Shown: piece by piece, positions 1 to 64,000 of the stretch
How the letters are laid out: each line of letters starts with the position of its first letter
Numbering within the stretch: position 1 is the first letter of the stretch
From: Candidatus Woesearchaeota archaeon
GTDB taxonomy: Archaea; Nanobdellota; Nanobdellia; Woesearchaeales; SKGA01
Length of the DNA stretch: 64,000 nucleotides
NCBI GenBank assembly: GCA_021734105.1
Contig: JAIPJP010000002.1
Location: 582-64,581 of the forward strand
Direction of reading: 5' to 3'
Program-made: the position numbers and the translations under genes
Notes under the pieces: generated by a model
What the model saw: only the letters and a program-made list of their open reading frames with translations
The model's database searches: none
Told to the model about the DNA's origin: nothing

Positions 1-2
1 GT

Positions 3-944
3 TTGGCTCCAGTTGCAAAAGAACTTTCCAAACTACTTAAGAGAACAATTGAACTACACCCTATTATTGACGCGCCAACCAACCCCAAACAAAAAATAGT
101 TCTTCTTGAAAATTTACGATTCTATGACGGAGAAAAAAAAGGCGATATCAAATTTGCAAAACAACTTGCAAAACACGCTGATGTCTATATTGATGATGCA
201 TTTGGCACCATGCACCGAAAAGATGCGTCTGTTTATGCACTACCTAAACTCTTGCCACATGCAGCAGGATTACTTGTAGAACAAGAAATAAAAAATGTTC
301 ATCTCAATCATAAAAAACCACTCGTAGCCATTTTTGGCGCAGCAAAAATAAGTGATAAATTACCACTTTTTAAAAAACTCCTTGCAAAAGTAGACAAACT
401 CATTTTAGGTGGTGGTGTGGTCTTTACGTTTATGCGTGCAGCTGATATTGCTGTTGGACATTCACTCGTCGAAGAAGACATGATTCCTGAAGCAAAAAAA
501 TTGTTAAAAAAATATGGTGCAAAAATTATTTTTCCAACAGACTTTGCAGTTGCTACACCAGCTCATTTTAAAGGGAAAACGAAGATTGACAAAAAACAGA
601 TTACTATTGTTGACTTTGCAGAAATTCCAAAAACGAAAGCAGCATACGATGTTGGTTCTAAATCAGTGAAACTTTTTTCAGCAGTTTTAGGTTCGGCAAA
701 AACCGTTGTATGGAATGGACCGCTTGGTGTCTTTGAAGTCAAACCATTTGATAAAGGAACAAATACTATTATTAAATTCTTAGCAGAACATAATATGACG
801 ACCATTATTGGGGGAGGCGATACTGCAAGTGCAGTGCATAAAACAAACTATGCAGAAAAAATGACGCACATCTCCACAGGTGGCGGTGCTAGTTTAGAAC
901 TTTTAGCGGGAAATAAACTTCCCGCAATTGAGGTGCTTAAGTAA
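3..944 (+). CDS. pgk: Phosphoglycerate kinase, C-terminal ~310 aa (gene continues upstream of the window)
   Basis: ORF runs from the window edge. PGK-like motifs: hinge/C-domain GGGVVFTF, nucleotide-binding region and C-terminal GGGDTASAV...ISTGGGASLELL. A PGK is about 400 aa, so the N-terminal ~90 aa are missing. Confidence 0.88.
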   Translation: MAPVAKELSKLLKRTIELHPIIDAPTNPKQKIVLLENLRFYDGEKKGDIKFAKQLAKHADVYIDDAFGTMHRKDASVYALPKLLPHAAGLLVEQEIKNVHLNHKKPLVAIFGAAKISDKLPLFKKLLAKVDKLILGGGVVFTFMRAADIAVGHSLVEEDMIPEAKKLLKKYGAKIIFPTDFAVATPAHFKGKTKIDKKQITIVDFAEIPKTKAAYDVGSKSVKLFSAVLGSAKTVVWNGPLGVFEVKPFDKGTNTIIKFLAEHNMTTIIGGGDTASAVHKTNYAEKMTHISTGGGASLELLAGNKLPAIEVLK

Positions 945-945
945 A

Positions 946-1389
946 TTATTTATTCTTGAGTAATTGCCCCGCATGAACAATATTTTTATAGAACTCAGGC
1001 GTCTTTTTTGCCATACCTAGTACTTCGCCTTCTTCATTTTGCACAATAACTTGTTTTGCGTCCATATCACCAGATAAAACATTATTTGGAAACGCGTCTC
1101 GACCACATACAAAGAGCCATGCAGCTTTCTCATTAAGCACGATTTTCTGGCTCGTATGAGGTGTAATTAAACGTAAGAGATTTATTGAAGGAGTAAAATG
1201 ATGTTTGTTTCTCGTTCCCAAAAATAAGCCTGTTGCAACAGGCTCTTCTGGTGTCTTCTCCAAAAGCGGTTGGGCACTAGAATGAGGCATATATACGGCC
1301 TTATGAATACTTATTGCGCCATTTAACGGGATTTCTAATTGAGTAAATTTATGTATAAATGTATTCATATCTTGAATTGCTGAGTCCAT
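946..1389 (-). CDS. Hypothetical protein (147 aa), no family recognised
   Basis: Long ORF with no better competing frame. Convergent with pgk. No motif I can name with confidence. Confidence 0.45.
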   Translation of the reverse strand: MDSAIQDMNTFIHKFTQLEIPLNGAISIHKAVYMPHSSAQPLLEKTPEEPVATGLFLGTRNKHHFTPSINLLRLITPHTSQKIVLNEKAAWLFVCGRDAFPNNVLSGDMDAKQVIVQNEEGEVLGMAKKTPEFYKNIVHAGQLLKNK

Positions 1390-1410
1390 ACTTAAGGGTA
1401 AGAAACAAGT

Positions 1411-1421
1411 TTTTTTATATA
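1411..1421 (+). promoter_or_regulatory. Putative archaeal TATA box (TTTTATATA) about 28 nt upstream of the Rpp21 start, implying a leaderless transcript
   Basis: TTTTTATATACTTG lies 25–30 nt before the ATG at 1445, with no Shine-Dalgarno in between. Confidence 0.4.
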
Positions 1422-1444
1422 CTTGTGTTTTTTAACAATTCTTA

Positions 1445-1756
1445 ATGGCAAAACCAAAAGGTCCTGCAAAACGAGCACAATATCATATTGACGAATTATC
1501 TGTTATTTATCAGCAAGAACGCCAAACGGCAGGGCTACGATCTGAACGTTATCTTTATCTTATTAGACGGTTAGGTATGAAATTTAGACTATCTCTTCCT
1601 CGAGACGTTAAACACTCTTATTGCAAACACTGTAAAACTCCTTTTTTACCTGGAAAAAATTGTCGTATGAGAACTCGTGGCGGGATTCTTGTGTTTTATT
1701 GCTTTACTTGTAAGAATTATACGAGATTACCTTTAAATAAAGAGCATACGAAGTAA
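1445..1756 (+). CDS. rnp4: RNase P protein component Rpp21/Rpr2 (zinc-ribbon subunit)
   Basis: 103-aa basic protein. N-terminal helical region (RYLYLIRRLGMKFRLSLPRDVK) is followed by CKHCKTPFLPGKNCRMRTRGGILVFYCFTCKNY, the 4-Cys zinc ribbon typical of Rpr2/Rpp21. Confidence 0.7.
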   Translation: MAKPKGPAKRAQYHIDELSVIYQQERQTAGLRSERYLYLIRRLGMKFRLSLPRDVKHSYCKHCKTPFLPGKNCRMRTRGGILVFYCFTCKNYTRLPLNKEHTK

Positions 1757-1759
1757 TAG

Positions 1760-1978
1760 TTATATCTTTTTTTTCTTTTTTTTACTTCTACGATGGGTTA
1801 ATGCGTAATCTGTATGATGAATAAAGAAGAAATATAGTCCTGTGAGGACTAAAAGTAAACCGAATAAGAATATAATAAAATCAATAAGTTGAGGGATGAT
1901 AACTACCAGGCCAAAAAGAATTAGGGTCGCACCTAGCACTCTAAAAGTCAGCTCTTGATAACGTTCTTTATCTTTCAT
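1760..1978 (-). CDS. Small membrane protein (72 aa, 2 TM helices, poly-Lys tail)
   Basis: Two hydrophobic helices (LGATLILFGLVVIIPQLIDFIIFLFGLLLVLTGLYFFFI) followed by RRSKKKKKKI. Confidence 0.4.
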   Translation of the reverse strand: MKDKERYQELTFRVLGATLILFGLVVIIPQLIDFIIFLFGLLLVLTGLYFFFIHHTDYALTHRRSKKKKKKI

Positions 1979-2156
1979 AGTTCATTTGCTACAAGGGGTT
2001 TGCAGCCCCGTGAACTCATCCAACATCATTATATTGCCTGAAATGGCCATTTTCAGTGGTTTTAAGGCACGGGGCAAATTGTTTATTATTCGCTCGCTTT
2101 TTAAATGTTTTGAAATTAACTATTAGTTGTTACTATAAAGGAATAACAAAAAGGAA

Positions 2157-2169
2157 ATATTTATAAATG
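2157..2169 (+). promoter_or_regulatory. BRE/TATA-like promoter motif TTTATAAATGA about 30 nt upstream of the small ORF at 2193
   Basis: Same 11-mer recurs at ~17567, ~25588 and ~27669. Confidence 0.4.
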
Positions 2170-2192
2170 AGCTCTTCATAAAAAGTGCTACA

Positions 2193-2333
2193 ATGGAAAA
2201 AATTGTTATAGATTTAGGAAAAGGCGTAGTATTAGTTGCGCCTGTAAAACGCAAGATGACCGTTGATGAATGGAAACGGATGAGCTCTTATGTTAGTAGC
2301 TTAATTAAAGATTCTTTACTACGAGTAAAATAA
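2193..2333 (+). CDS. Small protein, 46 aa (MEKIVIDLGKGVVLVAPVKRKMTVDEWKRMSSYVSSLIKDSLLRVK). Not in the supplied ORF track because it is below the length cut-off.
   Basis: ATG sits 30 nt downstream of the TTTATAAATGA promoter motif (leaderless geometry). Clean ORF ending in TAA just before the 2346 gene. The beta-strand-rich N-terminus loosely resembles AbrB/MazE-type swapped-hairpin proteins, but this is uncertain. Confidence 0.35.
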   Translation: MEKIVIDLGKGVVLVAPVKRKMTVDEWKRMSSYVSSLIKDSLLRVK

Positions 2334-2345
2334 AGAGGGCTAGTT

Positions 2346-2645
2346 ATGGAATATGATGAAGAACACGAAGATTATGATCCGGATCTGTTTGATGAATTTG
2401 GAGAAGGTTTTGAAGATGACTTTGACGTTGTTGGGGAAAAAGTTTACGAAAAAGCATTCGAAGAAGCAAGCATGGATGCAAGCGCAACAGAATCTGTTGC
2501 GATAGATGAATCTGTTAATGAAGATGATTATGAGTTTGACTCTGTTGTTGGCGGTCGAGATAAAAAGCCAGTTATGAGTTTACTCAACAAAGGAAAATTA
2601 TCTAAATACGAAATGGATGATCTTTTAAACACTATTGATGAATAG
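2346..2645 (+). CDS. Highly acidic hypothetical protein (99 aa, about 40% Asp+Glu)
   Basis: MEYDEEHEDYDPDLFDEFGEGFEDDFD... First gene of a tightly packed four-gene, same-strand cluster ending in bud32. Confidence 0.5.
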   Translation: MEYDEEHEDYDPDLFDEFGEGFEDDFDVVGEKVYEKAFEEASMDASATESVAIDESVNEDDYEFDSVVGGRDKKPVMSLLNKGKLSKYEMDDLLNTIDE

Positions 2646-3152
2646 GTGAAATCTTTGCTACCTCCTATTGATTTTATTCAATTATTAAATGAGCTATCTC
2701 CTTTGCAGATTCAACAACGTTTTACTTTAGAAAAAAATTTGTTAACTCCTCCGTCATGCTTTACTTATATTACTCTTTTTGAAACCGAACTTCCTAGACC
2801 ATTGGGCGTTATGGAACTTTTTTATTTTAGTTTTCAAAAAAATATTTGTTGGCAAGATGTATTACCTTTAGATAATGCTCGTTTTCTTACTTACGATACT
2901 TCTCGATTGTATACTTCTAATCACGAACCAAAAAGTTTTGGCTTAGGAACATTGGCTCATGTTAAAACTCTTTTGAAAGCTGTACAAGAAGACTCTTCAG
3001 TTTTAGAAACAACCATAGAAAGTTCAAAACAAGTTTCTTTAGAACGCATTGGTCATTTAGCAGCAATGGGTTTAACAACGCAACCGACACCCTTTAGAAA
3101 TTATTTAGAAAAATCAATTAATTACGCAAACAGCAAAGGGTTTTTATTCTAA
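2646..3152 (+). CDS. Hypothetical protein, paralog A of a tandem pair (168 aa, GTG start)
   Basis: Same length as, and alignable with, the next ORF. Shared blocks: FGLGTLAHVKTLL vs YKLGTLAHVLSLYGIL, and IGHLAAMGL...YANSKGFLF vs IAHLAAMGI...YVNSKGFIF. Confidence 0.55.
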   Translation: MKSLLPPIDFIQLLNELSPLQIQQRFTLEKNLLTPPSCFTYITLFETELPRPLGVMELFYFSFQKNICWQDVLPLDNARFLTYDTSRLYTSNHEPKSFGLGTLAHVKTLLKAVQEDSSVLETTIESSKQVSLERIGHLAAMGLTTQPTPFRNYLEKSINYANSKGFLF

Positions 3153-3153
3153 A

Positions 3154-3660
3154 ATGACACAAACCAAAACGACACCATTTCTAGAAGACGTCATTTTAAA
3201 AATTTCTCCTCAGCTTTTATCTCAAAAAATTACTTTGAATTATAATTATTTTGTTGATCCTATTTCGTATGAATTTTTTTTTGATGATGTCATTAAATTA
3301 GGAAACGTTTTTTTTAATTTTGATGTGGTAGAAAATCATCTTTTTTGGTTGCAATTCTATCCTCTCAGTACAGCAGAAGCTAAATCTCTTCATAAAGGAA
3401 ATCTTTATAATCCTCACAAGAAAAGTTATAAGTTGGGAACGCTTGCTCACGTTCTTTCATTATATGGAATACTTCAGGATATACCTGAATTATTTCAAGG
3501 TTCTATTTCTCATCCTGGCATTCCCTCAAGTGGACGAATAGCACATCTTGCGGCGATGGGTATAGATTATGAAAAAATATATTCTTTTAAAGATTATTTT
3601 AGCAAGTCACTTGAGTATGTAAACAGCAAAGGATTTATTTTTCCAGAGAAACCTTTTTAA
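3154..3660 (+). CDS. Hypothetical protein, paralog B of the tandem pair (168 aa). Its stop overlaps the bud32 start (TAATG).
   Basis: See paralog A. One-nucleotide stop/start overlap with the downstream kinase gene. Confidence 0.55.
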   Translation: MTQTKTTPFLEDVILKISPQLLSQKITLNYNYFVDPISYEFFFDDVIKLGNVFFNFDVVENHLFWLQFYPLSTAEAKSLHKGNLYNPHKKSYKLGTLAHVLSLYGILQDIPELFQGSISHPGIPSSGRIAHLAAMGIDYEKIYSFKDYFSKSLEYVNSKGFIFPEKPF

Positions 3661-4298
3661 TGTTGACTTTTTTCTTTTCTTTTATGGCTATTATTTCACA
3701 AGGTGCAGAAGCAACACTTACACTAGTTGATGATAAGGTGTATAAAGAGCGAACACCAAAATCATATCGATTATCTCAAGTTGATGACGCGCTTCGACTT
3801 TCTCGAACCAATAGGGAACGCAAAGTTTTGATTAAAGCAAAAGAATTAGGCTTGCGCGTTCCAGAAGTATTTCCTAGTGATAAAAAATTCACTTTGGTTT
3901 TAGAATATATTAAAGGTGGTCGACTTAAAGATTGGCTTAATGGTGATGGAAAAGAAAATCTCTCTTGTGCAGAAATTTACTTAAAACAAGTAGGAATTTG
4001 GTTAGCGACGCTTCATAATAATGATATTTTACATGGAGATTTAACTACTTCAAATGTTCTTCTTTCAAAACAAGGTGAGTTAGTATTAATTGATTTCGGA
4101 CTTTCTTTTTTTTCAAAAAAAATAGAAGATAAAGCCGTTGATTTACATTTATTTGAGCAAGGACTACGCAGCACCCATTACAAACATGCAGAAACATTTT
4201 TTCACTTTTTTTTAACAGGATATGGGGCAAGTACAACCTATACTGCGGTGTTTGATAGATTAGAAATAGTACGTGCTCGTGGAAAAAATAAACATTAA
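3660..4298 (+). CDS. bud32: Bud32/PRPK-type atypical serine/threonine protein kinase (KEOPS subunit). The true start is probably the internal Met at ~3687.
   Basis: Short RIO-like kinase with glycine loop SQGAEATL, catalytic HGDLTTSNVLL, and LIDFGLS (DFG-like). About 200 aa, as expected for archaeal Bud32. Confidence 0.75.
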   Translation: MLTFFFSFMAIISQGAEATLTLVDDKVYKERTPKSYRLSQVDDALRLSRTNRERKVLIKAKELGLRVPEVFPSDKKFTLVLEYIKGGRLKDWLNGDGKENLSCAEIYLKQVGIWLATLHNNDILHGDLTTSNVLLSKQGELVLIDFGLSFFSKKIEDKAVDLHLFEQGLRSTHYKHAETFFHFFLTGYGASTTYTAVFDRLEIVRARGKNKH

Positions 4299-4388
4299 TT
4301 TTTTTTGGGTGATTATTGCGTGTGCGAACATTTTTTTTACTTGTTTTAATCAGTAGTTTTTTATACTCCTTAAAACTTCTTCTTTTCT

Positions 4389-6155
4389 ATGAACAGGGGG
4401 ATTTTTGTTGTCATAGTCTTACTTTTTATTCCTTTAGTAAGTGCTGCAAATACGGATGACGTTTTATCTATTACACTTCTTTCTGTAAGTGAACAAGACA
4501 ATGGTACATTTATTGGCGGTACTGCAGAACTTTATTTACAACTACGACCTGGACATGGTGCTATATTTATTGAAAGTTATCCTTTATCAAAACTAGATAC
4601 GCAAGTAGCAACGCGACTTGCAAATGAAATTGCTTGCGAGTTTACTACACAAGATTGCAATGCTTATGATTTTTTTTACACATTACAAGCTGATGCTCCG
4701 CTTATTGGGGGTCCTAGTGCAGGTGGTGCAACAGCATTACTTACTCTTGCGGCTTTAGAAGATCTTGCACTTAAAGATACTGTTGCAATGACTGGCGCAA
4801 TAAGCTCGGGAGGAATAATTACTCCTGTTGGGCGTGTGAAAGAAAAGATACTTGCTGCTTCACTATCTGGACATGAATTAGTCATTGTTCCAAACTTAAG
4901 TTTTTCAAGAAATACAACTCCTTCCACGACTTATTGGTTAAATGATTCTGAAATTAATAATTCAACGGATGATTCAGTATCATTAAATTTTAAAGAATTT
5001 GTTGATTTACCTATTGTGGTAGAACCTGTTATTACTTTACCTGAAGCATTAGCAATTGCAACAACTGATGCAGTCGATATTTCTTCATCTCCCTTTTTTG
5101 TTGATAAACAATATGCTCATCAAATGAAACTTACATCGAGCATTCTTTGTAATCGTTCATCAGAAATACAATCACAGCTAAAAAATGAAACAGTGAACAC
5201 TTCGCTTTATTTTCTTGTTGAAGACTTTTTGAATAAGTCACAAACTGCATTACGCCAAGAAGATTATTATGCTAGAGCATCATTTTGTTATTCAGCAAAT
5301 ATTAACCTTCGAGAATTACTCGTTACGAATTTATCCCAAGATGTTAAACAAGAAAACTTACGGCGACTACAAACTTCAATTATTTTTTTAGAAGAACAAA
5401 TTGATACCCGCGAACTCAAAGTTTTTTCGGATTTAGAAACATATTTTATAGTGAAAGAACGATTACTTGAAGCTCAATTTTATATTGATGAAATTAATAC
5501 TACAAATATTTCATCACGATTACTTGCACTAGGCATAGAGCGATATTATAGTGGTGTTGCATGGAGTTCTTTTTTTAATTTGCCTGGAGAGCCACTTGTT
5601 ATTAACGAAGACGAATTATTGCTTGCAGCACTCCAAGAATTTTCTCAAGTGGAAAGTAGAATTAATTATTTGAAACTGTATCTTCCTGATTATTTTTTAC
5701 AAAGCACTGAAGAACAACTTACGCAAGCAAAAAAATATTTTAGGCAAGAAGAATATGGGTTAGCACTCTTTAAAGCAACAAAAACGCGTGCAGAACTAGA
5801 TGCATATTTAGCAACTTTTGCTTTAACAAAAGAAAATATGAAACCGTTACTTACTGCAAAACTTGCTCGCGCACAAGATGTTATTGCCTCACAGCAAGAA
5901 TTTCCTCTTTTAGGATATAGTTATTTTGAATATGGTACTGCCTTGGCAGACTCAGAACCATCCACTGCTTTGCTTTATAGTGAATATGCTTTAGCATTTA
6001 GCGACTTAGATGATTATTTTTCCTCACCTCAGACTCAACTAATACCTATTTCTTTTGAAACAGTTAATTTTTATGTGTTTTTTACAGGTTTAGGTCTTGG
6101 TCTTCTTATTCTTGTGTTAAGGGAAAACTTTATTAAGCGTCGCACAAAGAAATGA
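4389..6155 (+). CDS. Secreted/membrane-anchored Lon-like (S16) peptidase-domain protein without an AAA module
   Basis: N-terminal signal peptide. S16 catalytic signature PLIGGPSAGGATALLTLAAL (Ser) and GRVKEKILAA (Lys). Long helical C-terminal region, then a terminal TM helix plus basic tail (FFTGLGLGLLILVLRENFIKRRTKK). Many N-x-S/T sequons. Confidence 0.6.
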   Translation: MNRGIFVVIVLLFIPLVSAANTDDVLSITLLSVSEQDNGTFIGGTAELYLQLRPGHGAIFIESYPLSKLDTQVATRLANEIACEFTTQDCNAYDFFYTLQADAPLIGGPSAGGATALLTLAALEDLALKDTVAMTGAISSGGIITPVGRVKEKILAASLSGHELVIVPNLSFSRNTTPSTTYWLNDSEINNSTDDSVSLNFKEFVDLPIVVEPVITLPEALAIATTDAVDISSSPFFVDKQYAHQMKLTSSILCNRSSEIQSQLKNETVNTSLYFLVEDFLNKSQTALRQEDYYARASFCYSANINLRELLVTNLSQDVKQENLRRLQTSIIFLEEQIDTRELKVFSDLETYFIVKERLLEAQFYIDEINTTNISSRLLALGIERYYSGVAWSSFFNLPGEPLVINEDELLLAALQEFSQVESRINYLKLYLPDYFLQSTEEQLTQAKKYFRQEEYGLALFKATKTRAELDAYLATFALTKENMKPLLTAKLARAQDVIASQQEFPLLGYSYFEYGTALADSEPSTALLYSEYALAFSDLDDYFSSPQTQLIPISFETVNFYVFFTGLGLGLLILVLRENFIKRRTKK

Positions 6156-6158
6156 GTT

Positions 6159-6881
6159 ATGAAAAGAGGTGTTGTGCTAGCTTTAGTAGTTGTACTATTA
6201 CTTTTTACTAATACTGTTCTTGGTGTAGATCCCGCTCCTGAAACTCCAGGAGAAATTACAACGCCTCCCGTTCCAGATGCTAATGATACAGATACAACAA
6301 TCACGCCAAGTTCTTCATCTAGTTCAAGGAATAATAATAATGTTGAGTATAATGATTCAACAATATATCCTGATGATAATTTTACTTTAATATCTTCTGC
6401 TTTAGGCACATCAGGAGAGTATACGGCTGCAACTACTGATGTTGTTACTGATACAAATGCACTAAGCGATTCAATTGTTTCTGGAGATAATGATGTTGAC
6501 GCAACAGATAATGCATATGATACTGATTCTAGCGAAACAAACTCGCAAATGACTTCTTTTTCAGGTCTTACTCTCATACTTATTGTTATCGTTGTTGTTT
6601 TAGTACTTGGCTTTGCAGGATTTTTAATCTATTTTTTTCATTCTAAAAAATCAATACAAGCTACGAATCAAGCACAAGCAACAAATCCTACACAATCTAT
6701 GAATCAGACGCAAGCAGAAGGTTTAGGGCAAGTTGAAGTATCGTTTGAACTTACACAATACGTGCTTTCTTGTCAAGCAGCTAACATTCCCAAAGAACAA
6801 TTATTTCAAATATTACTAGAAAATGGTTATGATGCAGAAACAGCAAATGCAGCCTTACAACAATATGTGGTGCATTCCTAA
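6159..6881 (+). CDS. Membrane protein: signal peptide, Thr/Ser/Asp/Asn-rich low-complexity ectodomain, one TM helix, and a short C-terminal helical domain of UBA-like character
   Basis: MKRGVVLALVVVLLLF... Low-complexity TPPVPDANDTDTTITPSSSSSS... TM helix LTLILIVIVVVLVLGFAGFLIYFF. C-terminus EQLFQILLENGYDAETANAALQQY. Confidence 0.5.
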   Translation: MKRGVVLALVVVLLLFTNTVLGVDPAPETPGEITTPPVPDANDTDTTITPSSSSSSRNNNNVEYNDSTIYPDDNFTLISSALGTSGEYTAATTDVVTDTNALSDSIVSGDNDVDATDNAYDTDSSETNSQMTSFSGLTLILIVIVVVLVLGFAGFLIYFFHSKKSIQATNQAQATNPTQSMNQTQAEGLGQVEVSFELTQYVLSCQAANIPKEQLFQILLENGYDAETANAALQQYVVHS

Positions 6882-6985
6882 ATATTTACTTTTAAAGAGT
6901 AAATTTTATATAGTATTTAGCTGATAACTCCTGTTGTAGTTACTTATTGGTATACTTACTATACATATTATTGAGGTTGAATATA

Positions 6986-8827
6986 ATGAAAAAACATGTT
7001 CTTTTAGCACTTCTTGTCGTTTCTTTACTGGCGTTTTCAGCGTGTACAACAGAAAACCCTTACGGTTCTTTGCCTGACGCTCCAGAGGGCTTTGATGAGT
7101 CAAATGGAAATCTTGCAGGTCAAGCAATAGAAGGTTTCTCTGCTGTTGAAATAGGTGTTGTGCCTGTTATTAATTGGGATGTAGACCCGTCTGATATTGA
7201 ATTTTCCTCTTTAGATGATGTCCTAACTATGACTTTACATTTGGTTCCTGACGATGAAGTAGTTTATAAAAAAGGGTATGTTGCGTTACAAGATGGCTCT
7301 TGGGAGTCATTTACTTTTTCAGGTGATTTAATTGGACCTTGGGCGTTACGAAACGTTCAAAAAGAATTTTCCTTTTCACCTAGTGATTTTGGCCTTACAT
7401 CGGATAACCTTTCTGAACTAGATAATTATATTCTTCTTTACTCTTGTAAAGCAATCTATAACGAGAATCAAACAGTGATTGAATGGGATTGTAATGAAGA
7501 TAAATGGCAAGTACTTAAGTTTGATGCGCAATTAGTTATAGAACCCGTTTGCACTAATGAGCTTGATTGTGTTCATGATGGTCAATGTATACCTAATGAA
7601 TATTACAATGAAACAACTGCCTATGGTTGCTTAAACGGAGTTTGGACTCATTTCCCTGATGGTCCTGAAGATAATGGCACAACTGAAGAACCAATTAGTT
7701 GTATTGATTCTGATGGTGGCATTAATCCAGACGTGAAAGGAGAGATTTCAGGGGATGTGCCTCCTAATTTAGGTATATTTGTTGACAGGTGTTTGGATGC
7801 AGGTGATAATTCTATGGGTTATAACCTTCGAGAAACATATTGTGATGTTAATGATAAGAATGCTGACGGTTATGCAGGTACTGCAGAACTTATTGCTTGT
7901 CCTCATGGCTGTGAAGATGGTGCTTGTTTGCCTGAATCAACCTCTGATGAGCTTATTGTTTGTTATCCTGATGTTGATAGTGATGGCGAAGGATACATTT
8001 ATACAGTCGGTGATAATCAAGATGGTTATGATTGGGAAACTTCTCTTCTTGAATCGCAGATAACATCGTATCCTGAAAATCCATCAGCTCTGCCGGTTAA
8101 TGTAACGCTTGATATATCATCATCTTGTGATGATTTAAGGCTTGTTGTTTCTTATGTGAACTCATCATCTGATTTGGCTAATGGTACGCCGTCCTCTACA
8201 ACTGAAGCTTGTTCTGGAGACTTAACTTCTGATCCGAGTCATGATTTATCCTTGGATATGTTTTGTTCTTTCTTTTCTCTTGATAATTGTTCACTTTCAG
8301 GACTATGTACTGAAGTTAATGGTGCTTGCGCCCCAAAAGAAATTACTTCCTGTGGCGAAATTAGAGATTCAATCCTTTGTGGAGCTTCAGCGTCCGGTTG
8401 TACCTGGTCAGGAGACGAAAATAAAACATGCGCTAAAACGTGGTTTACTGATTGTAAGGATTGGAGTGATTGTCAGGATGGTCAGCAAAAACGAGACTGT
8501 ATGTTAAACACTTGTTATGGTGCTGAGGCTGCTATTGATTCTCGAGCTTGTAGTGAAACTTACACCTGTAAACCAGACCCTGCAGGGTTTGATTCTCTTC
8601 TAGAAGTTAGCGGTGCGGATGACGATTTCATTACCAACTTTTTGGTTGAATCTAATGCTTGTCTTGTAGCTTCAAATACAACTGATGAAGCATCGCTGTG
8701 TTTTGAAAATTCTGAACATTACGCTACTGGAAGCGTTATATCGCATGCACTTGCATTAATTGATGCTTGTTTTACTCAAACTTCCGAAGGTGATTGTTTG
8801 AATGAGATGTATTGCGTTTGGCAGTAA
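6986..8827 (+). CDS. Cysteine-rich secreted protein, lipoprotein-like (lipobox-like LLAFSAC). Track ORF starts at 6947, but the Met at 6986 has a GAGGT Shine-Dalgarno 10 nt upstream.
   Basis: MKKHVLLALLVVSLLAFSAC signal peptide. About 50 Cys spaced in pairs (CTNELDCVHDGQC, CPHGCEDGAC, ...). Asp/Gly-rich. Confidence 0.55.
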   Translation: MKKHVLLALLVVSLLAFSACTTENPYGSLPDAPEGFDESNGNLAGQAIEGFSAVEIGVVPVINWDVDPSDIEFSSLDDVLTMTLHLVPDDEVVYKKGYVALQDGSWESFTFSGDLIGPWALRNVQKEFSFSPSDFGLTSDNLSELDNYILLYSCKAIYNENQTVIEWDCNEDKWQVLKFDAQLVIEPVCTNELDCVHDGQCIPNEYYNETTAYGCLNGVWTHFPDGPEDNGTTEEPISCIDSDGGINPDVKGEISGDVPPNLGIFVDRCLDAGDNSMGYNLRETYCDVNDKNADGYAGTAELIACPHGCEDGACLPESTSDELIVCYPDVDSDGEGYIYTVGDNQDGYDWETSLLESQITSYPENPSALPVNVTLDISSSCDDLRLVVSYVNSSSDLANGTPSSTTEACSGDLTSDPSHDLSLDMFCSFFSLDNCSLSGLCTEVNGACAPKEITSCGEIRDSILCGASASGCTWSGDENKTCAKTWFTDCKDWSDCQDGQQKRDCMLNTCYGAEAAIDSRACSETYTCKPDPAGFDSLLEVSGADDDFITNFLVESNACLVASNTTDEASLCFENSEHYATGSVISHALALIDACFTQTSEGDCLNEMYCVWQ

Positions 8828-8850
8828 GTACTTAGTGAGTCGTTTCCCAA

Positions 8851-8884
8851 ATGGTCTTTTCTTTTTTTTCTCTTTTTTTTGGTT
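8851..8884 (+). terminator. Oligo-T tract (archaeal-type terminator) just downstream of the Cys-rich protein gene
   Basis: CTTTTCTTTTTTTTCTCTTTTTTTTGGTTTC immediately after the stop at 8827. Confidence 0.4.
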
Positions 8885-8889
8885 TCTAG

Positions 8890-9075
8890 TTTTTTCAGAA
8901 ATAAAACCCTGAGAATAACTCGTTGTCACTCCTCATCTCAGCATTTGATTTCTTTTAGAAATAAAACCCCGAGACAAACTCATTTCATTCGTAGTCTCAG
9001 GCTTTTATTTTGCATAGCAAAATAAAACCCTGAGAAGACCACAAACAGAGTTTGCGGTCCTCCCGGGAAAAAGAG
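8890..9075. repeat. Three tandem imperfect copies of a ~24-nt motif (aGAAATAAAACCCyGAGAa...) spaced about 60–65 nt apart, each followed by an inverted repeat able to form a hairpin and a T-rich tract
   Basis: Copies at ~8897, ~8957 and ~9020. Hairpins: CTGAGA...TCTCAG, GAGAC...GTCTC, GAAGACC...GGTCCTC. Confidence 0.6.
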
Positions 9076-9193
9076 GTGAGTGTAAAAGTGAGATTCACTT
9101 CAAACCAACCTGCTTAAAACATGAAAAAACTTTCCCATATATAAATGTTTCTTGATTGTAACCATTTTAAAATGAATACAAAAATAAGATAAT

Positions 9194-9766
9194 TTGCCAA
9201 GCAGAAGCTTTAAGAAGGCGAAATACATTCTAACATATATGGTGGATTATATATCTGATTTCACACAAAAGACTTATACTTCTAAAGCGTTTGCAACGCT
9301 TGTAGAACATCGTATTCGAAAAGACTGGAGAATAGGTAATATCTTTGATAAACGAAAAAAATATGCCCTTGTAGATGATAATACTCTTACTACTAACCTT
9401 CTTAAGGAGTTTGTACACAAGATTTTTGCTGGACATCTTACTATGAAATTAGTCGCTTCTGCAAACGAAATTTCTCAAGATCAAGAACTACTCATTAGCG
9501 ATTGTTTAGATACTTATCTTGCAAAACGACTCGATGTATTTTTAGATAAAAAAGATTTTAAGGTCTTTTCTGAACTCGTTCCCTTGCGATCACTCACCAA
9601 ACAAGAATGTGAACAACTCGCAACGATATGGAATATTTCTGGAACGTCCATTCCAGAAGAACACACGTTCATAAAAAATTTACATGCACAATACAAGCAA
9701 ACAAAACAAAGCATGCTTAAAAGTTTCTTAGCGCTAGAAGCTATTGAAAAATCTTCGGAAAAATAG
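9194..9766 (+). CDS. Hypothetical protein (190 aa)
   Basis: ORF only. No motif recognised. Confidence 0.4.
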   Translation: MPSRSFKKAKYILTYMVDYISDFTQKTYTSKAFATLVEHRIRKDWRIGNIFDKRKKYALVDDNTLTTNLLKEFVHKIFAGHLTMKLVASANEISQDQELLISDCLDTYLAKRLDVFLDKKDFKVFSELVPLRSLTKQECEQLATIWNISGTSIPEEHTFIKNLHAQYKQTKQSMLKSFLALEAIEKSSEK

Positions 9767-9805
9767 TCGTTGTATTCTTAAGCAAGTTTTACACATATAT
9801 TTTTT

Positions 9806-10195
9806 ATGCGACGAATCATATTTTTTACACTCTATATTATTATTCTTTTATTATTATATGTTCAATTACCAGAACGAATAATCTATGAAGATGATGAAGG
9901 ATTCACTGAAGTATTTTTTTGTCAAGAAATAAATTGTAGTGCCTTTTTAGTTGATTTATTTGAAGCAAGTAATAATACTTTCTGCGCATTTTATGACTTA
10001 GACGAACCATCGATTATCGCAGGGATTAAACAGAATAATGCGCGTGTTTTATTATTTGAAGATAATTATGAATTTGATTTTTCAAAACAAATTGTTCCAG
10101 TAACAAGTAAAGGACTCATGCATAATAAAATATATTCATGGAAATATTATTATATTTCTCTATCTGATATGAAATATAAATTTTTAAATGTTTAA
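9806..10195 (+). CDS. Hypothetical protein with N-terminal TM/signal anchor (129 aa)
   Basis: MRRIIFFTLYIIILLLLYVQL hydrophobic N-terminus. Confidence 0.4.
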   Translation: MRRIIFFTLYIIILLLLYVQLPERIIYEDDEGFTEVFFCQEINCSAFLVDLFEASNNTFCAFYDLDEPSIIAGIKQNNARVLLFEDNYEFDFSKQIVPVTSKGLMHNKIYSWKYYYISLSDMKYKFLNV

Positions 10196-10199
10196 ATAT

Positions 10200-11264
10200 T
10201 TAACTACTAGTCGAGAATTGCCTTCGATACTCAAAAATACCTTCGCTGGAGTTATACATTTTTAGTAATTTTTCGTTATTCTTTCTATTGTCTCTTAATT
10301 TCTTTACAAAGTATTTGATATCTCCAGCAGGTTTAAATTGCTTAATTGCCTTTAGAAATTGATCTGATGCAATTATTGAACCTGTGAGGATGGTTACTGT
10401 CTTGAATTCCCTATCGAATGCCATTTCTTTCTCTTTGATATTGATAAGAAGTGCTTTAAAATGCTTAATCAAGTTGATTTGTTTCATAAATGCGTTTTGT
10501 CTTTGTGATGTTTTATAGAGAAACTTACTTGTTTTTTGTATATTCTTAAGACTTTGAACAATTTTTCTCTTTAAAAAGTCCTTATCCTTATCGTGAATCT
10601 TTATTTTTTCATTGTCTATCAAAGAACCAATATGTTTTGCAATTACTTGTCTTGTCTTAGAAATATCTATCAAATCAATAAATTCGTCCCATCTCATTTT
10701 ATTGATTTTAGCTTTAGAATAGCTCATATTTTCTTTGTAGATTATTTGCTTCCTGAACAAATCTTTCATATCTTTTGTGAATAACTCTGCCAAATCAGGA
10801 TTTAATCTGTTGAGATTTCTTAGAAATTGCTTAATGCTTTTCTCATGGAGAATATTTTCATAGAATTTTCTCATTAAATTAGAGTTTTCTTTTAAAGGAT
10901 AGTAGAAGAGTAATTGAATGATGTCTTCAATTATTTTTTCTTTAAGTACTACGAATCGTATTGGTTTTTGATGTGGTTTGTCTTTAGGCGGTTCAATCCA
11001 ACCTAATTCATTAAGAATTGTATAAAACCCTTTGATGTTACTTGTTCCATAAAATTTACGTTCACCCATGCAATCCATTAAATCGTTTTTACAAGTTACT
11101 TCTTCAGTAAGCATCTTAATAATGGCCTTAGTATAGAATTTGTTGTCAAGAATGCTTTTTTTAAGAATATATTCTTCTGAGCCACCTTCTTCGACTATTT
11201 GTTCTTTTTTCTCTCTAGTCATGTAACTCATTCCCTTCCGAGATGCATTCTTTTTTTGAGCCAT
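10200..11264 (-). CDS. Hypothetical Lys-rich protein (354 aa)
   Basis: Long ORF with no competing frame. Basic, so possibly nucleic-acid binding. No named motif. Confidence 0.45.
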   Translation of the reverse strand: MAQKKNASRKGMSYMTREKKEQIVEEGGSEEYILKKSILDNKFYTKAIIKMLTEEVTCKNDLMDCMGERKFYGTSNIKGFYTILNELGWIEPPKDKPHQKPIRFVVLKEKIIEDIIQLLFYYPLKENSNLMRKFYENILHEKSIKQFLRNLNRLNPDLAELFTKDMKDLFRKQIIYKENMSYSKAKINKMRWDEFIDLIDISKTRQVIAKHIGSLIDNEKIKIHDKDKDFLKRKIVQSLKNIQKTSKFLYKTSQRQNAFMKQINLIKHFKALLINIKEKEMAFDREFKTVTILTGSIIASDQFLKAIKQFKPAGDIKYFVKKLRDNRKNNEKLLKMYNSSEGIFEYRRQFSTSS

Positions 11265-11445
11265 AATAGTTAGGTTTGATTGTTTCCTTATAAGTATTTT
11301 TCTATTTGATATGAAATCGTGATTTTTTTTATTAACTCAGCTTCTTTTAATTTTACTATGGAATTATCCAAACTTAAAGAATTTATCAATTCTGAATTTG
11401 CAGAATTGTTTGTGAAATGGGCTAGAGAGTCTGATAATCAAATGA

Positions 11446-11718
11446 ATGGGGGTGAGTATCATGAGTGAAGAACCTTTTGCAAAGAAAGTTGATACGAAGA
11501 AATATCTAACGCTATCTTTCTTTTGTCAAAGAAATGATTTCCGTGTTTGTCCAAATTGTGGTTGTGTTACAATTTTAGATGCTGACAAGTTAGACAATTT
11601 AACTACTAAAGAGAGGATTGATTTTGTTTTTGATAATAAATTCAAAATACATCTAGGTCTTTGTTCAGATTCATGTGCTAAAGAATTTTTAGGAGGTCTT
11701 TATGATGTCTACAAATGA
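11446..11718 (+). CDS. Small zinc-finger protein (CPNCGC...C..C), 90 aa
   Basis: Cys cluster CQRNDFRVCPNCGCV...CSDSCAKEF. Overlaps the start of the downstream P-loop gene, which suggests coupling. Confidence 0.4.
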   Translation: MGVSIMSEEPFAKKVDTKKYLTLSFFCQRNDFRVCPNCGCVTILDADKLDNLTTKERIDFVFDNKFKIHLGLCSDSCAKEFLGGLYDVYK

Positions 11719-13294
11719 TAAAAATGCACATGAGCAAAAGGACAATTCTTCTTCGGAAGAATTTGTTCAATCTGATTTTGGTAAGTTCTATATTGAAGCA
11801 CAAGAGGATGGAAATTATTTGATGAATTATAAAGAAGATAATTCTGATACTGTCTCCTCAAAGGTTATAGATGGGGTTTTTAACTTTTTAAAGTTTAGAA
11901 GGTTTGTAAGAGAAAACATGATTGACCTTGGAAGTCGTAATAATAAAGAAATGTATGATGAAATTTGTAAGCTAAAGAAACTAATTAAACTAAATAAAGA
12001 GAATACAATCAACCCAATAGACAGTTTCTTTGAAGATAGTGAGTTACTAGAAAACAATCAGTTGGTTATAGATGAACAGTTAGCATATACTATGTGCAAC
12101 GGTTACAATACTATTCTTGTAACATATGAAAAGGGATTCGAATTTATTGATGAAGATGATAGATTTAGAAAATATCCCAAGATGAAGTCAAATTTATTGA
12201 CGAAACGAGGTAAACAAAAATTAGAATCAAAACTAGTTAATGAAAATATCTTTAATGATTTAAAGCAATTGTTGCTAAAATATGCAGAATTGCCTGAAAG
12301 CGATTTGAATATTGTTTTATTTTACATTTTTCATTCTTACTTACACAATATACAAGGTAGTACAGTCTATCTTTATTTTACAGGAATGCCTGGAACTGGT
12401 AAATCTTCTATTCTAAAATTTCTAAAACTTGTTACTTGGAATGGTCAGTATGTTTGCAATCTATCTGCTTCATCTTTGTTTAGAGAAGTGCATGTGCTAC
12501 AACCAACATTAAATATTGATGAAATTGACAAGGTTGGTCAAGACATGTATAGTTCTATTCAAGGACTAATTCATAGTGGGTACTCTAAAGGAGGTGTTGT
12601 TAAACGTACAGAAAGAACCACTCTGGGGAACTTTGTACCTACTGAGTTCCGTGTATTTTGTCCCAAAACGTTTACCAGTAATTCTCCAATTTTTGTAGAT
12701 AGTTTCAAAAGTAGATGTATTCAGATAATACCTCAAAAAACTAGTAGGTTCATCTACCCAATAGACATACTTTCGAAAGAAGATTTGGATACCTTCTCGG
12801 ACATTCGTGATGATATTTACATATACATGTTAAAATATGGTATGGATATTTTTGATATTTTCAAAGATGAGATTGAAAATCCTCAAAGAATATCTACTAG
12901 AAAGAATCAGTTAATTTCTGTTTTAAATTGTTTTAATAAGCATTTCAATGTTAATATGGATATTGAGAAAGCACTTCAAAAAAAAGAGGAATTTACACAT
13001 CCATTCCAAGACCACTACTTTCTAATTTTGGAAATATTAGCTGAGAATATAAAAGATGGCTACTGTACTATACGGCCTAGTGATTTAGCTAAAAAAATGA
13101 ATTACAAATTAGAAGGAGAAAACTTGCTAAGACACCATGTAACTTCCATCAGTGCTGGAATGAAAATGACCAATCTTGGTTTTTCAGAATTTAAAAGGCT
13201 AAATACCTCACACGGTTATCATTATGATATTCCGATGGAAAGAATAAAAAGAGCCATAATGATTAATGGATTTGACATTCAGATTCCTGAATAA
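11702..13294 (+). CDS. P-loop NTPase, putative SF3-helicase-like/primase-associated replication protein of a mobile element
   Basis: Walker A YFTGMPGTGKSSILKF, Walker B LNIDEIDKVG, and a downstream Arg-containing segment. Central position of the NTPase domain with an N-terminal ~220-aa region matches plasmid/viral replication initiators. Confidence 0.45.
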   Translation: MMSTNDKNAHEQKDNSSSEEFVQSDFGKFYIEAQEDGNYLMNYKEDNSDTVSSKVIDGVFNFLKFRRFVRENMIDLGSRNNKEMYDEICKLKKLIKLNKENTINPIDSFFEDSELLENNQLVIDEQLAYTMCNGYNTILVTYEKGFEFIDEDDRFRKYPKMKSNLLTKRGKQKLESKLVNENIFNDLKQLLLKYAELPESDLNIVLFYIFHSYLHNIQGSTVYLYFTGMPGTGKSSILKFLKLVTWNGQYVCNLSASSLFREVHVLQPTLNIDEIDKVGQDMYSSIQGLIHSGYSKGGVVKRTERTTLGNFVPTEFRVFCPKTFTSNSPIFVDSFKSRCIQIIPQKTSRFIYPIDILSKEDLDTFSDIRDDIYIYMLKYGMDIFDIFKDEIENPQRISTRKNQLISVLNCFNKHFNVNMDIEKALQKKEEFTHPFQDHYFLILEILAENIKDGYCTIRPSDLAKKMNYKLEGENLLRHHVTSISAGMKMTNLGFSEFKRLNTSHGYHYDIPMERIKRAIMINGFDIQIPE

Positions 13295-13913
13295 TATTTT
13301 TATTTGAAATTCTGGAAAGGTATTTTGTAAATAAACCAGTTCCACTGGTTATTATTTCTTCTTTATCTCCTTCTTCAAAAGCAAGTATTAGTCTTGATGA
13401 TTTTTCTTGAGAATCAAGTAGCCCACTTATATTTTTACTAAGATTATTTCTTTGCAACGGATCGTCACATCTTCTAAAATCTCTTAGTAGTACATCAATC
13501 ATGTATTGTCTTGTGTCTTTAACTCTTTTTATGATTGTATCTGGATGTATATCGAGTTTTTGATATGCTGTTGGAAGATATTCTCTGAATGTAAATCTGC
13601 TTATCTTTAATTTATCTAAATCATCTTCAGTAATGTCTATATATGGCTTTTTTGTTCTTTCCCCCAATACTTTCATTAGCCATATATGTGGGACAATAGA
13701 ACGAGGTTTACACCCTCTTTTGGTTAATGATGAATTCTTAAATTGTTCAAGTGTTGCTTTTTGTTCATCTGATAATTTAGAATGATAAATTGTATTCTCA
13801 ATTTGGTCTATGAACTTTTGTTCTAATTCTGCTTCCTCATCAATAAATTGATAATTCTTATTTAAGCTCTGAAGATGCTTCTTTCTTTCTATTCCTCTGG
13901 ACATTCTAACCAT
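13263..13913 (-). CDS. Hypothetical protein (216 aa). Recombinase-like role considered but not supported.
   Basis: ORF at the right edge of the putative element. No clear R..HxxR..Y tyrosine-recombinase or serine-recombinase signature. Confidence 0.35.
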   Translation of the reverse strand: MVRMSRGIERKKHLQSLNKNYQFIDEEAELEQKFIDQIENTIYHSKLSDEQKATLEQFKNSSLTKRGCKPRSIVPHIWLMKVLGERTKKPYIDITEDDLDKLKISRFTFREYLPTAYQKLDIHPDTIIKRVKDTRQYMIDVLLRDFRRCDDPLQRNNLSKNISGLLDSQEKSSRLILAFEEGDKEEIITSGTGLFTKYLSRISNKNIIQESECQIH

Positions 13914-13996
13914 ATTTAAGCCCTCTATGTTTATATATGAATTTAATATTTCATATCAAATAGAGAGTTTCAATAATATTTCCATGAGTAAATAAT

Positions 13997-14632
13997 ATGC
14001 ATCATAAATTTTGTGTGTTTGATAACCGCTATGTACTTACAGGTACTTGGAATCCAACAAACCGAGGAACAAATGTAAACGATAATTATATTATGTTTAT
14101 TGCTTCACAAAAAATGGCTGCACGATTCTTGCAAGAGTATGCGTTTATCGTATCTGGTGAAGTCCAGCCAGAACCACTTTTTCTGCATCTTGTAGAACAG
14201 CCTATTCAACTCTATTTTTGTCCAACACATCATTGTGAAACTCGGGTGCTTAGTGCACTCTCAAAAGCAAATGAATCCATACAAGTACTCGCGTTTTCAT
14301 TTACGAGTAAACCAATTGCAGAACTTTTAGTGAATAAATCATTGGCAGGAGTGAATGTGAGTGTTGTCTTTGAGAAAACAAGAATTACTCGGTATAGCCA
14401 ATACGAATATTTATCTGCAAATGGTGTTTCTGTCTTTAAGGATACAAACAAATACACTATGCACGAAAAACTATTTATTATAGATAATAATACAGTAATA
14501 GCAGGATCGTATAATCCAACACAATCAGCAACAACAAGAAATGAGGAAAATATATTAATAATACAAGATAAAGAACTCGCACAAGAATTTATTAGAGAAT
14601 TTACAAGAATACTAAACCTTGCAAAACAATAG
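13997..14632 (+). CDS. Phospholipase-D-family (HKD) protein with two HKD motifs, apparently 5'-truncated: the first HKD begins at residue 2. Likely Nuc/endonuclease- or cardiolipin-synthase-like. Possibly a pseudogene remnant.
   Basis: MHHKFCVFDNRYVLTGTWNPTNRG (HxKx4Dx6GSxN) at the extreme N-terminus. Second complete PLD domain ends in HEKLFIIDNNTVIAGSYNPT. An in-frame stop lies 2 codons upstream of the ATG, and the preceding ~80 aa of a normal first PLD domain are absent. Confidence 0.6.
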   Translation: MHHKFCVFDNRYVLTGTWNPTNRGTNVNDNYIMFIASQKMAARFLQEYAFIVSGEVQPEPLFLHLVEQPIQLYFCPTHHCETRVLSALSKANESIQVLAFSFTSKPIAELLVNKSLAGVNVSVVFEKTRITRYSQYEYLSANGVSVFKDTNKYTMHEKLFIIDNNTVIAGSYNPTQSATTRNEENILIIQDKELAQEFIREFTRILNLAKQ

Positions 14633-14759
14633 TATTAAGGTTTCTCGTTATAGTTCTTTAAAAACAACTAGTTTTCTTCACAGCAAACTTTAAATACTCA
14701 CCAAGGCTCTTTCTTAGAGCGTGAAAACGCAATAAAGAAATGAACAGAAGGGTGGATAT

Positions 14760-15221
14760 ATGGCAATACTAAACTTTAATTTTAATAAAATTCTTGTAGA
14801 AAGAACGGGAAAAGCATCTAAACAAATGAATATCAAATCAGGCATGAATATTACTGATGTTATTTCTTCAGATGTCGTTAAAGGAACAGGTCAAAAAGCA
14901 TACGCAATCAAATTTACGTTTGAAGTAAACTACGAACCAAAAGTAGCACAAATACTCCTGGAAGGAGCAATAACTTATCTTGCAGACGAAACACTTGGTA
15001 AAGAAATAGAGGAAACGTGGGCAAAAAATAAGCTCCTCCCCAAAAGCATTACGCTTAATGTTTTTAACAGAATATTACATAATTGTAATGTTGAAGCCTT
15101 AATCTTAAGCAAAGAACTTAGTTTACCAGCGCCAATTCAATTACCAAAAGTAAAAATGGCTGAAAATACTCAAGCTCCAGCTTCAAAAGATGACTCTTTA
15201 ACTACAGAAGCAAACAAATAA
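14760..15221 (+). CDS. Hypothetical protein (153 aa) immediately upstream of cdc48
   Basis: ORF with a GGGTGG Shine-Dalgarno-like sequence. N-terminal beta-rich domain and C-terminal low-complexity tail. No family recognised. Confidence 0.45.
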   Translation: MAILNFNFNKILVERTGKASKQMNIKSGMNITDVISSDVVKGTGQKAYAIKFTFEVNYEPKVAQILLEGAITYLADETLGKEIEETWAKNKLLPKSITLNVFNRILHNCNVEALILSKELSLPAPIQLPKVKMAENTQAPASKDDSLTTEANK

Positions 15222-15239
15222 TTTTTTAGGTGAATATGC

Positions 15240-17468
15240 ATGACCGATGTTCAACTCAAAGTAGCAGAAGCATTCCAAGACGATATTAGTAAAGGACTTG
15301 TTCGTATAGATAAATCTTTTATGGATGAACTAGGTGTAACCCCTGGAGATGTTGTTTCTCTTGCAGGCGAACGAATGTCTGTTGCAAAAGTAGAACGAAG
15401 TCTTCCAGGAGATATAGGTCTTGCAATCATTCGAATGGATGGGCTTACCAGAAGAAATGCAGGAGCAAGAATTGGCGAGTATGTTAAAATTGAAAAAATT
15501 GAAGCAGTAGCTGCACAACAAGTTACCATAGCACCAGCACGAGAAGGTATCAAAATAAAAATAGATAATCCGGAACTTCTAAATAGATTTTTACTTGGAC
15601 GAGTTATGCAAAAAGGAGATCTCATCAGTTTAGGCACACACCAATTTCAATTCGCATTCGGTGATCTTAAATTTGTTGTCGCAGATACCAATCCAAAAAA
15701 ACAACCAGTTTTTATTGGATCAACATCACAAGTAGATTGTTTAAGCGAAGCAGTAGAACTTAAAGATGAACCTGTCGTGCCAGAAGTAACCTATGAAGAT
15801 ATTGGAGGACTTGCCGACGAACTTGTTAAAATCAGAGAAATGATAGAACTACCTCTTCGACATCCAGAACTCTTTGATAGATTAGGTATTGAACCGCCAA
15901 AAGGAGTGCTCTTACACGGACCTCCCGGAACAGGAAAAACGCTTCTAGCAAAGGCTGTTGCAAACGAAACGAACAGTAATTTTTATGTTATTAATGGACC
16001 AGAAATTATGAGTAAATTTTATGGACAATCAGAAGAAAACCTCAGAAAAATTTTTGAAGAAGCAGAAAAAAGCGCGCCATCAATAATTTTTATTGATGAA
16101 ATCGACGCGATTGCACCAAAACGAGAAGAAAGCAAAGGTGAAGTAGAACGAAGAGTTGTAGCACAACTCCTCACTATTATGGATGGTCTTGCATCTCGAG
16201 GACGAGTCGTTGTTATGGCAGCAACTAATATTCCTAACTCTATTGATCCCGCACTTCGAAGACCAGGACGATTTGATAGGGAACTAGAACTTGCAGCACC
16301 AGACGTTTCTGGGAGAGAAAACATTCTAAAAATTCATACAAGAAATATGCCTCTAGGTGGAAAAGTTGATTTGAAAATTCTTGCGCAATTAACCCATGGC
16401 TTTGTTGGTGCAGACCTTGCATCACTTGCTAAAGAAGCCGCAATGAATGTACTTCGAAAGTTACTTCCTGAACTAAAAGTTAGTGACGATGATACTGCTG
16501 TTATCCCACCAGAAATACTAGATAAAATTGTAATTACTCAAAAAGATTTAATTGATGCACTTAAAGTCGTACGACCAAGTGCTATGCGAGAAGTACTTAT
16601 TGAAACACCGAGCACCAAATGGGCTGATATTGGTGGACTTGAAGATGTGAAACAAGAACTTATTGAAGCAGTAGAATGGCCGCTAAAACACAAACCCGTC
16701 TTTAAGAAATTAGGCGTTCGACCACCAAAAGGAGTGCTTATTTATGGTCCTCCAGGAACAGGAAAAACACTTCTAGCAAAAGCTGTTGCAAACGAAGCAG
16801 AAGCAAACTTTATTGCCATTAAAGGACCTGAATTATTATCTAAATGGGTCAATGAAACACCGCAATTGGTAAAAAAAATTTTTGATAAAGCACGTCAAGT
16901 AGCACCTTCGATAATTTTTATTGATGAAATTGATGCCATTGCAGAAAAAAGAGGTTCTGATGGTGGAAGAAATGCATCTTCGGGACATATGAATGCAGTA
17001 AATCAATTATTAACTGAAATGGATGGTTTACAAGGACTTAACGATGTTGTTGTTATTGCAGCAACAAACAGACCAGACACCATGGATACAGCTTTACTTC
17101 GACCAGGACGATTTGATAGAATAGTTTTAGCTAGTGTTCCAGATACTAAAGGTCGAGAAGCAATCTTTAAAGTTCATACTGAACACATGCCGCTTGCAGA
17201 AACAGTGGATATTAAAGATCTCGTTGCAAAAACAGATGGCTATGTAGGAGCTGATATTGAAGCAGTATGTCGAGAAGCAGCAATGTTTGAACTACGAAAA
17301 GATATGGATGCAACAGAAATTTCTAAAAAATCTTTTGATAAAGCACTTAAAAAAGTACGACCAAGTGCAAGCAAAGAAATACAAGCAGCATACGCCTCGC
17401 TTCAAGAACAATTTACTAGTGCTCGAGGTAAAGAGTTTAAAGAAGAACGTCCAAGTTATTATGGTTAA
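15240..17468 (+). CDS. cdc48: CDC48/VCP-like AAA+ ATPase (N domain plus two AAA domains)
   Basis: Two Walker [18 protein letters not shown] repeats, Walker [12 protein letters not shown] twice, and the second-region-of-homology [20 protein letters not shown]. Confidence 0.95.
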
Positions 17469-17566
17469 ACATTAAGTTAAATAGGGCGTGTTTAACGCTG
17501 ACTATAATTTGCTGATTAGGAGACTGGTGTTATTATCTTCTTGCTTTGTTCTATTTTAACGCATCA

Positions 17567-17579
17567 TTTATAAATGAAA
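17567..17579 (+). promoter_or_regulatory. TTTATAAATGA promoter motif in the 265-nt cdc48–dys intergenic region, about 155 nt upstream of the dys ATG
   Basis: Exact recurrence of the 11-mer. Implies a long leader or a separate small transcript. Confidence 0.35.
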
Positions 17580-17732
17580 ACGTGTTCTTTGTTTTTAATG
17601 GCCACTTTTAACGCTGTGAAATCAAACAGTTAAATACTTCTTTCTAGGTTGCATAGGCTTAATTTACTAGTGTTTTATTACTAGTTTATTATTTTATTTC
17701 TTAGAAAATATTTTACGAAAGAGGAGATTATA

Positions 17733-18788
17733 ATGGTTGAACGATATGATGCATTAACAGACGAACAAATAAAAAAAGCGCATGACGCGAATTACGTAGT
17801 GCCAACCATGACACTTGATGACTGGACGAGCGTTGCAGGATATGATTTTGAAGGGGAGTTTGACGCTAACAAATTCTTTGAAAGTTTTTTTACCACAGGC
17901 TTTCAAGCAACAGATTTAGCGCGAGCAATAGGAACGCTTAAAGAAATGAAAGAAACGGGCGCGACCATATTTTTAGGATTTACGAGCAACATGGCTAGTT
18001 GTGGGGTGCGAGACATTATCACGTATCTTTGCAAACATAAACTGGTTGATGTGCTTGTTACCACCGTTGGTGGTGTTGAAGAAGATATTATGAAAACCAT
18101 GAAGCCCTTTGTTTTGGGAAACTATGATGCGCCAGGAAAATTCTTACGAGATAATGGTATTAATAGAACGGGAAATATCTTTATTCCAAATGACCGCTAC
18201 TTGTATTTTGAACGATTTATGCAACCATTCTTTAAACGTATAAATGAAGAATATAACCACGTTATTTCTACAAAAGATTTTTGCAAAGAAATAGGTAAAG
18301 AGGTAGATGACGAATCATCAATATATTATTGGTGTTATAAAAATGACATACCTGTTTTTTGTCCAGCACCAACAGATGGTTCAATTGGCGATCTTATGTT
18401 TTTCTTTAAACAAAAACATCCCGAATTTAAGATTGATTTAGCAGACGATATTGTAGACATAACTAAGATTGCAATGAACGCTGAAAAAACAGGCATAATT
18501 GCAATAGGCGGGTCAGTTCCTAAACATCATATTGCAAATGTTAATCTTTTTCGAGATGGAGCAGACTACGCCATTTATCTGACAACTGCCCATGAATTTG
18601 AAGGAAGCAACGCAGGAGCAAACCTTGAAGAAGCAATTAGCTGGGGAAAAGTAAAAGATAATGCCAAACGCGTAAAAGTTGTGGGTGATGCAAGTATTAC
18701 TTTCCCGCTCTTAGTTGCAGGAGCCTTTAAACTGAATATGACTTCTCCTAATTCGAAGAACTTTGATTCTCAGTCACCACAACATTAA
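17733..18788 (+). CDS. dys: Deoxyhypusine synthase
   Basis: DHS family features: GFTSNMASCGVRDIITYL, NAD-binding GGVEEDIMK, AIGGSVPKHHIANVNL. Confidence 0.85.
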   Translation: MVERYDALTDEQIKKAHDANYVVPTMTLDDWTSVAGYDFEGEFDANKFFESFFTTGFQATDLARAIGTLKEMKETGATIFLGFTSNMASCGVRDIITYLCKHKLVDVLVTTVGGVEEDIMKTMKPFVLGNYDAPGKFLRDNGINRTGNIFIPNDRYLYFERFMQPFFKRINEEYNHVISTKDFCKEIGKEVDDESSIYYWCYKNDIPVFCPAPTDGSIGDLMFFFKQKHPEFKIDLADDIVDITKIAMNAEKTGIIAIGGSVPKHHIANVNLFRDGADYAIYLTTAHEFEGSNAGANLEEAISWGKVKDNAKRVKVVGDASITFPLLVAGAFKLNMTSPNSKNFDSQSPQH

Positions 18789-18837
18789 TAAAGTAAAACT
18801 ATCAAAAAGCTCTTATTATCCTTATGAGGTAGGTAAA

Positions 18838-19083
18838 ATGTGTTTCCTAAAAAAACTATTTAATTGTAAAAAACGGTCTATAAAGACTAAATCTGTTGTG
18901 AAAACAACGAGTGTAACTAAAGCCAAGACTCCTAAAAAGAAGTCTGTTAAAAAAGCTCCTGTTAAGAAGGCTTCTATTAAGAAAGCACCTATAAAAAAAG
19001 TAAGCAAAAAAGCAGTAGTAAAAAAAGCAACTCCTAAGAAAAAGGTTTCTGTTAAAAAGAAGACTGTTAAGAAGAAAAACTAA
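18838..19083 (+). CDS. Small Lys-rich basic protein with KKAx(V/I)KK repeats (histone-H1-tail-like, putative nucleic-acid-binding). Track ORF begins at 18763 (TTG) inside dys, but the Met at ~18838 with GAGGTAGG Shine-Dalgarno is more plausible.
   Basis: KAKTPKKKSVKKAPVKKASIKKAPIKKVSKKAVVKKATPKKKVSVKKKTVKKKN. Confidence 0.45.
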   Translation: MCFLKKLFNCKKRSIKTKSVVKTTSVTKAKTPKKKSVKKAPVKKASIKKAPIKKVSKKAVVKKATPKKKVSVKKKTVKKKN

Positions 19084-19255
19084 TTTTTTTTAAACTTTCT
19101 TTTTATACTGGCTAGTTAAAGAATTTTTTCTTTGGGGTTTATTCTTTTTTTTTAAGTTATATATTTTTTTTATCATAACTATTTGTTAATTACTATCTTG
19201 AGTAGAATGTTTCTTTTATAGTTGAGTGAATGTATCCTATTTGAAACTATTTCTG
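19084..19255. terminator. T-rich convergent intergenic region (oligo-T tracts on both strands) between the Lys-rich protein gene and the ABC transporter gene
   Basis: Multiple T8–T9 runs. Confidence 0.35.
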
Positions 19256-21043
19256 TTATTTTGTTGTTTTTTCATATTTTTTTAGTAAGCGTCTAAACGC
19301 GGCTGAATTTTTCTTTAACTCATTATAACTGCCACTAGCAATAATCTTGCCTTGTCTAAAAAAATAAATAGTATCAAACAACGGCAATAAGTGTAGTCGA
19401 TGAATGGATGAAATAATTGTTTTTTGCTTAAACGACTTGAAAATATTTTTATAAATTTCTAACTCATTTTTAGCATCAACGCTACTTGTTGGCTCATCAA
19501 GCAGGATGATTTCTTTTCCTTCACTGGCAAACAAACCTCGGGCTAAAGCAAGCCGCTGCTTCTCACCACCGCTTAAATTGACTCCTTTTTCAACAATTGA
19601 AGAATTCCACTTATGTGGTAAGCGATTAACCACATCAGTAAACTTTGCAATATTGGTGTATTTCTTAATGTGCCCAAGACTTGCATACATGCCTACACTA
19701 ATATTATCTTTAATTGTTGTTGTGAAAATTTCAGGATCCTGCGGAATGAGTGAAATATTGGTACTTAATTTACTAAAACCCTTGGAAATATATTTATCAT
19801 CAACAAACACTTTTACCTTTCTAGGTTTGTAAAGTTCTCTAATAATCTTAAGCATCGTGGTTTTACCACTCCCACTTTCACCGATAAACGCAATTCTTTC
19901 TTTTCGTTTAATAGTTAAATTAATATTGTTCAAGTGCAAATGATGTCCCTTTATATCTTCATATTGAAAGTCTAACTTGTCTATACGAATAGTCTTCCAG
20001 TTATCTAGTTTTACTGGTTTAACTGTTTCTTTTTTAGTAAACAAATCAGAGATTTCTTCAGCATTAGCAACGTCAGCCCGCCATTTAACAATATCTCCAT
20101 ACCGATAAGCAAAATGATAAAAGAGGCTACCAATTTTTCCTGTATAGGCAAAGAGTGCAGAAACTGTACCAACCATGACAACGGTTCCAGATTTCATATT
20201 CTGATAAAAATATACGCCAATTACTAAAAAACTCATGATGACTACGCACATGGAGACAAAAAACCATTTGAGTTCAATAAGCTTATTAGTTTTTACATCA
20301 TAATGATATGGCTCAATCATCTTGCGAAAAATAGCGCCTGAAACAAGGCGTTGAATACGCAAAATAATAACTGTTGTGATGTTACTTAAGGTATCAAAGA
20401 TTTTAGCAGCAATACCATTATACATTTTATTCAATTTCTTAATTCGTTTGATAAGAAACTTATCCATTTTAACAACAATGAATAAGGTGATGATTATCAT
20501 ACCAAGAACAATGTAACTAGAGCTTACGTTAAAATAAACAAGCGCGATATATGAGGTTAAAAATTTAACAATGAATTGGACCACTTCAAACGTTCTTGTA
20601 CCGAATGCACGCAAACCCTCACTTGCTTTTTCAATTTTGTCAATGGTATCGCCAGAATGATGATCTGCATGCCACTTTGCAGGCAAATCCATAGTGCCAT
20701 CAAGCAAATGTTTTCGGTAATTAATTTTAGCAATAAAACCATTGGCCATTTCCATGACTCGAGCAGGACCATGAAACACCCAAAATAACATCTCTATTCC
20801 AATAAATGATGCAAGCCACCATAATAACGTTTTAAAATTTTCTTCTATAATGCCTTGCACTTGAATAATATTAAGCACTTTTGCAATGATGAGGGGTTCT
20901 AGAAACATTAAACTCTGTGCTAGTATGAATAAAACTAAGTATATGACAAGATTTCTTCTATTGCCTTCAGAGAACTCCCAGAGTTTTTTAAACATAAAAA
21001 CAATAGGGCCTTGTTTAGACTTATCTTTAACCATTACATCCAC
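19256..21043 (-). CDS. ABC transporter, fused permease/ATP-binding protein (MsbA/exporter type)
   Basis: Six N-terminal TM helices. NBD with Walker A GESGSGKTT, signature LSGGEKQRLALAR, Walker B ILLDEPTS. Confidence 0.9.
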   Translation of the reverse strand: MDVMVKDKSKQGPIVFMFKKLWEFSEGNRRNLVIYLVLFILAQSLMFLEPLIIAKVLNIIQVQGIIEENFKTLLWWLASFIGIEMLFWVFHGPARVMEMANGFIAKINYRKHLLDGTMDLPAKWHADHHSGDTIDKIEKASEGLRAFGTRTFEVVQFIVKFLTSYIALVYFNVSSSYIVLGMIIITLFIVVKMDKFLIKRIKKLNKMYNGIAAKIFDTLSNITTVIILRIQRLVSGAIFRKMIEPYHYDVKTNKLIELKWFFVSMCVVIMSFLVIGVYFYQNMKSGTVVMVGTVSALFAYTGKIGSLFYHFAYRYGDIVKWRADVANAEEISDLFTKKETVKPVKLDNWKTIRIDKLDFQYEDIKGHHLHLNNINLTIKRKERIAFIGESGSGKTTMLKIIRELYKPRKVKVFVDDKYISKGFSKLSTNISLIPQDPEIFTTTIKDNISVGMYASLGHIKKYTNIAKFTDVVNRLPHKWNSSIVEKGVNLSGGEKQRLALARGLFASEGKEIILLDEPTSSVDAKNELEIYKNIFKSFKQKTIISSIHRLHLLPLFDTIYFFRQGKIIASGSYNELKKNSAAFRRLLKKYEKTTK

Positions 21044-21143
21044 ACAACCATTAGATGATGCAAATCCTTTAAAAAGATTTGGTAGCTACTGGGCAACACT
21101 GCCGCGCAATATTTATAACTGAAAAGAATTATCTCTTAACAAT

Positions 21144-22442
21144 ATGGATATATCAAGCATACCCCTACTGTCCAAAGTTTCTCTTCAAACATCCCAACAT
21201 ACTTACGAGGGCCTCTTTATGCCTTTGGATGGCGATTATGTAGTTATTAAACTTACTTCAGGCTATAATGTTGGTATTCACCCAAAACACATACAACAGG
21301 TGAAGATTTTAGAAGAGTCACGAGTGCCTCGTCAAGAAACATCATTATCCATACAACAAGACACCTCGTTGCCTGTTGTCAAAATATTGCATACTGGAGG
21401 AACTATCGCCTCAAAAGTAGATTATACGACAGGTGGAGTGAATGCAGCGTTTGACCCTGCAGAATTACTACAACTATTCCCAGAACTAAAAAATATTGCT
21501 CGCATTGAAAGTGAATTCTTAGGAAACATGTGGAGTGATGACTTTCGATTTGCGCATTTTAACCAAATAGCAACAAAAATATTTCAAGGAGCACAACAAG
21601 GCATCACAAAATTTATTGTAGGAAGTGGTACAGACTTCTTGCATTATCTTTCGGCAGCACTCTCTTTTATTCTCAAAGACGTTTCTGTGAGCGTTCTTGT
21701 CGTAGGAAGTCAACGAAGTAGTGATCGAGGAAGCAGCGATGCTGCAATGAATCTTATTTGCGCGACACAATTTCTAGTTAACACTCCCTGTAGCGGTGTA
21801 AGCGTTTGTATGCACGGTTCGCAAAGCGACGATGCGTGTCACATTATTTCAGGAACGCACGCAAGAAAAATGCATAGCTCAAGACGAGACGCGTTTCAAC
21901 CAATTAATGATGAAATCATTGCAACTATTCATTATCAAGACGGGTCAATTATTCTTAATAAAGAACTTAGTCAAACACAAACAAAACAATTACCAACAGC
22001 GCTTCCACTTTTTAACGAGCAACTCAAAGTAGGATTGCTTTATTCAAAGCCACAACTTTTTGAAGAAGAACTTGCAGTTTATGAAACGTTTGATGGACTA
22101 GTGTTAGCGGGCTCGGGTCTTGGACAATTTCCTGTGAGTGTTCCAAATGATAACTGCGCAGAACACGAACAAATTTTCAAAACACTTGTAATCTTAGCAA
22201 AAAAAATACCAGTTGTGATGAGTGTGCAAACTATTTATGGGCGAGTGCATATGAACGTGTATAGTCCTGCACGACGACTTCAAGACATAGGTATACTTGG
22301 CCACGGCTCAACAATGATGCCGGAAGTAGCCTACATTAAACTTGCATGGCTCTTAAGTAATTACTCGCCAGAAGAAACTAGAAAACTCTTTATGCAAGAT
22401 ATTGTTGGTGAATTGAATAATTATGAATCAAATAGAATATAA
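21144..22442 (+). CDS. gatD: Glutamyl-tRNA(Gln) amidotransferase subunit D (asparaginase-like)
   Basis: Asparaginase active-site block VKILHTGGTIASKVDYTTGG. Directly upstream of gatE, the standard archaeal arrangement. Confidence 0.85.
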   Translation: MDISSIPLLSKVSLQTSQHTYEGLFMPLDGDYVVIKLTSGYNVGIHPKHIQQVKILEESRVPRQETSLSIQQDTSLPVVKILHTGGTIASKVDYTTGGVNAAFDPAELLQLFPELKNIARIESEFLGNMWSDDFRFAHFNQIATKIFQGAQQGITKFIVGSGTDFLHYLSAALSFILKDVSVSVLVVGSQRSSDRGSSDAAMNLICATQFLVNTPCSGVSVCMHGSQSDDACHIISGTHARKMHSSRRDAFQPINDEIIATIHYQDGSIILNKELSQTQTKQLPTALPLFNEQLKVGLLYSKPQLFEEELAVYETFDGLVLAGSGLGQFPVSVPNDNCAEHEQIFKTLVILAKKIPVVMSVQTIYGRVHMNVYSPARRLQDIGILGHGSTMMPEVAYIKLAWLLSNYSPEETRKLFMQDIVGELNNYESNRI

Positions 22443-22463
22443 TCTTTATACTTGTAACGAACT

Positions 22464-24302
22464 ATGAAACTTAAAACTGACATTACGGAAAGCGACCATA
22501 AAGAACTCGGTCTAAAGTGTGGACTAGAAATACATCAACAGCTAGAAGGCAAAAAGTTATTCTGTAATTGCCCCACAGTTATTCGAGATGATACGCCTGA
22601 CTTTGAAATAATCCGCAATCTTCGAGCAAGCGCAGGAGAAAGCGGCGATGTTGATGCAGCAGCACTAGCCGAAACAAAGAAGGAAAAGTATTTTTTGTAT
22701 GAGGGTTATGATGATACCACTTGTCTTGTGGAGCAGGATGAAGAACCGCCAGGGGAAGTAAATTCAGCCGCTCTGCGTTCTGCTATTCAGGTTGCAAAGC
22801 TACTTAATATGAACATTGTTGATCAACTCCGCTTCATGAGAAAAACAGTTGTAAATGGTTCAAACACATCGGGCTTTCAACGAACAGGTCTTGTCGCAAC
22901 ACAAGGTATGCTAAGAACAGGGAAAGGAAAATTTTGTGGTGTAGAATCACTTGGCCTTGAAGAAGACTCCTGTAAAGACATAGAAAAAACAACTGATTAC
23001 ACCAAATATAATTTATCTCGATTAGGCATTCCTCTCTTAGAACTTGCAACAGCACCAGACATTAGCACGCCAGACGAAGCAAAAGACGTTGCAGAATATA
23101 TTGGTATGATTATGCGAAGCCTGCCGAACGTGAAGCGAGGACTAGGAACTATTAGACAAGACGTGAATATCTCCATAGCTAAAGGTGTTCGCGTAGAAAT
23201 TAAAGGAGCGCAAGACCTTAAGATGATTCCAACAATTCTGCGTAATGAAATGCTCAGGCAACATAATCTTTTAGACATATTTGAAGAACTTAATAAGCGA
23301 GGAGCAACAGTTGGTAAAGACATTATTGATGTAACTTCTCTTTTTACTTCAAGCACATCAAAAGTAATTACTACGGCCCTTGCAAAAGATACTGGCGTGG
23401 TGCTTGCGCTACCTCTTTATAGTTTTGGAGGACTAACCAAACTAGAAACGCAGCCAGGACGACGTTATGGAAGCGAGCTTTCTGACTATGCAAAAGTGAT
23501 GGGCGTTGCAGGATTATTTCATGCAGATGAATTACCAAACTATGGCATAACTCAAGCAGAAAAAGATAATGTATTTGCAGAGCTGAAACTTGATGCAACC
23601 AAAGATAATTTTTTACTCATTGCTGATACTACAGATGTTGCACAGCGAGCACTTAGTAATGCCCAAGACAGAGCAGCAGACTTTACACTACGTAAAGAAG
23701 TAAGAACAGCAAAACCAGATGGCACAAGCGTCTTTATGCGCCCCATGCCAGGTGCCTCGCGTATGTACCCAGAAACAGATGTGAAACCAATTGTTATAGA
23801 TGCAGATGCAGTTAAGATTCCCGAACTACTCAGTGAGAAGATTGGAAAGCTTGTTAAACAATTTGGCATCGCAGAAGATATTGCAAAACGATTACTTAAA
23901 GACGGCATTGATCTACCTGCATTAACAAAGAAATATCCGAACCTAAAAGCAGCCTTTATTATTGATACCTATTATTCATTACCTTCCATGATTAAGAAAA
24001 AACAAGGTGTGGATGTAGATATTATTTCTCATGCAGATACACTTTTTGCAAAACTTAATGATAATAAAATAACTAAAGATTCTTTTGAAGAATTACTTGC
24101 TCTTTTATCGCAAGGAAAAGAAGTTGATTGGTCTACATATGAATTGGTTGATATTGCAGATATTACCGATGATGTGAAAGCAATCATTGTAGAGATGAAA
24201 GGAGCGCCAATGGGCGCAATCATCGGCAAAGTCATGAATAAGTATAAAGGACGTGTAGATGGTAAAGAACTTGCAAAACTTGTTGCGCAACTTCATAAAT
24301 AA
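22464..24302 (+). CDS. gatE: Glutamyl-tRNA(Gln) amidotransferase subunit E
   Basis: GatB/E-like catalytic region (GLEIHQQL, CNCPT Cys pair), archaeal-specific insertion and C-terminal YqeY-like tail. 612 aa. Confidence 0.9.
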   Translation: MKLKTDITESDHKELGLKCGLEIHQQLEGKKLFCNCPTVIRDDTPDFEIIRNLRASAGESGDVDAAALAETKKEKYFLYEGYDDTTCLVEQDEEPPGEVNSAALRSAIQVAKLLNMNIVDQLRFMRKTVVNGSNTSGFQRTGLVATQGMLRTGKGKFCGVESLGLEEDSCKDIEKTTDYTKYNLSRLGIPLLELATAPDISTPDEAKDVAEYIGMIMRSLPNVKRGLGTIRQDVNISIAKGVRVEIKGAQDLKMIPTILRNEMLRQHNLLDIFEELNKRGATVGKDIIDVTSLFTSSTSKVITTALAKDTGVVLALPLYSFGGLTKLETQPGRRYGSELSDYAKVMGVAGLFHADELPNYGITQAEKDNVFAELKLDATKDNFLLIADTTDVAQRALSNAQDRAADFTLRKEVRTAKPDGTSVFMRPMPGASRMYPETDVKPIVIDADAVKIPELLSEKIGKLVKQFGIAEDIAKRLLKDGIDLPALTKKYPNLKAAFIIDTYYSLPSMIKKKQGVDVDIISHADTLFAKLNDNKITKDSFEELLALLSQGKEVDWSTYELVDIADITDDVKAIIVEMKGAPMGAIIGKVMNKYKGRVDGKELAKLVAQLHK

Positions 24303-24307
24303 TTTTT

Positions 24308-25351
24308 TTAAATTCTCTCTTTTGGTTTTTTAATACCGCCTTGCTCTAAACTGTTCATATATGCTTTTCTAATGTTAAAGCCATAGATACTCAGGATACC
24401 TACACCTATTAACGTCCATAAGAAATCTCGAGCCCTAATAACAATAGAAAGCGCAACACCTGCTGCAACATTAAGCCGAAGCATTGCAAAGACAGAAATT
24501 TGAGCAGCTTCTAAAACACCTAACGCTAAAGGTATGGGGATTAAATAAGCAAAACCAAGAACGGTAATAATAAGAAATAATCCTGCAAAGCTAATTTCGC
24601 CGATGCCAAAAATCATGAGTACGCTTTTGTATTCAATAAACATTAAAAGCCAAGCAGCTGTGGTAATAAACATGATTTTGTTAAACACTACTTTATGATC
24701 TTTTCGAAATGCAATCATCCACCCATCCATTTCAATAATATTCTCTTCCCACTTTTGTAATTTTTTTATTCTATTGAGTCGAAGAAAACGAAACAATCCC
24801 AAAATAAGATTTTTATCACTAATAATTAAAAAATAAAACCAAGTTAATAATACAATCATGATAACTACTAAAATAACCATGCCAATAACTAAGTTTTCAG
24901 GAAGGGCTAGTGTTAATAATGCAATAATAATGCCGAATACAAATAATACTCCAGTTATTGCAAGTTCAGCAATTTTATCAATAGCAACTGTTGAGAAACC
25001 TCTGCGAAACGTAGCTCCTTGTCGTTGCAGAAGCATTGCCCGAAGAGGCTCGCCGCCAACTTTAGCAACAGGAGTAATAAAACTAATACCAAAACCAACA
25101 ATACGATACAGAAATGTTTTCCAAAACGAAATCTTGATTTGTGCAGTCTTAATAATTAAATGCCAACGCCAAGTGTGGAGCAACATAATACTTATGCTCG
25201 CAAGAATAAATCCCCACATAGCAAGACTGTTTCCATGTTGAAATGAATTAATAACATTAAGTAAAGGAATTTCTTGAAAAACCTTTGCAACAATAGCAAT
25301 ACCAATAAGAACTGAAATAACTACCGTGGCAACAGTCCAATGCTTTTTCAT
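24308..25351 (-). CDS. Integral membrane protein of the flippase-like / lysyl-phosphatidylglycerol-synthase-TM-like (UPF0104) type
   Basis: About 8 predicted TM helices across the whole 347 aa. No soluble domain. Confidence 0.5.
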   Translation of the reverse strand: MKKHWTVATVVISVLIGIAIVAKVFQEIPLLNVINSFQHGNSLAMWGFILASISIMLLHTWRWHLIIKTAQIKISFWKTFLYRIVGFGISFITPVAKVGGEPLRAMLLQRQGATFRRGFSTVAIDKIAELAITGVLFVFGIIIALLTLALPENLVIGMVILVVIMIVLLTWFYFLIISDKNLILGLFRFLRLNRIKKLQKWEENIIEMDGWMIAFRKDHKVVFNKIMFITTAAWLLMFIEYKSVLMIFGIGEISFAGLFLIITVLGFAYLIPIPLALGVLEAAQISVFAMLRLNVAAGVALSIVIRARDFLWTLIGVGILSIYGFNIRKAYMNSLEQGGIKKPKERI

Positions 25352-25393
25352 GCTATTTTCCTGAATTCGTTTATTTAAATAGTGCTAGGATAA

Positions 25394-25520
25394 CGGACCT
25401 GGGAGGATTCGAACCCCCGACCTATTCCTTAGGAGGGAATCGCTCTATTTGCCCCGAAAACAGAATTCTGCCTTTCAGTGTTCTGCATTCCGTCACTCGC
25501 CCAGGGTGAGCTACAGCTCC
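25394..25520 (-). tRNA. tRNA-Arg (anticodon CCU) interrupted by a ~50-nt intron at a non-canonical position in the D-arm region (around positions 21–26)
   Basis: Read on the minus strand: 5' GGAGCUG-UA-GCUC-ACCCUGGG...[intron]...GAGC-G-AUUCC-CUCCUAA-GGAAU-AGGUC-GGGGG-UUCGAAU-CCUCC-CAGGUCC-G. Canonical T-arm (GGTTCGAATCC), variable loop AGGUC, anticodon stem AUUCC/GGAAU, loop CUCCUAA with U33 and A37. One G·G mismatch in the acceptor stem as read. A TATA-like TTTAATAG sits about 28 nt upstream on the minus strand. Confidence 0.75.
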
Positions 25521-25585
25521 ATGATTTTAAGGGACGTTGTTTAGCTATTAAAGTTACTTATTTTCTTTCTGCTTTTAATCGTTAG

Positions 25586-25598
25586 TTTTATAAATGAG
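25586..25598 (+). promoter_or_regulatory. TTTATAAATGA promoter motif about 30–50 nt upstream of the 25616/25637 surface-protein start. Divergent from the tRNA promoter.
   Basis: Exact 11-mer recurrence. Confidence 0.45.
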
Positions 25599-25615
25599 TT
25601 CACCTAAAATTAGGT

Positions 25616-27472
25616 TTGATTAGGGTGGGTAACACGATGAATGTACATATAATGAGGCGAAGCATAGCTTTTTTTATTGCAACTCTTGTGCTGCTTTTTG
25701 CAGTTCAAGGAGCTCTAGCTGCAGAAGACCGCTCATTTACCGTTGTTAACTCTAAAGATTGGCAAGATTTATTTTTAGGAACAATATATGCTTCAGCAAC
25801 AAATTCAGATATTATCTTTTTTACCAACCTTGCAGATACACAACTCAAGACAAAAATGATGACGCTTGATGATTCCATTATGGTTTTTGAATCAAAAAAT
25901 AATCCTGTCGTCAAAAATTATCCTTCTCTGCTTAAAGTTAATGGCTATAATGACTATGACTCCATTTTTTATGATTCATTTCACGATTTGCAAGAAATTA
26001 TGGTTGATGATTTAGGAAACGAAATAGAGGGCTATTTTGTTTTTGAAGCATCCTTTGGAATGAACCCTGTTGCAGCAACACCTTACATTGTTAAAAAAAA
26101 TTATTTTCCTCTTTTTTTAGATGAACAAAGTAAGCGTTTTATTAAATCAACAACGAATAATGAAGAAACATTTATTGTCGGGCGTGTACCTATACGTTTT
26201 GCACAAGATTTGCAAGGAACACGCATAGATGGTTTTTCTTATGAATCATTAGAAACAGTGACTAATTTAGTTATAGATGAATTTCCTGATTCTGAATGGG
26301 GATTGCTTACACGTATAGATCTTGTTGACTTAGAATCCATTAAAAAACCTCTTCCAGTTCTTGTTTATTATGGGGATGAATATATAGATACATTAGCTAA
26401 TTTAGTTAAGCAAACAGATATTTCAAATTTTGAAGTAATCGGCGGTCCAACAGTTGATATCGCGCGAACATTAGAAATTCGTTCACAACGAAACCTCAAC
26501 TTTATGTTAAAATATGGTCGACGGGTGACAAACTATCCAGGTTATACAAACGAAGTACTTGATTTAGATTCTGTACGATTCGCTTACCCTGTAGAATTAT
26601 TAGATATTGTTAATGCGACCTACTATGAAGCAATGGGCATTTTAGCAATTACCTATGAAAATCAAGGAAATGTAGATTTACTTCACTTTTCAAACTTAGA
26701 ATTTGCAGGTTCAGCACTTTCCGATGTCATGACGCATTTTATTCTAGAGCAAGAACAAAAAACAATTCCTTTTCAAATACTTCCCGAAACAGAAAAGTTT
26801 GATTTAACAGTAACTACTCGATATGGAGAATCCATTCCTTTAAAATTTGAAATTGGATCAGATAAAGATACGCTTTTTTATCAAGAAGAGGTAGCTGTTA
26901 TTTCAGATTATCAAGAAACAGCAGAGATAGAGTATGTTTCCTCAATTTTTGATACGACTACAGGAGAACTAGAACTTGTTTATAACAATCCAACAGCAAA
27001 GCCAGTGCATATTTATGCTGAACTTATTGTTTCTAATGCCGATGTAGTATCATCCCCTGTCATTACCATTCAACCTGGCGAAAAAGAAGACTTGGTTGTT
27101 GCAACACCATTTATTTCAGATGAATTCATTGTTGGGCAAACTATAGATGTTATTACTTATTATGGTCACCGAGATACGCTTTTAAGTCAAACAAATAGTT
27201 TTGTAGTGAAAGCAAAAGGACCTTTTAGTGCGCTTACTGGTTGGGTAACGCTTGATTATGATAATAAACCTGTTGGCGCGAGCGTGACTACATTACTTAT
27301 CTTAGCAATCATTGCAGGCATTATATTCTTTATTTTGAAACGAAGAAAACAAGATACTGCTCCTAAAAAACCAACAAAATCGCTAAAATCATCAACAAAA
27401 CGTTCTTTACCTAAAAAAAAGTCTGCGAATAAGTCATCAAAGAAATCAACAAGAAAGTCTTCGCGCAAATAA
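25616..27472 (+). CDS. Membrane-anchored surface protein P1: signal peptide, large ectodomain, C-terminal TM helix, Lys/Ser-rich basic tail
   Basis: Signal peptide RRSIAFFIATLVLLFAVQGALAAED. C-terminal TM LLILAIIAGIIFFIL followed by KRRKQDTAPKKPTKSLKSSTKRS... N-terminal block AEDRSFTVVNSKDWQDL resembles that of the 52348 protein. Confidence 0.6.
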   Translation: MIRVGNTMNVHIMRRSIAFFIATLVLLFAVQGALAAEDRSFTVVNSKDWQDLFLGTIYASATNSDIIFFTNLADTQLKTKMMTLDDSIMVFESKNNPVVKNYPSLLKVNGYNDYDSIFYDSFHDLQEIMVDDLGNEIEGYFVFEASFGMNPVAATPYIVKKNYFPLFLDEQSKRFIKSTTNNEETFIVGRVPIRFAQDLQGTRIDGFSYESLETVTNLVIDEFPDSEWGLLTRIDLVDLESIKKPLPVLVYYGDEYIDTLANLVKQTDISNFEVIGGPTVDIARTLEIRSQRNLNFMLKYGRRVTNYPGYTNEVLDLDSVRFAYPVELLDIVNATYYEAMGILAITYENQGNVDLLHFSNLEFAGSALSDVMTHFILEQEQKTIPFQILPETEKFDLTVTTRYGESIPLKFEIGSDKDTLFYQEEVAVISDYQETAEIEYVSSIFDTTTGELELVYNNPTAKPVHIYAELIVSNADVVSSPVITIQPGEKEDLVVATPFISDEFIVGQTIDVITYYGHRDTLLSQTNSFVVKAKGPFSALTGWVTLDYDNKPVGASVTTLLILAIIAGIIFFILKRRKQDTAPKKPTKSLKSSTKRSLPKKKSANKSSKKSTRKSSRK

Positions 27473-27666
27473 TTTTTTTTCTTTTTCTTACTGTTTAACT
27501 AATTTATTTCTTTGTAACATATTTAACCATTATTTAATTAGGTTCTGTTGCTAGCGTGCTAACTTGAACAGTGTAATGGATTTTTGATGATTTTATTTAT
27601 GTATGTTTCTTTTTTTGTCCGTATTCATTGATGACAACAAAGAATTTCTCTGTGTTCTTAAGCGTT

Positions 27667-27681
27667 AAATTTATAAATGAA
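27667..27681 (+). promoter_or_regulatory. TTTATAAATGA promoter motif about 190 nt upstream of the giant ORF. A second TATA-like TTTATAAT sits at ~27851, only ~10 nt before the ATG.
   Basis: Exact 11-mer recurrence. Implies either a long 5' leader or a misplaced start. Confidence 0.35.
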
Positions 27682-27868
27682 GACCATCACAGTAATAGTA
27701 ATTAACTTTTGTGGGAAGTAGTTATTGGAAGGGTGTGGATGTAATTTTCTTCTAAGACTTTACCACGACAAAATATAGCGAGAGCTATGTGCAAAATTCC
27801 TGTTTAGAGGTGGGTGTACAATTAATAGCGTCACACGCAAGTATAGTGTATTTATAATAGTCTTTTTC

Positions 27869-30800
27869 ATGCTTTTTCTAGCTACGGCGACAGTCTTTTC
27901 TTTTACAGAACAAACATCCTCTGAGACTCTTTCTGTACATTTTCCACAACTTTCTGAGCGTACTCTTGAAATAACTTCTCAGGCAAGCAACTACACTATA
28001 GAAAACCTTACTCGAAACCCCATAGTGTTTGGAAAACCAGTCAGTTGGGAACTTCTTCTTTCTGATGGTGTTCAATTATTTAACGTTGAATATACTACGC
28101 CTCCCGTAGTTGTAGCATCCACACAAACTAATACTGCAACGACCTGGCAAAAAGAATTAACTTTTAGTACTAATTTCACCGAAGGTTATGCTAATATTTC
28201 TTATGAGGATGTTCTCCCGCATTTAACAAACTTTACTATTACCCCTCCTATTAGCTATGCAATAGGTTATAATAATGCAATTAGTTTTACACTTCCACAA
28301 TTAGTGTTAGAAGAAACAATTCTTTTACAAGCATCTTTTTTAGATACTAATAACTCAATTTTTAATACTACAAACACTTCGCCTTTGATTAACATAAATA
28401 CAAGCCACACCAATCAAACAGTTGTTGTTAACCACACCTTTCCAACCCCACAAGAAACACTTAAAACTCAACAAGCAAAAAGTAAGCATGGCAACTTTGC
28501 TTTAACTCTGGCTAAAGGTCAAATCAAAAAAATAGCTATGGCTGATGATTTTTTCCTAACTGTAGAACTAGAAAATATCACTCAACCAGAGAATACAACA
28601 ATTGATATTGAACTACCTAAACCAGTTCATAAAAATATACATCTTTATCTTTGGTATGAAACACCAACTGGTGATTTTAAATCAATTCCTTACATCTTTT
28701 CTAAAAATAGAAAAACACTCACTTTACATTTAGCGGACTTAGCACTCGCACCAAGAGCAGGCGCAATGAAATTTAGACTCAAAGTTGGCCTTTCTGACTA
28801 TGCTGTTTCTGTGAATAAAAAATCTGCACAAGAAGTAGATGCAGTTATTGATTCAAAACTAGTAGTATTTGAAACGGCATTTGCAGATGTACAATCATTT
28901 TCCATTGTTGATCCAGAAAACTTGCCAGAAGTTCCACAACAAGCAGGCGAGTTTACTCACAAACTTCTCAAATTCACGTTAGAAAATCTCACGCAACCAA
29001 ACGTTACTATTAACTTAACATTTGATGATTTACCTGAAGATTTCCAACTATGGAAATTTAATGCAAACACAGGCAACTGGTACACTTTCCCTTACACACA
29101 ACTTGACGCAAATACGCTGCAAATTACTCTTGTTGATGGAGGACTAGGGGATGATGACGGAATTGTTAATGGAATAATTGTTGATGACTTGGGTATCACC
29201 TTGGGCTGGCAAAACGATAGCTTTGACTGGCGAATTGCATTTAACGTTACTGCAACATCGGGAAGCCTAGTTAATTATTCAACACTAGTACTTCTTAATA
29301 ACACAGTTTTTAATTTTAGCAACGCGCAAGACGATTTAGCAGACCTTCGAATAGCTTACTACAATGCAACAGCAGACACGGAAACGCTCGTTGCTCATTG
29401 GGTGGAAAACTACGATCAAAACTTTAGCTCAGGAAGCACTGCTGCACGTGTATGGTTTAAAGCACTCTACTTGGCAAACAATACTAACACCACCTTCTTT
29501 GTCTATTATGGAAACCCATCAGCAAGCTCAACTGCAAACGGAAGCGACGTATTTCTTTATTTTGATGACTTTGAAAACGGCATCGGATTTGATACAGGAG
29601 AATTATCTTTAGTACAAAACACTAGTTCAGCAAAAACAGGAACCTATGGAATTTCAGGAGATGGAACTGAAACGTATGATCAAGCATTTAATTCAGGTGT
29701 AAACAGTGGACAAGATATTGTTGTTGAGTCATGGGTGAAAAGTTGGGATTGTGATAAATCTCAAGACACTTCTCTTGCAGGTGTCATGGTTGGCCATCCA
29801 ACAGTAGGAGTGGACCAAGATGGCTATCAAGCATATCTTGATGAACGAGGAAGTCCTTATTTAGGAATTAGACAAGATTATGACAACGGAGATGTTATAG
29901 CAAGTGCAACATCCCCTATAACAACATTTGACACGTGGTATTTTCATAGCTTTACTTGGACAACAGCTAATGAACTTATTTTCAAATTGTATGATGAAGA
30001 CAGATCATTACTGCAAACAATTTCTGCAACAGATGCAACATATACAGATGGAGAATTTGGAATTGGCGCTTGGGGATGTGCGAACTGGGACGAATTTAGA
30101 ATGAGACCATACACTGCAACAGAACCAACCATAACATTTTATTCGGGAAGCGATTTTGTAGGTATAGCAAACATATCTATAGATAGACCAGTTAACGAGT
30201 CAAATCAAACACGTATACAATCATTTACTATGAATGGAACACTTGTTTGTTCTCGAGGACAATCATGCGGAAATGTTAGTACTTATTTTCAATATTATAC
30301 AACGGCAGCACCAACACAAAGCTGGTTTGAAACATCCTATACTGATTTTAATGATTCTGATTTTGAAAATACTTATAATATATCCTCATCACAAAACGGA
30401 TTTATTTCTTTAGATGTAGTTAATTCAGGTCATGAATGGTGGAATGTTGACTGGTCAAATAGAATGCCGCTAAAGATTTCAAATGTAACAGCGAATGCAA
30501 CAGCAATTCCTGTAAAACTTATTATTAATTCTTCAATGGTCGGTACTTCTTTTGACTGGACTACTGATTATAACTCGTCACGTTTTATTTGGATGAATGA
30601 AACAAGCGGTCTAGCGCAATCAGCAGATTACTGGATTGAAGAATGGAATACAGGTGCTCAAAATGCAACTATTTGGGTAGAAATTCCTTATCTTGAAGAA
30701 AATACGAATACCTCACTATATTTGTATTATGGTAATGATGCAGTCACAACACTTTCAGATGTGGATTCAGTATTTTTATTCTATGATGACTTTAGCGACG

Positions 30801-33800
30801 GAAATGATGATGGTTGGACTGTTCGAAGTGGAACATGGGTCGTAGAAAATAATGAGTCATACTATCAAACAACAACATTAACCACTTATTTGATATCTGA
30901 AGCAGGTGATTCCTCTTGGGAAGATTATACTGTTGAAACATCAATAAACATGACTGGCTTTGGAGGCTCAACATTTTTTGCAGGGCTACTTTACCGCTAT
31001 CAAGATACAAACAATCATTATGCAGTTATTTTGGATGACCGTGCAGATGATAGCATTTGGCTTCGACAATGGATAGAGGGAAGCTACGCAACAGAAGATC
31101 AAGAATGGAATGATGTAAATGTAGATTTAAATGTTTTTTTACCCTTACGAGTTGATATATTTACTAACGATGCAGGAACGCATACCAACAGAATACATTT
31201 CGATAACACGATAAAAGAATATAACTACTCTGCGTTTGGAGCTGGTAATATTGGATTAATTGCTCATAACACGCAACCACGATATGATTTTGTTAGCGTA
31301 AGAAAATTTACGCCATCACAACTTGTTGTTACTAATTATTCTTCAGAAGAACTCAACGTTTCTTCAAACGGAGAATATTATTCGAATATTTATGACTTTG
31401 AAACAGAAGACGTAACTTTTGAGAAAATTTATTGGACTTCATCAGTTCCAGGGCAAACAAGTTTTTCAATGCATACGCGCTCATCAGTAGGACTTGCAGG
31501 CGCATGGTACTCAGCAGACTGGCCATACCAAAAAGAAATAAACATCAGTAACACAGCAGGACCACTTTACGAATACCAAGTATTTGTACAAGCGAACCTT
31601 TCAACTGAATACGCAGCAGGAAAAATACAAAACAACTGTAGTGATGTACGATTTATCTATCTTAACCAAACGTCTTTAGAACAACAAGAAGTAAACTTCT
31701 TTACTGATGCTTGTGATCTCACCAATGAAGACATTGCAGATTTTTGGGTGAAAGTTCCTTTCCTAAAAAATGGTACTATAACTAAACTCTACTTATACTA
31801 TGGAAATAACTCCTTGCCTTCAGCAAGCAATATTGCAAACACGTTTACCTATACTACCAATAGAACAGTTGGTTATGTAGTAAGTAATATGAGCGCTCGA
31901 AATGGTATTCGCGTCACGAGTTTAGAAGATAACAATGAAATAGCAGTTGGCAGCGTAGGACATCAATTAAATGAATTTGACAACGAACTTGTCGTAGGAG
32001 GAAGTCTTACTATTGGCTCGGCAATTAAAGCAAAAAACCTTATTCAAGCAGAAGGAAACGGTGATGCAGACGACATGATAGTTCCACTATCATGGGCAGC
32101 GACACATTTTGTCTATGAAGGTATGCGATCAGATAATGATACGTATTGTTTTGTCTCGCCATGGGGCACAGCAGAAGTTAATTTGAGCGAAACAGGAGTT
32201 TTGCAATGGACTGACAATGTAACAGCAGCGGGCGTTTGCTATCAAGCAGATTTTGCTTCAAACACTGCAACAACAGTTGATTCATCTATTCCAATACTTG
32301 CCTACCACCACGGAAGAGATATTTCTCAACCGCCACGAGACTCATGGCCATTTTATCCAGCATCAACAGGACCACTATATCACCCTTCACGATCTAACGC
32401 CATTTATATTGGCGTTGGAGAAAATATCACTACGCTCACTTGCTATGGGAGTGATGGTACTTCACAAACAAGAAGTAATGTCGCTGCATTTGGCTATACT
32501 GATTGTACATCTCTATCAAATGGAAACTCGGGAAGCGGTGCTGCAGCAAAAATCGTTTCAGACTATCCTATTGGTGCTGTACAACAAGCAGATCACGACG
32601 GGACAGAATCAACTGTCTTTGTACCTCGAAAAGAAATGGGAACCGTCTTTGGAGCATACCACGACGCAGAGTACATTGCTCTTGTTTCTCCTTACTCTGG
32701 ATTTGACTGCGACTTATATGATTCCTCAGGATTTGATAGTACAGCAACATTTAGCACATCCTCAACAGAAGGCGTTGCAAAAGCGTGCTTTGGCTGTGGA
32801 TCAGATGCGACTTACATAACAGGTCCGTGGAAAGTTGTGTGTGAACAACCAGTCTGGATATACTATGAAGAAGATAGTGATGGTGATGAAACAAATCTCT
32901 TTGGCTATAAACAAATGAGACAATATGTCTATCCAGCACCAACCGTAGCTGTTGAGTTAGATGAACTTAATTATACGTATGTTTCTGGAAATCCAGATGA
33001 TTTTTATCAGTGGTCGCCATGGTTTTTAGAAACAGATAACACCTCAATTAGTTCACCAGATAATAGATATTTACAATATCGAGTCACACTTTCCACAACA
33101 AATTCTACAAAATCACCAATTCTAGATGATGTTACTTTAGAATATAAAATCATAGCAAACGCTTGGAAAAATATGAAACCTTCGGGAACATCATTTACTG
33201 CTAATAGTCCATATAGTTCTCTTCTTAATCAAACAGTAAATGTCACACCATCGCTAGCAGTAACGCCACAAGAAGTAGGAACCTATCTTGTCAGACTCCT
33301 TGCAAACAGCAGTTCACTTAGCGAAACATTCATCTCAGAAAATCGAAGCATTACTATTAATTTACAACCAGCATTCTCAAGCTTTACAACATCATCAAAC
33401 TTAGTTGCGCGTGATGGAGAAATTACGTTATCAGCACTGTTTTTAGATGACGTGGCTTCACCAATAAAATACTACAACGTTAGTTTTTATGATGAAACAG
33501 GAAATGGCAGTCGCTATTTTATTGGGTGGGCAATTACTGATGAAACAGGCTATGCAACAACAACCTACACGATTCCAAGCGATGCAACCTACGGCACGCA
33601 TATACTTAATGTTTCCTACAACGGCTCAACAACAAATTATATTAATAAAGCAGAACGAACAAGAACGATTAAAGTTTCTTCATCACCAGTAGTTCATGAC
33701 GTTTTTACTACTCCTGCAAATTTCGGCTACGGATTTAATATTTCTATTCAAGCAAATATAACTGACGGTGTTGGTCTTGATACAGTTCTAGTTAATATTA

Positions 33801-36800
33801 CAAATGAATCAGGACAAACTGAAACTCATGAAATGACTTTGCTTGATGGCTTCTATGTTTATAATTTTAGTCAACCATGGCTTAAACAAAATTATAATTA
33901 CACTATTATTGCAAATAATACTGATAGCGTTACAACAATAGCAACAGGAAATACTTTTGGTCTGGTTGTTCAATCATATGTTGATATAAAAACAGAAAAG
34001 GATGCTTATAGAAATAATGAGTTAGTAGAACTTTCCTTAACTAAAGGTCAATGGCCTGAAATGGAAGGTTGGCTTTATCGACTACCTGTTAATATAACTT
34101 CAGAAGCAAGTCTGACCGATTATCAAGTTCAAATTAATTTAGATTCTTCGAATTTTAGATTTAGCGAGTCAAATAATGGCTCAGATATACGATTCACTTA
34201 TTATAATACAACAACGGGCAATGAAACAAACATTTCTCATTGGACTGAAAGTTATAATGCAACAGCTCAAAGCGCAACCATTTGGGTAAACGTACCTGAA
34301 ATTTCAGATACCGTTCAAACAAAAATCAATCTTTATTATGGAAATGATAATGTGAATTCATCAAGTAATGGAACAAACACCTTCATTTACTTTGAAGACT
34401 TTGACACCACGCCATTTGATTGGTATAATAGTCCTGCAGGAAGTGGTGTTGTTTTAGATAGTACTCGCGCATATAGTGGCACATACTCAGGTCATAAAAT
34501 CGGAGGAAATGATTATCGAGGAGCTATAGAAGATGTAGGAACGACCTTTGGTCGAGATGTCATTATGGAGTTTTGGGTAAATAGAAATGCAGCTTTTGGT
34601 GGTGGACAAGTTGATCGTATAGGTTTTATTGAAGGAACGGGGGATGGTTATGGTTGGGCATTTGATCATAATGCAGACGACATTTTAACCGATGTACGAA
34701 CAAACTACGGGCCCGCTACATTGAATCCAACTTCAACACCAGATGTTATGGATGAATGGGTCTTTGGACAATTTGTCGTTAAAGCATCAGGAGTTGTTGA
34801 AGCATATCGATATGTTGATGGTACGCTTTTGGGAAGCATGGCAACAACTAGCTCAACACATAACGCCTTTAATCGCGTTTATATTTTTGGAGGGTATGAT
34901 TATTGGGTAGATGATATACGAATTAGAAAAACTAGTGACACTGCTTTTCTAACAACCTCATTTGGCACTGAAGAAGTTGATGCTCTTGGCTTAATTAATG
35001 AGGAAAATACAAAATTTAAAGGAGACTTAAAAATGATAGTCCAACGATGGACTGGCTCTGCGTGGCAGAATCTAAACCCTCCTGTCATCGAAGATGATGA
35101 GCAAATTCTCGATACTTACGAAGTTGTAGATCTAGCATCCATTTGGGACGCAGCAGGTGCATGGAACACCACAACAAGAGCACCAGGAACCTACAGAATT
35201 TACGCAATTATGGAAGACTCCTCAAATAACCTCCTTGAAAATATTGACGGCACTTATATTGTAGGTTCAGCAAACTTTACTATTAAAGAATCAGAAGTGC
35301 GACTCGTTAACCTTACTTACGAAAATGAATTTGAACAAGGTCTCCTTGCATATGAAACAGGCGATGTTATAGACTGGATAAATGCAACCGTTCAAGCATT
35401 TGAAAACATTGCGTATGACGCGAACGCGACATTGAGCCTTCTAGATAGCTCTAAATCATCTGTTGGCTGGGGACCACAAAGCGAAACAAAACTCTGTGGG
35501 GATCTTTTAGAAAATCAGACGTGCGAACAACAATGGAATAACGCAAGCAATGGATACATTATTCCAACTGATGCAGCATCAGGAACCTACACGTTTTACT
35601 GGGATGTTCTTTCTACATCGGAAAACGGACAAGAATACAGCAATAATTCTATTTCCTTTGCTGTTCACAACATTCCTCAAACAGCAAACACTAGCCTTTC
35701 ACAAACAAGAGTCTACAAGCCAAATAGTACTATCTTTAATGTAACTTTTACCAATTTATGGAATGAAAACTTAAGTGGTGTTTCAGCAAACATTAACTGC
35801 CCAGCATTCAGCGGGTTTACCTGCCAGAACTTGACGCCAACAACGTTTAGCAGTATTGAAAACGAAACAGACTTCACCATACAATTTAACGTGAGCGCAA
35901 ATGAAAGCGTGCCGTCAAATGATTATAACTTAACTGTAGAACTTAATTACACCAACCCGGGCGGAGAAACAAAATCTTGGAATGCAACAGCAAACACTTT
36001 GCTGGAAGTGCGACTTGCAGGTATACTCGTTATCACTGATTACTTGCACCCAATAACGGTAACTAGAAACAATAATGCAAACTTTTACGCATACATGAAT
36101 AATAGCGGCGACACCATAGCAACAAACGCTTGGCTAAACTACACGTTCCCGACAGGCTGGACTGTAACAACAGGAAATCAAGACGAATCATTTGCAAGCA
36201 TTCCAATTAATGGAGTTGTATGGAACAATATTACCGCGCAACCAGGAATTAACGCACTCTTAGGGTCAAGAACTATTCGACTCGATTCAAACGCAGATGA
36301 CGGAAGAAACGACTTTAAACAATATACTGTAACTGTTTATGCAAACACGTCACTTTCATTAACAAAAAACCTTAGCATTGTAAATCGAGGAGAACACATT
36401 GGATTAACAGGAACACTTACGTACGATAATGGAACGCCTGTAACTAACCGCTGGATATATTTTTACGATGAAACAGAAAACACTTACCTTGGCGCAAATC
36501 AAACAAACGCACTAGGACAAGCAACACTGGCTTATTATATTAACTCCTCTTCAACCTTAAGTTTGCACACACTTAATGCAAGCTTTAACGGCACAACAAG
36601 TCTTTACCTTCGGCCAACAGCGACAACAACAAGTATTGACGTTCATGAAAAACCACAATTTTCAAACGTGCTTATTTCACCAAACCTTTCTGGCTATGGA
36701 AGCAATGTCTACATAAATTCAACTGTAACAGATATTGACGTCTTTGACGAAATAGATACCGTCTGGGCAATTATTACTTATCCAGACGCTTCAACACAAC

Positions 36801-39800
36801 GAGTAAACCTTACTAATGTACCTCCCGATGATTTTTATTATATTTTTAATGAAACATGGGAATTAGGAAACTACGCTGTAACACTTTATGCAAATGACAC
36901 GACTGGCGCGCAAAACAATTCAAACAGCTATTCATTTAGCGTTAACGCAAGCCTTCTTCTTTCTATGCAAACAGCACAAAACAGCTATTCTCAAAACGAA
37001 GAAGTAAACTTAAGTGATGGCGGTCTAACTTCTTGGTGGAATACAGACTGGCCATACCGAATAGCAATCACTGCAGAAAACACCGCAGAAAACTTAACTG
37101 ACTATCAACTCTTTATCAGACGAAACCTAGGAACAGCTTATACCAACGGAAACATCCAAGCAGATTGTAGCGACGTACGATTCACGTATTATAACACAAC
37201 AGCACAAACAGAACAAGAAATAACGTTTTATACGGACTATTGTAGTTTAACATCAATTAACAACGCAGACTTCTGGGCAAAAATACCTTTTATGCAAAAC
37301 GCAACCAACACAACAGTTTACTTATACTATGGTAATAATCAAGCAACAGATGCAAGCAACCTTACAGCAACATTCACCTATGACTCGCCAAAAACTATTG
37401 GGTACGTTGTCGGCGAAGATCACGTAAGCAATGGACTAGAAATTATGAGTTATGTTGCAAGTAACGAAGTTAATGTGGGTGCAAGTACGTATACTTTAGG
37501 AGAATTCGGCACACAAACAGTGAGCTCAGGACTTTCTCTTGCAACAGAAATTCAAGCAAAAGATGCAGTGCAAATAGAGGGAGCAGGAGCAGACGATGAC
37601 ATTATCGCGCCAGTATCATGGGCATCAACCGAATTTATTTTTGGTGGTATGCGATCAAACGACCGATTTTGTATGTTGAGTCCATGGGGCAGTGCGAGCG
37701 TTACTATTTATGATGGTGGAAGTAGTGATTGGTCAGGAACAGTAACAAGTAGCGGAACATGCCAAACAGTTGATATTAGTAACGGGAATGCAGCACGTGT
37801 TGTTTCAGACATACCTATTTTAGTAGTAAAAACATCTACAAATAGTCGAGACGCGTATACCTTTTATCCAGCAACAACTGATGATATTTATGGAGGCTCA
37901 GCATCAAATGCTGTTTTTATCGCATCAGGACCAAGCGTTACTGCAGTAAGCTGCATTGGCGCAGATGCAACTTCAGGAAGTACATCAATTCCTGCAAATG
38001 ATGAATATGACTGTGGTGCAGATGTAACTACGGGAGATTCAGGTTCGGGAACAGCAGTAAAAGTAGTATCTGATTATAAAATAGGGGCAATACAACAAGC
38101 AGATCATGATGGGACGGAATCTACTGTTCTTGTTCCAACAAAAGAATTTGGAACAGTCTTTGGCTCAGGACTTGACGCACAATACATTGCAGTAGTTTCA
38201 CTCACGCAAAATAATAATTGTAGTATTTACACATCAGGCGGTCTTTTTGACTGGGATATTTCAACTGGAACAAGTGCTCTTTCTCAAGCTTGCTTTGGTT
38301 GTAACTCGGATAGTGTCTTTGTATCGGGCCCATGGAAAATGGAATGCGAACAACCTGTTTGGGCTTATTATGAGGATGATAATGATCATGAAACAAATAT
38401 GCTTAGTTATAAACAGCTCAGACAATACGTGCACCCTGAACCAAGCTTAACGTATTCTAGCGAACAAAGCAGAGGATCAAAAGTTTACAATCAACAAACA
38501 AACACGCATAAAGGATACGTACTCTTAACTGTTCAAGAAAACTCAACAGGAAGTTGGAATCACGTCGCAACTATTAGTAATGACACGAGCACACTGCGAA
38601 GTATTCCTGCAACAGGATTAGACTTAGCAACTATTTGGAATAGTGTTTCTTGGAACACAGGAACAATTGCTGCAGGAACCTATCGTGCATACGGAGCATT
38701 GCAAGACGATCAAGGAACAACATTAACAAACTATGATTCTTCAGAAATAACGGGCGATTGGGAATTCATTCTTGAAGCGCCAGACCTACACTTAGCAATT
38801 GATGATCTGCGCATTTATGATGTCACTGAAACAGCACAAGCAAACTGGAGAATTTATACTGGCGACTTAATTGGATCAGGACTAAACAACTCGCACACGC
38901 TTTACAAAGATGATATCTACCGAATAGAAGTCGATGTAGAAAATATTGGATCAACAACATGGACAATTAATGATACAACTATTAATTACTCGAATTTTAA
39001 TCAGAATTGGACGATTAACGAAACGGATTATATTTGGTACTCGACACTTGCTACCATTGCAAATCGACGAGCAGACACGTCAAAACTTTCAGGAAATTTC
39101 ACTGACACAATCACTTGGGATATTAGTAGTAATCAAGGAACTGTCGCTGCAGGAGACGTTGCAACATTCTTTTTTATTATTAATATGAGTGAGGAAGATA
39201 CGAAAGGCATTCGATTTAGAATAGAGCACCCTGACTTTGACATTTCAGACTACTCCACCTTAGAAAGTATTATTTTTACAGTCAACGCCCCAGCACTTTA
39301 CAACGACATCTACAATTTTACTGATACAAAAGTAATCAGAGGAGACAACACAACACTTTACGCGCGATGGGATAAAACAATTGGAGAAGCAAATTTTACC
39401 TACAACGTCGTTACACCAGTAGGCTACGCCACCTATCAAAACACTACTCCTGCAAATACGAAAAATTGGTCAAATTATACTATTAATACTGGTTCCACCT
39501 GGTTTTTAGGAAATCACAGTGCAAAAATAATCGTAGAAGATCAAAGTGGCAATACCAACACCTCTTTACCTTACTTAACGTTTGGAGTTTGGGGCCATGC
39601 ACAACCAACATCCATACAACTTAACACTAGCAATATTGCCGTAGGCGACAATGTTTCTATTCAATGTAGAATTACAGACGCAACAAACGGAAATAGCGTT
39701 ATCGCAGGATATAACGTAAGCTTTACTAATGGAACAGATACTCTTGGCTGGAACACAACTAGTGCTACAGGATGGGCAGTATTTAATTATCATGATCTTA

Positions 39801-42800
39801 CAGCGGGCTCAGAGCAAGTCGGTTGTTTTATTACCGAATCAGCCGCAGATTTTTACACTATTGGTGCTCTTAATAGCACTATGACAACACTTCTTACAAC
39901 AGAAGAAGTACTTCCAACTTACTCATCGCTATCAGGACCAACAACTGCACATAAAGGAGATGTTGTTGGACTTAATAGTTATTGGCAAGATAATTTCGGC
40001 CTTGACTTTGCAAACCTTTCAACAAACGCAACAGGAACCTTTGCAAATGCTAGTCGCTTAGAAATTTCAGGACTTGCTGACTGGGCAAATTTTAGTTATA
40101 CGATTCCGACATCAATGACCCCTGGGACTTTAGGATGGAAAGTACATGGTGTTGATACTTCAGGAAATGTGAACACTACTTATGTTTCAACTATAGCTGT
40201 CTGGGGATATTCTGAAATTGGCTCTTCAACACTTAGTCCTGCAAGTGTGCAAGAAGGCAATCCAACAACTATGGGTTGTCGAATTGTAGATGAGCAATCT
40301 CTTAGCGCACTTTCAAATTATAACGTTACTTTTTATTATCAAAACAAATCAAACCCTGGCTACATTTATCTGGGTTACAATCTAACCAATACGACAGGAT
40401 GGGCAAATTACAATTTCATACTTCCTAATGCATCAACCTATGATATTAAATGTAATATTACTGATGATGCAACGCAACAATACAACTCTTCAACACCATT
40501 TTTTGCAGTAAAAGAACTTAATGTTGTATCGAGCGCAGACGTATATCCGCCACTCATTATTAATGGAAATTATGGTATAAATGATACTGAACTTTATAGA
40601 GGACAATGTTTCATGGTCTATGGTGAATGGAACGAATCAATTAATGAATCTTGGATACAATACAATAACACACCAACAAACATCACTGAATTTAATGGCA
40701 CTGCACCATTCACTGCAAACTGGACAAACATATCTATTTGCACCAACAATACCTGGGTCCCAGGAGAATATACTGTCCAACTCTTTGCAAAAGACCAAGA
40801 AGGAAACCTTAACAACACGTTATCAACACTATCTTTTGAAGTAAAAGCACGAGCAAACCTTTCGTGGATAGGACCGATAGGCGACCTTAATAGAACAACA
40901 ATAAATTTGAGTTGTCAAGTACATGACTTTGATACAGGAGACCCTATCAGCGGATACACTGTTCGATTCTACGATGGAGATGAAGGAAGCACCTTAGGTA
41001 ATGTAGCAACTAACGCAAGCGGTGTTGCAACACTGGAATATGATTATACAATCATTAACTCAGGAAATCCAGTTAACGTAGGACCAGACGCACTTTCGTG
41101 TCAGATATTTGTATCAGCAGGCTATGAACTTGCAACCAGCTTTGTAGAAGAAACTGTCTACTTTTACGGCGACCTTGCTGCAAATATTACAACGCCAGTT
41201 TCAGGAGCAATTATGCACACAGGAGTTGCAGAATCATTAGTAGTTAATGCTGAAGATGAATTTGGTAACACAGTAAGGGATATTAATGGTAACGTAGCAA
41301 CCATAGATGCAACTTGGAAAAATAGCACGCAAACAACACTTGCAACGGGGGCTAGCACTACTTGGTCAATTCCTGCAACGTACGCAACAGGAGTAGAAAC
41401 CATCACAGTAAATATTACTGAGCCCTATTATCGATGGAACACTGATAGTGTTAATGTAAATATCTGGGGCTATGCAGATGTGACCATTTCAACACCTCCA
41501 GCAGGAACTTATGCGAATAATACGCCTTTGATGCTGACGTGTCGAGTAACTAACAGCGCAACAGGACAAGGAATAAACACGTACCCTATCGCATTTTATA
41601 ATGATTCAACACTTCTTACAACAACACCTGCAAACGCAACAGGCTATGCAACCTACACGATTAACACTAACACCATGCAAGAAGGAGACCGTGTTCTTCG
41701 ATGCGAAATTGATAACAACGCTCCACTTCTTTATAACAAAAGCAGCGCATATCAAAGTAATGTTAGCGTCATTGTAGATGCATCAGCACCCGTAATTATG
41801 TATACAGCAAGTAGTGATGCAAACAACACTTATAATAGAAACTGGATTTACGCGCGAGTACTTCTTACTGAACCAAACCTTGACACACTTTACTTAAATT
41901 GGAATGGAACAAACGAAACATTCACCGCAAGTGCAGGAAACGAATACTGGACAAACAAAACAGGACTTGGAGACGGAAACTATACGTACCTTGCTTGGGC
42001 AAACGACACTGCAGGAAACACAGGTCAATCACTTCTTCGAAAAGTAATTGTTGATACAACTTCTCCAGTTGTTACCATTTATTCTCCGCAAGAACAACCA
42101 TACAACGCAACAACACTTCTTATTAACTATACAGTAACTGATGCAAATGTTGACGCTTGCTGGTATAACCTTGATAATAACGCAACAACAAATAGTACTT
42201 TAACTGGATGTCAACTAGATAACTTAACGAGTCTAAGTGAAGGAAATCACAGCATCATAATATATGCAAATGACACTGCAGGAAACCTTGGACAAACAGC
42301 AATTAATTTCTCTGTAGATACTACCTTCCCAACAGTAAGCATCAGCCACCCAGTTAATACTTCATCTTACTTTGATGATAACGTACAAGACCTAAACTTT
42401 AGCACAGGAGACGACATTGCACTCGACTCTTGCTGGTACACCTTAGATAACGGCGCAGAAGCACCTATACCTGGCTGCGCAAATACCAGTATTTCTGGAT
42501 TAACCAATGAAAACCACACGTTAAGTGTTTTTGTTAACGACACAGCAGGAAACGTAAACAACGAAACAATTTGGTTTATTATTAACTTAAACAAACTTAT
42601 TCCTCTACCAGTAGCGCCAGAAAATAATTCTTATCTTAACAACCAAACCATTTATGTGAATGCAACAACAAATATTAACGCAACATCTTGTAATTACTCT
42701 ATTGATGACGGCGTACCAAGTAGTATGACTAACTCAACAAACCTTGATTGGTATGCACTCACGCCAGCTTTAACAGAAACATTCCATAATCTCACCTTCT

Positions 42801-45800
42801 ATTGTTGGAATGGTAGCGCAAATATTCAAACCGAATATCGATACTTTACTATTGATGTAACTGCTCCAGTAGTATCCTATGAATTACCTACTGATACTGA
42901 TGGTCTTGGTGTTGGACGAAACTGGACGCTTATTAATATTTCAACAAACGAACCAACAAACGTAGGTATCTTAGAATGGTATAACGGCGCAACCTATCAA
43001 AATTATACGATGAACAAAGCAAGTAACACTAGCTACTGGATAAATATGTCGGGACTAGCAGATGATACTTATTCGTATAGAGTCTTTGCAAACGATTCAG
43101 CAGATAACTTTGGCAACACCACGTCAAGAACAATTATTGTTGCAACAACCATTCCATATATTATGCTTACTTCCCCAGTTAACACAACCGAATACACGTC
43201 TAATCTACTTTGGCTTAATGCAACAGCAAGCAAACCGATTAGCACCTGGACGTTTGAACTTAATGAAGAGAACTACACCTTCACACCAGATATTATTTTC
43301 CCAGCAGAACTCTTTGAAAACAATTTAACTGTCTACGCAACAGACGCAGACAACAACACAGGAAAAATAACTATCGCATTCACTGTTAATAACACGGTAA
43401 CATGGACAGATACCTTCCAGACATACGCAGGACTTACAGCAGCAGAAAACTTAGCAGTAGATACCAACGCAAGTGTAGATTTTTGTTGGCCAGTTCTACG
43501 AAACGAAACTTTCTCTGCACAAAATAACATGGAAGCTTGTTGGCATTACCGTCAACCAGTATCAGTCACATCAACAACAACGTTAATAGATTATCAAACA
43601 GTATTGCACTTAAACATTAGCAGTTTGGTAAGTAGTAGTAAAGCAAATGCTGACTGTAGCGATTTACGATTTACCTATTATAATGAAACAACAAATCAAG
43701 ATGAACTCATTGATTACTTCTTAGATGATTGTAGTAATACTGACGATGTACAGGTATGGCTAAAATTACCTCTTATTAATTCATCATCAAAAGTGCACGT
43801 CTATTATGGAAATCCTCGCGCAGAAGACAAATCAAACGGAACTGCAATCTTTGAACTTTTTGAGCCATTTAATTCAGTAACGGTAGGAAACTGGGGAAGC
43901 AACGCAGCAAACTGGGCTAGCTCAAACGGCATTTCTTATCCAACAACATCTGGCGGTTCATCGCAAATTACTTCAACAACTGCAACATCCACTCAATATG
44001 CAATAGAACTAAAACTAGCAGGAAACTCAACATCGGGGTCTGCAGGACGATTCTTCTTTGGACGACCAGCAGGCGCAAACAAATACATGGGACTTTACAT
44101 CGACCCTCCAGGAAACAGAGTACGACTCTTTAACAACGCATATACTGATTATACTATTAATGCATCCGAACAAAATAAATACTCCTTAGTAGCAGACTTT
44201 GTTAACAACAACTATACCCTTCATGTCAATAACAGTGTTTCTCCACAAATAGAACTTTCCACTAGCGCAACAGGAAGCATTCCAAATCCAATTTTTTACT
44301 CTTACTATACACAAGGTCTTCTTTTAGACTACTACGCACTTCGTAAATATTCGCCAAACCATCCAACAGTAGGTAGTATGGGTGGAGAAGAAACACCAAT
44401 AACTAACGCGACCTTTAGAAGTAAACTTATCTCGCCAAACCCATTTGGCGCATGGGTTAATTTTATTGCTTCAGGAAATTTCCCTGCTGGAACGGACGTA
44501 ACATTCCAACTTCGAAATGCAACAGATGCAAATATTTGTGGTAATTTAACATATGCTCAAGTATCCGCAGGCTACGAGCCATGCATGAATGCAGCATTTT
44601 TTACAGATGTTTACCTTTGGGCGCAATTAGAAACAACAGCAACATTGAGCACACCTTATTTATTTAATTGGACGATAGAATGGAATACTTCTATGACTGA
44701 TAACATAGTTCCGCAAGTAACGGTGACTTCGCCTTTAGCAATTACGCAAAACCAATCAACATCAGTTCTGCTTCAAGCAACTGTTATTGACAATGTTAAT
44801 ATGAGTCACGTTTTTGCTAATGTTTCTTGGGATGCAGGAGTAAACTGGGAGAACATAGAACTTATCAAACAAGGAACAAGTAACACCTATAATGCAACAT
44901 TCACTAATACTAGCTTAATTGGTGTTTACAACGTAGCTTTCTTTGCAAATGATTCCCGAAATAATATTAATGATACAGAAACTGGCAATTTTACCATTCG
45001 AGACTCAGTGGGACCGACTATTAATTCTCATAACGCATCACCATCACCAACTGCATATGAATTAAACATTACTATTCTTGCAAACGTAACTGACAATCTT
45101 GGTGTTGGTGACGTTTTCGTAGAAATTGAAAACACTAACTATACTATGCAACCGCTTGGTGGTCAAGTATATAGTTATGAATTTAACACAACAGATTATG
45201 CAGCAGGAACCTATAATTACTATATTAATGCAAATGACACGAGCAATCCTACTAACTGGGCAATTGAACAAACAGGAAGCTTTACCATTGCTCAAGCAAC
45301 CAGCAACATATCGCTTTTTATTAATGGCACACAAGGAAACTACGAAACAAATCAAGACTATCAAATAAATCTCAGCGCAATCATTACCAAGCCATCGCCG
45401 ACAACAGACTATATTGCAATCTTTGTCAATGGCACATTATCGGCAAACGCATCAGGGACAGCAGAAAACATCACCAGCTTTACACCAGGAACATATAATA
45501 TCTCCGCATCTTATTTAGGAAACGAAAATTACACGAGCGCCAGTGTATGGTATACGTTAACTGTTAACGACACCGAAGCACCAATCATTAACAATTATAA
45601 TGCAACGCCAAACCTGACTGCATATAGAAACGAAATTACTATTTTTGCAAACATCACCGATAATATTCTTGTAGATACGGTACTTGTAGAAATCGTTGGT
45701 GTAAATTATAGTATGAATGGACCGCCAGGAGATATTTATAATTACACGTTTAACACAACTGATTATGCGGCTGGCTTTTACAATTATACTATTTGGGTTA

Positions 45801-48800
45801 ACGACACCGCAAATAATAGCGCAACAAAACAAACAGGCAACTTCACCATAATTCAAGTAACAAGTATTCTTGCACTCTATTTGAATGGCACGCAAGGTAA
45901 TGAAAATGCAACGACAGCAGACATTATTAACATTACTAGCGTGTTAACACTACCAGCAGGAACATCTGACTTTGTACAAATCTACAGAGAAGGTTTGCTT
46001 ATTGCAAATAGCAGCAGTCCAGCAGTAAATATTTCGCAGCAACCACTCGGTTATCATAATATCACAGCTGAATTCTTAGGTAATGTCAATTTCACAGGAA
46101 CTAGTGTGATGTGGTTCCTTAATATCACGGATGGCACCCCTCCAAGTATTAACTCCCACAATGCAACACCAAACAGTACCATTTACGGCAACAACATAAC
46201 GCTTTATGCAAACGTCACAGATAATGTTGCCGTTGATACTGTTTATTTTGAAATTAATGGCGTGAACCAATCAACAACGCCTGCTGGAGATATTTATAGT
46301 TATGAATTTAATACAACAGATTATGCTGTCGGATTCTACACGTATCGAGTACTGGCGAATGATTCATCAGATAATTTTGCAACACCACAAATAGGAAACT
46401 TCACTATTTTTCCGGCTACTAGCGAGCTTCATCTTTATTTGAATGGTACCGAAGATAATGTAAGCTTTGATGAGGACTTGTTGATTAATTTGACTGCTGA
46501 TTTGAGTGTTCCTGTTCTTGGTGAGAATGTTTGGATTTTGCTAGATGGTGTGAGTGTTGCTAATAGTTCTAGTCCTGCTGTAAATATTTCTGCTCATCAG
46601 CCTGGAGTCTATAATATTACCGCTGTGTATGCTGGCAATGAGAATTATTCTGGAACTCGTGTTACTTGGTTTATGACCATTAACGACACGACAAATCCAA
46701 ATGTAACTGCATTATTACCAACCACAGGATTTGTAATCAATGATTCTATGCCTATTCTTATTAGTGCGAATATAACTGATAATGTAAATGTAAGCAAAGT
46801 CTTTGCAAATGTAAGTTGGAATGGTATGTATAATTACATTGAATTAACAAGCACAAACAATTTAACGTATAATTACACGTTTACTAATACTTCCTGGGTA
46901 GGAAATTATGGTGTACTCTTCTTTGCAAATGATTCTGTCAATAATATTAACAATACAGAAACAACCTGGTTTAATGTTACGTTCTCAGATGATCAAGCAC
47001 CAAACATTACTAGTTTTAATGCAACTCCAAACGTAACCAGTTATGGTAACAATATCACTATTTATGCAAACGTGACTGACAATGTCGATGTGAGTGATGT
47101 ATTTGTAGAATTTGATGGTACGAATTACAGCATGACTAATGATAGTCTACCTGGAGTCGGTGGTTCAATTTATGGTTATAGATTCAATACAAGTAATTAT
47201 GCAGTAAACATTTATTCATTTAGAATTGTAGCAAATGACACAAACAAAACCCATCTTCTTACGGCAAACTTTACACAACTAACAACAGGCGATGCACTTA
47301 CTGGTCTTTTAAGTTATTGCGAACTACGCGAAAATAGTACGAATAATTGGTCATCACCAATAAAAATGTCTTATGATTCTGAAACAACAACCTATAGCGC
47401 AACACTACCTTCCCCTAAACAATATTGGTTTCAAATAACTTGTGTGGATACAAAACAGGAAACAAATTTATTTATTATTGGTGATGTAGATACTAGCAAA
47501 CCAAAACTCATTGATTTACCAACAAATGAATTGTTTATTGAGGATTTATATGAACCGGTTAATGATACTAATTCGCCAACAACAATCACCTATCAAACAA
47601 GCAATGGTAATTTTGTTTTAACAACAACAGAAGGTATCTTAGAAGAATTTGGCGTTACTGATACTTTGGCTCTTTTTTTTACTATACGTAATGTTAGCAG
47701 TAAACCGGTTGCTGTTGATTTGGCATTACCTTTTGCATTACCTAAAGGATTACATTTCTATTTATGGAAAGAAGTTAACGGTGAAACAATTGCTGTACCT
47801 TATGAAATTTCTTCTGATAGCAGAAGTCTGACGCTGATTTTACAAGATGGCGTTATTGATGAAGATGGACTTGTTAATGGCGTTATTGTTGATCCTTTAC
47901 AACTTATGTTACCTACCTACGATTTCTTTGTCTCAAAAACCAATACAACTAGTACACACGTAACGGTTGCTGAGCGAGAATTTTTCGTAACAACACCTAA
48001 AGGAGCATTGGAGTCCGTGGCATTGGTAGATCCCCTCAATCTGCCAAACTTGCCCGGTACTCCAAACTCCTTTACACATAAACTCGTGCGCTTCACAGCC
48101 GACACGCTTGGTGCTGAAGCGCTCGATGTTTATTTGACCTATGATGACTTACCAATAGAATTTGAACTATGGAAATTTAATTCTCAAACCATTGCATGGT
48201 ATGAGTTTCCTTACGAAAGAATTGATGAAAAAACTATTATGATAACTTTGTATGATGGCGGCTTAGGAGATGATGACGGAGAAGTTAATGGTATTATTGT
48301 TGATGATGTGGGCATAATTAGTTTAGGAACAGAACTGCGCATTGGCGATTTGAGTGACTCACAAACAGTTTATTCGAATGAACAAAATTATTTCTATGCT
48401 AATTATACGAACGCATCAGACGGTAGCGCAATTAACGACACTATTGGCTATTGCGAATTCACAGAAAATAGCACTGGTAGTTGGAGCGCACTTGTGAATA
48501 TGACGTATAATTATGAGAATGGATTGTATGAACTTAATAGAACAATAACGACAGGTACGCATATGTTTAATGTGAGTTGTTTTTCAACAGATGTACGTTA
48601 TCAAAACATAACGCTTAATGAAACATTCAATATAACGCTCTTTGTAGATGAAGCGCCAGTAATTGAAATACAACTACCTGCAGCAAACGTAGTGACTACA
48701 GTTCAAAATGTTAGTTTTTCCTGTGGATTTACTGATACACTTAACTTAGCAAACATTACACTTTACTTAACAAATGCAACAAACGAATCATTTGGTGTTA

Positions 48801-50518
48801 ACGATACAACGATTGTTAGCGGACTTTCCAATAGTTCCTCTTGGGAATACGCGCTAGATAGAGGAACATATACTTGGAATTGCCTTGCAGAAGACAATGC
48901 CTCGCAAGCAACAGGAGGAGTGAATAAAACAATATATGTGAATGAACCAGCAAACGCAACATACACAGGATTTAGTGGGAATACTACGGCATTTAACACC
49001 TATCCAACACCTGAAGCAATACTTGGCGCAACACTTGACGCACCTGGCGATGCACAAATAGAATGGAACGGTGTTGTGAATGCAAGTAATCAAGACTTCG
49101 ATAGTTTTGTTACGCTCGGACAAAATGTGGTGAGTGTAGATATTGGTGGATTAGATACTAGTTTTAACAGCAGTGCAAATGTCACGCTTCGAAATATTTC
49201 TTGGGCGTATCCAGTAGTTTATCGCAATGGTGTGCTTTGTACTGGTTGTGACGTACTGAGTTATGCAAATGATGTATTGGTCTTTAACGTCACAGGATTT
49301 TCATCTTATACAACCGGCGAAGGAACAAACCTGTCTATTTGGGATACCAGTGATAGTGTGGAAGTCTTTAACGACGAACAAAATATCTTTTATGCAAATT
49401 ACACCAACATTACAGATGGTAGTGCAATTACTGGTCTTGACGTATATTGCGAGTTCACAGAAAATAGCACGGGAACTTGGAGCGCACTTAATAATATGAC
49501 TTACAATATAACAAGTGGTCTTTATGAATATAATAAAACACTCCATGATGGTATTTCACAATTCAATGTAAGTTGTTATAATGATCAAAACTATGCAAAC
49601 CTATCGCTTGTTGATAGCGTGAATATCACTCGACGACCAACAAGAGAACTCCATATCCTTAACATTACGTACTCATCATCATCGCCAATTGAAGGAACAA
49701 GCGTCACAGTATATGTGAACGTTTCAAATACAGGAAATGAATCAGCAACAAATTTCACACTCGATGTAAATGTTTCCTTATGGAATGGAACAGCTGGCGT
49801 TTTTGATGAAACATTATCTCTTGTTAATCAAAATATTGCAGATGCAACAACAACACTGTTTGAACTTTCTTGGACGGCTCAACCAGGAACCTATATTTTT
49901 GATGCTTATGTTGATAGCGAGTTTAACGTAACAGAACTCAATGAAACCAATAACACGTTTAGTACTAATGTAACAGTTGATGCATGGGCATATCAACACG
50001 GAGAAATAAACCATACTGTTGTTTTAGGGGCGGGTACAAATGAAGTCTTGAACTGGTCAGATGACTCTGAAGACGGTTATGTCTTTTTTTATGATTATGA
50101 TTCTTCTATTAATCTTCTTGCGCTTGAAGCATTAGGAACAGGAAGCAATGATTTTATAGAAGCAGATGAGGCGCTAGGCATGACTGGATTTAGTGATTCT
50201 ATAGCTGAACTCTTTGATGCAGACGGTAATGATATAGCAGATAGCACAACAAGTGTTACGGTCTTTGGCACCACCTATAATGATGTGCCAACAACGCTCT
50301 CAACGAACTCCTCCTCTTCATTTACTACAGGAATAATGTGGGATGCAACAGGAGGGGGCGAATATGACGGTAGTCAAGACCTTGTCATCGTTGCAATAGT
50401 AAGCGCTACTACTGCCGGCGCTTATGGCACTTATGATTATGAGGTTCGCGTGCCTGCTTTACTTAAATCATGGAAAGGCAGCAACGACTTTTTTGCTTAC
50501 GCAACAGAATTCACCTAA
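27869..50518 (+). CDS. Giant multi-domain cell-surface glycoprotein (7,549 aa) with DUF2341-like + LamG-like modules, Ig-like tandem repeats and a CARDB-like domain
   Basis: Uninterrupted 22.6-kb ORF. Six modules at aa ~450, 860, 1220, 2070, 3070 and 5230 carry the DUF2341-type signature W.YR..I.I.N...L.DYQ....N.....CSD(V/I)RF.Y.N......E....E.....A.(F/I)WVK(V/I)P.......(L/I)Y.YYGN. Most are followed by a LamG/concanavalin-like segment (e.g. GIGAWGCANWDEFRMRPYT). A CARDB-like domain sits near the C-terminus (VSNTGNESATNFTLDV...LNETNNTFS). There are hundreds of N-x-S/T sequons. No C-terminal TM helix. Confidence 0.85.
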   Translation: MLFLATATVFSFTEQTSSETLSVHFPQLSERTLEITSQASNYTIENLTRNPIVFGKPVSWELLLSDGVQLFNVEYTTPPVVVASTQTNTATTWQKELTFSTNFTEGYANISYEDVLPHLTNFTITPPISYAIGYNNAISFTLPQLVLEETILLQASFLDTNNSIFNTTNTSPLININTSHTNQTVVVNHTFPTPQETLKTQQAKSKHGNFALTLAKGQIKKIAMADDFFLTVELENITQPENTTIDIELPKPVHKNIHLYLWYETPTGDFKSIPYIFSKNRKTLTLHLADLALAPRAGAMKFRLKVGLSDYAVSVNKKSAQEVDAVIDSKLVVFETAFADVQSFSIVDPENLPEVPQQAGEFTHKLLKFTLENLTQPNVTINLTFDDLPEDFQLWKFNANTGNWYTFPYTQLDANTLQITLVDGGLGDDDGIVNGIIVDDLGITLGWQNDSFDWRIAFNVTATSGSLVNYSTLVLLNNTVFNFSNAQDDLADLRIAYYNATADTETLVAHWVENYDQNFSSGSTAARVWFKALYLANNTNTTFFVYYGNPSASSTANGSDVFLYFDDFENGIGFDTGELSLVQNTSSAKTGTYGISGDGTETYDQAFNSGVNSGQDIVVESWVKSWDCDKSQDTSLAGVMVGHPTVGVDQDGYQAYLDERGSPYLGIRQDYDNGDVIASATSPITTFDTWYFHSFTWTTANELIFKLYDEDRSLLQTISATDATYTDGEFGIGAWGCANWDEFRMRPYTATEPTITFYSGSDFVGIANISIDRPVNESNQTRIQSFTMNGTLVCSRGQSCGNVSTYFQYYTTAAPTQSWFETSYTDFNDSDFENTYNISSSQNGFISLDVVNSGHEWWNVDWSNRMPLKISNVTANATAIPVKLIINSSMVGTSFDWTTDYNSSRFIWMNETSGLAQSADYWIEEWNTGAQNATIWVEIPYLEENTNTSLYLYYGNDAVTTLSDVDSVFLFYDDFSDGNDDGWTVRSGTWVVENNESYYQTTTLTTYLISEAGDSSWEDYTVETSINMTGFGGSTFFAGLLYRYQDTNNHYAVILDDRADDSIWLRQWIEGSYATEDQEWNDVNVDLNVFLPLRVDIFTNDAGTHTNRIHFDNTIKEYNYSAFGAGNIGLIAHNTQPRYDFVSVRKFTPSQLVVTNYSSEELNVSSNGEYYSNIYDFETEDVTFEKIYWTSSVPGQTSFSMHTRSSVGLAGAWYSADWPYQKEINISNTAGPLYEYQVFVQANLSTEYAAGKIQNNCSDVRFIYLNQTSLEQQEVNFFTDACDLTNEDIADFWVKVPFLKNGTITKLYLYYGNNSLPSASNIANTFTYTTNRTVGYVVSNMSARNGIRVTSLEDNNEIAVGSVGHQLNEFDNELVVGGSLTIGSAIKAKNLIQAEGNGDADDMIVPLSWAATHFVYEGMRSDNDTYCFVSPWGTAEVNLSETGVLQWTDNVTAAGVCYQADFASNTATTVDSSIPILAYHHGRDISQPPRDSWPFYPASTGPLYHPSRSNAIYIGVGENITTLTCYGSDGTSQTRSNVAAFGYTDCTSLSNGNSGSGAAAKIVSDYPIGAVQQADHDGTESTVFVPRKEMGTVFGAYHDAEYIALVSPYSGFDCDLYDSSGFDSTATFSTSSTEGVAKACFGCGSDATYITGPWKVVCEQPVWIYYEEDSDGDETNLFGYKQMRQYVYPAPTVAVELDELNYTYVSGNPDDFYQWSPWFLETDNTSISSPDNRYLQYRVTLSTTNSTKSPILDDVTLEYKIIANAWKNMKPSGTSFTANSPYSSLLNQTVNVTPSLAVTPQEVGTYLVRLLANSSSLSETFISENRSITINLQPAFSSFTTSSNLVARDGEITLSALFLDDVASPIKYYNVSFYDETGNGSRYFIGWAITDETGYATTTYTIPSDATYGTHILNVSYNGSTTNYINKAERTRTIKVSSSPVVHDVFTTPANFGYGFNISIQANITDGVGLDTVLVNITNESGQTETHEMTLLDGFYVYNFSQPWLKQNYNYTIIANNTDSVTTIATGNTFGLVVQSYVDIKTEKDAYRNNELVELSLTKGQWPEMEGWLYRLPVNITSEASLTDYQVQINLDSSNFRFSESNNGSDIRFTYYNTTTGNETNISHWTESYNATAQSATIWVNVPEISDTVQTKINLYYGNDNVNSSSNGTNTFIYFEDFDTTPFDWYNSPAGSGVVLDSTRAYSGTYSGHKIGGNDYRGAIEDVGTTFGRDVIMEFWVNRNAAFGGGQVDRIGFIEGTGDGYGWAFDHNADDILTDVRTNYGPATLNPTSTPDVMDEWVFGQFVVKASGVVEAYRYVDGTLLGSMATTSSTHNAFNRVYIFGGYDYWVDDIRIRKTSDTAFLTTSFGTEEVDALGLINEENTKFKGDLKMIVQRWTGSAWQNLNPPVIEDDEQILDTYEVVDLASIWDAAGAWNTTTRAPGTYRIYAIMEDSSNNLLENIDGTYIVGSANFTIKESEVRLVNLTYENEFEQGLLAYETGDVIDWINATVQAFENIAYDANATLSLLDSSKSSVGWGPQSETKLCGDLLENQTCEQQWNNASNGYIIPTDAASGTYTFYWDVLSTSENGQEYSNNSISFAVHNIPQTANTSLSQTRVYKPNSTIFNVTFTNLWNENLSGVSANINCPAFSGFTCQNLTPTTFSSIENETDFTIQFNVSANESVPSNDYNLTVELNYTNPGGETKSWNATANTLLEVRLAGILVITDYLHPITVTRNNNANFYAYMNNSGDTIATNAWLNYTFPTGWTVTTGNQDESFASIPINGVVWNNITAQPGINALLGSRTIRLDSNADDGRNDFKQYTVTVYANTSLSLTKNLSIVNRGEHIGLTGTLTYDNGTPVTNRWIYFYDETENTYLGANQTNALGQATLAYYINSSSTLSLHTLNASFNGTTSLYLRPTATTTSIDVHEKPQFSNVLISPNLSGYGSNVYINSTVTDIDVFDEIDTVWAIITYPDASTQRVNLTNVPPDDFYYIFNETWELGNYAVTLYANDTTGAQNNSNSYSFSVNASLLLSMQTAQNSYSQNEEVNLSDGGLTSWWNTDWPYRIAITAENTAENLTDYQLFIRRNLGTAYTNGNIQADCSDVRFTYYNTTAQTEQEITFYTDYCSLTSINNADFWAKIPFMQNATNTTVYLYYGNNQATDASNLTATFTYDSPKTIGYVVGEDHVSNGLEIMSYVASNEVNVGASTYTLGEFGTQTVSSGLSLATEIQAKDAVQIEGAGADDDIIAPVSWASTEFIFGGMRSNDRFCMLSPWGSASVTIYDGGSSDWSGTVTSSGTCQTVDISNGNAARVVSDIPILVVKTSTNSRDAYTFYPATTDDIYGGSASNAVFIASGPSVTAVSCIGADATSGSTSIPANDEYDCGADVTTGDSGSGTAVKVVSDYKIGAIQQADHDGTESTVLVPTKEFGTVFGSGLDAQYIAVVSLTQNNNCSIYTSGGLFDWDISTGTSALSQACFGCNSDSVFVSGPWKMECEQPVWAYYEDDNDHETNMLSYKQLRQYVHPEPSLTYSSEQSRGSKVYNQQTNTHKGYVLLTVQENSTGSWNHVATISNDTSTLRSIPATGLDLATIWNSVSWNTGTIAAGTYRAYGALQDDQGTTLTNYDSSEITGDWEFILEAPDLHLAIDDLRIYDVTETAQANWRIYTGDLIGSGLNNSHTLYKDDIYRIEVDVENIGSTTWTINDTTINYSNFNQNWTINETDYIWYSTLATIANRRADTSKLSGNFTDTITWDISSNQGTVAAGDVATFFFIINMSEEDTKGIRFRIEHPDFDISDYSTLESIIFTVNAPALYNDIYNFTDTKVIRGDNTTLYARWDKTIGEANFTYNVVTPVGYATYQNTTPANTKNWSNYTINTGSTWFLGNHSAKIIVEDQSGNTNTSLPYLTFGVWGHAQPTSIQLNTSNIAVGDNVSIQCRITDATNGNSVIAGYNVSFTNGTDTLGWNTTSATGWAVFNYHDLTAGSEQVGCFITESAADFYTIGALNSTMTTLLTTEEVLPTYSSLSGPTTAHKGDVVGLNSYWQDNFGLDFANLSTNATGTFANASRLEISGLADWANFSYTIPTSMTPGTLGWKVHGVDTSGNVNTTYVSTIAVWGYSEIGSSTLSPASVQEGNPTTMGCRIVDEQSLSALSNYNVTFYYQNKSNPGYIYLGYNLTNTTGWANYNFILPNASTYDIKCNITDDATQQYNSSTPFFAVKELNVVSSADVYPPLIINGNYGINDTELYRGQCFMVYGEWNESINESWIQYNNTPTNITEFNGTAPFTANWTNISICTNNTWVPGEYTVQLFAKDQEGNLNNTLSTLSFEVKARANLSWIGPIGDLNRTTINLSCQVHDFDTGDPISGYTVRFYDGDEGSTLGNVATNASGVATLEYDYTIINSGNPVNVGPDALSCQIFVSAGYELATSFVEETVYFYGDLAANITTPVSGAIMHTGVAESLVVNAEDEFGNTVRDINGNVATIDATWKNSTQTTLATGASTTWSIPATYATGVETITVNITEPYYRWNTDSVNVNIWGYADVTISTPPAGTYANNTPLMLTCRVTNSATGQGINTYPIAFYNDSTLLTTTPANATGYATYTINTNTMQEGDRVLRCEIDNNAPLLYNKSSAYQSNVSVIVDASAPVIMYTASSDANNTYNRNWIYARVLLTEPNLDTLYLNWNGTNETFTASAGNEYWTNKTGLGDGNYTYLAWANDTAGNTGQSLLRKVIVDTTSPVVTIYSPQEQPYNATTLLINYTVTDANVDACWYNLDNNATTNSTLTGCQLDNLTSLSEGNHSIIIYANDTAGNLGQTAINFSVDTTFPTVSISHPVNTSSYFDDNVQDLNFSTGDDIALDSCWYTLDNGAEAPIPGCANTSISGLTNENHTLSVFVNDTAGNVNNETIWFIINLNKLIPLPVAPENNSYLNNQTIYVNATTNINATSCNYSIDDGVPSSMTNSTNLDWYALTPALTETFHNLTFYCWNGSANIQTEYRYFTIDVTAPVVSYELPTDTDGLGVGRNWTLINISTNEPTNVGILEWYNGATYQNYTMNKASNTSYWINMSGLADDTYSYRVFANDSADNFGNTTSRTIIVATTIPYIMLTSPVNTTEYTSNLLWLNATASKPISTWTFELNEENYTFTPDIIFPAELFENNLTVYATDADNNTGKITIAFTVNNTVTWTDTFQTYAGLTAAENLAVDTNASVDFCWPVLRNETFSAQNNMEACWHYRQPVSVTSTTTLIDYQTVLHLNISSLVSSSKANADCSDLRFTYYNETTNQDELIDYFLDDCSNTDDVQVWLKLPLINSSSKVHVYYGNPRAEDKSNGTAIFELFEPFNSVTVGNWGSNAANWASSNGISYPTTSGGSSQITSTTATSTQYAIELKLAGNSTSGSAGRFFFGRPAGANKYMGLYIDPPGNRVRLFNNAYTDYTINASEQNKYSLVADFVNNNYTLHVNNSVSPQIELSTSATGSIPNPIFYSYYTQGLLLDYYALRKYSPNHPTVGSMGGEETPITNATFRSKLISPNPFGAWVNFIASGNFPAGTDVTFQLRNATDANICGNLTYAQVSAGYEPCMNAAFFTDVYLWAQLETTATLSTPYLFNWTIEWNTSMTDNIVPQVTVTSPLAITQNQSTSVLLQATVIDNVNMSHVFANVSWDAGVNWENIELIKQGTSNTYNATFTNTSLIGVYNVAFFANDSRNNINDTETGNFTIRDSVGPTINSHNASPSPTAYELNITILANVTDNLGVGDVFVEIENTNYTMQPLGGQVYSYEFNTTDYAAGTYNYYINANDTSNPTNWAIEQTGSFTIAQATSNISLFINGTQGNYETNQDYQINLSAIITKPSPTTDYIAIFVNGTLSANASGTAENITSFTPGTYNISASYLGNENYTSASVWYTLTVNDTEAPIINNYNATPNLTAYRNEITIFANITDNILVDTVLVEIVGVNYSMNGPPGDIYNYTFNTTDYAAGFYNYTIWVNDTANNSATKQTGNFTIIQVTSILALYLNGTQGNENATTADIINITSVLTLPAGTSDFVQIYREGLLIANSSSPAVNISQQPLGYHNITAEFLGNVNFTGTSVMWFLNITDGTPPSINSHNATPNSTIYGNNITLYANVTDNVAVDTVYFEINGVNQSTTPAGDIYSYEFNTTDYAVGFYTYRVLANDSSDNFATPQIGNFTIFPATSELHLYLNGTEDNVSFDEDLLINLTADLSVPVLGENVWILLDGVSVANSSSPAVNISAHQPGVYNITAVYAGNENYSGTRVTWFMTINDTTNPNVTALLPTTGFVINDSMPILISANITDNVNVSKVFANVSWNGMYNYIELTSTNNLTYNYTFTNTSWVGNYGVLFFANDSVNNINNTETTWFNVTFSDDQAPNITSFNATPNVTSYGNNITIYANVTDNVDVSDVFVEFDGTNYSMTNDSLPGVGGSIYGYRFNTSNYAVNIYSFRIVANDTNKTHLLTANFTQLTTGDALTGLLSYCELRENSTNNWSSPIKMSYDSETTTYSATLPSPKQYWFQITCVDTKQETNLFIIGDVDTSKPKLIDLPTNELFIEDLYEPVNDTNSPTTITYQTSNGNFVLTTTEGILEEFGVTDTLALFFTIRNVSSKPVAVDLALPFALPKGLHFYLWKEVNGETIAVPYEISSDSRSLTLILQDGVIDEDGLVNGVIVDPLQLMLPTYDFFVSKTNTTSTHVTVAEREFFVTTPKGALESVALVDPLNLPNLPGTPNSFTHKLVRFTADTLGAEALDVYLTYDDLPIEFELWKFNSQTIAWYEFPYERIDEKTIMITLYDGGLGDDDGEVNGIIVDDVGIISLGTELRIGDLSDSQTVYSNEQNYFYANYTNASDGSAINDTIGYCEFTENSTGSWSALVNMTYNYENGLYELNRTITTGTHMFNVSCFSTDVRYQNITLNETFNITLFVDEAPVIEIQLPAANVVTTVQNVSFSCGFTDTLNLANITLYLTNATNESFGVNDTTIVSGLSNSSSWEYALDRGTYTWNCLAEDNASQATGGVNKTIYVNEPANATYTGFSGNTTAFNTYPTPEAILGATLDAPGDAQIEWNGVVNASNQDFDSFVTLGQNVVSVDIGGLDTSFNSSANVTLRNISWAYPVVYRNGVLCTGCDVLSYANDVLVFNVTGFSSYTTGEGTNLSIWDTSDSVEVFNDEQNIFYANYTNITDGSAITGLDVYCEFTENSTGTWSALNNMTYNITSGLYEYNKTLHDGISQFNVSCYNDQNYANLSLVDSVNITRRPTRELHILNITYSSSSPIEGTSVTVYVNVSNTGNESATNFTLDVNVSLWNGTAGVFDETLSLVNQNIADATTTLFELSWTAQPGTYIFDAYVDSEFNVTELNETNNTFSTNVTVDAWAYQHGEINHTVVLGAGTNEVLNWSDDSEDGYVFFYDYDSSINLLALEALGTGSNDFIEADEALGMTGFSDSIAELFDADGNDIADSTTSVTVFGTTYNDVPTTLSTNSSSSFTTGIMWDATGGGEYDGSQDLVIVAIVSATTAGAYGTYDYEVRVPALLKSWKGSNDFFAYATEFT

Positions 50519-50670
50519 AAATTTTAAGCAAACACGTTTTAGAGCTTCTTCTTAAGGAATTTAATTGTTTTAAGCTTTTTCTACAGTATTTTCTTGTTGT
50601 TTTCCCTCAAAAAAGAAAACACATCTTTAAATACTAATGTATTCAAATATACAGATAACCATACTAAGAT

Positions 50671-51450
50671 ATGGTCGATATTGATTACGATACACGGGGC
50701 ATAAGTCCTATCGTAATTCATGATTTTGTAAAAAATAACAACCAAAATGAGGTGTGTGAGACAATGAAAAAAATTGCAATTTTAATGGTCGTTGCTGTTC
50801 TAGCAATTGGAATGGTAATGGCAGCAGAACCTGGTCAAATAGACTCAGTTACTTCGGTAGACTTAGGAGAATATACTTCTAACGCAGGCCAAAGTATAAA
50901 TCTTCAATCAGGTAATGTAACAGATGCAGACCTTTCAGCAAGAGTATCCACTTTTGTCTGGGCAGGTCTTGTTGGTGACGTAGGCGGTGACATCGTATTA
51001 GGAACCGGAAATGGCGCAGGACAAATTCTTTACAACTGGTCAGCACAAGGTGCAGTTGTCTATGCAAGTGAAGCAGCAGCAATTGATTGGACTGATGGTA
51101 ACATAATCCCTCTTGCGGTAGGAAATATTCCACCACAGGTTAATACAGGTGCAGCAGATGATTATACCAATACTTTTACTGGAAATGAAGCTATGACTGC
51201 TTCAGCGATTTATGATACGGTAGCACTAGTGCCTTTTGCAACAACCTGGGACAATACTACGACTGCTATATGGAAAACGTATTCATTTGAAGATGATGCA
51301 GCTGATGAACCTATTTGGGCTGGCGAAGTGCAAACAGGCGGTACGTCATTTAATGGAAGTGTAGTTGATTACCAAATGATTCTTCCGGAAGACGGTCGTT
51401 CTAACGATGTAAGTCTAACTCAGTACTTCTTGTGGGCAGAATTAGTCTAA
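50671..51450 (+). CDS. Small secreted protein S1 (probable start at the Met at ~50764: MKKIAILMVVAVLAIGMVMAAEPG). Paralog of the next gene.
   Basis: Signal peptide. Conserved blocks shared with S2: TTWDNTTTAIWKTYSF...IWAGEVQTGG...VVDYQMILPEDG vs TTTWQDGTQGSLRTYAL...IWAGKAQGNVQG...TVDYQLLVPAFG. Confidence 0.55.
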   Translation: MVDIDYDTRGISPIVIHDFVKNNNQNEVCETMKKIAILMVVAVLAIGMVMAAEPGQIDSVTSVDLGEYTSNAGQSINLQSGNVTDADLSARVSTFVWAGLVGDVGGDIVLGTGNGAGQILYNWSAQGAVVYASEAAAIDWTDGNIIPLAVGNIPPQVNTGAADDYTNTFTGNEAMTASAIYDTVALVPFATTWDNTTTAIWKTYSFEDDAADEPIWAGEVQTGGTSFNGSVVDYQMILPEDGRSNDVSLTQYFLWAELV

Positions 51451-51492
51451 GCCTTACGGCTTTTTTTCTTTTTTTTCTTTTTTTTATTCTCT
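51451..51492 (+). terminator. Oligo-T terminator-like tract after S1 (TTTTTTTCTTTTTTTTCTTTTTTTTATTCTC)
   Basis: Three consecutive T7–T8 runs directly after the stop codon. Confidence 0.4.
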
Positions 51493-51546
51493 CATTCTTT
51501 GCATTAAGTAAAAAGTTATTTAAATAGAAAAACTCCAATAACTCGT

Positions 51547-52239
51547 ATGAATGAGGCGCAAACCATGAACCGACCTACCATCCTTTTACTAGTGGCTTTG
51601 TTTTTTATTACAGGTTTAGCCTCGCTAGCTTTAGCAGAGCCTACAGGCGCAACGATTACGCCGGGTGTCTCTGAAACAACGGTCCTACCAGCAGCACAAG
51701 CACTTAATATTCAAGGAGGTTATGTTACCTACGTTGATGTTCGAGGAGGAATTGTGACAACGCGATGGGGAGGCTTTTTTGGAAACATCACAGGAGAAGC
51801 AAGGCTCGGGGATGGCAGCGGCAATTACTATTATATATGGACGGTAACTGATCCAACAAACGCAGTTGTTTATGTTTCAACAGACTCCATTACGAGCTGG
51901 GACTTTACCGATTTTCGACCAGCAAACGCAGGCGATATGCCTGCATATTTACAAGCATCAGTAACTGATAATTTTGCCTCAACATTCACGCAAGCTGAAG
52001 CATTTGATAGTGCAAGTCTATTTATTCCTGTTACACCTTACACGACCACGTGGCAAGACGGCACGCAAGGAAGCTTACGCACCTACGCACTGTATAATTC
52101 AGCAGATAATGCAGTAATTTGGGCAGGAAAAGCGCAAGGAAATGTACAAGGCTTCCAACCAGGAAAAACCGTTGATTATCAACTCCTCGTTCCAGCGTTT
52201 GGCACCGAAACCTATAATTTCTATTTAGAACTGCCTTAA
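51547..52239 (+). CDS. Small secreted protein S2 (230 aa), paralog of S1
   Basis: Signal peptide MNRPTILLLVALFFITGLASLALAEP. See S1 for the shared blocks. Confidence 0.55.
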   Translation: MNEAQTMNRPTILLLVALFFITGLASLALAEPTGATITPGVSETTVLPAAQALNIQGGYVTYVDVRGGIVTTRWGGFFGNITGEARLGDGSGNYYYIWTVTDPTNAVVYVSTDSITSWDFTDFRPANAGDMPAYLQASVTDNFASTFTQAEAFDSASLFIPVTPYTTTWQDGTQGSLRTYALYNSADNAVIWAGKAQGNVQGFQPGKTVDYQLLVPAFGTETYNFYLELP

Positions 52240-52295
52240 TGTTTATTCTATGCAAGCTTAGGTTATTAATTGTAACAGCACTTTCTAGCGAAATG

Positions 52296-52306
52296 TTTAT
52301 AAATCC
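52296..52306 (+). promoter_or_regulatory. TATA-like TTTATAAAT about 45 nt upstream of the 52348 start, with a GGGGAG Shine-Dalgarno 8–10 nt before the ATG
   Basis: Sequence motif plus spacing. Confidence 0.35.
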
Positions 52307-52347
52307 TTAGCAAGGTTAGATAGTATATTAAAGGGGAGTTAACTAGT

Positions 52348-54075
52348 ATGCAACAGAACACTATAACATTGTTTTTACGAGTCTTTCTTTTGGCTTTACT
52401 ACTCGTTTTTTCCACCGGTATTGTCAGCGCAGAAGACGTTACTGTAATTAATTCGGAAGACTGGGTGGATGTGTATAGCGTCATGCTTAAATCAGCTCTT
52501 GAAGGACGACGAGCACTCTTTGTAAATGGGGACTCGGCAACAGGATTTGCAAACATCATAAACCCTTTAGACACTTTACAAGTATACACTTCTGTTGATA
52601 CGCCTTATATTGATCAACTAGATAAACAATTAACAAGTATAGGTTATGATGTACGTACGGCATACGCAAACACAAATTTTAACTACGATTTAGACCCTGG
52701 AACAGGAAATTACATTCTTATTTCGCTTGATAATCCTCGTATTGCAGCATCCATCGCGCCACTTGCAGTAAAGCAAAATGCGTGGGTGTTTATCGTTGAT
52801 AAAGAAAATGCAGCAGATATTGCAAAAGCAACAAAAGGAGCTACATCTGTTATCGCTGTAGGAAACTTTGGGCGAGACGTACTAAAAAAAATACAACCTC
52901 GATTTACTACATGGATTAACACCGGCGATTTATATGCCGATAGTCAAGAAATAGCAACGTTATTAGGTGTTAAAAAAACAGTTATTTTAACAGACGGATC
53001 ATTTATTGAAACAGAATTTTTCGCCTCAAGTAATCCAGTACTTCTCTCCGGACCAACACGACTTTTTAGCAAAACATTTGCATTTCTTGAAGCAAACGAG
53101 GTAAGTTCAGTTGTTATTGTAGGTAATCAACTCGCAGCAATAGGCGAGCAAATAAGAGATAAAAGCAACAAAGAAATCAGCGTGTTTATTAAATTTGGAC
53201 AAGGAGACACGATGAAATCAGCAAATATTTACGCACTCTCTATGTTTCCACTACCCGTTTCACGATTAGGACTTACCGTGCAACAAGCAATCTATAATCC
53301 CGCAACACAAGAACTCATTGCAACGTTTAAGAACACTGGAAATATCGGTGTATACGAACTTTCCACCATTGTTATTAAAAATGGCGAGGAAGAGCTTGCA
53401 AGCGTTTCTTTACCTGATGTAACGTATATTGCAGGAGGAGAATTATTACCTGTTATTTTCCCTGTAGCATTGCCCATAGAACTTATTACGCCGCAAACAA
53501 GTGTAGAATTTTATACTTCTTATGGTATAACGCCCACAGGACTTGATAGATTTCTTACAGAAGATAATATTTTAGGTAATCCATTCACCCTGCCTTTAAC
53601 TTTACAAACAATTGCTGATGATGGAACGCTACTTTACTTGGTTGATTCGTCCTACTACAAAGGAATTGATCGTGTAGGTGTAGAATTACACAACCCAACA
53701 GACATTGATGCATACGTTTCTGTAAAAGTAAATGAAATTATGGTAAATGGTCTTCCTAAAACCTTGTACAAACAAGGAAAAGTAAAAGCAGGACAAACAA
53801 CTATTTTGTACTTACCTGCAAAACTTGATAGAATTGATTTACAAGAAAATGAAGAACTAGCAATTGTAGTAACGTATGGTAAAGATGAGTCTATGCTCTT
53901 AAAAACTATTTCTGCAAAACAACCATTTAAAGTAGTCTCGGGAGGAAGAATAACAGGTCTTGTTACAGGAATCGGAGGAGGCTCTGCGGCAATAGGCTGG
54001 GGAATTGTAATGATTGTACTTTTAGGAAGCCTTTATGTTGCATATTTCTTCGTTCGAAAAAAGAATAATTCTTAA
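52348..54075 (+). CDS. Membrane-anchored surface protein P2 (signal peptide, ectodomain, C-terminal TM plus short basic tail). Distant paralog of P1 (25616).
   Basis: Signal peptide FLRVFLLALLLVFSTGIVSAED. N-terminal block AEDVTVINSEDWVDV matches P1 AEDRSFTVVNSKDWQDL. C-terminus GGGSAAIGWGIVMIVLLGSLYVAYFFVRKKNNS. Confidence 0.6.
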   Translation: MQQNTITLFLRVFLLALLLVFSTGIVSAEDVTVINSEDWVDVYSVMLKSALEGRRALFVNGDSATGFANIINPLDTLQVYTSVDTPYIDQLDKQLTSIGYDVRTAYANTNFNYDLDPGTGNYILISLDNPRIAASIAPLAVKQNAWVFIVDKENAADIAKATKGATSVIAVGNFGRDVLKKIQPRFTTWINTGDLYADSQEIATLLGVKKTVILTDGSFIETEFFASSNPVLLSGPTRLFSKTFAFLEANEVSSVVIVGNQLAAIGEQIRDKSNKEISVFIKFGQGDTMKSANIYALSMFPLPVSRLGLTVQQAIYNPATQELIATFKNTGNIGVYELSTIVIKNGEEELASVSLPDVTYIAGGELLPVIFPVALPIELITPQTSVEFYTSYGITPTGLDRFLTEDNILGNPFTLPLTLQTIADDGTLLYLVDSSYYKGIDRVGVELHNPTDIDAYVSVKVNEIMVNGLPKTLYKQGKVKAGQTTILYLPAKLDRIDLQENEELAIVVTYGKDESMLLKTISAKQPFKVVSGGRITGLVTGIGGGSAAIGWGIVMIVLLGSLYVAYFFVRKKNNS

Positions 54076-54160
54076 TAGCGTGCTACAACTTATTAATCTT
54101 TTAACATAACTATTTTTTATTAACGCTAAATACATAAACCCCACTCACTTTCTTTTTATT

Positions 54161-55156
54161 ATGCGCATAAAAGAAACCTGTGAAGATTTTCTTGTAGAAG
54201 AATTAATAGATACATCGCTTGTTAGTCAAGACTCTACTGCATATCATCTTTACAAACTTAAGAAAACAAACTATACAACCGAGCGAGCAGTACAACACAT
54301 CGCAAGAGCCCTACATCTTCCAAGAAAATTTATAGGTTATGCAGGGGCAAAAGATAAACGCGCAGTAACCACCCAATATATTACCACAAAAGGAGTGAAA
54401 AAAGATAACGTTTTAAGTCTTGAATTAAAAGATATTGCGCTAGAGTTTGTCGGATATGCAACTGAGCAACTCACCCTGGGAAAATTATCTGGCAATACAT
54501 TCACGATTAATGTACAAGAACCAGATTTTATTCCAGCAGTAATTCCTGAAACATTTGTTGTACCTAATTATTTTGACGAACAACGATTTTCAAGTAATAA
54601 TGCAGCAATAGGAAAAGCAATCTTAAAAAAAGAATTTAAAGCAGCAGCAGAACTCATCATTGGAAGCGATACTGATTATGGTAGTATACTTGTTCACTAT
54701 TTGCAAAACCACGAAAGTGATTATGTGGGTGCTATTCATAGACTCCCTAAAAAAATACTCCTTTTTTATGTGCACGCCGTGCAAAGTCTTTTGTTTAATG
54801 AATTACTTGCAAAAGAAATTAAAGACGGATTTAACGTACCCTATTCGCAAGGAATTTTTTTGTTCTCAAAAAACTTATTAGAGCCAACACCGCAAACACT
54901 TCCACTTATAGGTTATGATTCAGAATTAACAACAAAACAAGAAGAACTTCTTACTCTTCACGGCTTGGATAGACGAAATTTCATTGTTAAACAATTTCCA
55001 GAACTAACATTGGCAGGTGATAGTCGAGCAACAACAATACAGGTCACTTATTGTAAAGTATTACAACAAGAAAAACAACATATAACTATTGCGTTTACGC
55101 TGCCGAAAGGAGCCTACGCAACAATAGTACTTAAACAGCTTTTTGCCAGTCGATAA
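54161..55156 (+). CDS. truD: tRNA pseudouridine(13) synthase TruD (archaeal)
   Basis: TruD catalytic block YAGAKDKRAVTTQYIT (GxKDxxAxTxQ). N-terminal MRIKETCEDFLVEE. Size 331 aa. Confidence 0.75.
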   Translation: MRIKETCEDFLVEELIDTSLVSQDSTAYHLYKLKKTNYTTERAVQHIARALHLPRKFIGYAGAKDKRAVTTQYITTKGVKKDNVLSLELKDIALEFVGYATEQLTLGKLSGNTFTINVQEPDFIPAVIPETFVVPNYFDEQRFSSNNAAIGKAILKKEFKAAAELIIGSDTDYGSILVHYLQNHESDYVGAIHRLPKKILLFYVHAVQSLLFNELLAKEIKDGFNVPYSQGIFLFSKNLLEPTPQTLPLIGYDSELTTKQEELLTLHGLDRRNFIVKQFPELTLAGDSRATTIQVTYCKVLQQEKQHITIAFTLPKGAYATIVLKQLFASR

Positions 55157-55781
55157 TTTTTTGTAAGATATCCTCAGATTCAGTTCTAACATCGAAGTCG
55201 CCAGGAATATCTAAAACAGGAATTTCTTTTTCTCTTAAAAAAGTAAGCACGGGACTTGTTTTTTCTTCGTAAATAGCAAGTCTTTCTTTGAGCACTTCAG
55301 GAGTATCATCTTTTCGCTGAATGAGTTTTTTACCATCAATATCACATATACCTTCTACCTTTGGTGGTTTTGTTTTAAGGTTATATGTTGCGCCGCACGC
55401 ACACACCCTCCTATTAGATAAACGCTCAATAATCTTTTCATTATCAATGACAACGTGAATAATTCCTGTGAGATTTGTAATTTTAAGTAAAGCTTCAGTC
55501 TGATATAAAGTTCTAGGGTAGCCATCAAGAAGAAAAGAAGTTTTATCTCCTAATTGTTTGAGTTTATGGCTGATTACTTCAATAGTTAAGCTATCGGGAA
55601 CGAATTTTCCTGCTTGCATGAGCGGATTAATTTCTTCTCCAAACTTTTTTTGAACATCCTTGTCATATCTAAGTAAATCCCCCATGGAAAGATGGGTGAT
55701 GTGAACACCTTTAATAAGTAATTCTGAAACAGTACCCTTTCCCGCTCCAGGAGCGCCCATGATTAATAATTTCATTGTCAT
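55131..55781 (-). CDS. adk: Adenylate kinase (long form with zinc-binding lid)
   Basis: P-loop IMGAPGAGKGT, AMP-binding GDLLR, and Cys4 lid CACGATYN...CDIDGKKL. Its 3' end overlaps the truD 3' end by ~26 nt (convergent). Confidence 0.9.
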   Translation of the reverse strand: MTMKLLIMGAPGAGKGTVSELLIKGVHITHLSMGDLLRYDKDVQKKFGEEINPLMQAGKFVPDSLTIEVISHKLKQLGDKTSFLLDGYPRTLYQTEALLKITNLTGIIHVVIDNEKIIERLSNRRVCACGATYNLKTKPPKVEGICDIDGKKLIQRKDDTPEVLKERLAIYEEKTSPVLTFLREKEIPVLDIPGDFDVRTESEDILQKIIDWQKAV

Positions 55782-56013
55782 AGTACCTATTAAAGAAGGA
55801 AGTGTTTTTAAGTTTTACCTTAAATAGATTTCAATCAATCAACATTCTGCAAAGGGTTATTTTTTGAGAAGACGCCTTGTTTTTATTACTTGAACTAATA
55901 ATTGTCTGATGTTGTTATTCCTAGAGTTTTTCTCTGAGCGCCAAAAATTTTCGCTTTTTTAACGAATATGTTTAACTTAAAAATATTTAAGGTATTATTG
56001 TTGGTTGTCACAT

Positions 56014-59000
56014 TTATTTTTTTGCGAAGAATTTTTGAATTTGTTCTTGATAATGATTTACTGATACTTTCATCTTCCACGTCTTTGGAAAGCAGCGATA
56101 ATACTGAGGCCATGTGAAACGTTCATCAAGAAACACAATAACGCCCCTGTCTGTTTCGCTTCTAATACAGCGCCCAGCACTTTGAATAATTTTGTTAAAG
56201 GCTGGAAACACATAGCCGTAATCCCAGCCTTTACTGAATTTTTTATCATAATACTCAATTAATGCTTTAGTTTCAAGGTCAGGTCTGCCTAAAGGAAGAC
56301 CCACAACGACAACACCTTTAAGCTCCTCGCCTGGAAGATCAATACCTTCACTAAAACTACCTCCCACAACAGCTAAAAGACACGCGCCGGTGAGTTGTTG
56401 GCGACGAAACGAGAGAATAACTTCCTCTTTTTCTTGCTTACTCATATCTTGATACTCATGCAGCATCGCTTTTTCTACTTTAGAAAGATAGGTATCAATA
56501 GCATCTTTCATTTGGTAACTAGGGAAAAAAACAGCTATATTACCAGGCACTTCATTAATAACACTAGTAAGGATTTTTGCTATTTCCTGATATTGCCCCT
56601 CATTTCTTGTTGTGTATTTAGTGCTTGTTTTTGCAATAATAAGATTAAGACTGTTTTTTTCAGGAAAAGGAGACGGATAGGTTTCCTCTACAGTTCCTGG
56701 AGGAAAACCCAAAAGCTCACTATACATTTTTGTTGGTGTGAGCGTTCCACTCATCAAAATAGTGCTACTAGCCTTTAACACAACTTCTTTAGCAATAATA
56801 CTTGGATCAAGACAACGATAACTCAGCGTAATATTTTCTTGATTATACGCTCGTTTCTTACTAATAATGCGAGTAAAACCATCATCTTTACCTATCCAAC
56901 TATCAAGAAAATCAGCAACAGCTCCAAGAGAGGATAATTTTTGTTCTTCGCGAATGTTATCGGCAATTTTGTACAATTCTTCAGTTAAAGGAATAAGAGA
57001 AGTTATTTTTTCTGCTTGGAGTGTGAATGTTTCTTGAGAAACAAATTTTTCATCATCACTACCTTTCATAAGATCACGCAATAATTTTGCAAATTGACCC
57101 ATCACATGTTCAATAGCTAGATGTCCAAATTTTTTAGCTTCACTTGCAGCGCGCTTGAGTAAAACAAGCGAGAGATTCGCAGTTGCTAAATCTTTAATAC
57201 GATTAGGTAAATTATGTGCTTCATCAACAATAATAATGGCGTTTTCTAATTCTTTTTTATTCTTTTTAAGAAATGTTTCTCGAATGCGAGGATGAAAAAG
57301 ATAATAATAATCAGCAATAATAACGTGCGCCTTTGCAGCCATAAGAAGCGCGATTTCATAAGGACAAACTTTATACTCTTTACCTGTTTTCATGGTTTCT
57401 TCAACAACACTAGGACCCATTTGCTCCATTTCAGCAAGTGCGAGTCGAGCGTTAGGCGTTAATTGTTCTCCTCGTTTTAAGTTTTCATAAAACTCGCAGC
57501 GTTTATCTTCTCGAAGTGTACGACAATACTCATTAAACTCGCCAGTTGGCAAAGTCGTTACCCCTGGTTGCAAACACATCCATTTTTTACCAACGATATC
57601 TGCTCCCGAAAGCTCGATATTATGTCGTTTTCTTATTGCTTGCAAAGTTTCAATAGCAATTTTATGTTGCGTATTTTTAGAAGTGAGAAAAAAGATTGTT
57701 TTGCCTTTGTCAAGTGCTTGCGAAAGAACTGGCGCGATACTTGCAGCAGTATTATGGAGGATGATGCCATTTCCAATAAAGTTTTTAGTTAGGGGGATTG
57801 AGGCATCATAAACGAAATCTTTCTTGGTTTTTTTTATTTTAACTATTTTATCCCAAAAAATATTTGAATTCGCAAGTTCTTTTAATTTATTAAACGATTC
57901 GCTTGTTTTATCTGTTTTTTTCTTAAAATAGCGCACTGTTTTTTTGAGTCCTTCCTTTGACGGATTTCTTTGATTGTATAAATAACTTTCAATAATTCGA
58001 TATTCTTTTTCTCTTGAATAAGGTATTTGTAGCTCTTCTTTACACTTTTTGATTAGTGAATTAATTTCAGGGATTATGTTAATATTGGTGTTATTTTCTT
58101 TTTTAATTAATTCGTTTAATCGTTCTTGTTTATATTTGATTCTAAGCTTTATTTGTGCATGAAATTTCTTATTATTCTCCGTATCGCAAGTATAAATTCT
58201 GAAATACTTTTTATTTTTAACATATTTTTCTTTAATAATTGGATAAATATCTAAAGCTAGGAGTGCATGAAGAAGACTGTTTTTCAAATTCTCACTTTTT
58301 GTACATAATTCAATAGTTGTATTGTCAAAAATAGATCCGTTTGTATCGTAAATTCCAGCAATTACTTCTTTTAATAATTCCTTGTTTTTAAAAAATATGT
58401 TTGGAATTGAAACTTTGCTTGTTTTATTTGAAGTTGGAAAACCAAGACTAAATAGTAAACTTATTAATGGTTTATTTTCAAAATAATAATCTATATCCGA
58501 ACCTGTTTTTTTTCTTATATTTGATTTTGTTTCTTTGGCTATTTCTTTGAATGTTGATAAAATTTCTTTGTCTTTTGTACTTAAGTTTATTGCCTTACGT
58601 TTTCCAGAATCAATGAATCCATCACCAATTATTAATCCGACAAAATAGGCAAATTTTTTATCGATATGGGGAATTATTCTGTGATTGATTCCCATTCTTC
58701 CAATTTCTTCAACTCTGAAATATTTAGGATGGATATTTATTAAATGAATTATTTTTCTGATGTCTTTAATCTGTATGACTTGTTGTTTGGCTATTTTCTT
58801 TATTTTATCTTGTGAGATCCCAGAACTTTTTGATATATCTTTAAACGTTAAATTATTTTGTTGTTTGAATTTTAAAAGCTCCCCACTAATAAGGGGTTTT
58901 GTTTTTATGGTGGTTTTATCTAAATAATTATTTTTTAATTTTAGATATTGATCTAGTTTTATGTCGATCTTATCTTCTAGTATGTTTAGTTTGGATGGTG

Positions 59001-59406
59001 ATGCAATGTATCCTTCTTCTTTAAGATCTTTTAACTTGATCCATTCTGTTTTTCCATTTTTAATTGAGAAAAATTTATGATCGTCAGTAACTTCTATTTC
59101 CCTACCTGTTTTTGTAGTTAATTTATACAGTTGACTCTTTTTTTTCTTTATTATTTGTCCTTGCTTTACTTGTATTTTGAGGTTTTTATCAAGGCTATTG
59201 GTTTTAATCTGTTTTAAGTATATATCTTCTATTTTTTCAAGACCGTCTTGAGTTAAAATTAAAGTATCTTTGCCAACGCATTTACCAAGACCAGTTGGTG
59301 CATGGATGACTATGTTATTTTTGTTTTCTACTTCCTTTGCAATGAGTTGTACCATATCTTTTTGAATAGGTCGAGCAGACTCGTGAGGAAAAAGAATTGT
59401 AGACAT
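56014..59406 (-). CDS. XPD/Rad3-family (DinG-like) ATP-dependent DNA helicase precursor containing a ~510-aa intein inserted in the Walker A P-loop
   Basis: Extein reads ...HAPTGLGK|TAASIAPVLS... across the intein. Downstream are the 4Fe-4S-type Cys region, DEAH box (IIVDEAHNL), and helicase motifs III–VI (…SGTLTP…, VVGGSFSEGIDLPG, QSAGRCIRSETDRGVIVFLDERF). Extein is about 620 aa. Confidence 0.9.
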   Translation of the reverse strand: MSTILFPHESARPIQKDMVQLIAKEVENKNNIVIHAPTGLGKCVGKDTLILTQDGLEKIEDIYLKQIKTNSLDKNLKIQVKQGQIIKKKKSQLYKLTTKTGREIEVTDDHKFFSIKNGKTEWIKLKDLKEEGYIASPSKLNILEDKIDIKLDQYLKLKNNYLDKTTIKTKPLISGELLKFKQQNNLTFKDISKSSGISQDKIKKIAKQQVIQIKDIRKIIHLINIHPKYFRVEEIGRMGINHRIIPHIDKKFAYFVGLIIGDGFIDSGKRKAINLSTKDKEILSTFKEIAKETKSNIRKKTGSDIDYYFENKPLISLLFSLGFPTSNKTSKVSIPNIFFKNKELLKEVIAGIYDTNGSIFDNTTIELCTKSENLKNSLLHALLALDIYPIIKEKYVKNKKYFRIYTCDTENNKKFHAQIKLRIKYKQERLNELIKKENNTNINIIPEINSLIKKCKEELQIPYSREKEYRIIESYLYNQRNPSKEGLKKTVRYFKKKTDKTSESFNKLKELANSNIFWDKIVKIKKTKKDFVYDASIPLTKNFIGNGIILHNTAASIAPVLSQALDKGKTIFFLTSKNTQHKIAIETLQAIRKRHNIELSGADIVGKKWMCLQPGVTTLPTGEFNEYCRTLREDKRCEFYENLKRGEQLTPNARLALAEMEQMGPSVVEETMKTGKEYKVCPYEIALLMAAKAHVIIADYYYLFHPRIRETFLKKNKKELENAIIIVDEAHNLPNRIKDLATANLSLVLLKRAASEAKKFGHLAIEHVMGQFAKLLRDLMKGSDDEKFVSQETFTLQAEKITSLIPLTEELYKIADNIREEQKLSSLGAVADFLDSWIGKDDGFTRIISKKRAYNQENITLSYRCLDPSIIAKEVVLKASSTILMSGTLTPTKMYSELLGFPPGTVEETYPSPFPEKNSLNLIIAKTSTKYTTRNEGQYQEIAKILTSVINEVPGNIAVFFPSYQMKDAIDTYLSKVEKAMLHEYQDMSKQEKEEVILSFRRQQLTGACLLAVVGGSFSEGIDLPGEELKGVVVVGLPLGRPDLETKALIEYYDKKFSKGWDYGYVFPAFNKIIQSAGRCIRSETDRGVIVFLDERFTWPQYYRCFPKTWKMKVSVNHYQEQIQKFFAKK
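57751..59280 (-). mobile_element. Intein with LAGLIDADG homing-endonuclease domain (about 510 aa) within the XPD helicase gene
   Basis: Begins CVGKDTLILTQDG (Cys1, block A) directly after GLGK. Ends ...FIGNGIILHN followed by extein Thr+1. Two LAGLIDADG motifs: FVGLIIGDGFID and LKEVIAGIYDTNGSI. Coordinates derived from residue positions 43–552 of the track ORF. Confidence 0.8.
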
Positions 59407-59458
59407 AGAAAGGAGTGTATTGCGTTTGCTTAAAAAGGTTATGCGTGCTTGAGCAGTG

Positions 59459-60211
59459 CTATTTTTGATTTTTAGACGATTTTTCTAACGATTCTTTATA
59501 TTTATCATGACGCTGTTTAATTTTATCTTTTATACTCTTAAGCCAAACAACACTCTTACTGGATGTATCTTTAGCTTGCTCTTTTGCTTTTTGTCGATAA
59601 GTATTCAGTTTAAGAGAATAATCTTTATGGATGAGGACTTTATCACCTTTATTATTGCCCCACGTATCAAAATACATGCCCATTGCAATACCAAGCTCAT
59701 CTTTAGGCTGTGCATGCTCCGCAGGATAACCAATAGTAATAATACTTTCTACACGACCATTACCCGTGACACCAAAGAGCTTATCAACCTGTTCTTGGTC
59801 AAATCCCCCTATCCAACACGCACCCAAACCTAATGCATGCGCAGCTAGAAGAATGTTTTGCGTGGCAGCAGCAGCATTTTGTGTTGCAAAAACGTGACGA
59901 CCACGCTCACCAAACCACTTGGCTTGCTCTTTTGGTTGCGAACAAACGACAATAATTGCTGGAGCAGATGTTATCCACATTTGATCCATACACAGGTCAG
60001 GAAGCTGGTAAATAATATTTTTATTAGTTGAAATAATGAACCGATAATCTTGCAAATTACCTGCTGTTGGGGCTTTCATACCCATTTCCACTAACAAACC
60101 TAATTCAGTTTGATCAATAGGTGTAGCGCGATACATACGAATAGAACGTCGACTTTCTAGCACGTCAAAAAAATCAGTTTTCATTGTAATTTCATCCCAC
60201 ACATATGACAA
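59459..60211 (-). CDS. Nitroreductase-family (FMN-dependent NAD(P)H oxidoreductase) protein with a Lys-rich C-terminal extension
   Basis: FDVLESRRSIRMYRATPID N-terminal signature. Conserved Gly-rich and dimer-interface blocks (LLAAHALGLGACWIGGFD). Probable start at the MKTDFF Met. Confidence 0.75.
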   Translation of the reverse strand: MSYVWDEITMKTDFFDVLESRRSIRMYRATPIDQTELGLLVEMGMKAPTAGNLQDYRFIISTNKNIIYQLPDLCMDQMWITSAPAIIVVCSQPKEQAKWFGERGRHVFATQNAAAATQNILLAAHALGLGACWIGGFDQEQVDKLFGVTGNGRVESIITIGYPAEHAQPKDELGIAMGMYFDTWGNNKGDKVLIHKDYSLKLNTYRQKAKEQAKDTSSKSVVWLKSIKDKIKQRHDKYKESLEKSSKNQK

Positions 60212-60510
60212 TAATGTGATGTGTTATAATTTTTTGCTTTGCACCTAGGACATAAGATGATACGGGGAGTAGGCAGGGGCATCCCTGCAATTTTTTGGGC
60301 AATTTTTTCTTCAGTTATATGACCTTTATTTTTCCACCATGCAATAATAATTTTAAGCACGCCAAATGCAGCGATTGCAATACCGATGTACATAAATACT
60401 TTCATAGCTGGGCTGTTGTTGAGCCGTTCATTAATAAATGATGCATATGCTGCAATCATACCGCCCAACGCGATGAGAAGCCACGATGGCACGCCTTTTT
60501 TTCTTCTCAT
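60181..60510 (-). CDS. Small membrane protein (2 TM helices) with C-terminal zinc ribbon (CPRCKAKNYNTSHYCHMCG)
   Basis: Hydrophobic N-terminal half. Cys-x2-Cys...Cys-x2-Cys at the C-terminus. Confidence 0.45.
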   Translation of the reverse strand: MRRKKGVPSWLLIALGGMIAAYASFINERLNNSPAMKVFMYIGIAIAAFGVLKIIIAWWKNKGHITEEKIAQKIAGMPLPTPRIILCPRCKAKNYNTSHYCHMCGMKLQ

Positions 60511-60898
60511 ACATATAATCCTCTTTTTAAATACATCTGAGGCTTTATTCCTTTTAAATATTGCGAAAACAAGGCGTTGTCCAGAATAATTTGGTATATT
60601 GTCTTGAAGATTTTTTAGACAAACAAATTTTACGCTTTAAAAGTGTAAAATGGTGTTGGGTTATGCTTAAAAAGAACATGATGGCATGAGCATTACTTCT
60701 ATTGTGAGTTCATTTCTTGATAAGTTCTTTTAAGTAGAGTGAGAATAATTCTTCGCAGTAGATACATTAATTTCTTTCAAAAATAGAACCGAAAATAATG
60801 GTGTGTTGCGAAAATAACTTTTTTTAAGCTTCTTTTTAAGCGACCTCATAAACTTTAAATAGATGTACATCTAAAAATAAGGCAAACGAGGATGTCTT

Positions 60899-61276
60899 AT
60901 GATGGATTTACAATTAACTTGCTCAAAATGTGGTGTAGTATTAACTGCGGATAACACGCGAGCACTTCCTGAAGGAAAGGGCTTTGTATGCAAAGATTGT
61001 TATGATGTTGGAAGTCCGCGACTCACTAGAACAGGATTTGCAGATGTCTCTGAGCGAAAACAACCCTTACGAGAAAATACGCTCTCTTCTGAACCCTCAA
61101 GAGAAGTATTAGGAAGCGCAGATTCATTTTTTGATCTTAAAGAATATATTTGTCATGAATGTGGCTATTCTTTTAAGAAAAATCCTGAATTTCCTGTGCA
61201 CGTTTGTCCCTACTGCGGAAAGCGTGGAACGGTTGCACAAAAAATAGATAATGCAGCAGGAGAATTTGTTGAATAA
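60899..61276 (+). CDS. Double zinc-ribbon protein (125 aa)
   Basis: CSKCG...CKDC and CHECG...CPYCG Cys4 pairs. Confidence 0.45.
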   Translation: MMDLQLTCSKCGVVLTADNTRALPEGKGFVCKDCYDVGSPRLTRTGFADVSERKQPLRENTLSSEPSREVLGSADSFFDLKEYICHECGYSFKKNPEFPVHVCPYCGKRGTVAQKIDNAAGEFVE

Positions 61277-61286
61277 ATCTTACGTC

Positions 61287-63386
61287 TTATTTTCTTACGA
61301 TTATTCTTTTTACACTTTTTATTACAAAAATCATTGTTGCTATACATAACGAGAGAATGATAAATGTTATGAGCATAACAAGAAATCGTTGGAGCTGCGG
61401 TCTTGTTTTACCAACAAGTTTCTCACCAAGGGCTGTTCCAATTTTATTTACTTGAATAGAAAATCTATTTATACAACCAATAATTTTCTGACCGAATGTA
61501 TCTGCAACCATGGTCGTGTATATCACTTCTTCTTGAGTAATAATTTTTCCCTCATTATCAGTAAACATAGCGCTTGCCACGAATGTATTTTTACCTAGCG
61601 CTAATGTTTGCCCTTCAATAATCACTTCAAACGCTTTACTTTCACTAAACGTAGTAAAATCCCACGATTCAGCAATAAGACCATTAGTTAAGAGGATGTG
61701 CACATCTGTAGGGTGAGATAAAGATGTTTTATTAACAAAGAGTTTAATGCGCGTTTGCTCATCAAAATGAACTACATTAGGCATATGTGCTTGAGTAATT
61801 TCTAGATGAGGTGTATCGCTCACTTTATACGTTACAAACGTCTGATATTCTTTATCTGCAGATTCTACAACAACCGTATGAACACCCAACATAGACGTAT
61901 CGGGAGTAATTGTTATTGCATCACTCTTGCTTTGCAAAACTTGACAATTATCTTCTAAACAAAGAGAAATAGGAAACTCATCTTTACTAAAAGAACAGGT
62001 GATTAGTAAAGTATTACCGAACAAAATATTATTTTTTCCTTCGCAATTAATTACCACTTCTTTTTCTTCACTTAAAACCAAAAATTGTTCCATATATAAT
62101 TTACTATATTTTTCTCCACTTTGCTCTACTTTAAAAAAAGTTTCCACGTTTTCTTTTTGAGAAGTAAATGCTGTTAGTGGAAATGTGTATACAAAATCAT
62201 TTGTTAAACTATCATCAACTTTAACCAACCAAAATAATTTCTTCTCTTCAAAAGGCTTAAGCAATACTCTTTGTTGTAATTCATCAAAAAAAGTTAATCC
62301 TTCTGTTTTAGCAAGATTAATTTCCTCAACAACATAAAAATCCTGATTGTTCTTAATAGTTGCACTAACAAGATTATATGATTCAAAACCAATAAGAGGT
62401 TCTTGCGGAGTAATTGAGACGCTGGTTAATGGCTTTATGCTATCGCCAGTACGCACGATATCTGTTTTAAATGTTAATTCAGAAGGTTTAAAATCAAATC
62501 CTTGTCCACGCGTTGCATATTTTACTGAAGGGTAACTTCCATCAACACGTTTAGCAAGTTCAATATGCGTGGCGTCAACAAAACCATACTGTTCATAGGT
62601 TACATCAAACGGCACCCAACCAACGTCTGGAAAATATATTTCAGCCCAACCATGATTACCCCATTTTGTTTCGATAAGATCGCTATACGCGATACCTGAG
62701 ACAAACCGAGCAGGAACACCAACAGCACGATTAAAAGAAATAAATAAATTAGTTATTTCATCACATACACCATAACGATTTTCATACACCCAACTAGAAG
62801 GTTGATTAACATCGCTGGTAATGGTGGAAAGATTATATGAAATTTCTTTATTCACCCACTGAGCAAATGCAAACTCGAGTTCATATAAATCATCAACACC
62901 GTTAGCAAGCAAAAAAGCAGTATGCTCAATTTCATCATTACTATCAATATACTCCGTTGTATCAAGATATTTTTGAATGCTAACCGGTACCTGTTTTATA
63001 GGGAAAGGAATTTTTTCTTTGACGTGTATCCTTGTAGCATTTGTTTGTATATTTGCACTTGAGCTTATGTCAACACGCAACTCTTGAGGATTTTCCCAAT
63101 GAAAAAGTATATTATTATCTGTAATCTCTTTAGGCTTTGGAATAAACTCTTGATTAAGCACTGTTTGTCGAGGCGATTCTTGAGGAATTAATTCAAGCTC
63201 AATAGTAATATAATTAACATCATATGTACTTGTATCTGGAATAATAGTAAGCTCGTTGGTAATTGTTTGATTTAGTATTAATGAATCATAATAATAGATG
63301 TCATTAGCCAAACTAAACGGTATGAGCACAAGAATACTTATTATAAGTAGCATAATTGCTTGTAGAACGCGCTCACGTTTTTTCAT
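61287..63386 (-). CDS. Transglutaminase-like domain membrane protein (N-terminal signal anchor, large ectodomain with TGase core, C-terminal TM helix). Track ORF extends to 63500, but the Met at ~63386 (MKKRERVLQAIMLLIISILVL) is the likely start.
   Basis: Cys-His-Asp triad context: YGVCDEITNLFISFNRAVGVPARFVSGIAY, GNHGWAEIYFPDVGWVPFDVT. C-terminal TM FLVMLITFIILSLCIATMIFVI. Confidence 0.7.
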   Translation of the reverse strand: MKKRERVLQAIMLLIISILVLIPFSLANDIYYYDSLILNQTITNELTIIPDTSTYDVNYITIELELIPQESPRQTVLNQEFIPKPKEITDNNILFHWENPQELRVDISSSANIQTNATRIHVKEKIPFPIKQVPVSIQKYLDTTEYIDSNDEIEHTAFLLANGVDDLYELEFAFAQWVNKEISYNLSTITSDVNQPSSWVYENRYGVCDEITNLFISFNRAVGVPARFVSGIAYSDLIETKWGNHGWAEIYFPDVGWVPFDVTYEQYGFVDATHIELAKRVDGSYPSVKYATRGQGFDFKPSELTFKTDIVRTGDSIKPLTSVSITPQEPLIGFESYNLVSATIKNNQDFYVVEEINLAKTEGLTFFDELQQRVLLKPFEEKKLFWLVKVDDSLTNDFVYTFPLTAFTSQKENVETFFKVEQSGEKYSKLYMEQFLVLSEEKEVVINCEGKNNILFGNTLLITCSFSKDEFPISLCLEDNCQVLQSKSDAITITPDTSMLGVHTVVVESADKEYQTFVTYKVSDTPHLEITQAHMPNVVHFDEQTRIKLFVNKTSLSHPTDVHILLTNGLIAESWDFTTFSESKAFEVIIEGQTLALGKNTFVASAMFTDNEGKIITQEEVIYTTMVADTFGQKIIGCINRFSIQVNKIGTALGEKLVGKTRPQLQRFLVMLITFIILSLCIATMIFVIKSVKRIIVRK

Positions 63387-63544
63387 ACACTCTTTATAAC
63401 AAGGCGTATTTATATACTTTACTTCAAAGAGTCTAGTGCTACTAAGAACTATATTAAAAAAATGTACTGAAAATTTTTTCTTTGGAGCGTACTTTCTCAC
63501 TCTTTAAGGCGCGAGCATGATGTTTGCAAAGATTTTTATTATTT

Positions 63545-64000
63545 TTAAGTGAATGTTTTTAATGTTGTTTGTCTTTTTTTGTTGAGAAGTTCTTTTGTTG
63601 TCTTCCATTCGAGACGCACAAATTCATATTCTTTAAGTTTGTTGAAATTCTCATAAAGACAATGAATAGTATTTGCGTCTGCTGGATAACCAGAACCTAA
63701 TCGGAGATTGAGTTTTTTAGCCATTTTTTCTATAGCTTTATCACGAGTAACTTTAGCAAGAATTGATGCAGCAGCAACTTGTGCGTGGTTTAAGTCTGCT
63801 TTATACTCTGCAAGAATAGGAATTGCGCTAGCAGGAAAAGAAAGCTGACTTCGCACTTTTGCAACATAATCCTCTTTATTCTTACTTGGCAGATCAAGAA
63901 TTATTTTTTGTACGCTAACTTTTTGAATAAGTCGTTTAATAAGTTTGCCAGAGGTGAATGCTTCTAAATCATTAAGTGAAGAATGAGGATTACTAATTGA
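63545..64000 (-). CDS. rnhB: Ribonuclease HII, C-terminal part (gene continues beyond the window end)
   Basis: In-frame translation from the window edge gives ...SNPHSS...DYVAKVRSQLSFPASAIPILAEYKADLNHAQVAAASILAKVTRD..., matching the RNase HII C-terminal conserved region. The M at 63856 in the track is an internal GTG, not the real start. Confidence 0.75.
   Translation of the reverse strand, partial: SISNPHSSLNDLEAFTSGKLIKRLIQKVSVQKIILDLPSKNKEDYVAKVRSQLSFPASAIPILAEYKADLNHAQVAAASILAKVTRDKAIEKMAKKLNLRLGSGYPADANTIHCLYENFNKLKEYEFVRLEWKTTKELLNKKRQTTLKTFT

Follow-up and report, generated by a model that had tools for sequence, protein, structure and literature searches.

A probable LAGLIDADG intein in the Walker A motif of an XPD/Rad3 helicase of a woesearchaeotal genome

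The window, a 64,000-nucleotide stretch of DNA from a Candidatus Woesearchaeota archaeon, contains a gene for an XPD/Rad3 helicase precursor of 1130 amino acids (56014..59406, on the minus strand like every feature described below) that is interrupted by a 510-aa insert. The insert is very probably a class-1 intein, placed in frame at GLGK|T of the Walker A motif; its HINT domain encloses a double-motif LAGLIDADG endonuclease and is joined by two helical accessory domains. The precursor was delimited from the open reading frame, its Pfam and NCBIfam matches and its NCBI record (MCF7798381.1, Candidatus Woesearchaeota archaeon), which is labelled 'hypothetical protein'. Rfam and tRNA scans of the 64-kb window gave no matches.

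The host helicase and the junctions of the insert

The host extein scores 265.3 bits against TIGR00604 (rad3; cut-off 246.95) and contains the DEAD_2 (PF06733), HBB/arch (PF06777) and Helicase_C_2 (PF13307) domains. The N-extein (amino acids 1-42, 59281..59406) ends in HAPTGLGK, the start of the Walker A motif, as judged by the same motif in intein-free orthologues; the C-extein (56014..57750), delimited by its sequence, Pfam matches and dN/dS, starts with Thr+1 (TAASIAP) and carries four cysteines, VDEAHN, HBB and Helicase_C_2. In the numbering of the spliced protein, C101, C118, C127 and C171 sit between Walker A and the DEAH box (VDEAHN at 217), and the same four 4Fe-4S cysteine contexts occur in the eight orthologue sequences inspected. 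By these matches the host is identified as XPD/Rad3, an Fe-S helicase of superfamily SF2. The dN/dS of the extein is about 0.10 against intein-free orthologues, an approximate value since dS is saturated (1.3-1.7), and equals the value between two intein-free orthologues, which points to purifying selection as strong as that on the uninterrupted genes.

The insert occupies residues 43-552 of the open reading frame (57751..59280), with GLGK|C at amino acids 42/43 and HN|T at 552/553. It runs from Cys1 (TGC, 59278-59280) to His509-Asn510 (CATAAT, 57751-57756) and is followed by Thr+1 (ACT, 57748-57750). Excision in silico restores HAPTGLGK|TAAS and yields a spliced extein of 620 aa. All 120 of the best orthologue matches have the intein-free length (605-706 aa), and HAPTGLGKTAAS is uninterrupted in each of the eight orthologue sequences inspected, as it is in the spliced protein of the window. 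Two of the intein-free orthologues (L001 and L004, 83% and 78% identical) are syntenic, sharing the gene order RNase HII, transglutaminase, nitroreductase, XPD, adenylate kinase, TruD, and their empty site shows one nucleotide difference across the 36 nucleotides around the junction. A chance open reading frame was rejected as the source of the insert, the probability of 510 stop-free codons at its composition being about 6e-22.

The insert carries HINT blocks A, B, F and G. Intein_splicing (PF14890) matches it over amino acids 8-510 (E=1e-27), TIGR01445 and TIGR01443 match it with E=5e-14 and E=5e-4, and its sequence matches in the PDB are CDC21, DnaB and VMA inteins and PI-PkoII. The N-terminal lobe of HINT (intein amino acids 1-98, 58987..59280), placed by sequence matches and AlphaFold, includes block A (CVGKDTLIL) and block B (T65-D-D-H68, about 59077-59088); the C-terminal lobe (amino acids 473-510, 57751..57864), placed by sequence matches, includes block F (VYDAS, with Asp492) and block G (GIILHN). 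The residues expected to take part in splicing are those of related domains: T65 is found in 183/195, H68 in 145/195, D492 in 209/212, H509 in 207/208 and N510 in all 205. Because these residues are all present and the extein is selected like its intein-free orthologues, autocatalytic splicing of the intein is inferred. After translation, Cys1 would attack the Lys-Cys peptide bond, the N-extein would be passed to Thr+1, and Asn510 would cyclise, while ligation of the exteins would give a helicase of 620 aa whose GLGKT P-loop is whole.

The AlphaFold model of the intein (pLDDT 92.2, pTM 0.91), computed from a 22-row alignment (a single-sequence model reached a pLDDT of only 38 and was unusable), places beta-rich lobes at amino acids 1-98 and 473-510. 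Its best PDB matches by Foldseek are 7qss (TliVMA, E=5e-22), 2cw7 (PI-PkoII, E=2e-21) and 1dq3 (PI-PfuI, E=1e-18). The model thus agrees with the sequence matches, and a HINT domain with a nested endonuclease is predicted with confidence.

The intein is rich in lysine (17.5%), isoleucine (13.5%) and asparagine (7.3%), and its GC content is 26.1% versus 36.8% for the extein. The low GC content was considered as a mark of recent transfer and rejected, because intein GC is below extein GC in all six family members examined and follows host GC.

The earlier note, made from the letters of the window, had described a Lys/Asn-rich intein of this length and position in the P-loop of an XPD/Rad3 helicase, split exactly between Lys and Thr, with Cys, His-Asn and Thr+1 at its boundaries, two LAGLIDADG motifs and an extein of about 620 aa. 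Coordinates and codons were re-checked and both motif strings are present; the host was borne out by its family and domain matches, the intein by its HMM matches and two-motif domain, and the insertion point by the intein-free orthologues and the two empty loci.

The endonuclease and accessory domains

The LAGLIDADG homing-endonuclease domain (intein amino acids 201-396, 58093..58680) was located by LAGLIDADG_3 (PF14528, E=1e-14, in two stretches) and by PDB alignments to TliVMA and PI-PfuI, and taken alone it matches I-DmoI and I-Tsp061I by Foldseek. LAGLIDADG helix 1 (KKFAYFVGLIIGDG, 58618..58659), identified by alignment, contains the string GLIIGDG (amino acids 215-221) and keeps Asp220 (GAT, 58621-58623). 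Helix 2 (KELLKEVIAGIYDTNG, 58336..58383), also identified by alignment, contains AGIYDTNG (amino acids 308-315) and has Asn314 (AAC, 58339-58341) at the position of the second catalytic Asp or Glu. In the AlphaFold model the two helices span amino acids 208-220 and 300-313 and each leads into beta strands, in line with the family's pair of LAGLIDADG helices packed where two alpha/beta domains meet.

LAGLIDADG helices each bind metal through a D or E (PMC6294521), and in a monomeric enzyme of this kind one strand is cut per domain (PMC3017599). In the window intein only the first helix ends in such a residue, with Asn314 aligned to the E in FDAEG, the PI-PfuI motif, and to the Asp of TliVMA. 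At position 314, D or E is present in 191/199 related domains (96%) and N in 4/199; the second motif is D[TS]DG or DTDG in all five family members in which it is readable (P0121, P0123, P0247, L029 and L079), whereas the window intein has DTNG. In fold and descent the domain belongs to the LAGLIDADG family, but its catalytic site is predicted to be incomplete. Because Asn314 stands in place of a metal-binding Asp or Glu, the endonuclease has probably been crippled and would at best work as a nickase: the ability to make a double-strand break has most likely been lost, and the enzyme may be inactive, limited to DNA binding, or a weak nickase. Asparagine in a metal site sometimes still ligates the metal, and with Asn in 4/199 relatives some residual activity may be allowed for. 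The earlier note had thought an active or only recently degenerated endonuclease plausible; the degenerated alternative is favoured and the active one disfavoured, and of the two catalytic acids whose conservation it had asked about, the first is kept and the second is Asn.

Two helical accessory domains account for the large size of the intein. Accessory domain 1 (amino acids 99-200, 58681..58986), defined by AlphaFold secondary structure and alignment, is helical and helix-turn-helix-like (LTFKDISKSSGISQDKIKKIA), with a weak match to Pfam HTH_19 (E=0.005, below the cut-off); in alignments it is present in the closest relatives and missing from a 430-aa XPD intein of Micrarchaeota. Accessory domain 2 (amino acids 397-472, 57865..58092), defined by alignments and AlphaFold, is made of four helices, has NPN.D.IP and NPSR as conserved motifs, and is common to the whole intein family and to related MCM and SMC inteins.

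The closest structural counterpart is the TliVMA intein (7qss; TM 0.76 normalised to target, sequence match E=3e-9), which with PhoVMA (7qst) occupies the VMA-b site in the P-loop of the archaeal A-ATPase A subunit, likewise a Walker A insertion, and likewise combines HINT with a nested LAGLIDADG endonuclease and a helical HTH-like accessory domain (PMC8966425). The window intein differs from both in its host, an SF2 helicase rather than an ATPase, in its length (510 aa versus 429 for TliVMA and 376 for PhoVMA) and in an extra accessory domain between the N-terminal HINT lobe and the endonuclease; identity is about 21%. The highest TM normalised to the query (0.68) is that of PI-PkoII (PI-TkoII, 2cw7), a documented active endonuclease from the DNA polymerase of Thermococcus kodakarensis. 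Like the window intein, PI-PkoII is a large four-module protein with HINT, an endonuclease, an accessory domain and an extra 'domain IV' (PMC8966425), but it lies in a DNA polymerase of family B and not in a P-loop, and its identity to the window intein is 17%.

Whether the endonuclease might be fully active despite Asn314, with the intein actively homing through Woesearchaeota populations, deserves consideration: the 510-codon open reading frame is intact, both LAGLIDADG helices and both accessory domains are predicted at high confidence, Asp220 is retained, Asn occurs at the same position in a few related domains, and susceptible alleles exist in relatives of 78-83% identity with a nearly identical empty site. 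This is unlikely, however, given the overwhelming preference for D or E at position 314 and the uniform second motif of the readable family members. The PhoVMA intein, which lacks the LAGLIDADG aspartates, is inactive, and restoring them rescues its activity (PMC8966425); it is a precedent for inactivation by this route, except that the window intein has lost one catalytic acid and not both. The adjustment of intein composition towards that of the host also argues for long residence, against recent spread.

Related inteins in XPD and Lhr-type helicases

An exhaustive HMMER search was used to collect relatives of the intein. In several DPANN lineages, XPD genes were found to have a related intein at this P-loop site, and so were Lhr-type helicases. 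The few homologous inserts in XPD orthologues start with Cys and end in HN|T or HN|S; one with other boundaries, which the earlier note had named as the mark of a lineage-specific domain, was not found among them. Among full-length sequences, those closest to the window intein are inteins of Lhr-like helicases; they have 39-40% identity and the same four-module layout and differ in the family of the host helicase; their Walker A junctions are APTGLGK|C...HN|TE in L029 and APAGTGK|C...HN|TE in P0121. Previously described inteins of archaeal aLhr2 are mostly in RecA2, with one RecA1 case in Natrialba magadii (PMC8301817). In a neighbor-joining tree, a simple distance tree of few divergent sequences (31-55% identical), the Lhr-type copies nest among the XPD copies with bootstrap values of 97-100%. 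By sequence, the window intein appears to be one of a small clade of inteins whose target in DPANN archaea is the stretch coding for APTGLGK|T in SF2 helicases, both XPD and Lhr-type. Both catalytic acids are kept in L079, L029, P0121 and P0247, and one is lost in the window intein. The XPD-type intein nearest to it (L008) lies in a gene broken by frameshifts, and XPD therefore appears to be dispensable in some lineages.

Walker A insertions with Thr or Ser at +1 are also known for the DnaB-b, MCM-a and RFC inteins of nucleic-acid-dependent ATPases (PMC4760082), and the endonuclease and accessory domain 2 of the window intein recur in many MCM and SMC inteins at 23-32% identity. DnaB, MCM and RFC are common, well-catalogued hosts, and XPD is not among the top 15 archaeal intein hosts listed by that survey (PMC4760082). 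A literature search for an XPD or Rad3 intein, which took in the main text of the survey, found no description of one.

Other searches were less informative about the frequency of the element. A word-index protein search with the intein only gave 8000 candidates and no significant match, Lys/Asn-rich words having probably swamped the selection. Two-sequence alignment against genome contigs returned only three distant bacterial inteins and is no measure of species-wide frequency. A junction-profile search missed known members (the window protein, P0123 and P0247) and is unfit for counting XPD inteins; one of its matches, P0204, is from Aenigmatarchaeota. A metagenome scan for APTGLGK|C gave 85 matches, about the number expected by chance on a rough estimate, most of them in short open reading frames devoid of helicase or intein sequence; some 20 mark genuine intein junctions, of which three are XPD-type, one is Lhr-type and the rest belong to phage or other helicases. 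A scan of viral contigs found no carrier of the XPD/Lhr intein family, only distant HINT matches of giant viruses and P-loop inteins of phage helicases. Several related database records are mis-split or unnamed.

Retention and significance of the intein

The intein is present or absent among close relatives, and this pattern, like the host switch in the tree, would fit homing in the past. Presumably the intein arrived by endonuclease-mediated homing, and it may now be kept mainly by the damage that imprecise loss would do, since such loss would destroy an important P-loop. A more speculative and rather improbable suggestion is that in this member of an XPD/Lhr-hopping clade, having lost double-strand cleavage through Asn314 and kept a folded DNA-binding scaffold with two HTH-like domains, the intein is no longer purely selfish but has been retained as a possibly regulatory module whose splicing is conditional on DNA binding or stress, or else works as a naturally occurring nickase and homes through gene conversion set off by nicks. 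If so, conditional splicing would gate the activation of a repair helicase.

It is very improbable that the insert is never spliced and serves as a lineage-specific XPD domain or domesticated regulatory module. The 510 codons have stayed open though a catalytic residue is lost, and a DNA helicase might in principle make use of two HTH-like DNA-binding modules, but without splicing the Walker A Lys and Thr would be kept apart and ATP binding abolished; moreover, the splicing residues are complete and at consensus, orthologues in the same gene neighbourhood lack any insert at 83% identity, and the same element is found in the non-orthologous helicase Lhr. A chimeric contig joining an intein fragment to the XPD gene by an error of assembly or binning is extremely improbable, even though the genome was assembled from a metagenome and the insert has a GC content 10 points below that of its flanks, since the frame is continuous across both junctions, which fall at canonical residues, the same architecture recurs in assemblies made independently from other samples (L008, L009, L079, L017 and L064), and the GC deficit is a property of the whole family.

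On the reading of the insert as a spliced intein, the 1130-aa 'hypothetical' protein of the public record would be an XPD/Rad3 repair helicase with an intein, and XPD would join the list of P-loop ATPases that inteins have invaded. The current understanding of inteins is unaltered. The element is of a textbook selfish kind, in an unusual host gene. For practical use, its family may supply a compact set of related endonuclease scaffolds that are aimed at P-loops and carry HTH accessory domains as modules. The clade has copies at several stages from intact to frameshifted, and its occurrence in both XPD and Lhr, each with APTGLGK|T, would give a specific example of an intein switching hosts between analogous sites.

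Precursor gene and insertion site

The minus-strand orf at 56014..59406 of the window is a single long frame of 1130 aa, in which a 510-aa insert (57751..59280) interrupts an XPD/Rad3 helicase. At the N-terminal junction (...NIVIHAPTGLGK/CVGKDTLIL...) the insert begins with Cys (TGC, 59278-59280); at the C-terminal junction, 510 residues further (...NFIGNGIILHN/TAASIAPV...), it ends with His-Asn (CATAAT, 57751-57756) and is followed by Thr (ACT), exactly as the earlier note had claimed from the sequence. Both LAGLIDADG motifs quoted in that note were located (GLIIGDG, intein residues 215-221; AGIYDTNG, residues 308-315), and the insert, described there as Lys/Asn-rich, is rich in Lys, Ile and Asn, with a GC content of 26.1% versus 36.8% in the remaining gene. 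The probability of a 510-codon open frame arising by chance at this composition is about 6e-22. The NCBI entry for the precursor (MCF7798381.1, K9M74_00595) is named 'hypothetical protein' and that of an intein-bearing XPD of Micrarchaeota (P0247) only 'helicase C-terminal domain-containing protein'; the inteins seem to prevent automatic annotation from recognising the host helicase.

When the spliced 620-aa extein was used as the query, 2925 relatives were retrieved. The 120 best of them, at 83-50% identity, all have lengths of 605-706 aa and, where a source is named, are mostly attributed to Woesearchaeota, Nanobdellota or Nanoarchaeota. HAPTGLGKTAAS is uninterrupted in the orthologue sequences inspected, confirming that the insertion falls exactly between Lys and Thr of the P-loop. 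The closest intein-free orthologues among the matches (P0001, 83% identity; P0002, 78%) share the gene order of the window: RNase HII, transglutaminase, two small genes, nitroreductase, XPD, adenylate kinase and TruD. These syntenic orthologues lack the insert, and over the 36 nt surrounding the junction the empty site of one syntenic locus (L001) matches the spliced window sequence at all but one position. The comparisons show a presence/absence polymorphism at one precise point of the Walker A loop, not a lineage-specific domain of XPD.

The TruD (plus strand) and adenylate kinase (minus strand) orfs are convergent with a 26-nt overlap (55131..55156), as they are in both syntenic intein-free loci (L001, L004). 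One third of the window is occupied by a single plus-strand orf of 7549 aa (27869..50518), the first 4900 aa of which contain five DUF2341 repeats, NPCBM_assoc and bacterial Ig-like domains; this giant protein is probably surface-exposed. Scans of the 64 kb (1..64000) gave no tRNA or rRNA, and no Rfam family reached the gathering threshold.

Domain architecture and predicted splicing

The insert matches the Pfam models Intein_splicing (E=1e-27, residues 8-510) and LAGLIDADG_3 (E=1e-14, in two stretches) and is flanked by DEAD_2, HBB and Helicase_C_2. The NCBIfam models matched are intein_Nterm, intein_Cterm and rad3 (265 bits, the model cut-off being 247 bits). A PDB sequence search found CDC21, DnaB and VMA inteins and PI-PkoII. 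An AlphaFold model built from a 22-row alignment of related inteins (a single-sequence model was unusable) had a pLDDT of 92.2 and a pTM of 0.91; its best Foldseek matches were the TliVMA intein (7qss, E=5e-22), PI-PkoII (2cw7, E=2e-21) and PI-PfuI (1dq3, E=1e-18), followed by PhoVMA and PI-SceI, and its central domain alone matched the endonucleases I-DmoI and I-Tsp061I. These results agree with the proposed LAGLIDADG intein in an XPD/Rad3 host, and it is very highly probable that the XPD Walker A loop contains a genuine intein.

Module borders drawn from the model and alignments divide the intein into a HINT N-lobe (residues 1-98), a helical HTH-like accessory domain (99-200; weak match to HTH_19, E=0.005), the LAGLIDADG domain (201-396), a four-helix second accessory domain (397-472) and a HINT C-lobe (473-510). 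Accessory domains of the HTH-like type also occur in TliVMA and PI-TkoII (PMC8966425), and their presence in the window intein accounts for its unusual length.

All of the class-1 splicing residues are present (Cys1, Thr65, His68, Asp492, His509, Asn510) and agree with the consensus of 195-212 related domains; the +1 nucleophile is Thr. The intein is cleanly delimited and mechanistically ordinary. The extein keeps GLGK/T, the four Fe-S-domain cysteines, the DEAH box and the C-terminal helicase domain. When it is compared with the intein-free L001 orthologue, dN/dS is 0.10, the value also obtained between the two intein-free orthologues, although dS is saturated. Since the P-loop would be split by an unspliced insert, we infer that splicing is efficient.

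Relatives, host range and base composition

Run exhaustively against 1.84 billion representatives, HMMER gave 2510 matches, mostly inteins of MCM, SMC/Rad50-like and VirB11-like ATPases. Inteins in the XPD P-loop were found in Woesearchaeota (P0177 and P0123, both of locus L008; 41% and 55% identity in two halves), in two fragments (P0144, N-terminal part only; P0204, Aenigmatarchaeota), in two metagenome contigs of one 'BRINE' dataset (L079, a 500-aa intein with 35% identity; L064), in a further metagenome contig (L017) and in Micrarchaeota (P0247, a 430-aa intein with Ser at +1 that lacks the first accessory domain). The best full-length match, P0121 (E=4e-112, 39% identity), and L029 (40% identity) are metagenomic and have Lhr-like hosts (APAGTGK/C...HN/TE and APTGLGK/C...HN/TE, respectively). 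No close relative was found in the viral contigs searched, or with limited patterns in species-representative genomes.

The closest XPD-intein relative (L008:3165-6510; GCA_016179945.1, JACPCE010000024.1) is called as three genes, with one frameshift where a remnant of LAGLIDADG helix 1 is left (...DFNLLIIIEMI, then a stop) and another within the extein's Fe-S domain; either this is an XPD-plus-intein pseudogene in decay or the assembly contains errors here. The sister inteins in the Walker A loop of Lhr-type helicases are at L010:2726-4606 (P0121), where the called product stops 66 residues past the intein although the contig goes on, and at L029:about 5040-9630, an uninterrupted 1528-aa frame. 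A 1379-aa ATPase (P0122) has two inteins related to that of the window, with 38% identity over the endonuclease and C-terminal part; one of them follows a P-loop-like GSRGSGK and has Ser at +1.

A bootstrapped neighbour-joining tree, a simple method applied to few sequences, gave the topology (L079_XPD,((L029_Lhr,P0121_Lhr),(window_XPD,L008_XPD))) with supports of 98, 97 and 100, well separated from MCM and SMC inteins; the P0122 inteins formed the next branch outside, with weak support. The Lhr inteins being placed among XPD inteins, this clade appears to have moved between the two helicase families, which differ very little in the amino acid sequence of their Walker A stretches. Other helicases in which an intein starting with Cys occupies this Lys/+1 position of APTGFGK or APTGLGK are encoded by many metagenomic and viral contigs (L014, L018, L025, L028, L037, L047, L051, L055, L060, L074 and L106-L109), and the GK/T or GK/S bond of SF2-type helicases is therefore a recurrent intein site well beyond XPD.

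The GC trough of the window intein was considered as a sign of recent import and rejected: intein GC is lower than extein GC in all six family members examined (0.215 and 0.30, 0.26 and 0.37, 0.34 and 0.39, 0.35 and 0.39, 0.36 and 0.52, 0.47 and 0.62) and tracks host GC. Therefore, the trough reflects a family property and long residence.

State of the endonuclease

The metal-binding residues of LAGLIDADG enzymes are both D or E (PMC6294521). The carboxylate of helix 1 is retained (Asp220; 184 of 191 related domains from the 150 best representative proteins have D or E here), but helix 2 terminates in DTNG, in which the residue aligned with Asn314 (AAC) is Glu in PI-PfuI (motif FDAEG) and Asp in TliVMA. 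The equivalent residue is Asp in P0121, P0123, P0247, L029 and L079; of 199 domains from the same proteins, 191 carry D or E at this position and four carry Asn. A monomeric LAGLIDADG enzyme cuts one strand per half, and a metal ion seems in many cases to be common to both of its active sites (PMC3017599). The PhoVMA intein, which lacks the aspartates, is inactive and regained activity once they were restored (PMC8966425). In our reading, the window copy would be incapable of a normal double-strand break, and its endonuclease is probably impaired, although residual nicking is conceivable. Since Asp could be regained by one A-to-G change, an evolutionarily recent loss is possible; of the two options in the earlier suggestion of an 'active or only recently degenerated' endonuclease, degeneration is favoured.

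VMA-b, DnaB-b, MCM-a and RFC are classic examples of LAGLIDADG-bearing inteins in P-loops (PMC4760082, PMC8966425), and inteins of aLhr2 helicases are on record (PMC8301817). XPD does not appear in the list of the top 15 archaeal intein hosts of a 2015 survey (PMC4760082), and no paper describing an XPD intein was found in the literature searched. The points of interest are modest: an unusual host, an apparent host switch between XPD and Lhr, and an endonuclease minus one catalytic residue.
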